Notes under the pieces: generated by a model
The model's database searches: none
Told to the model about the DNA's origin: nothing
What the model saw: the letters and a program-made list of their open reading frames with translations, nothing else
NCBI GenBank assembly: GCA_038064635.1
Contig: JBBTSS010000007.1
Location: forward strand, 9,163 to 66,399
Source: Patescibacteria group bacterium
Lineage (GTDB): Bacteria > Patescibacteriota > Minisyncoccia > Phycocordibacterales > UBA9973
Direction of reading: 5' to 3'
DNA: 57,237 nucleotides
Translations under genes and position numbers: made by a program
Shown: positions 1-57,237 of the stretch, one piece after another
How positions within the stretch are numbered: the stretch's first letter is position 1
Layout of the letters: the number at the start of each line of letters is the position of its first letter

Positions 1-2
1 AA

Positions 3-89
3 GGAGAGATGGATGAGTGGTTTAAATCAACGGTTTACTAAACCGTCGTCCCTTAAACAGGACCGCGAGTTCGAATCTCGCTCTCTCCG
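3..89 (+). tRNA. tRNA-Ser (class II, long variable arm); anticodon loop reads TTACTAA, apparent anticodon ACT
   Basis: Hand-folded cloverleaf: acceptor GGAGAGA/TCTCTCC, anticodon stem ACGGT/ACCGT, variable arm GTCC/GGAC, T-arm GCGAG-TTCGAAT-CTCGC, discriminator G. CCA is not encoded. Confidence 0.85.
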
Positions 90-99
90 CATCATTTTT

Positions 100-124
100 A
101 AAAGTCATTTTTGACTTTATTTTG
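100..124 (+). terminator. Intrinsic terminator after tRNA-Ser
   Basis: Stem AAAGTCA/TGACTTT (101-107/112-118) followed by ATTTT. Confidence 0.6.
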
Positions 125-440
125 TATACGTGTTATGAATAAATTAGAAAAAAAATTGTTCACACAATAAAATACATCGCCATGTCATTAGGTAATAATA
201 ATGTTCGAAACGACAAGAATCTTCTTTCAAAAATCTCTAAAAATATCAAGAATGGTATCAGAGATATCAAAAGAAAAAAACGCCAAAAAAAGATTCGGGC
301 TGCTCATGCTGAATCCAACGAAGATCATATTGATCGCAACCCACCCCTTTTTATTGGCAGTCGTTAATTTTTATTCACTTTTTTAAAAAAACAGGTCACC
401 TTTTCGGAGGAGGCCTTTTTTATTTGCTTATTTTTTAAAG

Positions 441-449
441 TGATATAAT
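441..449 (+). promoter_or_regulatory. Extended -10 promoter (TGATATAAT) abutting the start codon
   Basis: TGnTATAAT; the hexamer ends 6 nt before ATG 456, which implies a leaderless mRNA. Confidence 0.55.
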
Positions 450-455
450 TTGTAT

Positions 456-875
456 ATGATAAATTTAAATTTATTAAAACCAAAAGTTAAATTATTAGCA
501 GAGGAATTAATAAAAGAATCTAAGAAGATAGGGGTGCAAATAATTCTCGTGCAAGGCTTCAGAAGTACAGAAGAACAAGACGCCCTATACGCAAAAGGGC
601 GTACAGAAAAAGGAAAGATAGTGACGAATGCAAAAGGTGGACAGAGTTTTCATAACTATGGTGTAGCTTTTGATGTGTGTCCTATCGTAAATGGAAAGGT
701 GACATGGAAATATGCCGAACTATTTAAAAAAGTAGGTAGTATTGGAGAAAGTATTGGCCTCGAATGGGGAGGGAATTGGAAAAAGTTTAAAGACTTACCT
801 CACTTTCAATATACTGCTGGATACACTCTCGCTCAGTTTAAAAATAATAAAATAGATACAGAAAAATTCAGTTAA
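456..875 (+). CDS. Peptidase M15 family (VanY / L-Ala-D-Glu endolysin-like zinc D,D- or L,D-peptidase)
   Basis: Translation carries SFHNYGVAFD and LEWGGNW...DLPHFQ, the H-x-D...H zinc-ligand pattern of M15 peptidases. No signal peptide. The ORF track starts at TTG 450; ATG 456 is preferred. Confidence 0.85.
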   Translation: MINLNLLKPKVKLLAEELIKESKKIGVQIILVQGFRSTEEQDALYAKGRTEKGKIVTNAKGGQSFHNYGVAFDVCPIVNGKVTWKYAELFKKVGSIGESIGLEWGGNWKKFKDLPHFQYTAGYTLAQFKNNKIDTEKFS

Positions 876-937
876 TTTTTAGTGCTTGCTTTAATTTTTT
901 ATATATCTTATAATAGACGTGTTTATTTATAAAATAT

Positions 938-1897
938 ATGAAAGTAATATCTTTATTTACAGGAGCAGGAGGAATGGACTTAGGCTTTTTGAAAGCGGGT
1001 CATAAGATAGTCTGGGCAAATGATAATGATCCTGACTCTTGTCTTACTTATGAAAAGAACTTCAAGCACAAACCGGTCTGCAAAAATATAGAAGAAGTCC
1101 CTTCGTCTAGTATACCAGAGGCAGATGTAGTGATAGGAGGTTTCCCTTGTCAGGGTTTTTCTATTGCAAATCCTTATAGAAATACAGAAGATAAAAGAAA
1201 TACTTTATATCTCGAATTACTTCGAGTTATTAGAGATAAAAAACCAAAATACTTTGTCGCAGAAAATGTCGCAGGTTTGTGTTCTATTGGTGGTTATGAA
1301 AACGCACAAGATAGAAAAAACCATACCGGTAAGGTTTTAAAAGTTATTCTCGAAGAATTACGTCATGCTATACCAAAAGGTTATCATGTTGAATTTCAAA
1401 TATTAAATGCAGCGGATTATGGTGTGCCACAGACAAGAAGGAGAGTGATAATACTTGGTACTCGAAAAGACGTAAAGAAGATTTTTGTTCACCCAAAACC
1501 AGTATTTTCAAAAGAGGGGGAAATTTTTCCAAAATGGAAAACTGTCCGTGAGTCCATAAGTGACCTACCAGAAAAACCTTCTAAGGATATTCCAAATCAT
1601 ACTGGTACAAGTCATCAAGTAAAGATAAATGGGCATATAGGAAACAGAGCCACGGATTGGGACAAACCTTCGCCAACGATAGTTGGAAGAGGAGGTGGTA
1701 CAGGAGGGCCAGTTATTATTCCTCATCCAAATTTAAAAAGACGCATGACAGTACGAGAGACCGCTAGGCTTCAGTCTTTCCCTGATGACTTTATTTTCGA
1801 AGGTTCTGTGTCTTCTCAGTATAGGCAGATAGGTAATGCCGTACCTTGGCCACTTGCTTACTATATAGCAAAACAAATACCGAAAAATCCTAAGTAA
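938..1897 (+). CDS. dcm: DNA (cytosine-5)-methyltransferase
   Basis: Canonical C5-MTase motifs: FTGAGG (I), GFPCQGFS (IV), ENV (VI), QTRRR (VIII), QIGNAVP (X). Confidence 0.95.
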   Translation: MKVISLFTGAGGMDLGFLKAGHKIVWANDNDPDSCLTYEKNFKHKPVCKNIEEVPSSSIPEADVVIGGFPCQGFSIANPYRNTEDKRNTLYLELLRVIRDKKPKYFVAENVAGLCSIGGYENAQDRKNHTGKVLKVILEELRHAIPKGYHVEFQILNAADYGVPQTRRRVIILGTRKDVKKIFVHPKPVFSKEGEIFPKWKTVRESISDLPEKPSKDIPNHTGTSHQVKINGHIGNRATDWDKPSPTIVGRGGGTGGPVIIPHPNLKRRMTVRETARLQSFPDDFIFEGSVSSQYRQIGNAVPWPLAYYIAKQIPKNPK

Positions 1898-2498
1898 ATT
1901 TTTTCTTTAAGAAATTGTAGATTTCTTTCTGCTTCTCTTCATCAATTTCTTTTACTCTATCTAATAAAGTAATTTTCTTTAAGTCCGTATTTTTTGCACC
2001 TTCATTACATACATTACACATAGTGGTGAAGTCTTCTTTTGTTAAAACTTTATTTTCACTTTCACCTTCTTTTCTTTTGTGCGCTATGTTGTGTCCTACA
2101 TGAAGTTTGATTTTATGATCTGGTTTAAAAGGATCATCATCATTTACCGTTCTACCGCAAGTCTGACAAGTAAAACCATCTCTTTGAAAAACTTCGAACA
2201 TTATCTTTTTATTTACACCTCTGGATCTTATTTTTTTAGGATCTGGATCTTTTTCGAGTAGTACCCATTCGTTTACTTTTAAATTTAAGCCTGTTTTTTC
2301 ATTGTCTTTATGGTTTATTATGTTGTAGCCCATTTCGTCTCGGAGTTCAAAAATTCTTCTTATGTTATGAGCAATAGGTTTTCCATTTGCGCCAGTTAAT
2401 GAAGAAAATTCTTGAGATGTTACAGGTTTGCCCAATTTAGATTGCAAAAGCTCAAGAGCTTTCTGGATATATGATTTTTTTGTAATATCTTTTTTCAT
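1890..2498 (-). CDS. HNH-type restriction endonuclease, putative partner of the C5-MTase
   Basis: C-terminal CQTCG...LHVGHNIAHK...CNVCNEGAKN (HNH with Cys pairs). Convergent with the MTase gene, 3' ends overlapping by 8 nt. Confidence 0.75.
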   Translation of the reverse strand: MKKDITKKSYIQKALELLQSKLGKPVTSQEFSSLTGANGKPIAHNIRRIFELRDEMGYNIINHKDNEKTGLNLKVNEWVLLEKDPDPKKIRSRGVNKKIMFEVFQRDGFTCQTCGRTVNDDDPFKPDHKIKLHVGHNIAHKRKEGESENKVLTKEDFTTMCNVCNEGAKNTDLKKITLLDRVKEIDEEKQKEIYNFLKKKFT

Positions 2499-2505
2499 TT
2501 ATTTT

Positions 2506-3672
2506 TTATTTAAATTTTTTAATTGTTTCAGACACAGTATTTACTACATCTTTGTCCCACATGCTAGGAATTATTTTTGTAGGGGATAGGTCGACGACCG
2601 AGTCTGCGAGAGCTTCCGCAATAGCAGAAAACATTTCTATTTTAAATTGAGGAATGTTTTCTTCTAGCATTCCACGAAATGCTCCAGGAAATACGAGAGA
2701 GTTATTTATCTGATTTGGATAATCACTGCGTCCAGTAGCTATGATATATGCTCTAGCTTCTTTTGCATCTTCGGGCATTATCTCAGGAGTAGGATTTGCG
2801 AGTCCAAATATGACAGGATTTGGTGCCATAGATTGAACCATTTCTTTTGTAACTACTCCTGGTTTGGATAGTCCGATGAATACGTGTGCTCCTTTGAGTG
2901 CGTCAGAAAGCGTTCCTTCTTTTGTGAGGGCGGTGCTTTGTTCAAGTAATTCTATTTTTTCTTTTGTTAAATCAGTTCTATCTTTGTGAATTATTCCTTT
3001 ACTGTCTACATAGGTTATATTTTTTGCTCCATATACATTCAAAAGTCTTGCAGTAGCGACCCCTGCTGCTCCGACTCCACTCAATACTATTTTCACCTCT
3101 TCTAGCTTCAAGGGATTTTCTAATTTTAAATTTATTAATTTTAAAGAATTTATAAATGCAGCGAGTGTTACCGTAGCTGCTCCCCATTGGTCATCATGCA
3201 TCACTGGTATAGAGAGTTCTTTTCTAAGTCTTTCTTCTATTTCAAAACATCTTGGTGCAGAAATATCTTCTAAATTTATTCCTCCGAAAACTGGCGCAAT
3301 CTGTTTTACAGCTTTTATTATCTCTTCGGCATCTTGTGTGTCGAGACATATCGGGAACGCATCTACTCCAGCAAATTCTTTGAATATGGCTGCTTTCCCT
3401 TCCATGACAGGTATTGCAGCAAGAGCGCCAAGATTACCAAGTCCGAGGATAGCAGAACCATCACTTACTATCGCAATGGTATTTCTTTTGAGTGTATATT
3501 CACGGGCAAGTTTTGGGTCTCGAGCTATTTCTCGAGAGACTTCAGCGACTCCTGGGCTATAAGTAAGAGACAGAACTTCTTTAGAATCAAGCTTTATTTT
3601 ACTTACTGTTTCTAATTTGCCATGATATTTGGCATGTAATTCTAGGGACTTTTTATATATATCTTCGTTCAT
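2506..3672 (-). CDS. NAD(P)-dependent malic enzyme (short form, no PTA domain)
   Basis: 388 aa. Contains LSLTYSPGVAEVSREI, AIVSDGSAILGLGNLG and GINLEDISAPRCFEIE, typical of prokaryotic malic enzymes. Confidence 0.9.
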   Translation of the reverse strand: MNEDIYKKSLELHAKYHGKLETVSKIKLDSKEVLSLTYSPGVAEVSREIARDPKLAREYTLKRNTIAIVSDGSAILGLGNLGALAAIPVMEGKAAIFKEFAGVDAFPICLDTQDAEEIIKAVKQIAPVFGGINLEDISAPRCFEIEERLRKELSIPVMHDDQWGAATVTLAAFINSLKLINLKLENPLKLEEVKIVLSGVGAAGVATARLLNVYGAKNITYVDSKGIIHKDRTDLTKEKIELLEQSTALTKEGTLSDALKGAHVFIGLSKPGVVTKEMVQSMAPNPVIFGLANPTPEIMPEDAKEARAYIIATGRSDYPNQINNSLVFPGAFRGMLEENIPQFKIEMFSAIAEALADSVVDLSPTKIIPSMWDKDVVNTVSETIKKFK

Positions 3673-3736
3673 GTATTTAGTGTACTCTTATTTTTTTAAA
3701 AATCATTCTTTTTAAAGTTTTGTAATTTTTTATTTA

Positions 3737-3745
3737 TGATATACT
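3737..3745 (+). promoter_or_regulatory. Extended -10 promoter (TGATATACT)
   Basis: The hexamer TATACT ends 7 nt before ATG 3753. Confidence 0.45.
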
Positions 3746-3752
3746 CCTTTAC

Positions 3753-4283
3753 ATGAATTCCATGGATAAACTAAAAAAGAGGATGTGGCATTTTATTTAT
3801 AAAATATTCACCAGAACACAACAATCTCTTTTGAAAATTGGTCTTATAAGACACGAAAAAGGCAGACAGCCTTACCACATAGGATGGCTTACTCCTGGTA
3901 GGACCTTAGAAGAATTAAAAAATCATTTACATGCAGAGTGGGGTTTCGGTAATCATTTCGTAGCATGGATAGACGATGGGCAAGTGTTGAGTTGGAGAAA
4001 GTTATTAAATTTCAATGATCAATATCATTTACGTGTTTTTCGAGACGGAGAGATAAGAGGCCACTTTGAATTTACTCCAGAGGGACATCCGCTAGATCAC
4101 TTTATAGAAAAAGGTGAAAGGGAAGCAAAAGAAGAATTTCTAAGATTTTTAGGAGATTTTGTAGTTTCAAAAAAAGTTCTCTCACATTTAGAGATTGATC
4201 CAAGTGCTTTTAATCCTGATTCAGAAATCACAATAGATAACTTTGAGAATAAAGAACACGAAGAAGAAAAACCTACTATCTAA
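3753..4283 (+). CDS. Hypothetical protein (176 aa), no family recognised
   Basis: Long ORF with non-repetitive composition. Convergent 4-nt overlap with the ATP-grasp gene. Confidence 0.6.
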   Translation: MNSMDKLKKRMWHFIYKIFTRTQQSLLKIGLIRHEKGRQPYHIGWLTPGRTLEELKNHLHAEWGFGNHFVAWIDDGQVLSWRKLLNFNDQYHLRVFRDGEIRGHFEFTPEGHPLDHFIEKGEREAKEEFLRFLGDFVVSKKVLSHLEIDPSAFNPDSEITIDNFENKEHEEEKPTI

Positions 4284-5464
4284 ATCGGTTTTGATTCTGG
4301 CAAAACTAGATCCCATAGTTTTGCGGCTACATTATTTGGTGTACCAAATAAAACATATTGGTGTAAGTCTATAAAAGGTAGACTGTTGCATTCAATGACT
4401 CCGCTTCGTGGTTGGTCAAACCAAGGTTTTGTAATGTCTTCCATTATAAAGTCTACGCCCACTACTTCGTTTTTTAAAAAAGAAGCCACATGTTCTAGCA
4501 TTTTTTTATTGTGTTCATTTGTTGTTTCTGTAACTTCTGTTGTCTGTCCTCCGACACCACGACTTGTCTTTTGAGAAAAAGTAACAATTCTTCCAGCTTC
4601 CGGAATATCTTCCATTTTTATATTTTGTCTTTTTAATTCTTCGAAAGCTTCTTTGTCTAATGCTATCTTATGAAAAACTGGCCCATTTCTTTCTGGTCTT
4701 TCGTTTTCTTTTTCTAGTAATTCTTTTAATGTATGTATGCCGTCACCTTCAACTTGAGGCCATTCTCTTTTTACTACACCGACTAATTTACCACCAATGA
4801 CTGTACCTCTAAAAAGAACACCTTTTAATTCTTCCTCTATCACAACAAAAGGAGAAAGCATTTTTGCTTTAGTGTAACCCACCATTAATTCTTCTACTGT
4901 ATTTATATGGATAGTAGTGTGGCGACTTCGGGAACCTAAGTTTGGTTTTGCAATTACAGGTTTACTGAGTTTGTTAAATATTTTTAAAGCACTTTTTTTA
5001 TTCCAAGCTACTCCACCATTGGCAACAGGAATATTTTCTTTTTTAAATTTCTTTTTCATTATCCATTTGTCGTCCATCCATTTCAAAGAAGGAGAGATGG
5101 TGTCTGGCATAGGCATACTATCGAAACTAATAGTTTTTCCTTTAAATTCTGCAATGAACACGTCACTGACAGGCCCCATGTGAAATTCTCGCATTTTTAT
5201 ACCGCGTTTATTTGCTTCTTCCCAGACGCATCTTGCTCGGAGACTATTTTTTGGACTTATTTCATTTGTGTAGTGCCCCAAACGTAAAAAAACCATTAAC
5301 TTTATAAAGTTTGTGCCAAGTGTTTGAGATATTCTTTCCGCCACATGACCAAAAATACTTTCCATGAAGTTTAAAAATGGTTCGTTTAAAATACCAAGAA
5401 CTACTGAGTAATAAGCAAAAAAATGTGACTGTTGTGCGGGTTCGCAATCTTTACAATGTTTCAT
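4280..5464 (-). CDS. ATP-grasp enzyme, cyanophycin-synthetase/RimK-like, lacking a Mur-ligase module
   Basis: KPNLGSRSRHTTIHINTVEEL...VVIEEELKGVLFRGTVIGGKLVGVVKREWPQVEGDGIHTLKELL resembles the ATP-grasp core of CphA-like ligases. Confidence 0.65.
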   Translation of the reverse strand: MKHCKDCEPAQQSHFFAYYSVVLGILNEPFLNFMESIFGHVAERISQTLGTNFIKLMVFLRLGHYTNEISPKNSLRARCVWEEANKRGIKMREFHMGPVSDVFIAEFKGKTISFDSMPMPDTISPSLKWMDDKWIMKKKFKKENIPVANGGVAWNKKSALKIFNKLSKPVIAKPNLGSRSRHTTIHINTVEELMVGYTKAKMLSPFVVIEEELKGVLFRGTVIGGKLVGVVKREWPQVEGDGIHTLKELLEKENERPERNGPVFHKIALDKEAFEELKRQNIKMEDIPEAGRIVTFSQKTSRGVGGQTTEVTETTNEHNKKMLEHVASFLKNEVVGVDFIMEDITKPWFDQPRSGVIECNSLPFIDLHQYVLFGTPNNVAAKLWDLVLPESKPI

Positions 5465-5496
5465 GGAAAATATTATAGCATTTTTATTTATAACTA

Positions 5497-6144
5497 TTAG
5501 TGAGCCACAGTGAAAGCTATTATTTTTTTAGCTCCGTTTTCTTTTAATACTTTCTTTGCTTCAGACAATGTGGCTCCTGTGGTAGTCACGTCATCAATTA
5601 AAATTATATTTCTATTTTTGATAGATTCTTTATTTTTTATGTTAAAAGAATTTGTAATGTTTTTTAATCTTTGCTTTCTGTCTTTTATGTGTGCTTGATG
5701 TATGGTATCTTTTATTTTTGTTAAAATGTCTTTTTTTAGAGTAAAAGTTTCTGGTGAAAGTAAAAGTAATTCTCGAGCTATGAGTTCTGCCTGATTGTAA
5801 CCTCGCTCACGATACCTCTTTTTTGAAAGGGGGATAGGGATGAGTATAGGGTTTTTAAAATTTTCTAATAACATCATTTCAGATATTTCTTCTAAGGTAT
5901 TTAAATATATGCTAGTAGCAAAGACCTTTGATAAACTTTTTTTGCCTTTATATTTGAGTAGCCAAATAGCTCTTTTAATAAGAGGATCCCTATAATCATA
6001 AATAGAGTATATCCAGTCCAGGTTTTCTCTTTCTGCCAAACGGCAATTATTTAAACAATTTTGACAAAGATAGCTTCCATGTTTCTTACAAGAAATACAA
6101 GTTACAGGAAAAAGTATATCTAATATAGTGTTTAAAACGCCCAT
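5497..6144 (-). CDS. comFC: ComF family phosphoribosyltransferase-like competence protein
   Basis: N-terminal Cys-x2-Cys pairs plus a C-terminal PRTase motif ILIDDVTTTGATL. Confidence 0.85.
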   Translation of the reverse strand: MGVLNTILDILFPVTCISCKKHGSYLCQNCLNNCRLAERENLDWIYSIYDYRDPLIKRAIWLLKYKGKKSLSKVFATSIYLNTLEEISEMMLLENFKNPILIPIPLSKKRYRERGYNQAELIARELLLLSPETFTLKKDILTKIKDTIHQAHIKDRKQRLKNITNSFNIKNKESIKNRNIILIDDVTTTGATLSEAKKVLKENGAKKIIAFTVAH

Positions 6145-6177
6145 TGTGTTATACTTACTTTATCATAATTTATAAAC

Positions 6178-7308
6178 ATGAGTAATATTTTTGAGAAAAT
6201 TTTTGGTTCAACTTCAGGTACTTTAGGAAGTGCTTCTTCTGATAGTGTTATAGGTATAGACATAGGTTCTTCTGCTATCAAAGTTGTTGAGATAAAAAAG
6301 AAAGCAGGAAAAGCAGTATTGGAAACTTACGGAGCTATATCTTTAGGTACTTACGCAGATACTGACATTGGAAGAGTGACAAATTTACCAACAGAGAAAA
6401 CCATCGAAGCATTAAAAGAAGTTTTAAAACAATCAGGCGTTACAACTTCTTCTGTGGCTATGTCTGTGCCGATGCAGTCCAGTCTTATCTTTACTGTGGA
6501 TTTGCCTCCAAACATAAAAGAAAGTGAGATATCTACTATTGTTCCAACCGAAGCTCGAAAATATATACCTGTTCCGATAAACGAAGTTTCTCTCGATTAC
6601 TTTATCCTTCCTTCCAAAGAACCTTCTTTTGAAGAAGCAAATAATCCAGAACTTAGTTTAAATAAAAAAGATAAAACAGAAGTACTCGTAGTAGCTATTC
6701 AAAATGATGCAATATCTAAAATACGTTCTATTGTCTCTCAATGTAATTTAACAGCTTCATTTTTTGAAGTAGAGGTTTTTTCTTCCGTTCGTGCAAATTT
6801 TGAACATGAGTTATCTTTGGTTTTACTCGTAGACTTTGGTGCTTCTCGTACTAAATTGTCTTTAGTAGAGTTTGGTGTTGTAAAAGGCTATCATACTGTG
6901 AACCGCGGTGGAGCTGACATCACTGACTCAATATCAAAATCATTATCCATACCTTTTGCTGAAGCAGAAGAAATGAAAAAAGAATTTGGTCTTTTTGGTA
7001 ATCCAAATGAAAAAAATCTGGCTGATATCATAAAAGTGCACACTGACTATATCTTTAGTGAAACGAATAATGTATTATTAGGGTACGAGAAAAAATACGG
7101 TAGAACTATTACAAAAGTTATTTTCACTGGTGGCGGTGCGCTTTTGAAGGGAATGCAAGAAGTCGCAGTAAATAATTTTAAAGCTGAAGTTCAAGTAGGG
7201 CATCCTTTTTCTAAAGTTGGTGCACCTGCTTTTTTAGAAAAAGTACTACAAACCACCGGACCAGAGTTTGCTATCGCGATAGGACTTGCTCTCAGAAAGT
7301 TACAATAA
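6178..7308 (+). CDS. pilM: Type IV pilus assembly protein PilM (actin-like ATPase fold)
   Basis: IGIDIGSSAIKVVE... and ...FTGGGALLKG, the PilM/FtsA-like pattern. First gene of the pilus operon. Confidence 0.85.
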   Translation: MSNIFEKIFGSTSGTLGSASSDSVIGIDIGSSAIKVVEIKKKAGKAVLETYGAISLGTYADTDIGRVTNLPTEKTIEALKEVLKQSGVTTSSVAMSVPMQSSLIFTVDLPPNIKESEISTIVPTEARKYIPVPINEVSLDYFILPSKEPSFEEANNPELSLNKKDKTEVLVVAIQNDAISKIRSIVSQCNLTASFFEVEVFSSVRANFEHELSLVLLVDFGASRTKLSLVEFGVVKGYHTVNRGGADITDSISKSLSIPFAEAEEMKKEFGLFGNPNEKNLADIIKVHTDYIFSETNNVLLGYEKKYGRTITKVIFTGGGALLKGMQEVAVNNFKAEVQVGHPFSKVGAPAFLEKVLQTTGPEFAIAIGLALRKLQ

Positions 7309-7365
7309 TTTTCTGGAAATTGTTTCTTTAAATTAAAAATTATATTTCTTAACAAAATAGCTTTG

Positions 7366-7390
7366 CTAGAATTAATTCTAGAGTTATAAT
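7366..7390 (+). promoter_or_regulatory. Perfect 16-bp palindrome CTAGAATTAATTCTAG fused to a TATAAT -10 box (candidate operator plus internal promoter)
   Basis: Palindrome at 7366-7381 and TATAAT at 7385-7390, 8 nt before ATG 7399. Confidence 0.5.
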
Positions 7391-7398
7391 ACAAATAG

Positions 7399-8112
7399 AT
7401 GGATCAAAGTTTCCAAACATCATTTATACCAAAAAAGCCAGTAGTTGAAGAGAGAACAAAGGCGTCTAGACCTATGGGTCTTTTTACTATTATTGGTATT
7501 TTTATTTTTGTATCTATGGCACTTTCTTATGCTGGACTTTATTTCTATAAAGGGATACTTACTAAAAATATCACAGAAATGGAGAAGAATTTAACTTTAG
7601 CTAAAAATCGTTTTGAACCTGAAAAAATATCTCAACTAAAACTCTTGGATAGACGTTTGCGTTCATCTAATGAAATTTTATTAAAGCATATTGCTGTTTC
7701 ACCTATTTTTAAAGCTTTAAGTCAGGTTACTTTAAAAACTGTACGTTATACAAAATTTAGCTATGATTTAGCAGGGGATAAGAATTCTCAAATATTGGTA
7801 AAATTAAACGGTCAAGCGGTTGGGTATCGTTCTGTCGCTCTCCAAGCTGATATCTTAGCGAAAGATGAACGTGTAAATAAACATATTATCGATCCAGTCT
7901 TTTCAAACTTGTCACTTGATGATAAAGGAAATGTTTTGTTTGATTTAGAATTTTTTGTTGATGCTGATTTTGTTGATTATAGACAAGCTCTTGAAACTGA
8001 AAGTCCAGCTAATTCTGTCATTGAAAATGTAAATACAACTACACCCACCACGAATACTACGACTCCGAATTCTACAAATACAGACACAAAAGTAAAAGAA
8101 GATAATTTATAA
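7399..8112 (+). CDS. PilN-like pilus assembly protein (single TM plus coiled coil, Thr/Asn-rich tail)
   Basis: Position after pilM. N-terminal TM segment LFTIIGIFIFVSMALSYAGLYF followed by a coiled-coil-like region. Confidence 0.55.
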   Translation: MDQSFQTSFIPKKPVVEERTKASRPMGLFTIIGIFIFVSMALSYAGLYFYKGILTKNITEMEKNLTLAKNRFEPEKISQLKLLDRRLRSSNEILLKHIAVSPIFKALSQVTLKTVRYTKFSYDLAGDKNSQILVKLNGQAVGYRSVALQADILAKDERVNKHIIDPVFSNLSLDDKGNVLFDLEFFVDADFVDYRQALETESPANSVIENVNTTTPTTNTTTPNSTNTDTKVKEDNL

Positions 8113-8116
8113 AAAA

Positions 8117-8728
8117 ATGTTAAGACTTATCACACCAATTATTTTAATAGCTCTCTCTATCGGCGGATTCGTTCTTTTTGTAAGTCCTATGTATAAAGAG
8201 ACAAATGTTCTAAAAGAACAGGTTTCTTCTTACAATCAAGCATTAGATAACTCTAAGGCTCTTGAAAATGAAAGAGATAAATTGACTAAGAAATATAGCG
8301 CTATTGATCCTGTAAATTTAGATAAATTACAAAAACTTTTACCTGATAATGTTGATAATATCCGTTTAATATTAGAAATAGAAAAAATAGCTTCACCTTA
8401 CGGAATGATCTTAAAAGACGTAAAGTATGAGACAGAATCAAAAGCTGATAAAGCTGCTCCAAACACTACTGGTGGCGTAGGTACTGTTGCTGGAGGAACT
8501 CAAATTAAACAAAACAGCAAAGAATATGGCACATGGGACTTAGGTTTTTCTATTGAAGGTAAATATAATGATTTTATTAATTTTACTAAAGACTTAGAGA
8601 GTAATTTGAGAATAGTAGATATAGCTTCAATTCAATTCAATTCAGATGTACCTTTGACTGGAGCGAAATCCTTTTCAGAATCTTATAAGTATAGTTTTAA
8701 AGTTAAGACTTATTGGTTAAAAAATTAA
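8117..8728 (+). CDS. PilO-like pilus assembly protein
   Basis: N-terminal TM segment, coiled coil, then a C-terminal globular part. Called by synteny after the pilN-like gene. Confidence 0.5.
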   Translation: MLRLITPIILIALSIGGFVLFVSPMYKETNVLKEQVSSYNQALDNSKALENERDKLTKKYSAIDPVNLDKLQKLLPDNVDNIRLILEIEKIASPYGMILKDVKYETESKADKAAPNTTGGVGTVAGGTQIKQNSKEYGTWDLGFSIEGKYNDFINFTKDLESNLRIVDIASIQFNSDVPLTGAKSFSESYKYSFKVKTYWLKN

Positions 8729-8729
8729 A

Positions 8730-9269
8730 ATGTCACCAAAAATTAAAAACATAATACTTTTTGTGGGAATAGGTCTTGTATTGGCTGTTGTTTATTTTGT
8801 GTTTATAAAAAAAGCACCAGAAGAGCCAAACTTACAAACTGTTTCTTCTGGACTTACAACCACAACTACGAATGAGGTTTCTTCAGAACCAAAACAAGAT
8901 TCACAAATAGCAAAGGATTTTCTTGCGCTTTTACTTAGCGTAAAAGGAATTAATCTTGATGATAGTATTTTTGCGAATACTGCTTTTAGTCATTTGCGCG
9001 ATTCAAGTATTTTACTTGTTCAAGATGGAAATGAAGGACGTGCTAATCCTTTTGCTCCTATTGGCACTGACGTTGTTTCGACTCCAGTAACTACTACTGA
9101 CTTGAATGCTAGTGTCTTTGATGCGGGTATAGCGGCATCAGAAGAGCCTGAAATAAAAGCACCAGCTCCTAAAACTACAACTCCAAAAACAAATAGTTCT
9201 GCGGGTTCTTTTTCTCCTAGCTCTTTAAATGAGGTCGTACCACCATCAAATTCGTCTGGTACGAGATAA
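8730..9269 (+). CDS. Membrane-anchored Ser/Thr/Pro-rich protein of the pilus operon, unknown function
   Basis: N-terminal TM segment IILFVGIGLVLAVVYFVF. Tightly packed between the pilO-like gene and pilB. Confidence 0.55.
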   Translation: MSPKIKNIILFVGIGLVLAVVYFVFIKKAPEEPNLQTVSSGLTTTTTNEVSSEPKQDSQIAKDFLALLLSVKGINLDDSIFANTAFSHLRDSSILLVQDGNEGRANPFAPIGTDVVSTPVTTTDLNASVFDAGIAASEEPEIKAPAPKTTTPKTNSSAGSFSPSSLNEVVPPSNSSGTR

Positions 9270-9273
9270 AATT

Positions 9274-11028
9274 ATGAGCTTTTTAGAAGAATTAGTAAAA
9301 AGAAAAATAATAAATTCCGGCCAGATATTGGACATAAAAAATCTTGCACAAGAAAAATACGCAGGGGATGTGGAGGAAGCATTGCTCCAATCAGGCATAA
9401 CGGAAGACCAAATCCTTGAAGTAAAAGGGGAGTATTATAGTATTCCTGTAAAAAGGGTAAATATAAAAGAACTTTCTTTTGATATTTTGAAATATATTCC
9501 AGAAGACTCTGCTCGTTATTATCACTTTGTACCTTTTGCTCTTACTGAGGGTGTATTGGAAGTCGGAGTAACAGATCCTGAAGATATTCAAGGCATGGAT
9601 GCTTTGCAATTTATTTCTGCTAAATTAGGTATACCTTTTAAAATTTTTTTAATTCCTAAAAGTGATTATTTGGAAGTGATGAATAATTATAAGGGTCTTT
9701 CTGTCGAAGTGGAACAAGCTCTAGGTGAATTTGGAGCAGATGAACAAGATTTGAAAGAATTAGGAAAAGACTTAAGTAACTCTGATTTAAATAAAGAATT
9801 AAGCGACGTAAAAATGAAAGACGGAAAGATCGTCGAAGACGCTCCTATCATCAAAATAGTCGCTGTTATTTTACGTAATGCAATAGAAGGAAATGCTTCT
9901 GATATACACGTTGAACATATTGGAGAAAAAGTGAAAGTGCGTTACCGTGTAGACGGAACACTTCATACTACTATCATGCTTCCTACTAATGTTCACAGCG
10001 GTATTGTTGCTCGTGTAAAAATCTTAGCAAAACTTCATTTAGATGAAAAAAGAAAACCACAAGACGGATCTTTCACTACAAATATAGATGGACGCAAAGT
10101 AGACTTCCGTGTCTCTACTATGCCTGGTTATTATGGAGAAAAGATTGCTATTCGTATCTTAGATACTGAGAAAGGAGTTCGAACTTTAGACCAGCTTGGT
10201 CTTTCTCAAACGAATGTTGATATGGTTCGTGAAGCTATAAAAAAACCTTATGGACTTATCCTTGTTACAGGTCCTACTGGAGCCGGAAAATCAACCACCC
10301 TTTATTCAATTATGAATGAATTAGATAAAGAAAAAAGGAATGTTGTTACTCTTGAAGATCCTGTTGAATATAACATGCCAGACGTGAACCAGTCTCAGGT
10401 GATGCCAGAGATAGGGTATACTTTTGCATCAGGACTTCGTTCTATATTGCGTCAAGACCCAGATATTATAATTGTTGGAGAAATACGTGATAAAGAAACA
10501 GCTCAACTTGCTATACAAGCTGCCCTTACTGGACACTTGGTTTTATCAACTTTGCACACGAATAATGCTATCGGTGCTATTCCTCGTCTTGTAGATATGG
10601 GAGTTGATCCTTATCTTATTGCCCCGACTCTTATACTTTCTGTTGCTCAGCGTCTAGCTCGTGCTACCTGTAAGTCGTCAAAGAAACTTGTACCGATGGA
10701 TCCAAGTATTAAACTTCAGATTGAAAACCAGATGGCAGACATACCTCTTGAGTTTAAAAAGAACGTTGTTATAAAAGACGAGATGTACGACACTGTACCT
10801 TCTTCTGAATGTCCATCTGGAACTCGGGGGCGTATTGCTATATTTGAAATGTTTAGAGTTGATAAAGAGATTCAAAATGTTATTTTAAAAAATCCTATTG
10901 AATCTGAGATATATAAAGTTGCTAGAAAAAATGGTATGTTTATGATGAGGGAAGATGCTATGCTAAAGGCAGTAGAGGGTGTTATTCCTTTTAGTGACGT
11001 TTATAATTTTAGTAATGAAAATGAATAG
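9274..11028 (+). CDS. pilB: Type IV pilus assembly ATPase PilB (GspE family)
   Basis: Walker A GPTGAGKST, the Asp/His boxes, and a tetra-Cys-like region (TCKSS...ECPSGTRG). ATG 9274 is preferred over 9229 because it follows the upstream stop. Confidence 0.92.
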   Translation: MSFLEELVKRKIINSGQILDIKNLAQEKYAGDVEEALLQSGITEDQILEVKGEYYSIPVKRVNIKELSFDILKYIPEDSARYYHFVPFALTEGVLEVGVTDPEDIQGMDALQFISAKLGIPFKIFLIPKSDYLEVMNNYKGLSVEVEQALGEFGADEQDLKELGKDLSNSDLNKELSDVKMKDGKIVEDAPIIKIVAVILRNAIEGNASDIHVEHIGEKVKVRYRVDGTLHTTIMLPTNVHSGIVARVKILAKLHLDEKRKPQDGSFTTNIDGRKVDFRVSTMPGYYGEKIAIRILDTEKGVRTLDQLGLSQTNVDMVREAIKKPYGLILVTGPTGAGKSTTLYSIMNELDKEKRNVVTLEDPVEYNMPDVNQSQVMPEIGYTFASGLRSILRQDPDIIIVGEIRDKETAQLAIQAALTGHLVLSTLHTNNAIGAIPRLVDMGVDPYLIAPTLILSVAQRLARATCKSSKKLVPMDPSIKLQIENQMADIPLEFKKNVVIKDEMYDTVPSSECPSGTRGRIAIFEMFRVDKEIQNVILKNPIESEIYKVARKNGMFMMREDAMLKAVEGVIPFSDVYNFSNENE

Positions 11029-11078
11029 TTTATTTTAGGGTCGTTTTGTATTATAATAAGTTTAATTAATTTAAATAT

Positions 11079-11486
11079 ATGGAAGGAGATAAAAAGAAAA
11101 TTTTAATAGTTGATGATGATAGTTTTCTTTTAGATATGTATGCTTTTAAATTCAGTCAAAATAATTTTGAAGTACACACTGTATCAGATGGCTCACAAGC
11201 TTTAGATAAACTAAAAGGGGGATTAGTTCCAAATATTATTTTGATAGATGTTATCATGCCAGGAATGGATGGTTTTGAGGTTTTACAAAAAGTAAATGAA
11301 GAAAATCTTTCTCCAGATTCTATTAAAATAATTCTTTCAAATAAAAGTCAGCAGTCGGATATAGACAGAGGTCATTCATTGGGAGTGAGCGGTTATATCG
11401 TAAAAGCAAACTCGACTCCAGCTGAGGTTATCGACCAAGTGATAGAAATTTTGAATGCAACTCAAAAGATTGTTATTCCACAATAA
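11079..11486 (+). CDS. Stand-alone response-regulator receiver domain (CheY/PilH-like)
   Basis: VDDD acidic pocket, phospho-acceptor D in ILIDVIMPGMDG, and a conserved S and K (ILSNK, GYIVKA). Confidence 0.85.
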   Translation: MEGDKKKILIVDDDSFLLDMYAFKFSQNNFEVHTVSDGSQALDKLKGGLVPNIILIDVIMPGMDGFEVLQKVNEENLSPDSIKIILSNKSQQSDIDRGHSLGVSGYIVKANSTPAEVIDQVIEILNATQKIVIPQ

Positions 11487-11503
11487 TAAAATAATCATAA
11501 TTT

Positions 11504-12562
11504 ATGAATCATAAACAAGAATTAGAAGATCTTATTTTAACAGTGATACGAGAAGGTGGCTCAGACTTGCACATAGGAGCAGGTAGATCACCTGCTATTC
11601 GTGTATCTGGAGAACTTATTTTTTTGGTAAAACACGATCCTTTTAAACCTGAAGATATGGAAGGTCTTTTGAAAATAGTTTTTGATGAGAAGAAGTTTGA
11701 TAAATTTATGGAGTCGCAAGAGATGGACTTTTCTTATGATTTTCGTGGTGAAGCTCGACTTCGAGGTAACGCTTTTTTCCAAAAAGGATTAGTAAATTTA
11801 GTTTTTAGATTAATTCCAAAAGTAAAATCTCTTGGAGAACTTAGACTTCCTCCTGTTATAGCTGAAATTGCTCGGAAGAAACAAGGTTTCTTTTTGGTTG
11901 TAGGTCCAGTAGGTCAAGGTAAGTCTACTACTTTATCTGCAATGATAAATATAATAAACAAAGAACAGACAAAGCATATTGTTACTATTGAAGACCCTAT
12001 TGAGTATATGTACTCAGCGGACAAGTCCATAATCAATCAACGTGAAGTTGGCCTTGATACAAAAGATTTTCATACAGCATTACAATCAGTCTTTCGTGAA
12101 GACGTGAATGTCATATTAATCGGTGAAATGCGTACACCAGAAACTATTTCTACTGCGGTCACAGCGGCTGAGACTGGCCACTTGGTTTTCTCTACTCTTC
12201 ATACAAATAATGCCTCTCAAACAATAGATAGAATTATAGATTCTTTTCCAGCAGGTCAACAAGATCAGATTCGTGTACAACTTGCGTCCAGTTTATTGGG
12301 AATATTTTCTCAAAGACTTGTTCCTCGTATTGCTGGTGGGCTTGTACCTGCTTTTGAGTTGCTGTTAAATAACAACGCAGTATCAAACTTAATACGCGAA
12401 AAAAGAACTCATGAAATAGATGTTGTGATAGAGACAGGTATGGAGTCTGGCATGATCGACTTGAACCACTCACTTTTGGAATTAGTACGTACCGGTGAAA
12501 TATCTATTGAGAATGCTTATCAATACTCACTTAATCCAAAAGGATTAGAAAGAATGTTGTAA
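11504..12562 (+). CDS. pilT: Twitching-motility retraction ATPase PilT
   Basis: 352 aa. Walker A GPVGQGKST, HLVFSTLHTN, and a PilT-type C-terminus. Confidence 0.92.
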   Translation: MNHKQELEDLILTVIREGGSDLHIGAGRSPAIRVSGELIFLVKHDPFKPEDMEGLLKIVFDEKKFDKFMESQEMDFSYDFRGEARLRGNAFFQKGLVNLVFRLIPKVKSLGELRLPPVIAEIARKKQGFFLVVGPVGQGKSTTLSAMINIINKEQTKHIVTIEDPIEYMYSADKSIINQREVGLDTKDFHTALQSVFREDVNVILIGEMRTPETISTAVTAAETGHLVFSTLHTNNASQTIDRIIDSFPAGQQDQIRVQLASSLLGIFSQRLVPRIAGGLVPAFELLLNNNAVSNLIREKRTHEIDVVIETGMESGMIDLNHSLLELVRTGEISIENAYQYSLNPKGLERML

Positions 12563-12568
12563 AAAATT

Positions 12569-13777
12569 ATGTTATTTAAATATAAAGCAGTTGATGACAA
12601 AGGAATAAACAAAGAAGGGGAAATAGATGCTCCTAATAAAGACATTGCTATAAGTGGTCTTCAGAGACGGGGACTTATCATTTTGGCTATAAATGCAAAA
12701 GAAGACACCAAGTCTATTTTTAATAGAACCTTCTCTACAAAAGTACCAATGAAAGATGTAGTTATTCTTTCTCGTCAGATTGCTACACTTTTTGAAGCAC
12801 AAGTCTCTGCTTTGAAGGCTTTCAATATGCTTGCTGCAAATTCTGAAAATAAACTTTTAGGAGAAAAGTTAAATCAAATAGGAGATGATCTGCAAGCAGG
12901 TGTTTCTATTTCCGGGGCACTTTCTCGTCATCCAGATGTTTTTTCTGATTTTTATATAAACATGGTAAAAGCAGGAGAGGAAACAGGAAAGTTGAATCAG
13001 ACCTTTTTACATTTGGCTGAATATTTAGACAGACAGTATGCTTTAACTTCTAAGACCAGAAATGCTCTTATCTATCCGGCATTCGTTATCTTTACTTTTC
13101 TTGTAGTTATGACAGTGATGTTTGTCGTAGTTATACCGAGACTTTCTACTATTTTAAATGAATCCGGACAAGAAGTTCCTTTCTTTACAAAGATAGTCAT
13201 TGGATTTTCAGATTTTTTTGTAAATTATGGTTTCATTTTTGCAATTTCTTTAATTTTGTTTGGTATTTGGGTTTGGAGTCTTTCACGTACAGACAAAGGG
13301 AAAGAGTACATAGACAGAACACGTCTTTCTCTACCTGCTGTTGGTAATTTATATAGAAAACTTTATCTTTCTAGAATTGCAGACAACTTGGATACCATGC
13401 TTGTTTCAGGTATACCTATTGTGCGTTCCATTGATATAACTGCTGATGTTGTTAGTAGCCGTGTGTACAAAGATTTATTAAAAGACGTAGCTGATGGTGT
13501 GAAGTCTGGTCTTGCTTTGTCTGCTTCTTTTCAGAAATATCCAGATCAAATTCCAGGTATCATGGTACAGATGGTGAAAGTAGGAGAGGAGACAGGTTCT
13601 CTTGGTCAGATATTGAAAACATTAGCTGATTTCTATAAACGTGAAGTTGATGATGCAGTAGATACTCTCGTCGGGCTCATAGAACCTATTATGATAGTAG
13701 TACTTGGTCTCGGAGTAGGTATTTTATTGGTTTCTATACTGCTTCCTATTTACAACTTGGCTGGAGGTATAAATTAA
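12569..13777 (+). CDS. pilC: Type IV pilus platform protein PilC (GspF family)
   Basis: 402 aa with a duplicated GspF domain (VKAGEETGKL / VKVGEETGSL) and three TM regions. Confidence 0.92.
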   Translation: MLFKYKAVDDKGINKEGEIDAPNKDIAISGLQRRGLIILAINAKEDTKSIFNRTFSTKVPMKDVVILSRQIATLFEAQVSALKAFNMLAANSENKLLGEKLNQIGDDLQAGVSISGALSRHPDVFSDFYINMVKAGEETGKLNQTFLHLAEYLDRQYALTSKTRNALIYPAFVIFTFLVVMTVMFVVVIPRLSTILNESGQEVPFFTKIVIGFSDFFVNYGFIFAISLILFGIWVWSLSRTDKGKEYIDRTRLSLPAVGNLYRKLYLSRIADNLDTMLVSGIPIVRSIDITADVVSSRVYKDLLKDVADGVKSGLALSASFQKYPDQIPGIMVQMVKVGEETGSLGQILKTLADFYKREVDDAVDTLVGLIEPIMIVVLGLGVGILLVSILLPIYNLAGGIN

Positions 13778-13822
13778 ACCCTCCTGTGGATAACTAGATT
13801 GTACTTGTATTTATTTTGTTTG

Positions 13823-13831
13823 TGATATAAT
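13823..13831 (+). promoter_or_regulatory. Extended -10 promoter (TGATATAAT) for pilin copy 1
   Basis: TGnTATAAT about 107 nt upstream of ATG 13938. Confidence 0.5.
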
Positions 13832-13910
13832 AAAGCTATTAAAAACAAGTCGAAGTTTCTGTTCTCTTAAAAAAAGAACAGAGAAAATTATAAATTATTA
13901 ATAGTCACTT

Positions 13911-13927
13911 GTCTCATTTAATGAGAC
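13911..13927 (+). promoter_or_regulatory. 5' UTR palindrome or hairpin GTCTCAT-TTA-ATGAGAC
   Basis: Perfect 7-bp inverted repeat ending 10 nt before the pilin ATG. Confidence 0.5.
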
Positions 13928-13937
13928 GAAACAAATT

Positions 13938-14471
13938 ATGAAGAAAATTAATTTTAAGAAAGGTTTCACACTTATAGAACTTTTGGTTGTTATCGCTATC
14001 ATCGGTATCTTGGCTTCTGTTGTTCTTGCATCACTTAACACAGCAAGAGCAAAAGGAAATGACGCTTCAATCAAAGCAACTCTAGCTGGTATTCGTGCTC
14101 AAGCTGAAGTTGTATATGATGCAAATGGTTGTTACGCAGACGGTGTTGCTGCAGGTTCTGGTTGTGCTGCAGGTGCAGTTGCTCCAGCTGCTTGTGCTAC
14201 TTCAGGTGCTGGTTTTACAGATACAATCTTTGGAGAAGCGACTGTTGCTTCTCAAATCGCAGCTGCAAAAGCTAACTCTCTAAACACTTTGAACGCTTGT
14301 GCTTCTACTGCTAACCAAGGTGCATGGGCTATCGTAACTCAACTTAAGAGTTCTGGTACAGCTGGATGGTGTGTTGACAGTACAGGAAAATCAAAGCAAG
14401 TTACTTTAGCTACTGCTGACCAAGCTGGTGCTACTGCTGAAGTTAACGCTTCAGGTGCTTGTGTAGAATAG
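13938..14471 (+). CDS. pilA: Type IV major pilin (prepilin with N-methylation motif), copy 1
   Basis: KKGFTLIELLVVIAIIGILA class III signal. Ala/Gly/Cys-rich C-terminal domain containing WCVDSTGKS. Confidence 0.92.
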   Translation: MKKINFKKGFTLIELLVVIAIIGILASVVLASLNTARAKGNDASIKATLAGIRAQAEVVYDANGCYADGVAAGSGCAAGAVAPAACATSGAGFTDTIFGEATVASQIAAAKANSLNTLNACASTANQGAWAIVTQLKSSGTAGWCVDSTGKSKQVTLATADQAGATAEVNASGACVE

Positions 14472-14491
14472 TTGATATTGTTTCTTAAAAC

Positions 14492-14530
14492 AAAACTACT
14501 TCATTGATTTGAGGTAGTTTTTGTTTTTTT
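14492..14530 (+). terminator. Intrinsic terminator after pilin copy 1
   Basis: Stem AAACTACTTCA/TGAGGTAGTTT (one G-U pair) followed by a T-run. Confidence 0.7.
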
Positions 14531-14570
14531 GTAGCAGTATATAAAGAAGATGTGTTTTTTTACTTCGTTA

Positions 14571-14579
14571 TGGTACAAT
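14571..14579 (+). promoter_or_regulatory. Extended -10 promoter (TGGTACAAT) for pilin copy 2
   Basis: TGnTACAAT ends 8 nt before the duplication boundary at 14588. Confidence 0.5.
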
Positions 14580-14616
14580 TTTGTTGTAGAAAATTATAAA
14601 TTATTAATAGTCACTT

Positions 14617-14633
14617 GTCTCATTTAATGAGAC
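14617..14633 (+). promoter_or_regulatory. 5' UTR palindrome GTCTCAT-TTA-ATGAGAC (copy 2)
   Basis: Same element as 13911-13927. Confidence 0.5.
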
Positions 14634-14643
14634 GAAACAAATT

Positions 14644-15177
14644 ATGAAGAAAATTAATTTTAAGAAAGGTTTCACACTTATAGAACTTTTGGTTGTTATC
14701 GCTATCATCGGTATCTTGGCTTCTGTTGTTCTTGCATCACTTAACACAGCAAGAGCAAAAGGAAATGACGCTTCAATCAAAGCAACTCTAGCTGGTATTC
14801 GTGCTCAAGCTGAAGTTGTATATGATGCAAATGGTTGTTACGCAGACGGTGTTGCTGCAGGTTCTGGTTGTGCTGCAGGTGCAGTTGCTCCAGCTGCTTG
14901 TGCTACTTCAGGTGCTGGTTTTACAGATACAATCTTTGGAGAAGCGACTGTTGCTTCTCAAATCGCAGCTGCAAAAGCTAACTCTCTAAACACTTTGAAC
15001 GCTTGTGCTTCTACTGCTAACCAAGGTGCATGGGCTATCGTAACTCAACTTAAGAGTTCTGGTACAGCTGGATGGTGTGTTGACAGTACAGGAAAATCAA
15101 AGCAAGTTACTTTAGCTACTGCTGACCAAGCTGGTGCTACTGCTGAAGTTAACGCTTCAGGTGCTTGTGTAGAATAG
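14644..15177 (+). CDS. pilA: Type IV major pilin, copy 2 (100% identical protein)
   Basis: The translation is identical to 13938-14471. Confidence 0.92.
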   Translation: MKKINFKKGFTLIELLVVIAIIGILASVVLASLNTARAKGNDASIKATLAGIRAQAEVVYDANGCYADGVAAGSGCAAGAVAPAACATSGAGFTDTIFGEATVASQIAAAKANSLNTLNACASTANQGAWAIVTQLKSSGTAGWCVDSTGKSKQVTLATADQAGATAEVNASGACVE

Positions 15178-15192
15178 TATTTATTTTTTAAA

Positions 15193-15229
15193 AAACCACT
15201 TTGAGGTAACTCAGAGTGGTTTTTGTTTT
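15193..15229 (+). terminator. Intrinsic terminator after pilin copy 2
   Basis: Stem AAACCACTTTGAG/CTCAGAGTGGTTT followed by TTTTGTTTT. Confidence 0.75.
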
Positions 15230-15422
15230 GTTATTTTTTTGCTATACTTAATAATGTAGTAATTTATTTATTACAAAAAGTGAAAAATTTTATTAAAATT
15301 TTTACTGTGAGCTATCGTTTAATATTGTTGCCTTAAAAAGGTGTGCGGATTCTGCACATCTTTTTTGTTTTTATAGTAGTTCTTTTCATTATCAATATTA
15401 TTAATTTTTATAAAATACGAGT

Positions 15423-18400
15423 ATGCAAAAAGTATCAAGTCTTAAGTTTTTGTTAAGTTTCTTTGTGTTTTTTGTTTTTATGTTTTTCGCTAATAATGCG
15501 AATGCAAATATTATTTATTCTCAGTTAGATGATAGTGTAGAAATACCAAATTCAAGTATTGGTGCTTCTCCAGATGCTTCTTTTACGGAAGTAGCAGGAC
15601 ATATAAAAAATCTAAAGTTTGCTTACCATGATTATGGTAATGGCCCGGGCCATTTTATTGGTGTAGCTGTTGTGGATTTAGATGCAGGTATTAGTTATTA
15701 TGCTCACAAAATAGGAACGCCTAATGGCTGTGGATCTTCTTATGAATCAACAGGCTTAAATGCAAAAACGATTGTTGAATTCGACGAGACTTATGAATAC
15801 AAAGCATATCCATGTACGGGATCAAACCTTGTTTTAGATTCAACTCATAAATATGGAATAACCATGTTTAGAAATTCAGGCGGTGCAGATACTCAAAGAT
15901 TTTATGGTTCTAGTACCAACACAAAAGATTTGTATTGGTACGTAGAAAATGATAGTAATTTTCATGACGCTCAAAATTCAGTAACTTCTTTTGTGTTATC
16001 AAATTTTAACCCTTCCGTAGTCGGAGTAGTAGACGAACCTTCTCGTACTATAAATATAGCAGTTCCTTTTGGTCAAGATATTTCAAGTATTACACCAGAC
16101 GTTGTTGTATCAGATGGAGCTACTTATAGTCCAAGTGGGGCGCAAAATTTTAATTTACCTGTTACTTATACTGTAACTGCCGTAGATGGTGCTATTAAAA
16201 AATATAAGGTTAAAGTTACTATAAATTGTGCTGTTGGTTGTATTGAATCTGCTGCCTATAATCAAGTTGATGATTCAGTTGAAATTAATCAATCTTCTAT
16301 AAGTGCTTTCAATACTTTTACAGGATACTCCGGTAGTGTTGCAGATTTAAAATTCTCTTACCATGATCATGGTAATAGTGCGGGGCATTTTATTGCTGTT
16401 TCTATTGTTGATTTCACTGCAGGTGTTAGTTATTATGCTGTAACAGGAAATACAGGCTGTGGTAATTCTTATCAATCAAAAGGATTAAATGCTAAGACTG
16501 TTGTAGATTTTGATTCTTCTACTAAATATAAAGCATATCCATGTACTGGGGATAATCTAGTTTTAGATGAGACCCATACCTATGGAGTAACCATGTTTAG
16601 AAATTCAGGCGGTGCAGATACTCAAAGATTTTATGGTTCTAGTGATTCAAATAATGATGTTTCTTTGCAAATAAAGACACATAAAGTCTCTCCTGATTTT
16701 ACTAAGCCAGAAACATTACCAACTCTTGTTGGAATGTTAGGTACAAATGATTGGCATACTTCTGATGTAACATTATCTTTCACTGCTACTGACGATTTAT
16801 CTGGAGTTTTGAATACTAAGTACTCATTAGACAATGGTATTACTTGGAATATCTACGTAAGTCCAGTCGTCTTTTCAAATGAAGGTACTCATGTGGTGAA
16901 ATATAAATCTGAAGATTTATTAGGTAATGTTGAAGATGAACAAACAGTAGAAATAAAAATAGATAAGACAGCTCCAAATACGACGCACGACATTGTGGGT
17001 ACACAAGGTGAAAATAATTGGTATGTATCTAATGTTGATTTTTCTTTAAATCCTATTGACACAACCTCTGAAGTGTTTGAAATACTTTATTCTCTTGATC
17101 AGGGTATAACTTGGCTTCCGTATTCTGTTGCTTTATCTTTAGTTGATGGAGATAATGCTGTTTTATATAAATCAGTAGATTTTGCTGGGAATGAAGAAGT
17201 TGTTCACTCTATCAATGTAAAAGTAGATACAGTAAGTCCAATATCTACTCCAGTGGTAGCTGGAGAAGAAGGCATGAATGGTTGGCTTACTTCTAGTGCT
17301 GTACTAGACTTTACTGCAACAGATGACACTTCTCTTGTTTCTACAATAGAGTATTCAGTGAATAATGGCCCATGGGAAATTTACAGCACTCAACTATCTT
17401 TTAATACTGGTACTTATGTTATTAAATACAAAGCAAAAGATAATGCAGGTAATATAGAAGATGAGCAAACTATAACTACAAGCGTAGATAGTAATGCGCC
17501 AGTTACTACAATAAATGTAAATGGTACTTTAGGCACAGAAGATTGGTATGTTTCTGCTACTAATTTTGAATTTAGTGCAGTTAGCGAACCTTCAGGTATT
17601 TTAAAGACAGAGTATTCACTTGATGGGGGAGTTACTTGGAATTTATTCAACGGTAGTCCTGTTTTGTTGTCTGAAGGCATTGATGTCGTGTCTTATAAAT
17701 CTACAAATAACGCAGGTGTAGTTGAACAAGTTCGAAATACTACAATAAAAGTAGATTTAACAAATCCAAATACAACTCACACTGTTTCTGGTACATCTGG
17801 AACGAACGGTTGGTATACATCTGACACTACTTTATCTTTAAACGCAACTGACGCTGGTTCTGGAATTTTAAGGACTGAATATTCAGTAGATGAAGGAATG
17901 ACTTGGAATGAATATATTAACCCGATAGTTTTTAATGAAAATTTAGTTCAGAATGTTTTATATAAATCTACTGACAGTGCAGGAAACATAGAAATTGAGA
18001 AAACATTTTCTATGAAAATAGATAAAACAGCCCCTGAAGCAAAGATTGTGTTTGATCCAAATACTAAAGATCTTTCAGTCGTGGGGATAGATGCAGATTC
18101 TAATACAACTATCGTACTGACAGCTACTTCAGCTCTTGTGACAAATGAGGCAGGAAGAACAGTAGAAGTTAAGTTTTCAAAGTTTGTAGGTACGGATAAA
18201 AAAATAAAATTGGAGATTAGTGAACTTAAATACAATGGGATTTCTAATGGAGTTTTCACTAAAAAAGTTACTTTAAGATATCAATGGCAGTTAAACAGTA
18301 GTGGTCAAATAAAACAACTCACAGAAAAAGCTGTCGTAGGTAAAGATAAAGTAACAGGTAATTACAAATTGAATCCACATGACGCGACTAAAATCGTGAA

Positions 18401-18566
18401 GAAAGTCAAAAAAGTCAATGAACAAGGGGATTATGACGACGACGAAAATTTCGATGACGGTGATGAGGGTTGTGATGATAAGCCGAAAACTAAAAGAGAA
18501 ACTCTTCATGGCTTAGTACTAGTAGGTTTTGAAACGAGTCAAGGCCAAGTTAACACAGTTTTTTAG
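15423..18566 (+). CDS. Large secreted multi-repeat surface protein (putative pilus-locus adhesin)
   Basis: 1047 aa with a signal-like N-terminus ending ANNANA. Contains two copies of an unassigned module of about 140 aa, one Ig-like module, five tandem modules of about 88 aa, and an acidic tail. Confidence 0.85.
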   Translation: MQKVSSLKFLLSFFVFFVFMFFANNANANIIYSQLDDSVEIPNSSIGASPDASFTEVAGHIKNLKFAYHDYGNGPGHFIGVAVVDLDAGISYYAHKIGTPNGCGSSYESTGLNAKTIVEFDETYEYKAYPCTGSNLVLDSTHKYGITMFRNSGGADTQRFYGSSTNTKDLYWYVENDSNFHDAQNSVTSFVLSNFNPSVVGVVDEPSRTINIAVPFGQDISSITPDVVVSDGATYSPSGAQNFNLPVTYTVTAVDGAIKKYKVKVTINCAVGCIESAAYNQVDDSVEINQSSISAFNTFTGYSGSVADLKFSYHDHGNSAGHFIAVSIVDFTAGVSYYAVTGNTGCGNSYQSKGLNAKTVVDFDSSTKYKAYPCTGDNLVLDETHTYGVTMFRNSGGADTQRFYGSSDSNNDVSLQIKTHKVSPDFTKPETLPTLVGMLGTNDWHTSDVTLSFTATDDLSGVLNTKYSLDNGITWNIYVSPVVFSNEGTHVVKYKSEDLLGNVEDEQTVEIKIDKTAPNTTHDIVGTQGENNWYVSNVDFSLNPIDTTSEVFEILYSLDQGITWLPYSVALSLVDGDNAVLYKSVDFAGNEEVVHSINVKVDTVSPISTPVVAGEEGMNGWLTSSAVLDFTATDDTSLVSTIEYSVNNGPWEIYSTQLSFNTGTYVIKYKAKDNAGNIEDEQTITTSVDSNAPVTTINVNGTLGTEDWYVSATNFEFSAVSEPSGILKTEYSLDGGVTWNLFNGSPVLLSEGIDVVSYKSTNNAGVVEQVRNTTIKVDLTNPNTTHTVSGTSGTNGWYTSDTTLSLNATDAGSGILRTEYSVDEGMTWNEYINPIVFNENLVQNVLYKSTDSAGNIEIEKTFSMKIDKTAPEAKIVFDPNTKDLSVVGIDADSNTTIVLTATSALVTNEAGRTVEVKFSKFVGTDKKIKLEISELKYNGISNGVFTKKVTLRYQWQLNSSGQIKQLTEKAVVGKDKVTGNYKLNPHDATKIVKKVKKVNEQGDYDDDENFDDGDEGCDDKPKTKRETLHGLVLVGFETSQGQVNTVF
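15861..15914 (+). repeat. 54-nt exact repeat (partner at 16590-16643) inside the two N-terminal modules
   Basis: ACCATGTTTAGAAATTCAGGCGGTGCAGATACTCAAAGATTTTATGGTTCTAGT occurs twice, encoding TMFRNSGGADTQRFYGSS. Confidence 0.85.
16590..16643 (+). repeat. 54-nt exact repeat (partner at 15861-15914)
   Basis: See partner entry. Confidence 0.85.
16711..18036 (+). repeat. Five tandem modules of about 265 nt (88 aa), Ig-like/OmpL47-type
   Basis: Recurrent pattern G.NGW[YH]TSD..L...A.D..SG...TEYS.D.G.TW..Y...V.....G...V.YKS.D.AGN.E......I.IDKT.P. Confidence 0.8.
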
Positions 18567-18588
18567 CCAAAAATAAGGAGATATTAAC

Positions 18589-18620
18589 AAAACACCATTG
18601 TAGCAATGGTGTTTTGTTTT
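18589..18620 (+). terminator. Intrinsic terminator after the large repeat protein
   Basis: Stem AACACCATTG/CAATGGTGTT followed by TTGTTTT. Confidence 0.75.
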
Positions 18621-18627
18621 ATATATA

Positions 18628-18636
18628 TGATACAAT
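18628..18636 (+). promoter_or_regulatory. Extended -10 promoter (TGATACAAT)
   Basis: TGnTACAAT about 47 nt upstream of ATG 18683. Confidence 0.5.
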
Positions 18637-18682
18637 ATAGGATATTATTAGTTGTTATTTTTTTATAATCAATTTGAATCTT

Positions 18683-19153
18683 ATGTTTAAATTAAAAAGG
18701 GAAAAAGGTTTTACGCTCATAGAACTTTTGATTGTGATAGCTATTATAGCTATCCTAGCTACTATTGTTGTGATTGCCTTGAATGATGCTCGAAATAAAG
18801 GTGCTGATGGTAGTGTAAAGTCAAACCTTTCAAGCGCACGTTCTGTGGCAGAAGTTTTTTATAATACAAATGTAGCAAATCCTAATACTTATATCTTACT
18901 TTGTACAAACGGTACAATAGGTGGTATTAGTGGCAACATGTTAGCTGCTATAAAATCAGCAGGTTTAGTTAGTTATACTACAAACGGTACGGGAACACTT
19001 ACTACTGCAACATGTAATGAAAATGGTTCCTCTTGGGCTGCAGAAGTTCCTCTTAAGAGTCCTAGTAATAGCATGTGGTGTGTTGATAGTCTCGCTGCTT
19101 CTAGAAAGACAACATCATCTATTGGTGCTGGTACAGTTTGCCCTTTGAACTAA
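18683..19153 (+). CDS. Type IV pilin, second paralogue type
   Basis: EKGFTLIELLIVIAIIAILA prepilin motif. The C-terminal MWCVDS motif is shared with the major pilin. ATG 18683 is preferred over TTG 18674. Confidence 0.88.
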   Translation: MFKLKREKGFTLIELLIVIAIIAILATIVVIALNDARNKGADGSVKSNLSSARSVAEVFYNTNVANPNTYILLCTNGTIGGISGNMLAAIKSAGLVSYTTNGTGTLTTATCNENGSSWAAEVPLKSPSNSMWCVDSLAASRKTTSSIGAGTVCPLN

Positions 19154-19168
19154 GGTGTAAAAAATACA

Positions 19169-19957
19169 ATGACTCTTACTTTAACTATGATATTTTTTGT
19201 GTTTGGTTTAATCATTGGTAGCTTTTTGAATGTTCTTATCTATCGATTAAATACACGAAAGTCTCTTGGTGGTAGAAGCGCTTGTATGTCTTGTCAAAAA
19301 ACTTTGTGCTGGTACGAACTCATTCCTTTGTTTTCTTTTTTTGCTTTAAAAGGTAGATGTAGTGGTTGTAAAACCAAGATATCAGTACAGTATCCTATCG
19401 TAGAATTCATAACTGGTTTTATTTTTGGTTTACTTTTCTTTAAATTTAAAAATATATTTTTTTCTGACACCATAACCTTTTCTCTCCTTTTTGGTTATTA
19501 TGCTGTCTTGTTTTCAATTTTGATTACTATCTTAGTTTATGATGTAAAACATAAAATAATTCCAGATGTTCTTTCTCTTGTCTTTGGGGTGTTGTCTTTT
19601 GTGGGTATGTTTTTTATTAGTGGATATGAAATTTATCCTCATATACCATATATTCTTGACCTATTGTCTGGTTTTATTATTTCGTTACCTTTTGCAGCTT
19701 TATGGTTTTTTTCAAGAGGTACTTGGATGGGTTTAGGAGATGCCAAACTTATGCTTGGAATTGGTTTCTTTTTAGGTCTTGGAAAAGCATTATCCGCAAT
19801 GGTTATAGCCTTTTGGTCTGGTGCTATACTCGGACTTTTGCTTGTGATTTTTAGTAAAAAAATTGGGATAAAAAGCGAGATACCTTTTGCTCCATTTTTA
19901 GTCATAGGTACTTTTATTGCCTTCTTTTTTGATGTTTTTATTTTTAAAGTTTTTTAA
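19169..19957 (+). CDS. pilD: Prepilin peptidase / N-methyltransferase (A24 family)
   Basis: Polytopic membrane protein with a CxxC...CxxC region and the aspartyl motifs (YDVKHKIIPD, GLGDAKL). Confidence 0.9.
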   Translation: MTLTLTMIFFVFGLIIGSFLNVLIYRLNTRKSLGGRSACMSCQKTLCWYELIPLFSFFALKGRCSGCKTKISVQYPIVEFITGFIFGLLFFKFKNIFFSDTITFSLLFGYYAVLFSILITILVYDVKHKIIPDVLSLVFGVLSFVGMFFISGYEIYPHIPYILDLLSGFIISLPFAALWFFSRGTWMGLGDAKLMLGIGFFLGLGKALSAMVIAFWSGAILGLLLVIFSKKIGIKSEIPFAPFLVIGTFIAFFFDVFIFKVF

Positions 19958-19973
19958 GATCTGGATAATTTAA

Positions 19974-20618
19974 ATGTTTAAAGAATTTCAACAAATAAAT
20001 ACAAAAAAGGGAATGACTTACGTAGAGCTTATTGTTGTTTTAAGTATTTTCTCTATTATTTCTACTGTTGTTGTTTTTAATTATGGAGCTTTTCAATCAA
20101 AGGTAGATATAAAAAATTTAGCAAATGATGTAGCTTTGAAAATAGTGGAAGCTCAAAAATCCTCAACGTCCGGCGACTTGTCTACTTTGCCTCCTGTTGT
20201 TTTCCCTTGGAGGCCGTCGTATGGGCTTTATTTCGATACTGGAACTTCTAAAAGTTTTATTTATTTTACTGACTTAAATAATTCTGGAACCGATACAAAT
20301 CATCCAAATTACCCAGAAGCTTGTGATGATTCTAGTTGTATACCTCCATACAGTATAGGAGGGGAAGTAAATGAGATAATAAATATTACAAGAGGTAGCT
20401 TTATAGGTAATAATGGATTAGAAGTTTTTGGTCCTGGTTGTCCTGCTACTGTTTCTAACTTGAGTATAGTTTTCAAACGTCCTAGTTCGACTGCTGTTAT
20501 CGCTTCAAACCCTCCATTAGGCTGTACCCCTTCTTATGTTTCAGTAAATTTATCTTCCCCTTATTCTTATGTGTCTAAAATAAAAATATATCCATCAGGT
20601 AGGATACAATTAGATTAA
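19974..20618 (+). CDS. Minor pilin / pseudopilin
   Basis: KKGMTYVELIVVLSIFSII prepilin-type N-terminus. Confidence 0.75.
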   Translation: MFKEFQQINTKKGMTYVELIVVLSIFSIISTVVVFNYGAFQSKVDIKNLANDVALKIVEAQKSSTSGDLSTLPPVVFPWRPSYGLYFDTGTSKSFIYFTDLNNSGTDTNHPNYPEACDDSSCIPPYSIGGEVNEIINITRGSFIGNNGLEVFGPGCPATVSNLSIVFKRPSSTAVIASNPPLGCTPSYVSVNLSSPYSYVSKIKIYPSGRIQLD

Positions 20619-20622
20619 CCCC

Positions 20623-21237
20623 ATGAAAATGAATTTTTTAAAAAACAAAAGAACAAATAAAGGATATACTATCATTGAGACGATGATAGCTATCTCTTTA
20701 TTTATAGTTATAATCATGGCTGGAATGGGAACTTTACTTAACGCAAATCTGCTTCGAAATAAATCAGAAGATGTACGTTCTATTATAGATAATCTTAGTT
20801 TTATTTTAGAAGATATGTCTAGAAATTTGCGTACGGGCTATAATTATCGTTGTGTTGATAATGGTATTTTTAATAATCTTGATGTGCCTTTAAGTTGTGC
20901 TAGTGGTGGTGCAATAGTTTTTGAAGAAGCACATGGAGATGTGGGTGTTACTAGTGATCAATGGATATATAAAGTAGAGTCAAACGATGGTGGTATTACT
21001 TTTAATATCTGGAAGTCGACTGATGGAGGTACTAGCTACGTGCAATTAAATACTAGTGATATTTTGATTAATTCAGTTTCTGGGTTTTCTGTTTTAGGAG
21101 CAGAAGAGGCGTCTGGTAACCAACAACAACCATTAGTAAATATCAGATTAGCTGGTAAGATAAAATACAAAGAAGTTGAAACACCTTTTGATTTACAAAC
21201 TTCCGTCTCTCAAAGATTAATTCAATTAGTACCATAA
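20623..21237 (+). CDS. Minor pilin / pseudopilin
   Basis: NKGYTIIETMIAISLFIVI prepilin-type N-terminus. Confidence 0.75.
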   Translation: MKMNFLKNKRTNKGYTIIETMIAISLFIVIIMAGMGTLLNANLLRNKSEDVRSIIDNLSFILEDMSRNLRTGYNYRCVDNGIFNNLDVPLSCASGGAIVFEEAHGDVGVTSDQWIYKVESNDGGITFNIWKSTDGGTSYVQLNTSDILINSVSGFSVLGAEEASGNQQQPLVNIRLAGKIKYKEVETPFDLQTSVSQRLIQLVP

Positions 21238-21238
21238 A

Positions 21239-21817
21239 ATGAAATTTTCCTTAAAACAAAAAAATAAAGGGTTCACTTTAATTGAAACGCTTGTCGCTAT
21301 ATCTATTTTTACTGTTTCTGTTATCGCGCTTTTGACTATTGTGTCTAGCGGTATCACAGATACTCTATACGCGAAGAAAAAAATGGCGGCTATATATCTA
21401 GCCCAAGAGGGTATAGAGTATATGAGAAATATGCGAGATACTTATCTTTTATATCCTCCAAATGGAACTGTTGGATGGGACGATTTTAAAGTAAAGATTG
21501 AAGATTGTAATACAGACAATGGGAAAGGCTGTTATTTTAATGATCAGGCATTAGACTTCAATGATCAAATACAACCTATCATAGACATCACTATTTCACC
21601 TTGTGTTGCTGGGGTGTGCCCCACTTTATTATATGATTCTCTTACTGGTAAGTATAACTACACTACGGGTGTTAATTCTGGTTTTGTAAGAAGAATTAAT
21701 ATTACCAATATAAATGCTCACGAAACACAGATATATTCGACTGTGACTTTTATGAATGGATCTGTGCCGTACGAGATTACTTTTTCAGAAAATTTATTTA
21801 ATTGGATAAGACAATAA
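21239..21817 (+). CDS. Minor pilin / pseudopilin
   Basis: NKGFTLIETLVAISIFTVS prepilin-type N-terminus. Confidence 0.75.
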   Translation: MKFSLKQKNKGFTLIETLVAISIFTVSVIALLTIVSSGITDTLYAKKKMAAIYLAQEGIEYMRNMRDTYLLYPPNGTVGWDDFKVKIEDCNTDNGKGCYFNDQALDFNDQIQPIIDITISPCVAGVCPTLLYDSLTGKYNYTTGVNSGFVRRINITNINAHETQIYSTVTFMNGSVPYEITFSENLFNWIRQ

Positions 21818-21819
21818 TA

Positions 21820-24370
<2,551 letters not shown>

Positions 24371-24397
24371 TTCCTTAACTTAAAAAATAGGCAATAA

Positions 24398-24436
24398 AAA
24401 ATGGTTGAATTCGAGATAACTCGAATCCAACCATTT
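24398..24436. terminator. Bidirectional terminator hairpin between convergent ligA and the island
   Basis: 17-bp stem AAATGGTTGAATTCGAG/CTCGAATCCAACCATTT with one mismatch, flanked by A-run and T-run. Confidence 0.7.
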
Positions 24437-24456
24437 GGATGTATTAACAAAATGTT

Positions 24457-25365
24457 CTATCCGTGATGTTCTCCACCTCCTCCAAGCAATAGGGCTGAAG
24501 TGTTGTCGTCCAAATTTGGAGTAAGCCAATTGACCGTTTTGCCGCCCCAGACTGATACTGGCCAAAAACTGAATGCAGTAAGCCAAACGGGCCAACCCAG
24601 GTTTACTATCCAAAGGAATACACTGATCACAAAAAATGCTACCACTAATAGGCTTGAAATGAAGGTAAGAAAACTGCTCCAACCAAATATTACGAGCATG
24701 GGTTTGTTTATTGAGACAATCCCGAGACCGAAAATTTTGACTGGTTTCTCTCCTGCACTAGCTTGAGCTACAAATCGGAAGAAAAATATTATTCCACATA
24801 GCAGAAGAAAAAGTGCTGAAAACACCCATGTCACGACTGACCATGCAAATGATGCCCCATCCGATACCTTTGTAGAAAACCAGTTGAAACTAAGAAAAAA
24901 TTTCTGTTTTGTTTCTTCTTGTGTGGTCGAGTCTGGAAAACTCCATTCGCCACCAGGTCGCTGTCTTTTTGTAACTGGTTGAAGGTCTCCACCACCTTTG
25001 TCTTTTTCGGCAACAGCAGTGTTGGCGCTTTCCAGTTCATATCCGGGTTGAATTTTGCCATCTTTTGGAGCTGGGTAGATTTTTACTTTTTGTATTTCTA
25101 CATCTACTTTGCCCGTGAAGCCTTCCAGATATTCATTCATGAGTCCTCGAAATGTTTTTCCTGAACTTTTCCATTTTAACTCAGAAGGTTTTCCGGCGGT
25201 TGATACTGTTAAAACAACCGAAGCTCCATCTTCGACGAAGTATGTGTTGCAAGTCCGTGTTCCGAGGTAAGCTTCTACGGCTTCTGGTAAAGTTTGCTTT
25301 GCAAACGCTGAGAGAGGCAGGGTCATTATTATGGCCACTACCAAAAGGAAAGGTACTTTTTTCAT
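24457..25365 (-). CDS. Hypothetical secreted/polytopic membrane protein (302 aa), GC-elevated
   Basis: Signal-like N-terminus (LPLSAFA), a soluble part of about 150 aa, then 4-5 Trp/Phe-rich TM segments. Ends in GGGGEHHG. Confidence 0.7.
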   Translation of the reverse strand: MKKVPFLLVVAIIMTLPLSAFAKQTLPEAVEAYLGTRTCNTYFVEDGASVVLTVSTAGKPSELKWKSSGKTFRGLMNEYLEGFTGKVDVEIQKVKIYPAPKDGKIQPGYELESANTAVAEKDKGGGDLQPVTKRQRPGGEWSFPDSTTQEETKQKFFLSFNWFSTKVSDGASFAWSVVTWVFSALFLLLCGIIFFFRFVAQASAGEKPVKIFGLGIVSINKPMLVIFGWSSFLTFISSLLVVAFFVISVFLWIVNLGWPVWLTAFSFWPVSVWGGKTVNWLTPNLDDNTSALLLGGGGEHHG

Positions 25366-26423
25366 AATTCCTGAAAGTTTTGGTGTGATGAATTTTGTGA
25401 AAATCTTTTGAAGTGTTTTTTGATCATTGTTGCCTTTTTTGCTTCCATAGCTAAAAGGAGTTCCTGTACTGTAATTATGCCATCACAATGTGAATTGTTG
25501 TGCATAATTTGTGCTCCATCCATATACCAACCATCAAATGGTTGATTCTGAAGGTAATTCTGTGGGTTTTTATCCCATTTTCCGTAGATTTTAGTCTCGC
25601 CTCGTTCACCTATTAAAGAAGGTGCAAAAAGACAAAGATATACATCGATAGCTTCTATTTGGTGATTTTTTGAATAATCACCTAACCAGTGCATGTGATA
25701 AGCGTTTGATAAACCCATAATAGGTTGTATTTGCTTGTTTTCACACCAGCTGATTACTTCAGAAAGTTTATATGTCCTTCCTTCGTATTTTATTCCTTGC
25801 AATCCTTTTGCAGTAAATTGACTCCAAGAAGCTGCGACACGATCGGTGCGCACTATTAGAGGATTTAAACTACACTCAAAAAGAGCTGGAGAATAAAAAG
25901 TAAGAGGGGAAGCACTTAACCTTTTTGCCGTAGCGTGTACACTATCAATTACAATTTTTCGAATATATTCGTCACCGACGATGTTTTGTTCGAAAACTGA
26001 AATTAACTGATCTTCTGGTAACCCAGAAAATTGATCCATGTAAACAGGATCCAATTTCTGTTGTGCCCATTCAATAAAATTATGAACAGGAGACCAAAAA
26101 ATCCAAAGAGCGGTAGCGAATATTAAAAGTCGCCATTTTCTTTTTTTTATTCTTAGAACAAAGAATTGCCATAAGAATTTAAAAGTAATTTTTGCACCCT
26201 TTTTTGTGTATTTTATAGCGTAACTTAGTAGCCCAAAAATATAGGAAAGTAAAACGATTATTGCGATACATCCTGCTATTTTAAGCCACCCATCTAGAGA
26301 CAACAGTATTTGGATGAAATCCAGAAAGTTGACTAGGTCAACTTTTAAACGTTCAACCGAACATCCTGAAAACAGGAGGCTCAGGAACAGAAGCGCTGAG
26401 AGAATTCTTGTTTTTCTGAACAT
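25362..26423 (-). CDS. Hypothetical lipoprotein-like membrane protein (353 aa)
   Basis: Lipobox-like LFSGC, 2-3 TM segments, then a globular domain of about 230 aa with no motif I can assign. Overlaps the downstream gene by 4 nt. Confidence 0.7.
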   Translation of the reverse strand: MFRKTRILSALLFLSLLFSGCSVERLKVDLVNFLDFIQILLSLDGWLKIAGCIAIIVLLSYIFGLLSYAIKYTKKGAKITFKFLWQFFVLRIKKRKWRLLIFATALWIFWSPVHNFIEWAQQKLDPVYMDQFSGLPEDQLISVFEQNIVGDEYIRKIVIDSVHATAKRLSASPLTFYSPALFECSLNPLIVRTDRVAASWSQFTAKGLQGIKYEGRTYKLSEVISWCENKQIQPIMGLSNAYHMHWLGDYSKNHQIEAIDVYLCLFAPSLIGERGETKIYGKWDKNPQNYLQNQPFDGWYMDGAQIMHNNSHCDGIITVQELLLAMEAKKATMIKKHFKRFSQNSSHQNFQEL

Positions 26424-26531
26424 TTTGTTAAGTTTTTAGTTGACGAAGAAATATAGAGTTCAAAATTACCATACAACATATTAAAATAAAATGCAAGGGT
26501 AAAGGGGGATATTGTCAAGCCCTAAAAATAT

Positions 26532-26569
26532 ATAAAAACGCCTGGCCAGATTGACTCCAGACAGGCGTT
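26532..26569 (-). terminator. Intrinsic terminator after the 145-aa island gene
   Basis: Stem AACGCCTG/CAGGCGTT with a T-run on the minus strand. Confidence 0.6.
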
Positions 26570-26590
26570 AAAAACAAACAATTACACCTT

Positions 26591-27028
26591 TTATTTCAAA
26601 GGTAATATACAAACCAATTTTCCCCATTTGGTATGTCGCACATTTTCGGCTGCGTTTCTCACCACTTCATGGGTTACGTTTCCATTCCAATGATGGATGT
26701 CTATCTTTACACAGTCTCCCCAGGACCATACTTTTAATACCTTGAACTTATAGGACCAGGATTTGTGCACTGCTATATACCAGCAACCCTTTTTTAAATT
26801 GTCAGGTTTGATGTTTAGTTGATTCAACATTTGGGCCCCATCTAATTTTTCAACAGAGGTAAGCCCGACATCAAATTCTTTCACCTTTTTTGAACCTATG
26901 TCGTAAAGAATTAAATTTTTTTCATATTCTTTTGGCAATATTAGATAAGAGTGGGTGACTGGGATTCTAAGGGAATTTTTCCCTTTGATTTTTAGCATTT
27001 TGAAACTGAGATTCGAAAGGTTTTCCAT
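26591..27028 (-). CDS. Hypothetical protein (145 aa), Trp-rich C-terminus
   Basis: ORF only. No family recognised. Confidence 0.55.
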   Translation of the reverse strand: MENLSNLSFKMLKIKGKNSLRIPVTHSYLILPKEYEKNLILYDIGSKKVKEFDVGLTSVEKLDGAQMLNQLNIKPDNLKKGCWYIAVHKSWSYKFKVLKVWSWGDCVKIDIHHWNGNVTHEVVRNAAENVRHTKWGKLVCILPLK

Positions 27029-27119
27029 GATAAAAACTTTAGAAGTTAAATTATTTTTTGTGAAGTACGAGTGTGTTTATTTTGAAATTAACACACATAT
27101 ATGTATTTAGCAATATATG

Positions 27120-27204
27120 AGGAGGGTAGGAGATTCGAACTCCTGGTGGTATTACCCACACCCGCTTTCCAAGCGAGCGCACTAGACCGCTATGCGAACC
27201 CTCC
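27120..27204 (-). tRNA. tRNA-Ser (GGA), class II
   Basis: The reverse complement folds as acceptor GGAGGGT/ACCCTCC, anticodon stem CTCGC/GCGGG with loop TTGGAAA, a long variable arm, and T-arm AGGAG-TTCGAAT-CTCCT. Confidence 0.85.
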
Positions 27205-27244
27205 TTTATGTCTATATCCTAATTTACATGAAAATCTTAAGAAA

Positions 27245-27253
27245 TGCTATAAT
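27245..27253 (+). promoter_or_regulatory. Extended -10 promoter (TGCTATAAT) abutting the start codon
   Basis: TATAAT ends 6 nt before ATG 27260. Confidence 0.55.
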
Positions 27254-27259
27254 TAAGAT

Positions 27260-27523
27260 ATGGATACTTTAATTCACGCAGATATATTCTTTTTTATAAC
27301 CAGTGTTGCGGTGGTGGTTTTAACATTGCTTCTGATTGTTGCCCTTTTTTATTTCCTTCAGATATTAAAGAATTTTAGAGACATCTCAGATACTTTAAAG
27401 AAAGGAGTGGATCATGCTTCAAGTCACATTGAGGAACTTTCAGAAAATATCATGAATAATCCAGTTTTTAATTTTTTATTTGGAAAAAAAAGAGCAAGTA
27501 AAAAGCGTACGAAAAAAGAGTAA
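27260..27523 (+). CDS. Small TM protein (DUF948-like architecture)
   Basis: 87 aa with an N-terminal TM segment, a helical region and a basic tail. Confidence 0.55.
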   Translation: MDTLIHADIFFFITSVAVVVLTLLLIVALFYFLQILKNFRDISDTLKKGVDHASSHIEELSENIMNNPVFNFLFGKKRASKKRTKKE

Positions 27524-27572
27524 AAATGGTATAATTGTAGAGTCATTATTAGTTGTTAACTTAAATAAAGTC

Positions 27573-27953
27573 ATGAGTAAAAAAGTAAATCAAAAAGGTA
27601 ATGTAGGTAAGGCTATCGTAGCGGGAGTAGGCGTAGCAGCTGTGTCAGCTGCAGCTTATTTATTGTTTGGTCCAGAAGGAAAAAAGAATAGAAAGAAGAT
27701 AAATGGTTGGGCAGTAAAAATGAAAGGAGAGATGATTGAGAAATTTGAAGAAATGAAAGAAGTTACAGAGCCTATGTATCATAAAGTGGTTGATGAAATT
27801 TCTACTAAATATGCAAAGACTAAAGGAGTTTCACAAGAAGAAATTACTGAAGTTGTAGGAGAGCTTAAGAAGCATTGGAAGGCTATGTCTAATGATGCTA
27901 AAAAGTTAGTCAAAAAAGTTGGCAAGACTGCAAAGAAAGTTAGTAAAAAATAA
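27573..27953 (+). CDS. YtxH-like small membrane-associated protein
   Basis: The TM segment AIVAGVGVAAVSAAAYLLFGPEGKK is followed by Lys/Glu-rich helices. ATG 27573 is preferred, with TGGTATAAT at 27527-27535 upstream. Confidence 0.55.
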   Translation: MSKKVNQKGNVGKAIVAGVGVAAVSAAAYLLFGPEGKKNRKKINGWAVKMKGEMIEKFEEMKEVTEPMYHKVVDEISTKYAKTKGVSQEEITEVVGELKKHWKAMSNDAKKLVKKVGKTAKKVSKK

Positions 27954-27966
27954 TTCTGTAAAAGTT

Positions 27967-28740
27967 TTGAATCAGAGTCTTAAAAAGATAATAGTTTTAA
28001 ATAAACATGAAGGCGAAACACCTCTAGAAATCCTAGAGGTGTTTCGCCGTAAACATGGAAAGTATAAAGATATCAAAATGACCTATGCCGGCCGACTCGA
28101 TCCTATGGCTTCTGGACTGTTAATTATACTAACTGGAGAAGAGTGCAAGAAAAAAGACGAGTATCTAAAATTAGATAAAGAATATGAATTTGAAGTGTTG
28201 TTTGGTTTTGCTACTGATACTTATGATATTTTAGGTAAAGTCATTGCTCATGCTTGTGAAGAGCATTTACAAGCTTTGAGTGTAAAGTCTTTAGAAAAAG
28301 ATATAAATAAAAATTTAAAATATTTTAAAGGTACTTTTATCCAGAAGTATCCTATTTATTCTTCTCGTACCGTAGAAGGGAAACCTTTATTTGAATATGG
28401 AAGGGAAGGTAAAGAAGTAGATATTCCAGAAAGGGAAGTAAATGTGAAAAGTTTAAAATTTTTAAAATTAAGAAAAATCAATAATAAAAAACTTTTAGAA
28501 AATATAGAAAAAAGGGTAAGTAAAGTAAACGGGGATTTTAGGCAAAAAGAAATTTTAAATATTTGGAAAAAAGAATTAAAAAAAGAAGAAACTTTTTTTG
28601 TTGGGAGTTTTAAGATTAAGTGTAGTAGTGGCACTTATGTAAGGGGAATAGCGAATAGTCTCGGAGAGAAAATGGGTATTCCAGCTTTAGCATTTTCGAT
28701 AAAACGTACAAAAATTGGCAAATGGAGTAAACAGGTGTAA
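27967..28740 (+). CDS. truB: tRNA pseudouridine(55) synthase TruB family
   Basis: Catalytic-Asp motif YAGRLDPMASGLLIIL. The start is uncertain: TTG 27967 lies after the upstream stop, while the ORF track gives 27919. Confidence 0.85.
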   Translation: MNQSLKKIIVLNKHEGETPLEILEVFRRKHGKYKDIKMTYAGRLDPMASGLLIILTGEECKKKDEYLKLDKEYEFEVLFGFATDTYDILGKVIAHACEEHLQALSVKSLEKDINKNLKYFKGTFIQKYPIYSSRTVEGKPLFEYGREGKEVDIPEREVNVKSLKFLKLRKINNKKLLENIEKRVSKVNGDFRQKEILNIWKKELKKEETFFVGSFKIKCSSGTYVRGIANSLGEKMGIPALAFSIKRTKIGKWSKQV

Positions 28741-28749
28741 TATATAGAA

Positions 28750-29664
28750 ATGTTATCAGCGATTTTCACAATTATAGGATTAGTACTTTTCGAGACGATA
28801 TCTTCAGTCGATAATGCAATCATCAATGCTGAAGTGCTTGGCACTATGGGCGCAAGAGCTCGAAGATGGTTTTTAACTTGGGGTATGTTTATCGCGGTTT
28901 TCTTGGTGCGTGGTCTTTTACCTTTTGCTATTATTTGGGCATTTAACAGTTCTCTTTCTCCTGGACAAGTTCTTTCTGCTGCATGGAGTTCTGATCCGCT
29001 TGTTCAAAAATCTATCCAAGAGTCTGCACCAATACTACTTGTAGCTGGAGGAGTATTTCTTTTATTTTTATTTTTACATTGGTTATTCCTTGAAGATAAA
29101 AGATTAGGCTTACCTCGTACTGAAAAGTTTTTTATGTCTAAAGGAGTTTGGTTTTATGCTACTGTTTCAATACTCCTAGCCGTCATTTCTTGGTTTGCAC
29201 TTAAAGAAAGTACTTTGATGGGCTTTGGTGCTATTGTTGGATCTTCTTTATTTTTTATTACTCATGGATTCAAACAAAATGCTGAAGAACAAGAAAAAAA
29301 GCTTTTAGGAAGTGCCCAGTCTGATCTTTCTAAGCTTTTCTTTTTAGAAATAATTGATACTACATTTTCCATAGACGGAGTCTTGGGTGCTTTTGCTTTT
29401 ACTCTTTCAGTCCCACTTATTTTAATAGGTAATGGCATCGGTGCTCTTGTTGTGCGAGAGCTTACTCTTCGAAACATAGAAAATATTAAGAGATATGTGT
29501 ATTTAAAAAACGGTGCAATGTATTCCATTCTTGTGCTTGGAGTTATTATGGTTTTGCATAGTTTTGGTTTTCATATTCCAGAATGGCTTTCCCCACTTAC
29601 TACTTTTATCATCATTGGTTATTTCTTTTGGAAGTCAAAGATCGAGCTTAGTCTGAGTAGATAA
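28750..29664 (+). CDS. TerC/DUF475-type integral membrane protein
   Basis: N-terminal ETISSVDNAIINAEVL and a second repeat EIIDTTFSIDGVLGAFA. About 8 TM segments. Confidence 0.7.
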   Translation: MLSAIFTIIGLVLFETISSVDNAIINAEVLGTMGARARRWFLTWGMFIAVFLVRGLLPFAIIWAFNSSLSPGQVLSAAWSSDPLVQKSIQESAPILLVAGGVFLLFLFLHWLFLEDKRLGLPRTEKFFMSKGVWFYATVSILLAVISWFALKESTLMGFGAIVGSSLFFITHGFKQNAEEQEKKLLGSAQSDLSKLFFLEIIDTTFSIDGVLGAFAFTLSVPLILIGNGIGALVVRELTLRNIENIKRYVYLKNGAMYSILVLGVIMVLHSFGFHIPEWLSPLTTFIIIGYFFWKSKIELSLSR

Positions 29665-29680
29665 ATTTAATAGTTATTAA

Positions 29681-29706
29681 AAAACTGGTTTTCCAGTTTT
29701 TTATCC
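29681..29706 (+). terminator. Intrinsic terminator
   Basis: Stem AAAACTGG/CCAGTTTT followed by TTAT. Confidence 0.6.
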
Positions 29707-29725
29707 GTAGTTAGATAAGAAAAAA

Positions 29726-31360
29726 ATGAAAGAACAAATCTTAAACAATATAAAAATTAATTTAAAATCAGGTATTACCGTATCACTTATTTCTATTCCT
29801 TTATCTGTGTCTTTGGCTGTGGCGTCCGATGCTACGCCCCTTATTGGTATTATTACCGCTATTTGGGCTGGGCTTATAGCTTCTTTATTTGGAGGAAGTA
29901 ATTTTAATATTGTTGGTCCGACAGGGGCGCTTTCTGGAATTATTGCTACTTATGTTATTTTACACGGAATTGGTGGACTACCTGTTCTTACTATCTTGGT
30001 AGGTTTATTTGTGCTTATTGCTTATTTTTTGAGGTTAGAAAAATACTTGATACTCATACCGTCTAGTGTTATTCATGGGTTTACTCTAGGTGTTGCTTTT
30101 ATTATTGGACTTGGACAATTAAACTTCGCTCTTGGTTTAGAGGGGCTCGTAAAACATGAAAGTTTTCTTTCCAATTTATTTGAATCAATAAAACACATAG
30201 GGAATACTTCTTTTGTGTCTTTGATTATATTTTTTATTTTCCTTTTAGGACTTCTTCTGTTTAAGAAGTTTACTCCTAAAATGCCTGGGGCTATTATTCT
30301 CGCACCAGTTGGAATTTTACTTGGGTACTTAAGTCAGGCAAATATAATACCTTTTGCTGTGCAAACCTTAGGTGGAAAATTTGGAGATATAAATTTTAGC
30401 TTCTTTTTAAAACCTCATTTTGAATTTTCTTTTTATATGTTGGAGACTGCTGCGGTCATAGCTCTCATTGCGATACTAGAAACAATGCTTTCAGCAAAGA
30501 TCGCTGACGGAATGACAAAGACTAAATACAATGAAAGAAAAGAAATGCTTGGACTTGGACTTGCAAATATCGTTTCTGGTATTGTGGGCGGTATGCCTGC
30601 AACTGCAGCACTTGCTCGGACGTCGCTTAATATTAAAACTGGAGCGAATCATAAAACTTCAGGAGTCATAAGTGTGGTGAGTATTGCTCTCATTTCAGCG
30701 TTGTTACTCGGATATTTTAAATATATTCCACTTGCAGTGATAGCTGCTATTTTAGTTGTAGTAGCTATGGGCATGATAGAGAGAGAGCACTATGAGAAGT
30801 TATGGAAATATGAAAAGAATGGTTTTTATATATCTCTTTTTGTTGCTTTTATTACAGTGATTGTAGATCCAATTTATGGAATTTTATTAGGTGTTTCTGT
30901 TGCCTTACTTATTTTTATTAACAGAATTTCTCATGGGCATTTTGAATTAAGGGTAAATAAATTTCAAGAAGGGATAATAGATTCAGATTCTGGTACAAAA
31001 CTGAAAGAAATAGAAGAAGACGCTGATGTTTTACTCTATTCTTTTAGAGGTAAACTTTGTTATATAAATAGCAGAGCACACTTGAAACGTTTTGAAGAAA
31101 ATCTTGTAAAATACAAAGTGATTATTCTAAGATTCAGAGAAGTATATTTTATAGATACCGATGGCGTAGAAGCTTTAGATGAAATTATTGATATTATTGA
31201 AGGACGAGGTCAAAAAGTTATTCTGACCGGGGTAGACCAAAATGCAGTTGATTTATTAGAACAACTTTCTGTTGGATACAAACGCCTTAGGTTTAAAGGT
31301 TTAGTTTTCGAAAAAGCAGAACAGGCATTAAAATCTCTGGGTATACCAACTCGTAAGTAA
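29726..31360 (+). CDS. SulP family anion transporter with C-terminal STAS domain
   Basis: 544 aa polytopic protein. The STAS-like tail contains VLLYSFRGKLCYINS...FIDTDGVEALDEI. Confidence 0.88.
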   Translation: MKEQILNNIKINLKSGITVSLISIPLSVSLAVASDATPLIGIITAIWAGLIASLFGGSNFNIVGPTGALSGIIATYVILHGIGGLPVLTILVGLFVLIAYFLRLEKYLILIPSSVIHGFTLGVAFIIGLGQLNFALGLEGLVKHESFLSNLFESIKHIGNTSFVSLIIFFIFLLGLLLFKKFTPKMPGAIILAPVGILLGYLSQANIIPFAVQTLGGKFGDINFSFFLKPHFEFSFYMLETAAVIALIAILETMLSAKIADGMTKTKYNERKEMLGLGLANIVSGIVGGMPATAALARTSLNIKTGANHKTSGVISVVSIALISALLLGYFKYIPLAVIAAILVVVAMGMIEREHYEKLWKYEKNGFYISLFVAFITVIVDPIYGILLGVSVALLIFINRISHGHFELRVNKFQEGIIDSDSGTKLKEIEEDADVLLYSFRGKLCYINSRAHLKRFEENLVKYKVIILRFREVYFIDTDGVEALDEIIDIIEGRGQKVILTGVDQNAVDLLEQLSVGYKRLRFKGLVFEKAEQALKSLGIPTRK

Positions 31361-31364
31361 GAGG

Positions 31365-31370
31365 TATAAT
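31365..31370 (+). promoter_or_regulatory. -10 box TATAAT abutting the start codon
   Basis: Ends 6 nt before ATG 31377. Confidence 0.45.
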
Positions 31371-31376
31371 GTGTCC

Positions 31377-34358
31377 ATGTCCGAAACATTATTTGATATA
31401 CAATATAAAAAGTTAAATCTAGCTCAAAAAGATGCAGTAGACTCTACTGAAGGTCCTGTTATGGTAGTAGCGGGTCCTGGAACAGGGAAGACTCAAATAT
31501 TAGCACTGCGTATAGGAAATATTTTAAATAAAACAGACAACAAGGCTGATAGTATTTTGTGTTTAACTTTTACAAATTCTGGAGTCAAAGCTATGAAAGA
31601 AAGACTTCGAGCATATATAGGCTCTGAAGCAGGGAAGGTACACGTGTCTACTTTTCATAGTTTTGGTATGAATATTGTAGAAAAATATTTTAGTGTACTT
31701 GGACTCGATGAGATGCCGAAGCTTATGGACGAGAAAGATTCTATTGCAATTTCTGATTCAATTCTACAAGACAATACTTGGGAATATTTAAAACCAAGGT
31801 CGGACAATTCTAGATATTTTAGTGATTTAAAATCTTTAATTTCTTTTTTAAAAAGGGAGCGTATTAAACCAACAGATTTTGAAAAGTTATTACAAGACGA
31901 AATAAAAAATGTTAAAAGTGACCCAGATAGTATTTCTACTAGGGGGGAAAGCAAAGGTAAACTCAAAAAAGAAATAGAAAAAAAAATAGAAGGGCTTGAG
32001 CGTACAGGTGAGGCGATGCGTTTTTATGAATTTTATGAACAGGTTAAAAATGAAAAGAACTTTTTTGATTATGATGATGTTTTAGAAAACTTAGTGAAAA
32101 TAGTTGAAGAGTCGGAGGACGCAGCGGCTTTTATAAGAGAGAACTATCAATATATTTTAATAGACGAACATCAGGATTCTAGTGGTGTGCAAAATGAATT
32201 TTTACAAAAAGTATGGGGTGAAGTAGAGAATCCAAATATTTTTGTAGTGGGGGATGATCGACAGCTTATCTATGGATTTGGCGGAGCTTCACTTCAGTAT
32301 TTTGAGAATTTTAAACATGCTTTTGGAAAAGCTAAGTTAATAATGCTCACGGAAAATTATCGCTCCACTCAAGGTATTCTAGACTCGGCGCATGAATTAT
32401 TACAGAGTTCTATAAGTAAAGAAAAATTAAAAAGTAATAGTAAAGAAAACCACCCATTAAATTTAATAGAAGCAAATTATGAAAGAGACGAAATAATCCT
32501 TGCAGGTTTGGAAATTCAGAAAAAAGTAAAAAATGGTATGAGCGAGAACGATATAGCTATTTTAGTTCCTAAAAACAGACACGTGCGCAGTGCAATGACT
32601 ATCTTAAAAGATATGGGTATAAGCGTGGCAACAGGTGAAAAGGTGAATTTCTTTGATTCACCGATAGCTTTGAGTCTTATTAGAATTTTAAATATTCTAG
32701 CAAACCCTGCGGACGGTTCAGCTTTGGCAGAGTCTTTCTTTGATCCACTTACAAATATAACTCCAATAGAAGCTCATAAATTTGTCAGAGATAATAACAT
32801 GCGTCAATTTTCTTTTTTGGACGCAATGGAGGAAGAAAACAGAACTCTTTTTAGAGAAGAAAATTCGGTTAAAAATTGGATTGCAAAATTGAAAAGTTGG
32901 TTTGTTCTTACGAATGAAAATAGTCTTTATCCTTTCATTCAGAAAGTGTCAGGAGAATTTTTGTTAGATGGAGCTGTGAGTCATGAGGATTTGGTGACTA
33001 GGATAGAAGTGGTTCGTACGGTACTTCATTTAGTATTAGCTCAAATAGAAAAGAACCCAAAAATTACGTTAAAAGAATTTCTAGATTTCATAAAAAGATT
33101 AGAGGAATATGGTCAAAATATACCTTTAGCTTCTTTTGATGCTTCCTCTGGAGTGAAAGTACTAACTTTGCATGGTTCAAAAGGTTTAGAATTTGATTTT
33201 GTTTGGATTGCTCACATGGATGAAAAGTCCCTTGCTGGTGGACGGAAAGGTGGGTTTACTCTACCTGAAAGCGTGTCTGATAAAATGGAAGAGAGAGATG
33301 AAGAAGTAATAAAAAGAGAGCTTTATGTTGCTATAACTCGAGCGAAAAGGTTTTGCACTATCTCTTACTCTACTCATTCATATACTGGTGGAGATAGGAC
33401 TTTGTCAGATGTTGTTCTTAATTTAGAAAATAATTTTACAAAACAAAATGCTGATGACACAGAGAAGATAATTCTTGACCATGGACCGAAGGCTTATGTT
33501 GAAAATAAAATAGTTACAAAAGAAAAGTTGAATTTAGAAGAATTAAAAAAACTTGTAGCAAAGGACTATGAAGACCGGAAGGTGTCTGTTTCGCTTTTAA
33601 ATAATTTTTTCGAGTGTCCATGGAAATGGTACTTTAGAAATTTACTTCAGCTTCCTGAACCAAAGGCAGAAAGTTTGGAATTTGGGAATATTGTTCACGG
33701 AGCAATAGATAATATCTTGAAATTGAATACTGTTAAAGTCAGTGCTGAGGAAATAAAAAGTATTATAGGTAAACTCGTGTTGAAGTCAGGATTTGGAGAT
33801 GAAAGAAAACAAAAAGAATTAGAACATGATGCATTTAAAATAGTTTCAGTATGGGTAGAGGAAAGACTACCTAAGATAGAAAAAGACAGAGAAAACGAAA
33901 AAAGTGTTGCTTTGACTGATGACAGGTTTCCTCATCTCAATATTTACGGCAAGATAGACTTGGTAGAAATAATAGGAAAAGAAAGTGTTCGAGTTACCGA
34001 CTTTAAGACTGGCACACCAAGGAAGAAAAGTGAAATAGAGAAAAATGATGAAGAGGGTCGTATGAGCGATTATATGCGTCAACTTTCAATGTATTCATAT
34101 CTTCTTGGTGAAAACTCTAAATGGAAAAAAGAAGTGGCAGAGTCACAGCTTGAATTCGTACAAGCAAAGAATGAGAAGGAAATGTTTTACGGTACCTATA
34201 TAGACAGGGAGCATATAGACTTACTGATCCGGGACATCACAGACTATGACAACCTCCTAAAAAATGGTAATTGGACCGACCGACCTTGCAACTTCAAATC
34301 CTACGGCAAACAAAATACCGAGTGTGAGTATTGCAAGATGTCCAAAATTTACCAATAA
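31377..34358 (+). CDS. UvrD/PcrA-type helicase fused to a C-terminal PD-(D/E)XK nuclease with a Cys cluster (AddB/Cas4-like)
   Basis: Walker A AGPGTGKT, DEHQDS, and TLHGSKGLEFD. The C-terminus has CPWKWYF...DLVE...DFKTG...Y..QL..Y plus C-x12-C-x2-C. Confidence 0.88.
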   Translation: MSETLFDIQYKKLNLAQKDAVDSTEGPVMVVAGPGTGKTQILALRIGNILNKTDNKADSILCLTFTNSGVKAMKERLRAYIGSEAGKVHVSTFHSFGMNIVEKYFSVLGLDEMPKLMDEKDSIAISDSILQDNTWEYLKPRSDNSRYFSDLKSLISFLKRERIKPTDFEKLLQDEIKNVKSDPDSISTRGESKGKLKKEIEKKIEGLERTGEAMRFYEFYEQVKNEKNFFDYDDVLENLVKIVEESEDAAAFIRENYQYILIDEHQDSSGVQNEFLQKVWGEVENPNIFVVGDDRQLIYGFGGASLQYFENFKHAFGKAKLIMLTENYRSTQGILDSAHELLQSSISKEKLKSNSKENHPLNLIEANYERDEIILAGLEIQKKVKNGMSENDIAILVPKNRHVRSAMTILKDMGISVATGEKVNFFDSPIALSLIRILNILANPADGSALAESFFDPLTNITPIEAHKFVRDNNMRQFSFLDAMEEENRTLFREENSVKNWIAKLKSWFVLTNENSLYPFIQKVSGEFLLDGAVSHEDLVTRIEVVRTVLHLVLAQIEKNPKITLKEFLDFIKRLEEYGQNIPLASFDASSGVKVLTLHGSKGLEFDFVWIAHMDEKSLAGGRKGGFTLPESVSDKMEERDEEVIKRELYVAITRAKRFCTISYSTHSYTGGDRTLSDVVLNLENNFTKQNADDTEKIILDHGPKAYVENKIVTKEKLNLEELKKLVAKDYEDRKVSVSLLNNFFECPWKWYFRNLLQLPEPKAESLEFGNIVHGAIDNILKLNTVKVSAEEIKSIIGKLVLKSGFGDERKQKELEHDAFKIVSVWVEERLPKIEKDRENEKSVALTDDRFPHLNIYGKIDLVEIIGKESVRVTDFKTGTPRKKSEIEKNDEEGRMSDYMRQLSMYSYLLGENSKWKKEVAESQLEFVQAKNEKEMFYGTYIDREHIDLLIRDITDYDNLLKNGNWTDRPCNFKSYGKQNTECEYCKMSKIYQ

Positions 34359-34360
34359 TT

Positions 34361-34399
34361 CTCCGCTAGGCAAGACCTAGCGGAGAGAGGTTGCTTTTT
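34361..34399 (+). terminator. GC-rich hairpin after the helicase gene
   Basis: Perfect 10-bp stem CTCCGCTAGG/CCTAGCGGAG with loop CAAGA. A T-run lies 9 nt downstream. Confidence 0.5.
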
Positions 34400-34455
34400 G
34401 GCGGATTGAAGAGTAGTCTTTAGTTAAATAAAAACTTCTTTAAATTTTCTGTATT

Positions 34456-34680
34456 ATGAAAAAATACTTCACTAATTGTCAGTTGGAGGGGACTCCACAG
34501 GCAAAAGTCACATCCGTATTAAAAAATGGTGCATGTACCGCAACAGTTATATCGGGTAAAGATACTGGACTCGATAAAGTTATGTTTACTGCAGATATCT
34601 CTAGTTTGCCAAAGCGTGGTGATATTATTATTTTACAATCCATCCAAAGAACTGGAGGTGGCGGAAGCGGACTCTTTTGA
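34456..34680 (+). CDS. Hypothetical small protein (74 aa)
   Basis: ORF only, with a Gly-rich C-terminus. Confidence 0.4.
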   Translation: MKKYFTNCQLEGTPQAKVTSVLKNGACTATVISGKDTGLDKVMFTADISSLPKRGDIIILQSIQRTGGGGSGLF

Positions 34681-34738
34681 AAAACCAAAAATTTATGAAA
34701 ACTAAAGATGCTTGGAATAATAACTAAGCATTTTTTTC

Positions 34739-34767
34739 TTGCAATTTAAGCCTTACAAAGGTATATT
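34739..34767 (+). promoter_or_regulatory. Sigma-70-type promoter TTGCAA-17-TATATT
   Basis: -35 at 34739-34744 and -10 at 34762-34767, upstream of trhO. Confidence 0.55.
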
Positions 34768-34799
34768 TTTCATATAGGAGGTTTTTAGGGTTAATATGT

Positions 34800-35819
34800 A
34801 TGCATAAAAAGGTTAATTTAAAATCAAAAGAAGAATTGCAGAAAGATTTAAAGAAAGAGAACTTTCGTCGTAAAACCGTGTCTTTTTATCGGTATGTAAA
34901 AATAGAAAATCCAAAAGAGATGAGGGATTTTCTATTTGATAAATTAAATGAGCTCCAATGTCTTGGCAGGATATATGTGGCTCCCGAAGGTATTAATGCT
35001 CAGATGAATGTCCCAGAACATAATTGGTCTTCTTTTGATTCTTTTATCCAGGGGATCTCAGAATTTAAAGATGTGCCTTATAAAGTAGCAGTAGAAGAAA
35101 AAAATACATCAAGTTTCTTGAAACTTATCATAAAAGTTCGCCCAAAAATTGTGGCAGATGGACTGGACGATAGTTCTTTTGACCCGTCTGATACCGGAGA
35201 ATATGCTACTGCAGAAGATGTAAACAAAATGATTGACCGTGGTGTGACCGTGATAGATATGCGCAATATGTATGAGGCTGCTATAGGGCATTTTGAAAAT
35301 GCAAAGCTTATGGATGTGGATACTTTTAGAGAACAATTAGATAAGGTTACAGATATGTTTAAGGATAACAAAGATGAAGAAGTTCTCCTTTATTGTACTG
35401 GAGGTATCAGGTGTGAAAAGGCTTCAGCTTGGATGAAACATAATGGATTTAAGAATATAAAACATATAAAAGGGGGCATAATTGATTATGCTCATCAGGT
35501 AAAAGAAAAAGGTTTACAAAATAAGTTTAAGGGTAAAAATTTTGTCTTTGATGAAAGAATGGGAGAGAAGATAGGGGATGAAATAATTGCATTTTGCCAA
35601 GTCTGTGAAAAAACAAAATGCGATGATTACACTCACTGTAAAAACACTTCTTGCCATATACTTTTTATATGTTGTGATAATTGTAAAAATAAACTAAATG
35701 GCTATTGTGGTAAAATATGTAATATCTGCGATAAATTCCCGAAAAAAATCAATCAATTTTTTATAGGTCCAAACAAACAAAAACACCAAAATCAATTCAA
35801 GAAGAATTATAAAAGATAA
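34800..35819 (+). CDS. trhO: Rhodanese-domain tRNA uridine(34) hydroxylase (UPF0176/YceA family) with a Cys-rich C-terminus
   Basis: VSFYRYVKIENP..., GRIYVAPEGINAQ, and the rhodanese active-site loop YCTGGIRCE. Confidence 0.85.
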   Translation: MHKKVNLKSKEELQKDLKKENFRRKTVSFYRYVKIENPKEMRDFLFDKLNELQCLGRIYVAPEGINAQMNVPEHNWSSFDSFIQGISEFKDVPYKVAVEEKNTSSFLKLIIKVRPKIVADGLDDSSFDPSDTGEYATAEDVNKMIDRGVTVIDMRNMYEAAIGHFENAKLMDVDTFREQLDKVTDMFKDNKDEEVLLYCTGGIRCEKASAWMKHNGFKNIKHIKGGIIDYAHQVKEKGLQNKFKGKNFVFDERMGEKIGDEIIAFCQVCEKTKCDDYTHCKNTSCHILFICCDNCKNKLNGYCGKICNICDKFPKKINQFFIGPNKQKHQNQFKKNYKR

Positions 35820-35863
35820 AAATTTGGTATAATTAATATTATTAATTTAATTAATAAAAAAAT

Positions 35864-36115
35864 ATGGCAATTATAGAAATACATGGTAAAAAAGTGCACG
35901 TGGATGATGATAGTAAATCAGCTAAACATGCAGCTGACTATTTAAATAAGCTTGATAGTAGCGAAGCAAAGAATTTTTTTCATACAGCGGCCACTGATAG
36001 ATTTTCTCATTTCGAAACTCCTCGTCATGTAAGTGATACAAATTTACATCATGATATGACTTTGGAACACAAAGATGATGGAACATACAGTCTTAGAAAA
36101 AGAACTCATCACTAA
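35864..36115 (+). CDS. Hypothetical His-rich small protein (83 aa)
   Basis: ORF with TGGTATAAT at 35825-35833 upstream. Its stop lies 3 nt before pheS. Confidence 0.5.
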   Translation: MAIIEIHGKKVHVDDDSKSAKHAADYLNKLDSSEAKNFFHTAATDRFSHFETPRHVSDTNLHHDMTLEHKDDGTYSLRKRTHH

Positions 36116-36118
36116 TTA

Positions 36119-36844
36119 ATGCAAACAATAAACGAACAAAACCCTTCTAATAAAATGGGTACAGAACATCCATTAAACATTTTGGCGAGTGAAGCGTACA
36201 AGGTTTTTTCTGATTTAGGTTTTGAAGTAACTCTTGGGCCCGAGCTTGAAACTGAATGGTATAACTTTGATGCCTTAAATGTATCAAAAGATCATCCTGC
36301 TCGAGATATGCAAGATACTTTTTGGATAAAAGATAAACCTGGGTACGTACTTCGTACTCATACTACAAATGTCACGGCCCGTGCGATAGAACAAGCTGGT
36401 AAGGAAGGGCGTATTCCGTGTGCTTTTATTTCTATTGGAAAAGTTTTTAGAAATGAATCGACTGACGCTACTCATGAGATGCAATTTTTCCAGATAGATG
36501 GCACTATGGTAGGTGAGAATATCTCAATAGCAGAACTCAAAGGAGTACTTACCCATTTTTATAAAAAAATGTTAGGAGATGATGTCGAGATGGAATTCCG
36601 TCCGAGCTTCTTTCCTTTCGTTGAACCAGGTCTCGAGGTGTGGCTTAAATTTAGAGATAGATGGCTTGAAGTGATGGGTGCAGGAATGCTTCATCCAAAT
36701 GTAATACGAAACTTAGGACTTGATCCAGAGCGTGTTCAAGGTTTTGCTTTTGGTGGAGGGCTTGATCGTATAGCCATGGTTAAATGGAACGTACCTGATG
36801 TAAGACTTTTTTACCAAGGAGATTTGAGGCTTAATCAATTTTAG
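36119..36844 (+). CDS. pheS: Phenylalanine--tRNA ligase alpha subunit (short, catalytic core only)
   Basis: Class II motifs HPARDMQDTF, FRNE, FFPFVEPG and GAGMLHPNV. Confidence 0.93.
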   Translation: MQTINEQNPSNKMGTEHPLNILASEAYKVFSDLGFEVTLGPELETEWYNFDALNVSKDHPARDMQDTFWIKDKPGYVLRTHTTNVTARAIEQAGKEGRIPCAFISIGKVFRNESTDATHEMQFFQIDGTMVGENISIAELKGVLTHFYKKMLGDDVEMEFRPSFFPFVEPGLEVWLKFRDRWLEVMGAGMLHPNVIRNLGLDPERVQGFAFGGGLDRIAMVKWNVPDVRLFYQGDLRLNQF

Positions 36845-36857
36845 ATTTATTTAATTT

Positions 36858-38675
36858 ATGAAAATTTCGTATAACTGGCTTAAATGGTATATACCAGATT
36901 GTCCTTCTTCAGAAAAGATGTGGGATATTTTTACATATCATCTATGTGAAGTTGAATCAATTGAGCCTCTTGGAGAGGACGTTATTTTTGATATAAATAT
37001 TTTACCAAACAGAGCACATGATTTACTTTCACATCAAGGTATTGCACGAGAACTTGCTTCACTTTTAAATATTAAATATGTAGACCCAACAGAAAACTAC
37101 AAAATTCCAACCTCACAGAAAACAGAATTGAAGGTAAAAATTGAATCACAAAATTGCCGTAGGTATTCAGCTCGAATAGTTAGAAATATAAAAGTTGGTC
37201 CAAGTCCAGATTGGGTGGTAAAACATTTAGAATCAATTGGTCAGAGAAGTATAAATAATATAGTAGATGCGGCAAATTTGGTTATGTATGATTGTGGTCA
37301 ACCTATTCATGCTTTTGATTTAGATAAATTATCTGGTGTTATTACTGTAAGGGAGGCAAAAGAAGGTGAAGAGATAACGACGCTTGATAACAAACAGGTA
37401 AAATTAAAACCAGTTAACATGGTTATAGCAGATGATAAAAATGTTTTAGCTATCGCTGGAGTAAAAGGAGGTAAAGTCGCTGAAGTAGATGAAAATACAA
37501 AAAATATTGTCATAGAGATAGCAAATTTTGACCCTGTCTCTGTGCGTAAAACTGCGCGAGGTATAAATATTTTTACGGATGCAGCTAAAAGATTTGAGAA
37601 TGATCTATCGGCTACTTTATGTGATTATGCCATGCGAGAGTTGTGTGGACTTTTTGTAGAATACGGATTTACAGGTTTTGAAGATGTTGTAGATATGTAT
37701 CCTGTAAAACAAGAAGAACATAAACTTTCTTTTTCCATAAAAAGAATAGCGAACATTCTAGGAAGAGAAGTTCCAAAAGAAGAAGTTTTAGATATCTTGA
37801 AAAGGTATAATTTTTATTTTGAAGATAAAGATGATGAAATCATAATAGATGTCCCACCTATGCGACTTGATCTAAATATTCCAGAAGATATGGCAGAAGA
37901 AATAGGTAGAATAGCAGGATATGACAAAGTTGTAGGCAAACTCCCTTCGCCGTCTGTTTTCAAAAGGGTAGTTAATGATAGACATGCAAAAGTAGCTTGG
38001 GCTCGGAACCAACTTCTTTTAAATGGTTATTCAGAAGTTATGACATATTCTTTTGCTCCCAAAGGAGAGGTGAGTGTTCTAAAAAGTGCTGGAGATAAGA
38101 GCTGTTTGCGTACAAATTTATCTGATGGTCTAAAAGAAAGTGCTAAATTAAATAATTTAAATTCATCTTTACTAGGTATGACGCAAGTGAAACTCTTTGA
38201 AATAGGTTCTGTATTTAAAAAAGACGCAGAGGAAATACATGTTGCCTATGGAGATAATAAAAAAATAAACGAACTTGAACTCACCGAATTTTGTGATTTA
38301 TTCGCCCCAAAACTTGATGCTGAAGCCATGAATATGGACTTGCTTGTCAGTATGGCAAGTCGCGCAAAGCGCGTCATGCCGGATAAATTTACCATGTGGT
38401 CTTTGTATCCATTTATCACTCGAGACATTGCACTCTGGGTACCAGAAGGGCTTGATAGTACTGAAGTGCAAAAAGTAATAACAGAAAACATAAATGAACT
38501 TGTAGTTAAGGGCCCTGATTTATTTGATGCTTTCACAAAAGAGGGAAAAACTTCCTATGCTTTTCGTTTAGTTTTTCAATCTTTTGAAAAAACTTTGACC
38601 GACGAAGAAGTTAGTACCGTAATGCAGCAGGTAACAGATAATATAAATACACATACTGATTGGACTTTGCGATAA
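36858..38675 (+). CDS. pheT: Phenylalanine--tRNA ligase beta subunit (short form, no N-terminal OB/tRNA-binding domain)
   Basis: Starts with the B1-like MKISYNWLK. B3/4 (NNIVDAANLVMYDCGQPIHAFD), B5 and a C-terminal FDX-ACB-like domain. Confidence 0.9.
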   Translation: MKISYNWLKWYIPDCPSSEKMWDIFTYHLCEVESIEPLGEDVIFDINILPNRAHDLLSHQGIARELASLLNIKYVDPTENYKIPTSQKTELKVKIESQNCRRYSARIVRNIKVGPSPDWVVKHLESIGQRSINNIVDAANLVMYDCGQPIHAFDLDKLSGVITVREAKEGEEITTLDNKQVKLKPVNMVIADDKNVLAIAGVKGGKVAEVDENTKNIVIEIANFDPVSVRKTARGINIFTDAAKRFENDLSATLCDYAMRELCGLFVEYGFTGFEDVVDMYPVKQEEHKLSFSIKRIANILGREVPKEEVLDILKRYNFYFEDKDDEIIIDVPPMRLDLNIPEDMAEEIGRIAGYDKVVGKLPSPSVFKRVVNDRHAKVAWARNQLLLNGYSEVMTYSFAPKGEVSVLKSAGDKSCLRTNLSDGLKESAKLNNLNSSLLGMTQVKLFEIGSVFKKDAEEIHVAYGDNKKINELELTEFCDLFAPKLDAEAMNMDLLVSMASRAKRVMPDKFTMWSLYPFITRDIALWVPEGLDSTEVQKVITENINELVVKGPDLFDAFTKEGKTSYAFRLVFQSFEKTLTDEEVSTVMQQVTDNINTHTDWTLR

Positions 38676-38840
38676 AGCTTTTATTGCTTTTTTTGATATT
38701 TGTGTTAAATTGAAATTGTGAACAAAGATATAAGACAAACTAAAAACCTCAGTGAGATTCTGGTCTTTATTACCACCTCTTTTAATAGAAGGCTGATATT
38801 TGCGTTGTAGAAATAAACTCTAATTTAAACTAAAACTCAA

Positions 38841-38876
38841 AAACCAGCTTTCTATAAAGAAGCTGGTTTTTGTTTT
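38841..38876 (+). terminator. Intrinsic terminator with no annotated ORF directly upstream
   Basis: Stem AAACCAGCTT/AAGCTGGTTT followed by TTGTTTT. It lies 165 nt after the pheT stop. Confidence 0.7.
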
Positions 38877-38955
38877 GACTTTTCAGGTGTAAATTAGTTA
38901 ACCAGACTAACACCTTAAATTATATATAGTTCTTTGAAAAATAAATATCATTATC

Positions 38956-40260
38956 ATGGAAATGAAACTCAACCCAGGACTCATCTTGGCGAGGGGAAGA
39001 GATTTCCCCGTCAAATTGTTTTATTCTTTTATGCGTTTGTTCGCTAAAGATAACAAGATGAAGATACTTGATATCGGTTCTGATATTCAAGTGTCGAATG
39101 CAGAAAAAAAAGAGATAGATGCAATTGTGAAGAGGGTCCAAAATTGGATCCAGAAACACGGAGATTACACGAAGTATAGTTCCTCTTTTGGAACGATCGA
39201 ACTTCGTACTGCGGTAGCAAATTTTTATGGCCGGAGAGGGGTTACTATTAACTCCATAAAGGACATAATGATAACCAGAGGGATTATCGATGCCATAGGT
39301 AAAGTGATTCGTTCACTGGATATCACTCACGTGATAATGCCTTCAATCTTGCCTTTTTTCCCGGAGACCATTTCTCACATGGAAGGAAAAAAGATTATTT
39401 TTGCTTCTGTGGATATTGAAACAGGGGAAATAAATTTAAAAAGTTTAAAGGCGAAGATTAGTCATTTGAAAATCCAAAAAGGAAAGGTGCTTATGTATAT
39501 GGCACATCCAGCAGCTCCGTCTGGGGCTTTGATGTCTGACACGTATATTGAGAAAAAACTTTTACCTTTTTTGAGAAAGAATGGAATTATGTTATTCGTA
39601 GATAACTATATCTACGAGACATGTTTTTTAGAGGGTCTTTGCCCGATAAGTTCTATCCTCAGTTTTCCTAATGCCTCAGATAATGTTATTGAAGCGATAG
39701 GTATAGCCAAAGAATATGGTTTGCCTGGTCTTCGTATCGGAGCAATAGCTGGAAACAAGTCTGTTGTAGAAGCTGTGAGACTCTTAGCTGCAACTTCAGT
39801 TGATATGATTCCATTAGCAAATCAACGAATTGCTACCTTCATCCTTAATGAGATTAACCCAAAAGTGTCAGCTCAGAGAGTGATCGAAGAATTTTACGAA
39901 GAAGTTCTTCCTAGGCTTGAGGCGATGGGGTGGCCTATCATCAAACCTAAAGCAGGTTTCGATTTACTTATAAAAGTTCCTCCGAATTTTTATCGGGAAG
40001 ACATCAAAGACCCGGCATTGTATGCATGTTTTTCTATCTTGAGAAGGTTCGGGGTAGCATTTTACCCAGTATCTTTTCCTTATCGAAAAAGTCATAGATT
40101 TTTCCTCCGAATAGTTTTAAAGCAAAAGCCAAGTAAAATTGGCCAAGCGTTGGACTTGCTTGTCCGTAAAGGTTTCAATTGGGATTCTTTTAAGCCCAAC
40201 GAAGAAGATATTCATTTCTTAAATCAACAGATAAAAACACTTGATTTAACGAAATTATGA
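38956..40260 (+). CDS. PLP-dependent aminotransferase, class I/II fold
   Basis: 434 aa, with IAKEYGLPGLRIGAIAG (Lys-containing PLP region) and HPAAPSG. GC is elevated relative to neighbours. Confidence 0.75.
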   Translation: MEMKLNPGLILARGRDFPVKLFYSFMRLFAKDNKMKILDIGSDIQVSNAEKKEIDAIVKRVQNWIQKHGDYTKYSSSFGTIELRTAVANFYGRRGVTINSIKDIMITRGIIDAIGKVIRSLDITHVIMPSILPFFPETISHMEGKKIIFASVDIETGEINLKSLKAKISHLKIQKGKVLMYMAHPAAPSGALMSDTYIEKKLLPFLRKNGIMLFVDNYIYETCFLEGLCPISSILSFPNASDNVIEAIGIAKEYGLPGLRIGAIAGNKSVVEAVRLLAATSVDMIPLANQRIATFILNEINPKVSAQRVIEEFYEEVLPRLEAMGWPIIKPKAGFDLLIKVPPNFYREDIKDPALYACFSILRRFGVAFYPVSFPYRKSHRFFLRIVLKQKPSKIGQALDLLVRKGFNWDSFKPNEEDIHFLNQQIKTLDLTKL

Positions 40261-40290
40261 ACATGATAGTGGAAAAATATTTATCACAAA

Positions 40291-40326
40291 AAGCATCCTT
40301 AAAAACAAAATAGGGTGCTTTTTTTA
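40291..40326 (+). terminator. Intrinsic terminator after the aminotransferase
   Basis: Stem AAGCATCC/GGGTGCTT followed by TTTTT. Confidence 0.6.
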
Positions 40327-40338
40327 TTTGCCAAAAAG

Positions 40339-40347
40339 TGCTATAAT
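40339..40347 (+). promoter_or_regulatory. Extended -10 promoter (TGCTATAAT)
   Basis: Ends 10 nt before ATG 40358. Confidence 0.55.
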
Positions 40348-40357
40348 ACCTCTACTT

Positions 40358-42421
40358 ATGGCTAAAGGAAAAGATGAAAAAGAAGTAAAAAAAGGCAGTT
40401 ATGGAGCAGAAAGTATCTCAGTTTTAGAGGGTCTAGAACCTGTACGAAAACGTCCTGGAATGTACATTGGTACGACAGGTCCTGATGGTCTTCATCACCT
40501 TATTTGGGAAATATTTGATAACTCACGCGATGAAGCGATGGGAGGATTTTGTAATGATATTGAGGTAGTACTTCTTCCTGGAAACAAAATCCGTGTAGCG
40601 GATAACGGCCGTGGTATACCAGTAGATGTACACTCGAAGACAAAAGTTTCTGCATTAGAAATGGTTATGACCACTCTTCATGCTGGAGGAAAATTCGGAG
40701 GAGAAGGTAGCGGATATAAAGTTTCAGGAGGACTTCATGGAGTAGGAGCTTCTGTTGTTAACGCACTTTCACTTTTTTGTAGAGCAGAAGTTCACCGAGA
40801 TGGCGGAAAGTTTTTCCAAGAATATTCTCAAGGTAAGAAAAAAGGAGCAGTAAAGAAATTTGGAACTTCAAAACTCCATGGTACCGTAATTACTTTTCAC
40901 CCAGATGAAGAAATATTTGGACCTATTAAATTTGATTGGACGACTGTTGTAAATCATCTTCGCCAACAAGCGTACCTTGTGAAAGGACTTCGTATATCTA
41001 TTCTTGATGCACGTGAATCAAAAGAAAAATTAAACGACGAAGATATTTTTTATTTTAGAGAACTAGAGTTAGAGATACCGTCTATAACTTATTACTTTGA
41101 AGGAGGGCTGATGTCTCTTGTAAAATACTATAATAAATTTCAAAAGCCAATTCAAAGTAGTATTTTTTATGTTGAAAAAGAAGTTGATGGAGTTGGAGTT
41201 GAGGTAGCTCTTCAATATGTAGATGACATAGTAGATCGTATTGTTCCATTTGCGAACAATATTTACACAGCTCAAGGAGGAACTCATGTTACGGGTTTTA
41301 AAATGGCACTTACTCGTACACTCAATACTTACTGTAAGAAGAATGAGATGATGAAAGAGTCCGAAGGGGGATTTACTGGTGAAGATGTTCTCGAAGGTTT
41401 GACTGCTGTTGTTTCTGTAAAGTTGCAAGAAATTCAATTTGAAGGTCAGACTAAAGGAAAGCTTGGTAGCGTTGAGGCACAAAGTGCTACGGCTACGGTA
41501 TTCGGAGAAGCTTTTGCTGCATTCTTAGAAGAAAATCCAGATGAAGCAAAGGTAATTATAAACAAATCAATTCTTGCTCTTAAAGCCCGTAAAGCTGCAA
41601 AAGCCGCAAAGGATTCTGTGCTTCGTAAAGGTGCACTTGAAGGACTTACTCTTCCAGGAAAACTTGCTGACTGCCAAAGTAAAAGTGCGGAAGAATCTGA
41701 AATATTCCTTGTAGAGGGAGACTCTGCGGGTGGATCTGCAAAGCAAGGACGTGATCGAAGAACTCAAGCGATACTTCCTCTTCGTGGAAAAATTTTAAAC
41801 GTAGAACGCGCTAGAATAGATAAAATGTTAACTTCAAAAGAAGTACGCGCTCTCGTAATAGCTATGGGAACTTCTATTGGAGATACTTTTGATATTTCAA
41901 AAATTCGTTATCATAAGATAATCATTGCAACAGATGCGGACGTCGACGGAAGTCATATTCGCACATTGTTACTTACATTGTTTTATCGATATTTCAGAAA
42001 TGTTTTAGAAGCTGGGTATATCTACATAGCTCAACCACCACTTTATAAAATAAAGAAAGGTAAAGAAATATCTTATGCTTATACTGACGAACAAAAGGTG
42101 AAGATCATAGGAAAAGAAGCTGATGTTGTAGAGATTCAAGAAGTTGAGGGTGAAGAAATTGAAGGAGAGGAAGAAAAAGAAGAAGACGTAAAGAAGAGAG
42201 TAAATAAAATACACATACAACGCTTCAAAGGTCTCGGAGAAATGAACCCAGAAGAACTTTGGGAAACCACGATGGATCCTAAGAACAGAGTATTAAAAAG
42301 AGTAGATATAGCAGATGCAGAAGAAGCAAATAAGATTTTTGATATATTGATGGGTAGTGAAGTTCCACCTCGAAAGTCCTTTATTCAATCAAATGCAAAA
42401 CTCGCTAATATAGATTTGTAA
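40358..42421 (+). CDS. gyrB: DNA gyrase subunit B
   Basis: YGAESISVLEGLEPVRKRPGMYIG, the GHKL ATPase, EGDSAGG, the Toprim PLRGKILNVE and DADVDGSHI. ATG 40358 is preferred over TTG 40328. Confidence 0.96.
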   Translation: MAKGKDEKEVKKGSYGAESISVLEGLEPVRKRPGMYIGTTGPDGLHHLIWEIFDNSRDEAMGGFCNDIEVVLLPGNKIRVADNGRGIPVDVHSKTKVSALEMVMTTLHAGGKFGGEGSGYKVSGGLHGVGASVVNALSLFCRAEVHRDGGKFFQEYSQGKKKGAVKKFGTSKLHGTVITFHPDEEIFGPIKFDWTTVVNHLRQQAYLVKGLRISILDARESKEKLNDEDIFYFRELELEIPSITYYFEGGLMSLVKYYNKFQKPIQSSIFYVEKEVDGVGVEVALQYVDDIVDRIVPFANNIYTAQGGTHVTGFKMALTRTLNTYCKKNEMMKESEGGFTGEDVLEGLTAVVSVKLQEIQFEGQTKGKLGSVEAQSATATVFGEAFAAFLEENPDEAKVIINKSILALKARKAAKAAKDSVLRKGALEGLTLPGKLADCQSKSAEESEIFLVEGDSAGGSAKQGRDRRTQAILPLRGKILNVERARIDKMLTSKEVRALVIAMGTSIGDTFDISKIRYHKIIIATDADVDGSHIRTLLLTLFYRYFRNVLEAGYIYIAQPPLYKIKKGKEISYAYTDEQKVKIIGKEADVVEIQEVEGEEIEGEEEKEEDVKKRVNKIHIQRFKGLGEMNPEELWETTMDPKNRVLKRVDIADAEEANKIFDILMGSEVPPRKSFIQSNAKLANIDL

Positions 42422-42426
42422 ACATT

Positions 42427-42458
42427 AAAAAACCCTCTCAAGATGAGAGGGTTTTTTA
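42427..42458. terminator. Bidirectional terminator
   Basis: Stem AACCCTCTCA/TGAGAGGGTT flanked by A-run and T-run, between convergent gyrB and the thrS operon. Confidence 0.8.
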
Positions 42459-42459
42459 A

Positions 42460-42651
42460 TTACATATTTTTCTTTATGAGTATACCGAGTTCTTTGATAT
42501 GATTTTCTTTATCTTTCGCCATCTTGGTCCAGAAGTCTTTTACTTCTTTTGATTTTCCAGCATCTTTCAAGTAATTCTTTTGAATTCTCCAAAGAGATTT
42601 ATGCTCTTCGGTTAGCTGCATCATTAGATTGTATATATTGTTGTTTAACAT
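42460..42651 (-). CDS. Small helical protein (63 aa), start codon abuts the thrS stop
   Basis: The ORF start is directly adjacent to the thrS stop codon. Confidence 0.5.
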   Translation of the reverse strand: MLNNNIYNLMMQLTEEHKSLWRIQKNYLKDAGKSKEVKDFWTKMAKDKENHIKELGILIKKNM

Positions 42652-44409
42652 TTAATTTAAAGTTTTATTTGTAATTTCGTCTTCGACCTTTTTTATAAAT
42701 TCTTCTACTGATACACCTTCTGTCTTTGAACCATCTCTATTTTCGACAGTCAATGATTTAGAGGAGATTTCTTTATCACCTAATACTATTACGTATGGAG
42801 TGAGCATCCCTTTTGCCTCATGAATTCTTTTACCGAGACTATTGCTTCCTGAATAATATACTTCTACTCGTATACCTTTATTTTCTAATTCTTCTCTTAA
42901 TTTCATTGCTTCATCGTCATGATTTTCTCGTACAGGTACGAGAGCTATTTGTACAGGTGAGAGCCATACTGGGAATTTACCAGCGCAATGTTCGATAAGC
43001 GTTGAAGTAAATCTCTCGATAGATCCCATGATGGCAGCGTGCACCATAACGATAGGTTCTTTTTCTCCTTTTTCATTCGTACAAACAAGCCCAAAGTTTT
43101 TTGGTTGATTAAAATCAAGTTGGATAGTTGCTACTTGAAGAACTCGCCCTAGTGAATCTTTACTTATAAAATCTATCTTTGGTCCATAAAAGGCTGCTTC
43201 TCCGAGTCCATCAATCCAAGTAACTCCTTTTTGTTTCATTAGACTTTCTAATGCACTTTCTGCTTTTACCCAAACATCATCACCTCCGAGGTATTTTTCT
43301 CTTTGAGCTGGGTCGTGACGTGAGAAACGTACTTGAAGTTCGAAGCCGAAAGTTTTATAGAATGTTTCTATGATATCCCATATAGCAAGAGCCTCTTTTT
43401 CTATTTGGTTTTCACGACAGAAAACATGGGCATCATCTTGAGTTATTGAGAGTACTCGAGAGAGTCCTGAGAGTTCTCCAGATTGTTCATCTCTGTATAC
43501 CATAGTAGTTTCTGCATATCTTTGGGGCATATCACGATAGCTTCGTGGTTCTGAATCAAATATCTGTGTATGGTGAGGGCAGTTCATGGGTTTCATGGCA
43601 TAGAGATGATCTTCTCTTGTAACTATTTTAAATAAATCATCAGCGTATTTTGCCCAGTGACCGGAAGTCTCATAGAGTTCTTTTTTTGTTATATGTGGGA
43701 TACATACTTTTTGATATCCTCGTTTTTGACGTAAACTCCAAACATAATCATTTAGAAGTTCACGGATTACTGTACCTTTTGGTGTCCAAAGGGGAAGACC
43801 TGCGCCGACGAGTTCTGAGAATACAAATAAGCCGAGTTCTTTTCCAAGTTTTTTATGATCTCTTTTTCGTGCTTCTTCTCTTTGATTTAAATAGGCCTCC
43901 AATTCTTCTTTTGTTTCAAATGCGAGTCCGTAAATACGAGTAAGCATTTTATTTTTTTCATCTCCACGCCAGTATGCTCCAGCGACTCGATCGAGTTTGA
44001 AAGAGTCAGGTGAGATTTCTTTCGATGGGTTTTCAGAGTGTCCTCCACGACAAAGGTCAGTGAATCCTCCACAAGTGTATGTTGTAATCTTTTCTCCTCG
44101 TTCTGCAATTTCTTTTATTAGTTCTAATTTATAAGTATTTCCAGCAAATATCTTTTCCGCTTCTTCTTTTGATATTTCTTGGTGAGTAAATTCTGTCCAT
44201 TCAGGTAATTTTTTCTTCATTACCATTTCTATTTTTTCCAAATCTTTGTCACCTATTTTTTCTTCACCGAAATCAATATCATAATAAAAACCGTCATCTA
44301 CTGCTGGGCCTAATGTAAATTTTACATCTATGTTCTTATATACTTCTCCCACAGCATTTGCGAGTAAGTGTGCGAGCGTGTGTCTTTTTTGTTGTAATTT
44401 TTCTTGCAT
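42652..44409 (-). CDS. thrS: Threonine--tRNA ligase (no N-terminal TGS domain)
   Basis: HTLAHLLANAV editing-domain motif, class II core (FRDEQSGELSGLSRV, QDDAHVFC) and an anticodon-binding domain. Confidence 0.95.
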   Translation of the reverse strand: MQEKLQQKRHTLAHLLANAVGEVYKNIDVKFTLGPAVDDGFYYDIDFGEEKIGDKDLEKIEMVMKKKLPEWTEFTHQEISKEEAEKIFAGNTYKLELIKEIAERGEKITTYTCGGFTDLCRGGHSENPSKEISPDSFKLDRVAGAYWRGDEKNKMLTRIYGLAFETKEELEAYLNQREEARKRDHKKLGKELGLFVFSELVGAGLPLWTPKGTVIRELLNDYVWSLRQKRGYQKVCIPHITKKELYETSGHWAKYADDLFKIVTREDHLYAMKPMNCPHHTQIFDSEPRSYRDMPQRYAETTMVYRDEQSGELSGLSRVLSITQDDAHVFCRENQIEKEALAIWDIIETFYKTFGFELQVRFSRHDPAQREKYLGGDDVWVKAESALESLMKQKGVTWIDGLGEAAFYGPKIDFISKDSLGRVLQVATIQLDFNQPKNFGLVCTNEKGEKEPIVMVHAAIMGSIERFTSTLIEHCAGKFPVWLSPVQIALVPVRENHDDEAMKLREELENKGIRVEVYYSGSNSLGKRIHEAKGMLTPYVIVLGDKEISSKSLTVENRDGSKTEGVSVEEFIKKVEDEITNKTLN

Positions 44410-44411
44410 AA

Positions 44412-44640
44412 CTTTTTTCTATTATTTTTAATGATTAACTTATAAAATAAAAAATCCCCGCCCTAGTAAAATGCATTACTGCACTTTACTAGGGCGGGGA
44501 AGTTAAAGTTTTAGTTTAAGTCCTCGTGGTTCCACCTAGTTTTCCGCCTCATTGGCGGACACTCATTTAATAGTAGATTAGCTTTTAAGTTCGCCGATGA
44601 GGCGGATTGTGGTTGGTAGCCACAACAATCTCTACGTATC
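44412..44640 (-). promoter_or_regulatory. T-box riboswitch leader of thrS
   Basis: The minus strand reads AAACTAGGTGGAACCACGAGGA (T-box consensus AAnnnGGGTGGTACCGCG), followed by a strong terminator. GTAGAGA lies at the 5' end, and Thr triplets ACC and ACT sit in loop positions. Confidence 0.8.
44449..44499 (-). terminator. T-box expression-platform terminator
   Basis: 15-bp stem CCCCGCCCTAGTAAA/TTTACTAGGGCGGGG followed by a T-run on the minus strand. Confidence 0.85.
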
Positions 44641-44644
44641 TACA

Positions 44645-44672
44645 ATCATATCAAATCATCTAGAATTTGCAA
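44645..44672 (-). promoter_or_regulatory. Promoter of the thrS leader: TTGCAA-16-TATGAT with upstream TG
   Basis: Read on the minus strand. Divergent from the rpmF promoter-like TGATAGACT at 44686-44694. Confidence 0.55.
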
Positions 44673-44703
44673 TTTTACCTAAATCTGATAGACTAGGAAC
44701 ATT

Positions 44704-44925
44704 ATGGTTATAAGAATGAGACATACAAAAGGGCACACAGCGAACAGACGTTCACATCACGCTCTGAAAGCAACTAATTTTGACAAATGTCAAAATTGTT
44801 CAGCTTTAAAGAAGCGTCATACTGTTTGTGTCTCTTGTGGTTTTTATCGTGGTAATAAAGTTTTAGATTTGGTTAAAAAAGCTGAAAAGAAAGTAAAGAA
44901 GACAAAAGCTAAAACCGCTAAATAA
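44704..44925 (+). CDS. rpmF: 50S ribosomal protein L32
   Basis: HTKGHTANRRSHHAL plus a CxxC...CxxC zinc ribbon. An alternative start is ATG 44716. Confidence 0.9.
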   Translation: MVIRMRHTKGHTANRRSHHALKATNFDKCQNCSALKKRHTVCVSCGFYRGNKVLDLVKKAEKKVKKTKAKTAK

Positions 44926-45001
44926 ACGATAAATCTTTAGTAGTAGAGACGCGAACATTTAGTTCTGTGTTTTTAATCATTTGATAATTTAATACTAATT
45001 T

Positions 45002-45937
45002 ATGGCAAACAGGCACCTTTCAAGATCAATAGTTCTCCAAACCCTATTTGAATGGGATTTTATGTCTTCTGGTAAAGATGAAGAGTCTTTTCCTCCTGAA
45101 AAAGTTTCCGTAGCTCTCGCTCGTAATTTGAAAGAATTTGGACCAGGTCTTGAAGATGATGCTTTTGTTGAGTCTCTTGTTGATCTTGTATTGAAAAAAA
45201 GAAAGATTGTAGATGATATTATAGAAAAAGCTGCTCCTGATTGGCCTATACAAAAGATATCTATTGTTGATAGAAATATTCTTCGTATCGGTTTGACCGA
45301 GCTCCTTTTTGGTGACCGTACACAAGTACCTCCGAAAGTCGCCATCAATGAGTCTATTGAGCTTGCAAAAACTTTTGGTGGAGAGAATTCTGGTAAATTC
45401 GTAAATGGTGTACTTGGTGCAGTCTATAAAGAAATAGGTGAACCAGGTAAAGAAGAAACTAGTAAAAAGAAAAAGGAAGTAGAGCCAGTAGACATAACCA
45501 AACTTCCAAAAGAAAAACTCGGAGGAGCATTGGTTTATGCAAAAAGAGACGGTAATACATATTTTGCTTTTGTACATGATGTTTTCGGATATTGGACGCT
45601 TTCTAAAGGAAGTATAAAAGAAGGAGACGATTTAGAAGAAGGCACAATTAGAGAGATAAAAGATGAAATAGGGCTTGAAATTAAAATAATCACAAAACTT
45701 GGTGAAAATGAATACGTAGCTACACATCCTGAAAAAGGAAAGACTTTAAAGCAAGTGGCGTACTTTTTGGCAGAATCAGAATATAGAGAGCTTGTGCTGG
45801 AGAGTTCAGGTGGGCTTGATTCTGCACGATGGTTTTTATTGAAAGAGATTCCAGAATTAAGAATTTACAATGATATTGTTCCTCTCATCTCAAAAGCAGT
45901 AGAGATTATTGCTAAAGGAGATAAGCCAAAGGCTTAA
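45002..45937 (+). CDS. nusB: NusB antitermination factor fused to a NUDIX hydrolase domain
   Basis: The N-terminal 150 aa or so are NusB-like ([13 protein letters not shown]..., [27 protein letters not shown]). A Lys/Glu linker follows, then the Nudix box [23 protein letters not shown]. Confidence 0.85.
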
Positions 45938-45973
45938 ACCTTAAAGGTAATTAGAAGTAAACGAAATAAAACG

Positions 45974-46669
45974 ATGATTGATTTTGCAGAATTCGAGAAA
46001 AAAACAAAAATAGTGTTTAAAGATAAAAACTTATTGAAACAAGCTTTTATTCACCGTTCGTATATAAATGAAAATCCAGGATTGAAGCTTTCTCACAATG
46101 AAAGACTTGAGTTTTTAGGAGATGCTGTACTTGAACTTGTGGTGACGGATTTCTTATACAAAAAGTATCCAGGATCAAATGAAGGAGAATTAACTGCTTT
46201 TCGGAGTGCGCTTGTAAATGCTGTGATTATTTCTGAGATCGCAAGCACCTTAGGAATGAATGATTTTCTTCTTTTGTCTAAAGGTGAATCCAAAGACGGA
46301 GGTAAGGCTCGTCAGTACATACTTGCGAATACTTACGAAGCTTATGTTGGTGCAGTATATTTGGATCAAGGATATGACGTGGCAGATAAATTTATAACGA
46401 AAAATTTATTGCCTCATACTGAAGAAATAGTAAGTAAGAAGCTTTGGCGTGATGCAAAAAGTCTCGTGCAAGAAAAAGCACAGGAATACGTAAACTTCAC
46501 ACCTTCATACAAAGTTGTCGCTGAAGCTGGGCCAGACCACGATAAGCATTTTACTGTTGCTATTTGTTTTGGAGCAGAACAAGTGGCTACCGGTAAAGGT
46601 AAATCAAAACAAGAAGCAGAACAAGACGCTGCACTCCGTGCATTAAAAATAAAAAATTGGATTGATTAA
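45974..46669 (+). CDS. rnc: Ribonuclease III
   Basis: Signature NERLEFLGDAVLE plus a C-terminal dsRBD (GKGKSKQEAEQDAA). Confidence 0.95.
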   Translation: MIDFAEFEKKTKIVFKDKNLLKQAFIHRSYINENPGLKLSHNERLEFLGDAVLELVVTDFLYKKYPGSNEGELTAFRSALVNAVIISEIASTLGMNDFLLLSKGESKDGGKARQYILANTYEAYVGAVYLDQGYDVADKFITKNLLPHTEEIVSKKLWRDAKSLVQEKAQEYVNFTPSYKVVAEAGPDHDKHFTVAICFGAEQVATGKGKSKQEAEQDAALRALKIKNWID

Positions 46670-46672
46670 AAT

Positions 46673-48916
46673 ATGAGACTTAAATATCTTGAGTTAAATG
46701 GTTTTAAATCTTTCGCTAAAAAAACTACTCTAGAGTTTGGTCACCCTATCGTCTCTGTGGTGGGCCCTAATGGTTCAGGAAAAAGTAATGTTGTAGAAGC
46801 ATTGCGTTTTGTGCTTGGGGAACAGTCTATGAAGTCTATGCGTGGAAAGACCGGAGTCGACCTCATCTTCAAAGGATCAAAGAGTCTCTCTAAAGGAACA
46901 AAAGCTACGGTGTCTGTGTATTTTGATAATTCTGATAAGGTTTTTAAATTAAGTAATGAAGAGGGTGAAATTGTAGAATTAAATTACGATACTGTTTCCA
47001 TTAGTCGTGAAGTGTATGCTGACGGGCTAAATAAATATATCTTAAATGATTCTGATGTAAGACTCAAAGATGTAAATAATTTACTTTCTTCTGTTCACAT
47101 AGGTTCTTCTGGACATCATATTATCTCTCAGGGTGAAGCAGACAGAGTATTGAATTCAACACCGAGAGATCTAAAAGAAATAGTAGAAGATGCACTTGGG
47201 CTCAAAGTGTATCAATTTAAAATAAAAGAAGGAGTAAGAAAACTCGAGCGAGCAAATGAAAACATGAAAGAAGTGTCTATTCTTCGTCGTGAAAATGCTC
47301 CGCATTTAAATTTTTTAAAGAAACAAGTAGAAAAACTTGAGAAAGTAAAAGAAATGAAAGTTGAACTTTCAACTTTGTATCAAGAATATTTGAAAAAAGA
47401 GAGTGTGTATTTGAATGAAGAAAAGTCTCGTCTGGGAGAAGATAAAAAAAGGATTTTAGATGCTATACGTGAGATAGTAGAAAAAATGGGGGATGAGTCA
47501 ATTGGAGAAGACAAAAAAGAAAGTCCAAAGCTTGTAGAATTAAGAACGACAGAAACAAATCTTTCAAACGTACGAAGGCTCAAGAATGAGATAGAGCGTA
47601 AGCTTGGACGTATTGAAGGTATGATCGAGATCGCAGAGACTCGTAGAGTGGAAACACCTGAAGAAGTTGTTGTCTCTTTTTCTGAGATGAAAGAAATAGT
47701 CGGAGATGTAAATACTTTTTTAGATGAAGCTTTAAAGAAAGAGTCTTTGGAAGATATAATAAATATTATTTATCGTATAAAAGAAGTTTTAAATAAATTT
47801 GATAAAAAGCCAGTACCGGTAGAAAATAATTCTAGAATAGAAGAAATAGAAAACTTGAAGAATACACAGAGAGAAGTTTTGGTGGAAATGGAGCGTATTG
47901 AAGAAGAAGATAAAAAAATACAAGAATTGATACGAGGACTTAAAGATGATATTCAAAAAGAATCTGAACAAGGCATGGAGCAGGAAAGAGCTCGATTTAC
48001 TTTAAAAGTAAAACATCAAGAACTTTCTTCGGAACTTCAGTTGAATAATGTAAAAGAAGAAAACCTAAAAAGACTTATAGAAAGTTATGAAAATGAAGTC
48101 CGTGAAGGGGAGGCTTTTCTGGGTGCTGAAGTTTTCTTATTTCAAGAATATGTATTTGAAGGAGGCGTAGACAGAGGACTGCAAGAAGATTTAAGAAGAA
48201 AAATAGAAAGAATAAAAATAAAACTCGAAGACGCAGGGCTTACCAACGGAGCGGATATCTTGAAAGAATTTGATGAAGTGACTGAGAGAGACGCATTCTT
48301 GGCGAAAGAGATGGAAGACCTCGCGAGAAGTATCGAGTCTCTACATCAGCTTATCGGAGAACTCAAAGAAAAAATACATGTAGAATTTGAGACCGGTATA
48401 AAGAAAATAAATACTAAATTTCATGAATTCTTCGCACTTATGTTTGGAGGAGGGGAAGCATCACTTTCTATTGTATTTTCTGAGAAGAGAAAGAAAAGTA
48501 GTAATGAAGAAGACGAAGAGGGGGAAGTGATAGAAGAAGATGAAGAAGAATTTGTGCCTGAAGAAGGAGTCGCTATCGACATTGCTCTGCCACATAAAAA
48601 AGTAAAAGAACTACATTCACTTTCTGGAGGGGAGAGATCCCTTACTTCTATCGCACTTCTTTTTGCTATGTCTGCTGTGAATCCTCCACCATTCCTTGTG
48701 CTCGACGAGACTGATGCAGCACTCGACGAAGCGAACTCTCGCAAATACGGAGATATGCTTGAAAAGCTCTCAGAACATTCTCAGCTTATCGTGGTGACTC
48801 ATAATAGAGAGACTATGTCACGCGCTGGGGTGCTCTACGGGGTGACTATTGGCTCTGATGGGGCTTCAAAACTTCTCTCAGTAAAATTCGACGAAGCTGC
48901 TGCTATTGCGAAATAA
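46673..48916 (+). CDS. smc: SMC-family ATPase, short (747 aa), no recognisable hinge
   Basis: N-terminal LELNGFKSF...GPNGSGKSN. C-terminal LSGGERSLTSIALLFA...LVLDETDAALDEAN...VVTHNRETM. The middle is all coiled-coil-like. Confidence 0.8.
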   Translation: MRLKYLELNGFKSFAKKTTLEFGHPIVSVVGPNGSGKSNVVEALRFVLGEQSMKSMRGKTGVDLIFKGSKSLSKGTKATVSVYFDNSDKVFKLSNEEGEIVELNYDTVSISREVYADGLNKYILNDSDVRLKDVNNLLSSVHIGSSGHHIISQGEADRVLNSTPRDLKEIVEDALGLKVYQFKIKEGVRKLERANENMKEVSILRRENAPHLNFLKKQVEKLEKVKEMKVELSTLYQEYLKKESVYLNEEKSRLGEDKKRILDAIREIVEKMGDESIGEDKKESPKLVELRTTETNLSNVRRLKNEIERKLGRIEGMIEIAETRRVETPEEVVVSFSEMKEIVGDVNTFLDEALKKESLEDIINIIYRIKEVLNKFDKKPVPVENNSRIEEIENLKNTQREVLVEMERIEEEDKKIQELIRGLKDDIQKESEQGMEQERARFTLKVKHQELSSELQLNNVKEENLKRLIESYENEVREGEAFLGAEVFLFQEYVFEGGVDRGLQEDLRRKIERIKIKLEDAGLTNGADILKEFDEVTERDAFLAKEMEDLARSIESLHQLIGELKEKIHVEFETGIKKINTKFHEFFALMFGGGEASLSIVFSEKRKKSSNEEDEEGEVIEEDEEEFVPEEGVAIDIALPHKKVKELHSLSGGERSLTSIALLFAMSAVNPPPFLVLDETDAALDEANSRKYGDMLEKLSEHSQLIVVTHNRETMSRAGVLYGVTIGSDGASKLLSVKFDEAAAIAK

Positions 48917-48997
48917 TTTTCTAAAAGAAAATTATTTCGTCCTGAGTTTGTCGAATGGGCGAAATAACCCTTAAAGTAAAGAACAATCTAATGCATA

Positions 48998-49026
48998 AAA
49001 AGTCAAGGATAAACTTGACTTTTTTA
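48998..49026 (+). terminator. Intrinsic terminator after smc
   Basis: Stem AAAGTCAAG/CTTGACTTT followed by TTTT. Confidence 0.7.
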
Positions 49027-49071
49027 TTATATTGTGATATCATAGGACATTCTTTAGATCTTTGAAAACTG

Positions 49072-49158
49072 AGTTTAAGTGAAGTGATGTTAGCTTTTTG
49101 AGCACTAATTTTAGCGCCCAGGAAGCTAATATCACACTAAATTTTTTCACTTAAACTT
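49072..49158 (+). promoter_or_regulatory. Long imperfect hairpin in the 5' region of the 49168 gene
   Basis: AGTTTAAGTGAA (49072-83) pairs with TTCACTTAAACT (49147-58). GTGATGTTAGCTT (49084-96) pairs with AAGCTAATATCAC (49123-35). Confidence 0.55.
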
Positions 49159-49167
49159 TTTAAACTT

Positions 49168-50172
49168 ATGCTACGCAATTCAATTTGCTTCGCTTTCATG
49201 CTTTGCATGACAAACCTTTTTGCTCAACAAAGTTCACCAAAGGACCAATGGATCATGTCCCGGGTTAACGACCCATCCACAAAACAAATGTGGCATGATA
49301 TTGGACTTAATCCTGGACCTAATCAATCTTTGGCCCCAGGCCAATCTGTGCCGTTCATGTTTTCTCCTGAAGGACCACGAATGATGACTGATCAGGCTGA
49401 TCAAATCAATGATACGCCATGGGAATTGATCGGATTGGTATGGGAAGATTCCTTTGGAGTTTCCACACATCCGGTAAATGAAAATTTTCAATGGGAAGTG
49501 CATGAACAAGGATTTTTTGAAAGTTTATTCAATTCTTCCTGGTTTTGGTTTTGGTTTACAGTCTCTTTGTTTTGCTTCATGATGTATCTTTTGCGTCGTC
49601 GTGCAACCAAGTGGCGCAGAGTTAATCATCCTGTGTATGCAGGTGAACCAATGTCCACTGTGGCACTTACTGACGCAACAGCTCTTGCCGCTATGGAAGC
49701 TCAAGCAAACAGGTTGTACCCAGGAGTGAAATGTAACATCAAGAACATTCGTAAGGGCCGTTTTTTCGGTGAAGGTATGTCTTACTTTGCTGACAAGCCA
49801 AAGGGTGTTAAATGTGTTTTTGATGGACAAGTTGGTTATGCTGCAACTTTGTCTCGCCCAGGAGCAATGGACGAAGAAGTATATACACTTCTTCAGTGCG
49901 GAAATGACGCCAGAAATGGTGAATACATGACCGGCCTTATCTTCCATGAAGATGCGAAAGTAGATTCGGAAAAAGCTATCGCTGCCGCTGAACAAGCAAA
50001 AAATCAAAATCCGCCCTTTGATGCTATTGCTTTTTCTTTGGAGTTGATTAAAACACAACTTGCCGACGAAAAAGGCCAACGGAACGTATCTTTGACTTTT
50101 GAAGATGGAAAATTGGAATTCAAGCTTGAAAGCCACGGACAATCTCCTTATTCAAATAGAAGCGAACGCTAA
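49168..50172 (+). CDS. Hypothetical bitopic membrane protein (334 aa), GC-elevated
   Basis: Signal-like N-terminus (TNLFAQQ), a central TM segment WFWFWFTVSLFCFMMYLL followed by RRRATKWRR, and a C-terminal domain of about 190 aa that would be cytoplasmic. Confidence 0.7.
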   Translation: MLRNSICFAFMLCMTNLFAQQSSPKDQWIMSRVNDPSTKQMWHDIGLNPGPNQSLAPGQSVPFMFSPEGPRMMTDQADQINDTPWELIGLVWEDSFGVSTHPVNENFQWEVHEQGFFESLFNSSWFWFWFTVSLFCFMMYLLRRRATKWRRVNHPVYAGEPMSTVALTDATALAAMEAQANRLYPGVKCNIKNIRKGRFFGEGMSYFADKPKGVKCVFDGQVGYAATLSRPGAMDEEVYTLLQCGNDARNGEYMTGLIFHEDAKVDSEKAIAAAEQAKNQNPPFDAIAFSLELIKTQLADEKGQRNVSLTFEDGKLEFKLESHGQSPYSNRSER

Positions 50173-50206
50173 GTTTAGTCGCACAGCTTAATGTGTAAAA
50201 TTCATC

Positions 50207-50262
50207 AAACCCGAGTTTGATGAGCAGGAAAATCCTTGCTCATCACTCGGGTTTTCTTGTTT
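50207..50262. terminator. Long bidirectional terminator hairpin
   Basis: AAACCCGAG..TGATGAGCAGG-AAAAT-CCTTGCTCATCA-CTCGGGTTT, followed by a T-run. Confidence 0.75.
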
Positions 50263-52194
50263 TTATCTAGTTGTCTTAGAATTAGGAGAAGTTTCTATTT
50301 TAGGAATTTGGAATTTTATTTTTTCTTCTTTACCTGGAATTATTTTATCTGGTTGAAATACTTTGTTTAACTTTACAATATTTTTCTTTGTAGTCATTGA
50401 ACCATCTCTGTGTAGTTTAAGTTCTAGAAGCATTCCTTGCATAGTGTTGGTTGAAAACTTTTGATCAAAAATAAAGTTTCCGAGAGAGTAAGCAATGAAA
50501 CTGTTTTTATATACTTCTGTATCTTGGATTACATGAGGATGATGCCCTATGACTATTTTTGCTCCAGCATCTACTGCTTTGTGAGCTAAGTATTCTTGTC
50601 TTTTATTGTGAGTAGTTTTGTACTCGTCACCAAAGTGAAATGACACCACTAGGTAGTCTACTTGTTTTGAAGCGTTTGCTACGATTTCACTAAAACGAGG
50701 ATTACTCGCGAGTAATAGCCCTGAGTTTTCTTCGGTGACTTTCATCCAGTTCGGTCCAACATCAGAGAACCCAAGGTAACCTATCTTCATACCGTATTTT
50801 TCAATAATAGTAGGATTTTCTGCTTCGGATAATGTTCCTCCACCAGTGTAGAGTATTTCATTTTCTTTAAGTCTTGCTAGGGTATCTGTATATGCAGTAC
50901 GGCCCCAGTCTCCGACGTGATTGTTCGCCATAGAGACTATGTCTATACCTCCACCTTTAAGTGCAGGTACAACAGAAGGGTCCATACGGAAAGAGTAAAC
51001 ACTTCCACCGTCACTTCCTCTATTTGAAGCTGTGCCTTCTAAGTTTGCAAAAACGATGTCAGATTTTTTTAATATTTCTAATTTTTCAAAAAGTGCTGAG
51101 TAGTCACCATCAAAGTTTTTATTAACAGAATTTCGGACTCCACGATCAAGCATGATGTCCCCACCAAAAGCGAGGGTCACATAGTCAGGTTCTCGTAAGT
51201 CTGGTAAGTCGAGTCTTTCTTTTATCCAGTCAGCACTTGCGTCGGATGCTCCACCATAATAAACATTTTTCTTTAGGTATTTTAAAATATTTATTACGTC
51301 TTTTTGTCTGTCACTACTACGCAACAATACTATGCCCACAGGACGGGTTCCTTCTTTTCCGAGTGGTAAAGAGAAGGTAGATATGACTGTTTGTTTTGCA
51401 GGATCAGTAAAGCCACTTTTACCACCTATATAGCCACTTTCTCTTAAAAATTGATTTGTACTAAACCAGGTGTGCTTTTTATTTGTGTAGCTTCTGTTTG
51501 TAGTTATCTTTAATATGTTTTCTCTTTGTTGTTTCAAGTATCCTGTGAGTTTAAATAAGTCCGACACAGTAGACTGATTTTTCTCAGATAGTCCGCTAGG
51601 GTCACTATAAGAAGTTGAAGACATTTTTAATTTCTCAGCTTGAAGATTCATCTTGCTCATAAACGTATCTCGTCCGAAATGCTCAGCTATGATTTCTGCT
51701 GCATCATTACTAGACTCAAGTAAAAGAGGGTAGATGAGGTCGGGTACTTTTACTTTTTCTCCAACTCTAAAATTTCCATTTTCTCCATAAGTCGCTAACG
51801 CTTTTTTACTTACTTTTGCTATCTGTTCATCAGTATTTGTAGTGAGTTCATTTGCTACAAGTGCAGTCATCAGTTTTGATACAGAAGCTATTGGGTATTT
51901 CTTTTCAGCATTTTTAGCAAGTATCACTTCACCAGTATTTAAGTCTCCGACGATATAACTTTCTGCGGATATCTTTGGTTTTAAATTTTCTTCTTTTACA
52001 AAATAAAAATACGTAGGTTTATTTATACCAGGAGTAACGGCATCATTTACTAATGCCATATTTTCTATGTTTTTTTCATTTATTTTTACATACGTAGCAC
52101 CTGTAAAAATCATAGAAGCAAAAAATATTCCCGTACCGATAGCGAGTAGAGTAAAAAATCCTAATTTTATTTTTTCTTTAAATGGTTTTTGCAT
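50263..52194 (-). CDS. Fusion: S11 D-alanyl-D-alanine carboxypeptidase (N-terminal) plus CapA/PgsA-type metallophosphatase domain (C-terminal)
   Basis: N-terminal TM segment. SxxK (SVSKLM), SxN (SSND) and KSG motifs. CapA-like motifs then follow: GGDIMLDRG, FANLEG, ANNHVGDWG, GHHPHV. Confidence 0.85.
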   Translation of the reverse strand: MQKPFKEKIKLGFFTLLAIGTGIFFASMIFTGATYVKINEKNIENMALVNDAVTPGINKPTYFYFVKEENLKPKISAESYIVGDLNTGEVILAKNAEKKYPIASVSKLMTALVANELTTNTDEQIAKVSKKALATYGENGNFRVGEKVKVPDLIYPLLLESSNDAAEIIAEHFGRDTFMSKMNLQAEKLKMSSTSYSDPSGLSEKNQSTVSDLFKLTGYLKQQRENILKITTNRSYTNKKHTWFSTNQFLRESGYIGGKSGFTDPAKQTVISTFSLPLGKEGTRPVGIVLLRSSDRQKDVINILKYLKKNVYYGGASDASADWIKERLDLPDLREPDYVTLAFGGDIMLDRGVRNSVNKNFDGDYSALFEKLEILKKSDIVFANLEGTASNRGSDGGSVYSFRMDPSVVPALKGGGIDIVSMANNHVGDWGRTAYTDTLARLKENEILYTGGGTLSEAENPTIIEKYGMKIGYLGFSDVGPNWMKVTEENSGLLLASNPRFSEIVANASKQVDYLVVSFHFGDEYKTTHNKRQEYLAHKAVDAGAKIVIGHHPHVIQDTEVYKNSFIAYSLGNFIFDQKFSTNTMQGMLLELKLHRDGSMTTKKNIVKLNKVFQPDKIIPGKEEKIKFQIPKIETSPNSKTTR

Positions 52195-52196
52195 TT

Positions 52197-54215
52197 TTAA
52201 ATCAAAACGTAATCGATGGTTTTCTTTTCTAGGTCAACTGCTTTTACTTTTATTTTAACATGTCCACCTAAACGGTAAACTGTTTTATGTTTTTGTCCTA
52301 CCATTTCCATCTTTTTTTCATTGAAAGTATAGAAATCATCTTTCATATCTCGCACTCGGACAAGTCCTTCACATTTTGTTTCTACTTCTTCTACGTATAC
52401 ACCCCATTCACTGATACCACTTATGATACCTTTGAAAGTTTCACCAATACGAGTAGACATGTACTCAACTTGTTTGTATTTGATAGATGAACGTTCTGCA
52501 TCACTTGCTTTCTTTTCTTGTTCAGAAGATACTCGAGACATTTTATCAAAATCTTTATAACTTTCTTTTTTGATTTTTTTATCACTCAAATAATTCATGA
52601 GTAGTCTGTGCACCATCATATCTGGATAACGTCGGATAGGGGAAGTGAAGTGTGTGTAGTATTCAAATGCGAGTCCGTAGTGGCCTATATTTTCAGTGGA
52701 ATAGATAGCTTTTGCCATAGAACGTATTACTGCTCTGTGAATAGTATCTTTTTCATCCTTGTTCTTTAGATTATTTAAAAGTTTATTTATCTCAAATGAA
52801 GGAATGAGTCCGTTTTTGAGGGTCACTTTATAGCCGAGACTTTTTAAAAAGAAAACTAAGTCTTCTGTTTTTTCTTTGCTTGGTAAGTCGTGTATACGGT
52901 ATACAAAAATACCTTCTTTTTCTTTTTTAATTTTCTTTGAGACAAATTCTGCAACTTTTTTATTTGCTAGTAACATGAATTCTTCGATAAGACGATTTGA
53001 ATCAGTCCGTTCTTTTTTTATAACCTTTAAAGGTTTTCCATTTTCGTCTAAGATAAACTTTACTTCTTCTTGGTCAAGAGATACTGAGCCATGTTCAAAT
53101 CTGTCTTTGGTAAGTTTTTTGGCGATGGTGTTTAAAGTTAAAAGTTCTTTGTGATAAAGCAAATTTGGTTTTTGAATAGACTCAAATGCTTCTTCATAGG
53201 TAAATCTTTTGTCAGAGTGTATAACAGTGCGCCCATACCATTCACTTTTTATTTCTGCATTTTTATTCATGACAAAAACAGCACTCATGGTAAGTCTATC
53301 TACATTTGGAAGCAGGGAACACAAGTCATTTGAAAGTTCCTCTGGAAGCATCGGTATTGTACGGTCGACTAGATACACTGAAGTCGCGCGTTCACGAGCT
53401 TCTTTGTCTATCGCTCCTCCTTCTCTGACATAATGAGTTACATCAGCAATGTGTACTCCTATCTCAAATTCATCTTTATTTAATTCTTTGAACGATAATG
53501 CATCATCAAAATCTTTTGCTGTATCTGGGTCGATCGTAAAAGTAAGTGTTCCTCTAAAATCCCGTCTATTTTTAAACTCTTCACTTTTTATTCCTGCTAT
53601 TTTTATATTTTTTGCTTCAAGTTCTACGTGATCTGGTAAATTACTATCAAAACCCTTTTCGATAGCGATAGAATGCATTTCTGTTTCATTGTCTCCAGGA
53701 CGTCCTAAAATCTTTATTACTTTACCAATAGGCGCCTTGCGATAATCTGTCCAAGAAGTGAGTTCAACAAAAACTTTTTGATTTACTTCTGCTCCAGCGA
53801 GTTCTGTTTCTGGAATCAAAATGTCAGTATACATTTTTGTGTCGTCTGGTTTTAGAAAATACAAATTATCTTCTTTTTCCAAAACTCCTACGAAAGCTTT
53901 TTTTGCTCTTTGTATTATTTGAGTGACTTCGGCTGTCTGTCGTCCGTGACCTTTTGGATGTAGAAGCACAGAAACAGTATCTCCATTTAAAGCAGTCTTT
54001 AAGTGTTTGTAGTCTATTTCTGCATCTTCTTTAAATCCAGGTACTTCTATGTATCCTGTGCCTTTGGAAGAGATAGATATAATACCTTCAAAATTTACAT
54101 TTTTTATGGTTTTAGCTTTTTCGTTAACCTTTTTATGAAAAAAATTCTTTGTATCTTTAACTTTGTGAAAGGGGGTATTTGGCTTCTTTTTATTATCTTT
54201 TTTGCTGTTTTTCAT
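52197..54215 (-). CDS. rnr: Ribonuclease R
   Basis: 672 aa with cold-shock-like N-terminal domains, the RNB domain (DPDTAKDFDDA..., HYGLAFEYYTHFTSPIRRYPD) and a C-terminal S1 domain. Confidence 0.95.
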   Translation of the reverse strand: MKNSKKDNKKKPNTPFHKVKDTKNFFHKKVNEKAKTIKNVNFEGIISISSKGTGYIEVPGFKEDAEIDYKHLKTALNGDTVSVLLHPKGHGRQTAEVTQIIQRAKKAFVGVLEKEDNLYFLKPDDTKMYTDILIPETELAGAEVNQKVFVELTSWTDYRKAPIGKVIKILGRPGDNETEMHSIAIEKGFDSNLPDHVELEAKNIKIAGIKSEEFKNRRDFRGTLTFTIDPDTAKDFDDALSFKELNKDEFEIGVHIADVTHYVREGGAIDKEARERATSVYLVDRTIPMLPEELSNDLCSLLPNVDRLTMSAVFVMNKNAEIKSEWYGRTVIHSDKRFTYEEAFESIQKPNLLYHKELLTLNTIAKKLTKDRFEHGSVSLDQEEVKFILDENGKPLKVIKKERTDSNRLIEEFMLLANKKVAEFVSKKIKKEKEGIFVYRIHDLPSKEKTEDLVFFLKSLGYKVTLKNGLIPSFEINKLLNNLKNKDEKDTIHRAVIRSMAKAIYSTENIGHYGLAFEYYTHFTSPIRRYPDMMVHRLLMNYLSDKKIKKESYKDFDKMSRVSSEQEKKASDAERSSIKYKQVEYMSTRIGETFKGIISGISEWGVYVEEVETKCEGLVRVRDMKDDFYTFNEKKMEMVGQKHKTVYRLGGHVKIKVKAVDLEKKTIDYVLI

Positions 54216-54271
54216 TTATTAAATATAGCATATTAGTCATTATTTTATAACCTATTTATAATAACATAAGC

Positions 54272-54300
54272 TTGACAAAATGTCTACTTTATGCTAAGAT
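54272..54300 (+). promoter_or_regulatory. Near-consensus sigma-70 promoter TTGACA-17-TAAGAT with an extended -10 TG
   Basis: -35 at 54272-54277, TGc at 54292-54294, and -10 at 54295-54300. A GAGGGA SD-like element lies 9 nt before ATG 54356. Confidence 0.7.
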
Positions 54301-54355
54301 ACTCAAGTAATGGTTTTATTTTATTCTCAAATTTTATATTTGAGGGATACATATC

Positions 54356-55552
54356 ATGTTTAAGAAAAATAACAAAAAATCAAAAAAAGGCTTAAAAATA
54401 AAGGCGCTACTCATAGCTTTAGTGATGGTTTTTGTATATGTATTTCCTCCTGATAAGGCAGAAGCTTGTTGCTGTCCATGTGATTTTTATATTCCTGGAA
54501 ATTACTGGGTACCAGGTAATTACTGGATCCCAGGAGATTACCCAATACCAGGAGACTATTGGACTCCTGGAAGTTATCCTACACCAGGAAGTTATTGGAC
54601 TCCGGGCGATTATCCTGTTCCTGGAAATTACTGGGTACCAGGTAATTACTGGATCCCAGGAGACTACGTCGTTCCTGGAAGCTATCAAATTCCTGGAGGA
54701 TATATTGTTCCTGGAAATTACATCGTTCCTGGAAGTTATGTTGTAAATGGAAGTTATATTATACCTGGAAGTTACCAGATACCCGGAAATTATATCGTCC
54801 CTGGAAGTTATCAAATACCTGGTAGTTATGTTGTTCCCGGAAGTTACGTCGTGCCTGGTAGTTATGTTACTACTGGAAATTATCAAGTGCCCGGAAGTTA
54901 CGTGGTTCCAGGAAGTTACACTACTACTGGAAGTTATCAAGTTCCTGGTAGTTATGTCGTTCCTGGAAGTTATATTCTGGAAGGAGGAGGAAGTTACACT
55001 GTACCAGGTAGCTATGTTGTAGAAGGTGGAGGTAGTTACAATGTTCCTGGTAGTTATGTTGTTCCCGGAAGTTACGCTACGACTGGCAGTTACAATGTGC
55101 CTGGAAGTTATGTTACTACTGGAAGTTACAACGTACCTGTTGCAAGTTATAACGTTCCAGGTAGTTACATCACAACAGGAAGCTATGACGTACCTGTGGC
55201 TAGTTACTCTGTACCTGGCAGTTATCAAGTTCCTGGAAGCTATGTTGTTCCCGGAAGTTATGATGTAGTTAATCCTCATTATTCAGTACCTGGAAGTTAT
55301 TCAGTAGTAGGTAGTTATGATACACCAGGGAATTATTCAGTGGTAGGTAGTTATAATACACCCGGAGATTATTCTGTTGTTGGAAACTACTCAACACCCG
55401 GAGACTACTCTGTGGTTGGAAATTATTCAACACCAGGGGACTATTCTGTTCCTGGATACGGACTCACTTCCTCTGCTTCAGAGCCAAATTCTGGAAATAA
55501 CAACACTATAAGTTATGCTGGTTTTAATTCTCACGAACCTTATACACAATAA
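54356..55552 (+). CDS. Membrane-anchored hexapeptide-repeat protein, about 50 copies of [PTV]G[SND]Y-x-[VIT]
   Basis: The N-terminal basic region plus TM segment (KALLIALVMVFVYVF) is followed by a CCCPC motif, then an uninterrupted 6-residue periodicity, then a Ser/Asn-rich tail. Confidence 0.75.
   Translation: MFKKNNKKSKKGLKIKALLIALVMVFVYVFPPDKAEACCCPCDFYIPGNYWVPGNYWIPGDYPIPGDYWTPGSYPTPGSYWTPGDYPVPGNYWVPGNYWIPGDYVVPGSYQIPGGYIVPGNYIVPGSYVVNGSYIIPGSYQIPGNYIVPGSYQIPGSYVVPGSYVVPGSYVTTGNYQVPGSYVVPGSYTTTGSYQVPGSYVVPGSYILEGGGSYTVPGSYVVEGGGSYNVPGSYVVPGSYATTGSYNVPGSYVTTGSYNVPVASYNVPGSYITTGSYDVPVASYSVPGSYQVPGSYVVPGSYDVVNPHYSVPGSYSVVGSYDTPGNYSVVGSYNTPGDYSVVGNYSTPGDYSVVGNYSTPGDYSVPGYGLTSSASEPNSGNNNTISYAGFNSHEPYTQ
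54494..55462 (+). repeat. 18-nt periodic tandem repeat array (coding) with higher-order 126-nt and 36-nt units
   Basis: A 44-nt exact repeat occurs at 54494 and 54620 (offset 126). The 3' end has PGDYSVVGNYST three times, a 36-nt unit. Confidence 0.85.
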
Positions 55553-55605
55553 ATATATTAACTTATAAATTTGCTTTTTAGTCAAAATTGTTATAGATTA
55601 TCCTT

Positions 55606-55914
55606 ATGTTGAAAATAAGATTACAAAGAATAGGTAGAAAGAACGACCCGAGCTTTAGAGCCGTTTTGACTGATTCAAAAAATGCTGCAAAGAGTGGTAA
55701 ATTTTTGGAAATAGTTGGAACATACAATCCAAAAGCAGGTGAGACTACTTTCGATGCTGATAGGATAAAACATTGGATATCTAAAGGTGCAAAACTTTCA
55801 GATACTATGCATAACTTCTTGGTGTCTAAAAAAATTATTTCTGGAAAGAAAGTAAACGTTCTTTCAAAGAAAAAACCTACTCTAAAGAGAAAAGAGTTGA
55901 AGAAGACTAAATAG
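55606..55914 (+). CDS. rpsP: 30S ribosomal protein S16
   Basis: The MLKIRLQRIGRKNDPSFR N-terminus is typical of S16. Confidence 0.95.
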   Translation: MLKIRLQRIGRKNDPSFRAVLTDSKNAAKSGKFLEIVGTYNPKAGETTFDADRIKHWISKGAKLSDTMHNFLVSKKIISGKKVNVLSKKKPTLKRKELKKTK

Positions 55915-55995
55915 TTTTATATAATAGTTAAAGCAGTGCAATCTTTTTGGTCGTACACTGCTAGCTGATTAAAAATATTAATCCGAATTGAAATT

Positions 55996-56325
55996 ATGCA
56001 AGACGCTGACAAAGGATTTCTAGAATACGTTGTGAAGGCTCTTGTCGACAATCCGAACGATGTAAAAATCGATCGTACTGTTGATGAAATGGGTGTACTT
56101 ATCAGTCTTACTGTGAACCCAGCAGATATGGGTAAGATCATAGGACGAATGGGTAATACTGCAAAAGCTATTCGCACATTGCTCAGAATAATCGGTATGA
56201 AGAATAACGCTCGCGTTAATCTTAAGATTAACGAACCAGCAGGTTCTGAAAGACCAGCACCAGCTCACTCATCAAATACGATGAAGACTGTTGATCAAGC
56301 AATGGAAGACCTAAAAGGAATATAA
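55996..56325 (+). CDS. KH-domain RNA-binding protein (YlqC/UPF0109 family) with a C-terminal extension
   Basis: GKIIGRMGNTAKAIRTLL contains the GxxG KH motif. The position after rpsP is conserved. Confidence 0.85.
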   Translation: MQDADKGFLEYVVKALVDNPNDVKIDRTVDEMGVLISLTVNPADMGKIIGRMGNTAKAIRTLLRIIGMKNNARVNLKINEPAGSERPAPAHSSNTMKTVDQAMEDLKGI

Positions 56326-56351
56326 TATAAGTGTTTTATCGCTTAGTAAAG

Positions 56352-56376
56352 AAACTCAGGAAACTGAGTTTTTTTA
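56352..56376 (+). terminator. Intrinsic terminator 1 of a tandem pair
   Basis: Stem AAACTCAG/CTGAGTTT followed by TTTTT. Confidence 0.7.
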
Positions 56377-56380
56377 TTTA

Positions 56381-56408
56381 CCCCGTCACTCGCGAGTGAC
56401 GGGGTTTT
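56381..56408 (+). terminator. Intrinsic terminator 2 (perfect GC-rich palindrome)
   Basis: CCCCGTCACTCG/CGAGTGACGGGG followed by TTTT. Confidence 0.75.
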
Positions 56409-56414
56409 ATTTTA

Positions 56415-56423
56415 TGTTATATT
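56415..56423 (+). promoter_or_regulatory. Extended -10 promoter (TGTTATATT) abutting the start codon
   Basis: The hexamer ends 6 nt before ATG 56430. Confidence 0.45.
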
Positions 56424-56429
56424 GATAAT

Positions 56430-57152
56430 ATGCGTTTTCATATAATTACAATTTTCCCAGATATCTTTAATTCTTACCTAGGAGAGTCTATTTTGGGCCG
56501 GGCGATAGAAAATAAGAAGATTCAAATCAAGTTTTATAATCCAAGAGATTTTTTACCCAAGAAAGAGAATAATTATAAGCCCGTAGATGAGCGTCCGTAT
56601 GGTGGCGGACCAGGAATGGTTATGAAAGCAGAACCTATTTTGAAAGCAGTAGATAAAGCAATATCGGTTGCAGAGAAGTTTTCTCGAGGTCCTCGGATCT
56701 CCTCGGTAGCACCTCGGAGAGATCGCTTGGGAAAACCTCCGAGCAACCTTCTTATTGTGAATTTTGTTCCTAGCGCAGAAAAATTTACGACAGAATTTGC
56801 TAAAAAAGTTTCTAAAAAATATACAGACATTATTTTAATTTGTGGACGATATGAAGGTATCGATGCTCGAGTAGATAAGATTTTAAAAACAAAAAAGATT
56901 TCAATAGGGGACTATGTACTCACAGGTGGAGAACTTCCTGCCATGATAGTGGTAGACTGTGTCGCTCGACAGATCCCAGGAGTTTTAGGTAAATTTGAAT
57001 CCTTAGAAGAAGAGAGAGTTTCAAGTAGTGAAGTGTACACAAGACCTGAAATACTAGTATATAAGGGTAAAAAGCATAAAGTACCTAAGGTCTTGCTCTC
57101 TGGAGACCATAAAAAGATAGAAGAGTGGAAGCAAACAAGCCAAAAAAAGTAG
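56430..57152 (+). CDS. trmD: tRNA (guanine37-N1)-methyltransferase, with an internal insertion of about 22 aa
   Basis: RPYGGGPGMVMK, CGRYEGIDARV and GDYVLTGGELPAM. The segment between the first two motifs is about 23 aa longer than in E. coli TrmD as I recall it. Confidence 0.93.
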   Translation: MRFHIITIFPDIFNSYLGESILGRAIENKKIQIKFYNPRDFLPKKENNYKPVDERPYGGGPGMVMKAEPILKAVDKAISVAEKFSRGPRISSVAPRRDRLGKPPSNLLIVNFVPSAEKFTTEFAKKVSKKYTDIILICGRYEGIDARVDKILKTKKISIGDYVLTGGELPAMIVVDCVARQIPGVLGKFESLEEERVSSSEVYTRPEILVYKGKKHKVPKVLLSGDHKKIEEWKQTSQKK

Positions 57153-57168
57153 AATCCACAAGTATTAT

Positions 57169-57196
57169 TTGACAAAAGTCTTAAAATAAGTATACT
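57169..57196 (+). promoter_or_regulatory. Sigma-70-type promoter TTGACA-16-TATACT
   Basis: Downstream of trmD. It presumably drives the next gene, beyond the window. Confidence 0.5.
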
Positions 57197-57237
57197 ATCT
57201 TTGATTGTATGGATTGAGTTTCGGATGTACTCCAATC

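Follow-up and report, generated by a model that had tools for sequence, protein, structure and literature searches.

Bacteria of the CPR (Patescibacteria) are unable to synthesize lipids, nucleotides or amino acids themselves and apparently live attached to host cells. According to reviews, the molecules with which they recognize their hosts and acquire lipids are largely unknown (PMC11665869). In cultured CPR bacteria, epibiotic growth requires type IV pili plus separate surface adhesins (PMC10633639; PMC11665869), and a multistep model has been proposed in which contact by the pilus is followed by the action of close-range adhesins (PMC11623550). In Saccharibacteria, PilX1 and PilX2, which harbor lectin-like domains and have no predicted PilD signal, have been proposed to serve as host-glycan adhesins (PMC11623550). 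Operon-encoded secreted non-pilin proteins that dock on minor pilins are known as well, and one of them, CofJ, is proposed to bridge the pilus and the host (PMC6048534; PMC9565799). Finally, OmpL47 of Leptospira, whose repeat domain is relevant here, is surface-exposed and binds weakly to several matrix proteins (PMC2935396).

The protein described here, hereafter protein X, is a secreted modular protein of 1047 residues that belongs to an ultrasmall Paceibacteria (CPR) bacterium and is encoded inside a type IV pilus gene cluster. The assignment of the organism is based on its PheS, which clusters at >=90% with that of a 'Candidatus Paceibacteria' MAG. Judged by sequence comparison, it is a lipase-less mosaic, made of the N-terminal and C-terminal accessory cassettes of LCAT-type lipases with the enzyme left out. 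Coordinates refer to the window, i.e., the whole stretch of 57,237 nucleotides that was analysed.

Genetic context

The gene of protein X (gene X) and its surroundings comprise the following features.

13938-14471, + strand, major-pilin gene, first of two identical copies (Pfam N_methyl)
14644-15177, + strand, major-pilin gene, second copy (Pfam N_methyl)
15389-15416, + strand, weak promoter-like site with 9 of 12 consensus matches (consensus scan)
15423-18566, + strand, whole gene X (open reading frame list; ATG start; colinear orthologue P0025)
18586-18618, + strand, intrinsic-terminator-like hairpin with a 15-bp stem, a 3-nt loop and a T-rich tail (inverted repeat and terminator scan)
18674-19153, + strand, third pilin gene (Pfam match)
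19169-19957, + strand, PilD gene (Pfam Peptidase_A24)
19974-20618, 20623-21237 and 21239-21817, + strand, three minor-pilin genes (Pfam N_methyl)
21802-22320, + strand, fourth pilin-like gene (hydrophobic N-terminus; 53% identity to the gene in the same position of locus L005)

The two major-pilin genes belong to an exact tandem duplication of 591 nt (13882-14472 and 14588-15178). N_methyl is matched by five of the six neighboring pilin-like genes that were scanned, three of them above the gathering score, the exception being 21802-22320, for which the scan returned no Pfam match. These Pfam assignments bear out the location given in the initial annotation, between the duplicated pilin and the third pilin and PilD genes. 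Its mention of a terminator proper to the gene also holds, as the hairpin at 18586-18618 was found in a scan that returned 8 terminator-like sites where 2.5 were expected. Two other terminator-like hairpins lie upstream (15191-15224 and 15335-15365), and because the promoter-like site is located past both of them, gene X probably has its own promoter. Flanked by terminators on both sides, it would not be co-transcribed with the pilin genes.

A single full-length orthologue, P0025, was found, with 49% identity over 1046 aligned positions (99% of the length) in a colinear arrangement. Its gene is located between pilins and PilD in the orthologous pilus locus L005, in which the order of the pilins is rearranged; PilD and the minor pilins have orthologues there in the same order, with 62% and 42-54% identity, respectively. 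Module 1 (see below) is among the least conserved parts of the protein between the two orthologues, at 43%, tied with the C-terminal tail. In L005, the homologue of the fourth pilin-like gene codes for a 926-residue pilin-like protein with InlB-B-repeat domains. The synteny of gene X is seen in two related genomes, and shared ancestry alone could account for it.

One explanation for this arrangement is that protein X is an accessory adhesin docked on the pilus, i.e., that once exported by the Sec route it attaches to the tip complex of minor pilins and travels outward with the pilus. A non-pilin with a Sec signal is encoded among pilins and PilD or minor pilins in both orthologous loci, its identity to the orthologue (49%) is comparable to that of the minor pilins (42-54%), so that they diverge in step, and the docked non-pilins and the PilX proteins described above provide precedents. 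On the other hand, protein X has no homology to PilY1/PilC, as neither Neisseria_PilC nor a β-propeller was matched in a Pfam scan at E <= 1, and its gene is a separate transcription unit. In addition, the 926-residue protein of L005 could itself be a tip adhesin, and the terminal cassettes by which protein X might dock are also found on lipases whose genes are remote from those of pili. Docking on the pilus is thus considered unlikely.

Domain organization and export

The following features were delineated in gene X.

15423-15506, + strand, Sec-type signal peptide, aa 1-28, with predicted cleavage between ANA and NIIYSQ (inspection and hydropathy only)
15507-15947, + strand, jelly-roll module 1, aa 29-175, with the Cys pair C103 and C131 (family profile E 6e-70)
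15859-15914, + strand, 56-nt identical tract, module 1 copy (exact match extended to its limits)
15975-16223, + strand, Ig-like spacer, Pfam DUF5018 (PF16410), aa 185-267 (49.5 bits, E 3.8e-13, cutoff 38.2)
16251-16667, + strand, jelly-roll module 2, aa 277-415, with the Cys pair C346 and C374 (family profile E 1e-66)
16588-16643, + strand, 56-nt identical tract, module 2 copy (exact match extended to its limits)
16719-18044, + strand, five tandem OmpL47-type β-sandwich repeats of about 88 aa each, aa 433-874 (NCBIfam NF047446)
16719-16982, 16983-17243, 17244-17507, 17508-17774 and 17775-18044, + strand, repeats R1 to R5, respectively
18045-18563, + strand, conserved domain of the C-terminal tail, aa 875-1047 (43% identity to that of the orthologue)
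18429-18479, + strand, acidic patch DYDDDENFDDGDEGCDD, aa 1003-1019, within the tail

The initial annotation had read this organization correctly in outline: a signal-like N-terminus, two diverged modules of about 140 aa that it could place in no family, one Ig-like module, five modules of about 88 aa reminiscent of OmpL47-type repeats, and a tail with a poly-acidic patch. The first 28 residues are the sole hydrophobic segment in a hydropathy scan, which revealed no other membrane segment, and they end at an AxA site; in the homologues, the mature chain similarly opens at (N/S)V(L/I)YSQ right after an AxA-like site. The absence of a prepilin motif, sortase signal or lipobox was likewise confirmed. 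Thus, neither an N_methyl match (Pfam) nor a class III signal motif (regular expression) was found, no lipobox was detected by regular expression and hydropathy scan, and the same two approaches gave no C-terminal LPXTG-type signal, the single loose match, IPNSS at aa 41, being N-terminal.

The N-terminal modules

The two modules of protein X are 59% identical to each other. The family to which they belong is defined by a match to a 14-sequence profile (A2) of about 150 aa that includes two invariant cysteines, as seen in the 14-sequence alignment; among its conserved columns, Tyr, Asp, Asn, His and Gln are frequent. Both copies match this profile, and the family has the signature YSQxDxS...KFSYxDxGN...PCxGxNLVLDPTHxY...FRNxGGxxTQRFYGS. 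An exhaustive HMMER search of 1.84 billion proteins yielded only about 11 clusters at 50% identity, and nearly all full-length members have two module copies with a DUF5018 Ig domain in between. No match to the module was obtained in Pfam, NCBIfam or PDB sequences. On this profile evidence, the N-terminal modules represent a rare, previously unclassified family of putative jelly-roll domains, defined here.

The AlphaFold2 model of module 1 (pLDDT 88.9, pTM 0.85) is an all-β sandwich of 11 strands. Foldseek searches of the PDB and of viral structures gave no fold match at TM >= 0.5. The best PDB matches, to CBM6 (1uy0/1uxz) and 4-1BBL, are weak (E 2e-3 to 1e-2, TM 0.36-0.43), as are the best viral ones, to phage tail-fiber or minor-tail proteins and C1q-domain proteins (E >= 3e-4, TM 0.35-0.47). 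These nearest structures, weak as the matches are, have in common that they serve for binding. A jelly-roll fold class with likeness to CBM6 and TNF/C1q is therefore plausible for the modeled domain, and given that all matches have TM < 0.5 and E >= 3e-4, 'lectin-like' denotes a resemblance of fold class only.

The Ig-like spacer matches DUF5018 above the gathering threshold when aa 185-267 are scanned alone, the match being absent from a scan of the whole 1047-residue protein. It covers only positions 134-215 of the 352 of the profile, which correspond to an Ig-like sub-domain, and its PDB sequence matches are 8a9y_T, a DUF4960 protein (E 6.7e-7), and 3hbz_A (E 1.3e-6).

A perfect nucleotide repeat between the two modules had been reported as 54 nt long; the repeat is exact but extends over 56 nt (15859-15914 and 16588-16643). 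Of the codons with room for synonymous differences, 17 of 17 are the same in both modules inside the tract, as against 40 of 70 (57%) outside (P ~7e-5 for a fixed tract, ~5e-3 after a rough correction for about 70 possible starts). Gene conversion between modules 1 and 2, at which the initial annotation had hinted, is supported by this bias and by the clustering of module copies described below.

The stalk and the tail

The repeats match NF047446 in five stretches, with 224.1 bits (cutoff 40, E 1.3e-67), and those of P0025 do so with 249 bits, also in five stretches. A full Asp-box (YSLDxGxTW) is present in four of the five, that of R3 being degenerate (YSVNNGPW). Identities are 31-53% among the repeats and 44-62% to the positional orthologues; as each repeat resembles its positional counterpart more closely than it does its neighbors, the length of five repeats is old and has been maintained. 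Assignment to Leptospira OmpL47 proper (equivalog NF047441) was rejected, with 146.1 bits for a cutoff of 250, so that only the repeat domain is common to the two proteins.

The tail finishes in β-strand-like segments (...GLVLVGFETSQGQVNTVF). Homologous tails close seven other proteins, always at the extreme C-terminus. Five of the carriers are LCAT-type lipase genes (L009, L010, L012, its near-identical copy L013, and L014), and the other two, P0071 and L011, are fragments whose N-terminal parts are outside view. The tail has no Pfam or PDB sequence match and no recognizable anchoring motif, which makes its role in envelope retention a conjecture.

Cassettes common to LCAT-type lipases

Both ends of protein X recur on LCAT-type lipases. 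The [module-Ig-module] unit is the N-terminal cassette of P0013, P0028 and the L003 protein, and the [OmpL47+tail] unit forms the extreme C-terminus of others, i.e., the proteins of L009, L010, L012 and L014. An LCAT domain (PF02450) was found in P0013, P0021 and the L009, L010, L012 and L014 proteins, and homology extends to the lipase cores of the two cassette classes, with 27% identity over 441 aa (E 1e-26). A different domain holds the N-terminal slot in related lipases, with a match to β-helix/NosD models in the case of L014, and in a third architecture (P0012, P0026, P0029) the module cassette is internal rather than terminal. Across architectures, the copies group by position, m1 with m1 and, for the most part, m2 with m2, which indicates that the cassette has apparently moved as a unit. 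The possibility that protein X is itself an LCAT-type lipase was rejected, as no α/β-hydrolase was matched in Pfam or NCBIfam. The possession of both accessory cassettes without an enzyme gives it the look expected of a pure targeting-and-anchoring protein.

The cassette-bearing lipase genes have unrelated neighborhoods, none of them in a pilus locus. The notion that orthologues always lie inside pilus loci is therefore true of the one full-length orthologue but not of the two end cassettes, for which a pilus setting is not inherent. In another metagenome (L008), a truncated relic of the [OmpL47+tail] cassette even adjoins dnaE, indicating that cassettes move around genomes. Together with the inferred promoter and the terminator of gene X, and with the absence of any anchoring signal of known kind, this relic is compatible with protein X being a released soluble factor, such as a bridging or decoy factor acting on the host receptor of the lipases or a matrix component, and with its place in the pilus locus being a historical accident. 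It is difficult to reconcile with this idea that a full-length colinear orthologue (49% identity) occupies the same slot, that a five-repeat stalk would be costly for a freely diffusing protein, and that the conservation of the tail across distant proteins suggests a specific interaction partner. A soluble factor thus seems highly improbable.

Proposed function

Head modules, a stalk and a tail, with both ends also present on secreted lipases, favor a fiber that binds host surfaces. Export and an extracellular location are supported by the single hydrophobic segment with its AxA site and by the invariant cysteine pair of each head module, and a link to the pili by the slot of the orthologue and by the divergence of protein X in step with the minor pilins. 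We tentatively propose, as a reading with a little less than an even chance of being right, that protein X is a Sec-exported, rod-like fiber by which the Paceibacteria (CPR) cell binds host surfaces, in parallel with its type IV pilus. In this model, the tail would be the cell-proximal end, held non-covalently on the envelope of the producer or possibly on the pilus, and the five OmpL47-type domains and the DUF5018 Ig domain would act as a stalk that provides spacing. At the N-terminus of the mature protein, the two jelly-roll modules, braced by disulfides, would constitute a distal, bivalent lectin-like head for a glycan or a different ligand at the surface of host cells. First contact would be made by the pilus, which would then retract, and protein X would afterwards keep the cells at close range. 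The term 'adhesin' is drawn from the architecture, and the orientation, the binding of a ligand, the retention on the envelope and the joint action with the pilus are inferred as well. The initial proposal of a pilus-associated adhesin for host attachment is thus retained in part: the architecture and the slot of the orthologue agree with it, but the ends are not specific to the pilus and the gene is a separate transcription unit.

The polarity could also be the reverse. The jelly-roll pair would then hold the wall or S-layer glycan of the producer itself, and protein X would be an envelope or spacer protein, or one with its tail outward, and not an adhesin for host recognition. A retention module would serve the lipases too, jelly rolls of the CBM type can bind walls and CBM6 is among the fold matches, and the cassette is internal in P0012, P0026 and P0029. 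Moreover, gene conversion makes the heads more alike instead of letting them diversify, as would suit a self-ligand that stays constant. However, the tail is at the extreme C-terminus in every carrier, and the head at the extreme mature N-terminus in protein X and in the LCAT class, the N-terminus being the usual distal position in monoderm adhesins. The poor conservation of module 1 is also what would be expected of a domain adapting to an external ligand that varies. A reversed orientation is accordingly judged quite unlikely, and a host-binding fiber is retained as the preferred reading.

A broader hypothesis is that the jelly-roll pair represents a new host-recognition family of Paceibacteria-type CPR, moved as a cassette between a pilus-locus adhesin and LCAT-type phospholipase-like enzymes, and that [OmpL47+tail] is a new envelope- or pilus-retention module. 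This is rather doubtful. The evidence base is small, with two orthologues and about 11 domain clusters. If true, a single 'address label' would direct both attachment and the harvesting of host-membrane lipids to one host receptor, and bacteria without sortase- or lipobox-type anchoring on these proteins would have a retention module. Host recognition and lipid acquisition by uncultured CPR bacteria would thereby become accessible through concrete molecules. The locus offers a defined candidate, with a rare, confidently folded domain pair present on a pilus-locus fiber and on lipases, and a conserved tail. Binding of the heads to glycans of the host envelope would make them a determinant of host range open to testing, and the sharing of cassettes would link attachment to lipid scavenging; without such binding, protein X would be one more large modular surface protein.

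Comparison with known systems

PilY1/PilC, the type IVa tip adhesins of Pseudomonas, Neisseria and Myxococcus, are like protein X Sec-signal-bearing non-pilins of about 1000 aa encoded among the genes of pilins and minor pilins, with an N-terminal part that is variable and used for binding and a C-terminal part that is conserved. In contrast, their C-terminal part is a β-propeller (Neisseria_PilC) with no sequence homology to protein X, which belongs to a monoderm CPR organism and whose gene, a transcription unit of its own, is situated between those of the major pilin and PilD. CofJ and TcpF of type IVb systems, whose docking sites are the minor pilins CofB and TcpB, respectively, are operon-encoded secreted non-pilins for attachment or colonization, as protein X might be, but they are unrelated in sequence and domains and are exported via a diderm pilus machinery. 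They are also far smaller.

PilX1 and PilX2 of Saccharibacteria (TM7x) are, like protein X, pilus-locus proteins of CPR bacteria, with a β-jelly-roll-like and a β-propeller domain, respectively. They are nevertheless pilin-like and lollipop-shaped, with an N-terminal helix, a globular part and added C-terminal domains, whereas protein X has no pilin domain and carries jelly-roll modules of a separate, rare family. With Leptospira OmpL47 and NF047446 proteins, such as surface proteins of Neobacillus, it has the repeat domain in common, the heads and the tail being unrelated. Likewise, only the Ig domain of about 85 aa is found, at the N-terminus, in the surface glycan-binding proteins of Bacteroidota (DUF5018/DUF4960; 8a9y, 3hbz), from which protein X differs by the absence of a lipobox and of a SusC/D context.

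Finally, among the secreted LCAT-type lipases of CPR or related metagenomic bacteria, protein X has its N-terminal cassette in common with P0013, P0028 and that of L003, and its C-terminal cassette with those of L009, L010, L012 and L014. While those lipases have one OmpL47 repeat, a hydrolase domain and no pilus locus, protein X combines five repeats with no hydrolase and a location in a pilus locus.

Genomic setting

The open reading frame (ORF) at 15423-18566 (+) was confirmed as real in the ORF list and encodes the secreted modular protein, of 1047 aa. It lies inside a complete type IV pilus cluster that has no secretin.

Pilus cluster and hairpins around the modular-protein gene (basis of assignment in brackets)
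6178-7308, PilM (Pfam)
7399-9269, PilO-like ORF between two unassigned ORFs
9229-11028, probable PilB (position and inspection)
11079-11486, response regulator (Pfam)
11504-12562, probable PilT (position and inspection)
12569-13777, PilC (Pfam)
13938-14471 and 14644-15177, identical pair of pilin genes (Pfam)
15191-15224 and 15335-15365, terminator-like hairpins upstream of the modular-protein gene
15423-18566, +, modular protein
18586-18618, terminator-like hairpin downstream
18674-19153, third pilin (Pfam)
19169-19957, PilD (Pfam)
19974-22320, four minor-pilin genes (Pfam, except the last, pilin-like by N-terminus and position only)

Since hairpins flank the gene on both sides, it is probably a separate transcription unit. 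The identical pilin genes belong to an exact tandem duplication of 591 nt (13882-14472 and 14588-15178), which spans the entire 177-aa major-pilin gene with its upstream region and represents either a very recent event or an assembly artefact; a terminator-like hairpin follows each copy (14492-14521 and 15191-15224). The response-regulator receiver gene (11079-11486) stands alone between the probable PilB and PilT genes. ORFs of 179-353 aa with no Pfam match occur at 24457-26423 (-) and at 7399-8112 and 8730-9269 (+), the latter two within the stretch from pilM through pilO to pilB, a place where PilN-like or other proteins of pilus assembly would be expected.

Elsewhere the window carries housekeeping genes (PheS/T, GyrB, ThrRS, LigA, RNase III, SMC). 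Its PheS shares a cluster of at least 90% identity with a protein from a 'Candidatus Paceibacteria' MAG, which bears out the initial assignment of the organism to the CPR/Patescibacteria. Two further ORFs combine domains: an unusual fusion of NusB and NUDIX hydrolase domains (45002-45937), and a Peptidase_S11 (D-Ala-D-Ala carboxypeptidase) domain joined to a PGA_cap capsule-synthesis domain (50263-52194, -).

Domain architecture

By inspection and hydropathy, residues 1-28 are predicted to form a signal peptide, the sole hydrophobic segment of the protein, ending ANA|N. Two modules that are 59% identical to each other follow (aa 29-175 and 277-415), separated by an Ig-like module (aa 185-267) that corresponds to Pfam DUF5018 (E 3.8e-13) and also matches the N-terminal Ig domain of PDB entries 8a9y_T and 3hbz_A. 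The stalk (aa 433-874) consists of five OmpL47-type domains (NF047446; 224 bits, cutoff 40), and the Asp-box (YSLDxGxTW) is complete in all but the third, where it is degenerate; with the Leptospira OmpL47 equivalog model the protein scores below the cutoff (146 vs 250 bits). The tail (aa 875-1047) harbors an acidic patch at aa 1003-1019, and its final segments resemble beta-strands. Motif and hydropathy scans found no prepilin motif, lipobox, C-terminal LPXTG-type signal or second membrane segment, and an identical-sequence look-up returned no record of the exact sequence.

The N-terminal module family and probable gene conversion

The N-terminal module has no sequence match in Pfam, NCBIfam or the PDB; PDB and Pfam searches with the module or the tail gave only noise at E > 0.04 (kynurenine monooxygenase, ribosomal protein S4, DUF4139, secretogranin). 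A word-indexed search with aa 1-440 recovered only a 99% identical fragment and matches to the DUF5018 Ig, suggesting an orphan module, a notion overturned when HMMER was run exhaustively against 1.84 billion representatives. The module is a rare domain, carried by 11 real clusters. Two additional hits, P0023 and P0024, were false positives, being TPR-repeat proteins. A six-frame HMM search found no extra copies elsewhere in the window.

With an alignment of only the two copies, AlphaFold2 yielded a module model of pLDDT 38, and the 14-sequence family alignment was needed to obtain a confident all-beta model of 11 strands (pLDDT 88.9, pTM 0.85). Two cysteines are invariant among the 14 aligned copies, which suggests that they form a disulfide. 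Foldseek retrieved nothing at TM >= 0.5 with this model; its top matches, all weak, are jelly-roll binding domains, namely CBM6, 4-1BBL/TNF-like domains and a phage spike in the PDB, and minor-tail proteins of phages, tail fibres and C1q-domain proteins in BFVD. The predicted fold class is a jelly-roll-like sandwich.

The two modules had been reported to share a perfectly identical stretch of 54 nt, attributed tentatively to gene conversion or strong constraint. The identity is real, and the tract measures 56 nt (15859-15914 and 16588-16643). Within it, each of the 17 codons open to synonymous differences is identical between the copies, as against 57% in the remainder of the module pair (P ~7e-5 if the tract is taken as fixed, about 5e-3 when possible start positions are allowed for). 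A tree of 30 module copies groups 'first' copies from different proteins with each other, and likewise most of the 'second' copies. The first copy in the window is the exception, as it resembles the second copy of its own protein (58% identity overall, 74% across the C-terminal half) more than its positional orthologue (44%). Together, the tract statistics and the module comparison support the proposed conversion, which seems to have happened twice, first over a large region and recently over a short one.

An orthologous pilus locus

The sole full-length orthologue found is P0025 (1042 aa), encoded on the metagenomic locus L005, which is 49% identical and colinear from the signal peptide to the C-terminus. 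The gene order there is pilin, pilin, modular protein, PilD, three minor pilins and a 926-aa pilin-like protein. The identities between the two loci (PilD 62%, pilin 57%, minor pilins 42-54%) argue that they are orthologous. In both loci, the slot of the modular protein between the pilins and PilD has been kept despite rearrangement of the pilin genes.

The fourth pilin-like gene differs between them, encoding 172 aa in the window (21802-22320), with no Pfam N_methyl match, and 926 aa in L005 (7388-10168). The products are 53% identical over the first ~170 aa, and that of L005 continues into a C-terminal extension of ~760 aa with InlB B-repeat (Flg_new_2) domains. This longer form is a candidate tip adhesin that one genome has and the other lacks.

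Cassettes shared with secreted lipases

Related loci were searched for with a seed of four sequences from the 14-sequence module alignment. The other module-bearing proteins differ in architecture from the modular protein, and the neighbourhoods of classes a and b lie outside pilus loci.

Classes of module-bearing proteins
Class a: P0013, P0028 and the L003 protein (Minisyncoccia MAG); signal peptide, first module, Ig, second module, LCAT-type lipase (PF02450), C-terminal domain
Class b: P0012, P0026, P0027, P0029 and P0030; uncharacterised N-terminal domain, Ig, first module, Ig, second module, Ig
Class c: P0021, P0020 and P0017; single-copy module variants

The C-terminal domain of class a is PxKF, as shown for P0013 only, and the genes of this class are surrounded by housekeeping genes. 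Those of class b adjoin L10 (and L12 where seen) and purH. Class b proteins, and also P0018, have a conserved N-terminal region of ~230 aa with a nucleophile-elbow-like motif (SHSQG/AHSEG); a lipase assignment for this domain, considered for P0012 and P0018, was not confirmed, as Pfam, NCBIfam and PDB sequence searches gave it no support.

A metagenome scan with a tail profile revealed proteins of ~1000 aa or more in L009, L010, L012/L013 and L014, composed of a signal peptide, an N-terminal domain, an LCAT-type lipase, a beta domain, one OmpL47-type domain and a tail homologous to that of the modular protein. Their N-terminal domain has beta-helix/NosD matches (Pfam, NCBIfam) in L014 and no family match in the other three. 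The tails have in common KIDKTAPEA, TDEAGHT, YDG, (R/K)YxW, YRPK, the acidic patch, RPx(R/K)ExLxGMxxP and TxxGxV, and usually finish in an aromatic residue. Homology links the lipase cores of this tail class to those of class a (27% over 441 aa, E 1e-26), and none of the tail-class genes lies within a pilus locus. A 227-aa ORF in L008 (1167-1850), directly after the dnaE C-terminus, comprises a partial OmpL47 repeat and the tail, lacks a signal peptide and looks like the relic of a larger gene.

A gene for a small hydrophobic protein of 122-136 aa, apparently a multi-pass membrane protein, is found directly 3' of cassette-bearing genes.

Small hydrophobic protein genes
L003, 12465-12842, after a full-length lipase
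L008, 1868-2236, after a tail-bearing fragment
L009, 4359-4754, after a full-length lipase
L011, 669-1076, after a tail-bearing fragment
P0028 locus (122 aa), after a full-length lipase

The four copies compared, all but that of the P0028 locus, are weakly homologous (E 1e-3 to 5e-7). The gene is absent beside the modular protein in both the window and L005, and its product may serve the lipases as an immunity protein or an accessory partner.

Proposed function and comparison with known systems

As its sequence reads, the modular protein combines two accessory cassettes, one that sits N-terminally in one lipase class and one that sits C-terminally in another, with the OmpL47 unit expanded to five copies and the enzyme left out. 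The idea of a degenerate lipase pseudogene was discarded: the reading frame is unbroken, the protein aligns colinearly with its orthologue, and its domains meet at clean boundaries. Accessory cassettes of secreted enzymes normally serve in targeting or retention. Since the protein comprises only such cassettes and a stalk, it is best read as an adhesin or a spacer fibre. By analogy with monoderm adhesins, and because the tail is always C-terminal, the tail would be proximal and the jelly-roll pair distal; the reversed polarity, with proximal heads and a distal tail, is possible.

The position in the pilus locus, kept in the sole orthologue, suggests that this putative adhesin or spacer would cooperate functionally with the pilus. 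Such cooperation is consistent with work on Saccharibacteria, whose epibiotic growth needs both type IV pili and separate adhesins (PMC10633639, PMC11665869), for which a multistep model of pilus then adhesin has been proposed, and whose minor pilins PilX1 and PilX2 bear lectin-like domains (PMC11623550). Alternatively, though with lower probability, the protein might dock directly on the pilus, as do PilY1 or CofJ/TcpF (PMC6048534, PMC9565799). Large modular surface proteins have precedents, as do non-pilin proteins encoded in pilus loci. What two orthologues (the modular protein and P0025) and a small module family add to these is an unclassified head domain family, an unclassified conserved tail, and evidence for shuffling of head and tail between secreted lipases and a protein of a pilus locus in CPR-type bacteria.

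Follow-up and report, generated by a model that had tools for sequence, protein, structure and literature searches.

Tyrosine-hexad proteins encoded beside the ribosomal-protein operon of Candidatus Nomurabacteria

Known hexapeptide proteins and the hexad gene

Six-residue repeats of several kinds have been described. The Hexapep family (PF00132; LpxA, gamma-carbonic anhydrase) repeats every six residues and gives one position of the unit to an aliphatic residue and one to Gly. In proteins with the YdcK beta-solenoid repeat (PF18836) and in bactofilin-like phage hexapeptide proteins, the unit reads x-G-[ND]-A-x-V. Hexad proteins resembling phage tail fibres (TGSxxL and SSSYAxTASY types; P0001, P0025, P0039, P0086) carry long six-residue runs, some with Tyr at every sixth position. 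The silk fibroin heavy chain is an extracellular fibre protein with a hexapeptide of small residues and Tyr (GAGAGX, where X is A, S, Y or V), for which AF2 also gives a low-confidence beta-solenoid (pLDDT ~50; PMC11217467).

The window, by which we mean the whole stretch of DNA analysed (57,237 nucleotides of contig JBBTSS010000007.1), belongs to a member of Candidatus Nomurabacteria, an ultra-small bacterium of the Patescibacteria. It contains a gene, called here the hexad gene, that occupies positions 54356..55552 of the + strand and is listed among the open reading frames as a coding sequence of 398 aa plus stop. The protein has 57 Tyr residues in total and a repeat with the consensus P-G-[SND]-Y-x-[VTI]. 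Gly occurs once per six residues and not at every third position, and the repeat is thus not collagen-like, as had been noted earlier.

Could the hexad protein be another left-handed beta-helix, a fold that the earlier note held to be formally compatible? With the unit numbered from its Tyr (0), the aliphatic [LIV] at position i of PF00132 is found when i is placed at +2 (V32, I7, L1, T12 of 52 units). In that register, however, the small residue [STAV] required at i+4 is replaced by Tyr in 52/52 units. In the LpxA-type register, with Gly at i+1, position i is Pro in 37/52 units and no position varies more than i+4. The Hexapep HMM gave no match at E up to 10, and the YdcK-repeat HMM gave none either; the weak PDB sequence matches included LpxA (E 0.04; per-domain E 0.35) and a ferripyochelin-binding protein. 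Because Tyr stands where a small residue is needed, the definition of a left-handed beta-helix fails. Furthermore, unlike the Hexapep enzymes, the window protein lacks a catalytic domain and is predicted to be exported.

The phage unit x-G-[ND]-A-x-V and the window unit P-G-[SND]-Y-x-V keep the same register in an ungapped alignment of more than 100 residues, a hint of a beta-solenoid. Ruminococcus phage phiRM10 gp34 matched the window protein at E 8e-21 (pairwise BLASTP) and phrog_31248 at E 1.3e-26, E-values that are inflated by the common periodicity. On the other hand, these GNAxVS proteins have a small Ala where the window protein has Tyr in every unit, and they are cytoplasmic, with neither a signal peptide nor a Cys cluster. 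The PF18836 and PF04519 HMMs, with which gp34 scores 1.5e-41 and 3.5e-10, gave no match for the window protein. The tail-fibre-like proteins, the top matches of the exhaustive HMMER search among the 150 listed, differ in being much larger and multi-domain, without a signal peptide or CxC, and in ending with an S74 chaperone domain or having no Pfam match at all. Their genomic context is unrelated; the hexad gene has chromosomal housekeeping genes, not phage genes, as neighbours, and Pfam found no Peptidase_S74 or receptor-binding C-terminal domain in its product. Silk fibroin is an animal protein without homology to the hexad protein, with Tyr in a minority of its units and with other terminal domains.

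The repeat indeed matched no characterised family, in line with the earlier note. Pfam, NCBIfam and Rfam made no assignment for the gene or its product, and a Drf_FH1 match (22 bits against a cut-off of 40) was rejected as Pro-rich noise. Word-indexed protein searches with the window protein, the five-member family profile described below and the protein of one relative (L029) gave no useful match. Exhaustive HMMER searching returned 520 matches, of which the 150 listed are analogues in their periodicity, with tail-fibre-like, YadA-like, giant-virus-like (PKGNYQPAGDY) and zinc-ribbon (PGxYGQ) proteins. None of these 150 combines a signal peptide, CxC and Tyr hexads. Exact-sequence look-ups of the window protein and its four relatives found no match in public protein collections; likewise, no match came from a metagenome scan with the conserved promoter block, and no relative when metagenome and viral contigs were scanned with 8-mer peptides. 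A search of the literature on Tyr-rich hexapeptide surface proteins of CPR bacteria yielded nothing of relevance.

The repeat array, its relatives and its promoter

The Tyr-hexad array (54482..55450, + strand) covers residues 43-365, and its length of 323 residues was confirmed. It holds 52 Tyr-anchored units, a copy number taken from a single assembly, with the composition P37/G49/S33(N10,D7)/Y52/x/V32(T12,I7). From Tyr50 to Tyr363, 47/52 successive Tyr-Tyr spacings are exactly 6, so the six-residue period is strict for 47 hexads but imperfect as a description of the whole array, in which five units are 7-8 residues long. Two of these spacings are of 8 (EGGGSY) and three of 7 (PVASY, VNPHY), and all of these irregularities sit at the -3 (turn) position.

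The repeat does drift along the protein, beginning with PGNYWV, passing through PGSYVV and reaching TPGDYSVVGNYS. The array opens with Trp/Pro-rich hexads (PGNYWV, PGDYPI; 54482..54667, + strand) that form a 36-nt super-repeat, and an aromatic residue also follows Tyr in the first hexads of three relatives (L001, L050, L061). An exact repeat given previously as 44 nt at 54494 and 54620 lies in this region and is in fact 46 nt long, at 54492 and 54618. It begins each of two 126-nt stretches that are just 92/126 identical. The periods of 18 nt and 36 nt were recovered by Tandem Repeats Finder together with others of 42, 54 and 57 nt. At its end (55279..55450, + strand), the array turns into the 12-residue super-repeat TPGDYSVVGNYS, also with a 36-nt period, which in Tandem Repeats Finder runs on the window and L001 and in hexad profiles matches the L001 unit TPADYQVLADYL position by position. 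A polar, non-repetitive tail follows (55451..55549, + strand; residues 366-398), whose translation contains no sorting signal and no TM segment.

We compared 64 Nomurabacteria loci with the conserved synteny PGA_cap/DD-carboxypeptidase - RNase R <-> S16 - KH, and found a Tyr-hexad gene in the rnr-rpsP slot of four further genomes (L001, L029, L050, L061). All five proteins have a K-L-K (MKLK-type) signal peptide, AxA-CxC and Tyr every six residues, and all five genes have a perfect TTGACA -35 box, an extended -10 box and no terminator before rpsP. As defined here, the family is recognised by its rnr/rpsP location, TTGACAAA with the extended -10, the KLK signal peptide with AxA-CxC, hexads of the form [GA]-x-Y-x-[VTAS]-x and the missing terminator, and each feature is found in 5/5 members. 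Because members were recovered from five genomes only, the conservation statistics rest on five sequences.

The repeat units themselves differ completely among the relatives (LTPADY, NGQYQS, ASYLAS), even at 100% S16 identity. Between L001 and the window, S16 is 100% and RNase R 89-93% identical, whereas the hexad proteins share just 34% identity; the L001 unit is LTPADY against PGSYVV in the window, and yet the 12-mer TPGDYSVVGNYS still matches TPADYQVLADYL. The units of L050 and L061 are Gln/Asn- or Ala-rich and have a weaker beta propensity, a point against an ordered beta-structure. The hexad proteins are thus a small, fast-evolving, uncharacterised family located beside the ribosomal-protein operon in all five known genomes.

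The same slot holds Gly/Tyr-rich small lipoproteins in other genomes (L009, L023, L024, L028, L059, L068), which share the orientation, are exported and have Tyr/Gly-rich low-complexity C-terminal parts. Unlike the hexad proteins, they have a canonical L-x-G-C lipobox but neither a six-residue period nor CxC, and their genes, in contrast to the hexad genes, end in a GC-rich terminator before the rpsP promoter. Homology between the two groups is not evident.

A consensus scan placed the promoter of the hexad gene at 54272..54300 (+ strand), with the -35 box TTGACA at 54272-54277, a 17-nt spacer that includes TG at 54292-54293 and the -10 box TAAGAT at 54295-54300. The earlier note had singled out this element, and it is meaningful, since TTGACAAA with the extended -10 box (TGnTAnnnT) is kept upstream of all five hexad genes although their repeats differ. 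The block AGCTTGACAAAATGTCTA...TATGCTA is conserved in L001. The description of it as the only near-consensus promoter in the window was overstated; 21 sites have at least 10/12 matches, and one at 57169 has 11/12.

The promoter is followed by a 5' leader of ~55 nt (54301..54355, + strand) with a small hairpin (54325-54345), an SD-like GAGGGA (54342-54347) and a uORF of the leaderless type (17 codons; 54310-54363) that ends in a stop overlapping the main ATG. The hairpin overlaps GAGGGA. Such sites are rare in the window, as had been observed, with an SD-like 4-mer in just 4/49 ORFs. The leader is also present in L001, but the SD-like site and the uORF are not conserved there; in L029, L050 and L061, the start lies 6-9 nt after the -10 box and the genes are leaderless. 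A riboswitch or other structured leader was rejected, as the leader had no Rfam match and its fold energy was no better than that of shuffled sequences (z = -0.57).

Downstream, rpsP has its own promoter (TTGCTT ... TGTTATAGA; 55571..55597, + strand; about 60 loci compared), which starts 19 nt after the hexad gene stop and ends ~8 nt before the rpsP ATG (55606). Since rpsP retains this conserved promoter immediately upstream, the strong promoter of the hexad gene is not simply that of the rpsP operon. No terminator-like site was found on the + strand in 53900-56000.

Predicted fold of the array and processing of the N-terminus

AF2 modelled the full-length protein at a pLDDT of 39.8, and a core of residues 107-208, with strands at 6- and 18-residue periods, at 57.9. 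This prediction kept the beta-solenoid of the earlier note plausible, in the form of an 18-residue-per-turn model, but with weak support at a pLDDT of 58. The best Foldseek matches were to bactofilin (6ria; TM 0.59, E 0.22), ice-binding beta-helices, Ag43 and LbH enzymes; none was significant, with no E below 0.06.

The earlier note had also pictured a ladder of displayed tyrosines, and here the positional pattern points the other way. Gly (-2), Tyr (0) and Val/Thr (+2) share one conserved face, whereas -3, -1 and +1 are variable in 4/5 proteins. In the window protein, the positional entropies are 0.37, 0 and 1.42 at -2, 0 and +2, and 1.40, 1.48 and 3.08 at -3, -1 and +1; the other family proteins follow the same trend, except L050. 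Because the Tyr side is the conserved face and the opposite face varies, the sequence pattern makes a buried or interface position of the tyrosines more likely than their display. We also note that an 18-residue turn would have nine inward side chains, three of them Tyr, which is bulkier than any canonical triangular beta-helix core and counts against a solenoid.

Does the array fold at all? The mature protein might instead be a secreted polymer that is intrinsically disordered or behaves like an elastomer, in the manner of elastin (VPGxG), resilin (SYGAP) or silk (GPGGY), with Tyr acting as a sticky or cross-linkable residue (dityrosine, Tyr-Cys) in an extracellular matrix. Pro, Gly and Ser make up ~40% of the mature chain, a composition that also fits such a chain and counts against a solenoid, and VPGSY resembles the elastin-type Pro-Gly turn. 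The low AF2 confidence, the tolerance of five units of 7-8 residues and the Gly/Tyr-rich low-complexity tails encoded by other genes of the slot are consistent with it. Pro, however, is not conserved in the family, position -3 being L/P in L001, N/D in L050 and S/Y/Q in L061, and what is conserved is the alternation small-x-Tyr-x-small/beta-branched, a face-specific pattern unexpected for a random coil. The array is ~35% Val, Ile and Tyr, and its length irregularities are confined to one unit position. On balance, we regard a disordered polymer as a serious contender but rather unlikely.

Alternatively, a single chain might not fold by itself but assemble into a homotrimeric intertwined fibre (a triple beta-helix or beta-spiral), as in the hexad phage tail fibres, with the N-terminal CxC as an inter-chain disulfide knot that sets the register. 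Cys-Cys pairs staple collagen III in an analogous manner. CxC is invariant at the predicted mature N-terminus, and the strongest of the 150 listed HMMER matches are tail-fibre-like, for example P0001 (E 1e-44) with its C-terminal Peptidase_S74 chaperone domain; further matches are Tyr-hexad 'SSSYAxTASY' proteins, and a weak PDB match falls on a gp5 beta-helix chimera. These tail-fibre matches nevertheless reflect a common periodicity and not a common architecture, the window protein has neither the S74 chaperone nor another trimerisation domain, and these bacteria typically live in anoxic habitats, where it is uncertain that disulfides form. We consider a trimer of this kind quite improbable.

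The N-terminus was described earlier as basic, with a single TM helix as a membrane anchor followed by CCCPC. The basic character, the hydrophobic segment and the Cys cluster are present, but the anchor is doubtful, as just ~14 hydrophobic residues are followed by Pro-Pro, AxA and, directly, Cys in 5/5 proteins. This pattern looks like a cleavable Sec signal peptide rather than a membrane anchor. The predicted signal peptide (54356..54466, + strand; residues 1-37) comprises a Lys-rich n-region, a 14-residue h-region ALLIALVMVFVYVF and the c-region PPDKAEA with AxA; it thus has the basic n-region, the h-region of 7-15 residues and the AxA at -3/-1 of an SPase I substrate. There are eight Lys among residues 1-16, and AF2 gives a helix at residues 11-29. 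The Cys cluster CCCPC (54467..54481, + strand; residues 38-42) would form the mature N-terminus, and its family equivalent is CxC: the predicted mature N-termini of the five members are CCCPC, CDC, CGC..CDC, CFC and CFC, and K14, K16, A35, A37, C38 and C40 are invariant in their alignment. Lys and Arg are absent from the predicted mature chain, which has 15 Asp/Glu; we counted this as extracellular character.

The invariant Cys that comes straight after the hydrophobic stretch, preceded by Ala at both -1 and -3, could also be read as a lipoprotein signal, in which Lsp would cut before Cys38, the Cys would be diacylglycerol-modified and the lipid would tether the fibre to the cytoplasmic membrane. 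Lipoproteins are common in the same slot of related genomes. Position -2, on the other hand, is Glu, Gln or Lys in 4/5 proteins, residues that published lipobox patterns exclude. In place of [LVI][ASTVI][GAS]C, the window protein has A-E-A-C and the family AQAC, AEAC, ASAC and AKAC, L050 alone fitting loosely, whereas the unmistakable lipoproteins of this lineage have L-[STV]-G-C. A lipid tether appears quite unlikely.

A beta-solenoid of the ice-binding or antifreeze type, with a flat and repetitive face for binding, is extremely unlikely: the ladder-like regularity would suit it and several DUF3494 proteins are among the top weak Foldseek matches, but all of these matches have E above 0.06 (at least 0.08 for DUF3494 proteins) and TM of 0.2-0.4 (at most 0.43), Pfam gave no DUF3494 match, and the exposed face is the variable one and not a conserved Thr/Ser/Ala ladder.

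Finally, the codons show which frame is used. Across the 52 units, the entropy of the Gly codon is 0.14/0.32/1.32 over its three positions, and TA is invariant in 52/52 Tyr codons (TAT 32, TAC 20). Since the Gly and Tyr codons are fixed while third positions vary, the + frame is under protein-level selection, and with four relatives of the same design it is the translated one, as the earlier note had taken it to be. A RiPP precursor on the minus strand or in another frame was rejected, the codon pattern being contrary, no maturase gene lying nearby and the HxsA4 match (E 0.13) being noise. That the array is an assembly artefact, or that no such protein is produced (the frame or strand being wrong, or the gene decaying), is hardly credible and already largely refuted: the DNA is repetitive and comes from a metagenome assembly, the - strand likewise holds a 286-aa open frame and the exact protein is missing from public collections, but the units are diverged (60-88% matches) with no exact repeat longer than 46 nt, the codon-position pattern is compatible with the + frame alone, and four independent assemblies contain the same design with signal peptide and conserved promoter.

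A proposed surface fibre and its significance

We put at about even the chance that the hexad gene encodes an exported, abundant and fast-evolving envelope protein, namely a strongly transcribed beta-solenoid or fibrous surface protein. Its transcription would be driven by the conserved near-consensus promoter, with its perfect TTGACA and extended -10, and, as no terminator follows the gene, would continue into the rpsP-khpA-trmD operon. The Lys-rich N-terminus and the short hydrophobic segment would act as a Sec signal peptide, and a cut after AEA would leave a mature chain starting at the Cys cluster, or at CxC in the family.

The 52 hexads would then adopt a regular beta fold, in its likeliest form a solenoid in which three hexads (18 residues) complete each turn, or else a comparable intertwined fibre. 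One face, made of the invariant Tyr, the Gly/Ala two residues before it and the Val/Thr/Ala two after it, would form the core or a contact between subunits, where the Tyr ring would occupy the room that Gly leaves. The remaining three hexad positions would be exposed to solvent and free to vary. The Cys cluster and the Trp-rich first hexads would be the parts closest to the cell, where they may anchor the fibre or promote its oligomerisation. Slippage of the repeats together with selection on the exposed face could produce the different repeat sequences seen in near-identical genomes. The likely role of such a protein is that of a structural or adhesive surface fibre.

A bolder proposal is that the five proteins represent a fibre architecture not seen before, a beta-solenoid or three-chain beta-helix in which an unbroken stack of ~50 Tyr packs against Gly as the core or interface and an N-terminal Cys knot serves as staple or anchor. 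It would be the main fibre by which Nomurabacteria cover their surface or attach, would be highly expressed, and would have an exposed face that repeat turnover rewrites faster than any other gene of the region changes. We consider this proposal, taken as a whole, unlikely.

The significance depends on which of these holds. If the protein is mere low-complexity secreted filler, the result is a modest annotation, a new hypothetical-protein family in one candidate phylum. If the array is ordered, its stack of Tyr and Gly, whether in a solenoid or in a fibre, would add a new solution to the hexapeptide beta-helix theme, and the protein might serve as a scaffold for protein materials. The Patescibacteria (CPR) are a large and mostly uncultured share of bacterial diversity; a life attached to other cells is presumed for many of them, yet their surface proteins are almost unknown. 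The conserved strong promoter, the export signal, the lack of a curated-family match and the rapid repeat turnover are hallmarks of a surface component that is abundant and exposed to diversifying pressure. Should the Tyr-stack fibre prove true, hosts or phages of this ultra-small and probably episymbiotic bacterium would face a contact surface that is hypervariable.

The hexad protein and its reading frame

The single long ORF of the region (54356..55552, + strand) encodes a 398-aa product whose N-terminus, MFKKNNKKSKKGLKIK, leads through a 14-residue hydrophobic stretch and PPDKAEA to CCCPC (residues 38–42). The Tyr-hexad array then occupies 323 residues (43–365), and the mature part of the protein contains no Lys or Arg. 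The earlier note described this protein accurately apart from three small points: the coordinates of the exact repeat, a period that is less than strict and a promoter that is not unique. The six-residue spacing of Tyr, which it called strict, is exact in 47 of the 52 units; of the other five, two are eight residues long (EGGGSY) and three are seven (PVASY, VNPHY). Over all 52 units, the profile is Pro (37), Gly (49), Ser/Asn/Asp (33/10/7), Tyr (52), a free position and Val/Thr/Ile (32/12/7). At the DNA level, Tandem Repeats Finder gave a period of 18 nt with higher orders of 36, 42, 54 and 57 nt. The longest sequence that recurs without change has 46 nt (54492 and 54618), not 44 nt (54494 and 54620), and the 126-nt stretches that start with it are identical at 92 of 126 positions.

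Is the annotated frame the one that is translated? Over the 52 units, the entropy of the Gly codon is 0.14, 0.32 and 1.32 at positions 1, 2 and 3, the Tyr codon keeps an invariant TA (TAT 32, TAC 20), and the third position is also the most variable one in the Pro and Val codons. This pattern indicates selection on the protein in the + frame, as the earlier note had read it, and the ORF is a genuine coding sequence. As by-products, the repeat also gives rise to open frames in other phases and on the opposite strand. Furthermore, because the units have diverged (60–88% alike rather than identical), gross assembly collapse of the array appears unlikely, with the copy number known from one assembly.

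A family in the rnr–rpsP slot

To the left of the hexad gene, and divergent from it, lie RNase R (rnr) and a DD-carboxypeptidase/PGA_cap fusion; to the right lie S16 (rpsP), a KhpA-type KH protein and TrmD. The fusion (50263–52194) joins a D-Ala-D-Ala carboxypeptidase (Peptidase_S11) to a PGA_cap capsule-synthesis domain and stands beside RNase R in most loci. A search of the species-representative genomes with RNase R gave 73 loci, nearly all from Candidatus Nomurabacteria or Paceibacteria (Patescibacteria), the closest being L001 (89–93% identity). The order PGA_cap–RNase R and, divergently, S16–KH is kept in 64 loci. About half of these have an essentially empty interval between the start of RNase R and that of S16, and the remainder have a variable gene there. 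Across L002–L072, this slot is hypervariable and, where filled, has small exported proteins among its occupants. Many are L-x-G-C lipoproteins that carry an IETPG motif and have tails rich in Gly, Tyr and Asn (L009, L023, L024, L028, L059, L068); L010 carries a toxin–antitoxin-like pair, and other loci carry still other genes.

More distant in the window are ligase, gyrase B, PheRS and other genes, a NusB–NUDIX fusion (45002–45937) and type IV pilus genes (PilM/PilB/PilT-like/PilC, 6178–13777). Just past the latter, two adjoining 177-aa ORFs (13938–14471 and 14644–15177) with identical 25-nt upstream sequences are probably duplicated pilin genes. Directly beyond them is a 1047-aa protein (15423–18566), which weakly matches BNR/Asp-box, Big_13 and CHB_HEX_C and may be a large surface protein tied to the pilus locus.

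We observed a gene of the same design as the hexad gene in the slot of four other loci (L001, L029, L050 and L061). In all five proteins, a K-L-K n-region leads into a hydrophobic segment, CxC comes immediately after AxA, and Tyr then recurs every six residues. The repeat units differ (LTPADY/VLADYL in L001, PGFYxV/NGxxxV in L029, NGQYQS in L050, ASYLAS/AQAAYT in L061); what they have in common, with Tyr as position 0, is Gly/Ala at −2, a polar side chain at −1 and, at +2, one that is beta-branched or small. The first mature units are aromatic-rich in all five (GxYW, or F/Y/W-rich in L029), and the mature part has few basic residues (0–1 Lys + Arg in three, at most one Arg in any). The window's C-terminal 12-mer TPGDYSVVGNYS agrees position by position with TPADYQVLADYL of L001, which indicates that the two repeats are homologous rather than convergent. 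S16 is 100% identical between the window and L001, whereas the hexad protein is only 34% identical, so the hexad gene evolves far faster than its surroundings. The hexad protein thus belongs to a small, rapidly diverging, previously undescribed family tied to the rnr–rpsP slot.

The N-terminus had been taken for a membrane anchor. A cleavable Sec signal peptide is the better fit to its short h-region, Pro-Pro break and invariant AxA, cleavage being predicted at AEA|CCCPC in the window and at AQA|CDC, AEA|CGC, ASA|CFC and AKA|CFC in the others. Reading the AxA–Cys junction as a lipobox is weaker, since four of the five have Glu, Gln or Lys at position −2 and clear lipoproteins of the same lineage carry L-x-G-C.

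Promoter and translation start

The hexad promoter (TTGACA-17-TAAGAT with TG, 54272–54300) had been called the only near-consensus one in the window, but the scan found 21 that match at 10 or more of the 12 positions, and one, at 57169, that matches at 11. The latter (TTGACA-16-TATACT, 57169–57197), the window's best match, lies just past trmD and presumably fronts the next ribosomal-protein gene. The block AGCTTGACAAAATGTCTA...TATGCTA is identical upstream of the hexad gene in L001, and TTGACAAA with TGnTAnnnT precedes all five hexad genes. Could this simply be the promoter of the rpsP operon? We rejected this reading, because rpsP retains its own conserved promoter (TTGCCT/TTGCTT, ~16 nt, TGTTAAACT-like) in the window (55571–55608) and in about 60 compared loci (e.g., L003, L009, L013). 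It ends 6–9 nt before the ATG (~8 nt in the window), which implies rpsP transcripts without a leader throughout Nomurabacteria. No terminator was found between the hexad gene and rpsP in the five loci, whereas lipoprotein genes in the slot elsewhere end in GC-rich hairpins.

With start codons 6–9 nt past the −10 box, the hexad genes of L029, L050 and L061 would have leaderless mRNAs; in the window and L001, the leader is ~55 nt. The window leader contains GAGGGA, one of only four SD-like sites (4-mers at −20 to −4) among 49 ORFs, located in a weak hairpin and not conserved in L001. It also contains a 17-codon uORF, MVLFYSQILYLRDTYHV (54310–54363), in a leaderless position 9 nt past the −10 box and not conserved in L001. 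Its stop TAA overlaps the main start (ATGTTTAA), so termination–reinitiation coupling is possible. A −10-like box directly precedes many other starts (450, 3753, 4280, 7399, 54215 on the − strand, 56430), and translation in this genome seems to start on leaderless mRNAs as a rule.

Relatives, fold and likely role

Pfam gave only sub-threshold noise and NCBIfam no match, in line with the view that no characterised family has this repeat. Word-indexed protein searches with the window protein, the five-member profile and the L029 protein found no relative, nor did scans of metagenome and viral contigs find one of the hexad family. An exhaustive HMMER search returned 520 proteins and, among the matches listed, these have only the six-residue period in common with the hexad protein. 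Public data hold further Tyr-every-six types, with no Pfam family found over their repeats: tail-fibre-like SSSYAxTASY arrays (P0025, P0039, P0086, P0061), PKGNYQPAGDY arrays (P0021, P0078, P0104), a signal-peptide (PTSYVx)n protein (P0132) and a GxYCGxGxYC array (P0095).

PHROGs matched phrog_31248 (E 1.3e-26), and phage tblastn matches point to proteins such as gp34 of Ruminococcus phage phiRM10, a cytoplasmic (GNAxVS)n protein of the YdcK beta-solenoid repeat family, weakly bactofilin. The pairwise alignment is gapless, with P-G-N-Y-W-V of the window over S-G-N-A-W-V. Aligned in this way, the hexad unit is the canonical beta-helix hexapeptide with Tyr at the site of the expected small inward-pointing residue. 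The left-handed type proposed before does not hold, as the repeat fails its definition in both possible registers.

Could the tyrosines form a displayed ladder, as was suggested? In four of the five proteins, independently of any model, positions −2, 0 and +2 are conserved and −3, −1 and +1 variable; the former make up one face of an extended strand, and the length irregularities all fall at −3. This pattern suggests an ordered beta-structure that packs its Gly-Tyr-Val face as core or interface and exposes the opposite one, which argues against a displayed ladder. The main rival to an ordered fibre is a disordered cross-linkable polymer. Without an alignment, AlphaFold gave a pLDDT of 39.8 for the full chain and 57.9 for residues 107–208, where the model has a six-residue period of short strands and an 18-residue period of longer ones. 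Foldseek matches were all insignificant and all beta-solenoids: bactofilin 6ria (TM 0.59), DUF3494 ice-binding proteins, Ag43 and left-handed beta-helix enzymes. A loose analogue is the GAGAGX unit of silk fibroin, for which a low-confidence AF2 solenoid has likewise been proposed (PMC11217467).

In sum, Candidatus Nomurabacteria encode here a real tandem-repeat protein that is under selection, is predicted to be exported and is probably transcribed at a high level. Its putative role is most likely that of a structural or adhesive envelope fibre, built as a Tyr/Gly-packed beta-solenoid or multi-chain beta-helix.
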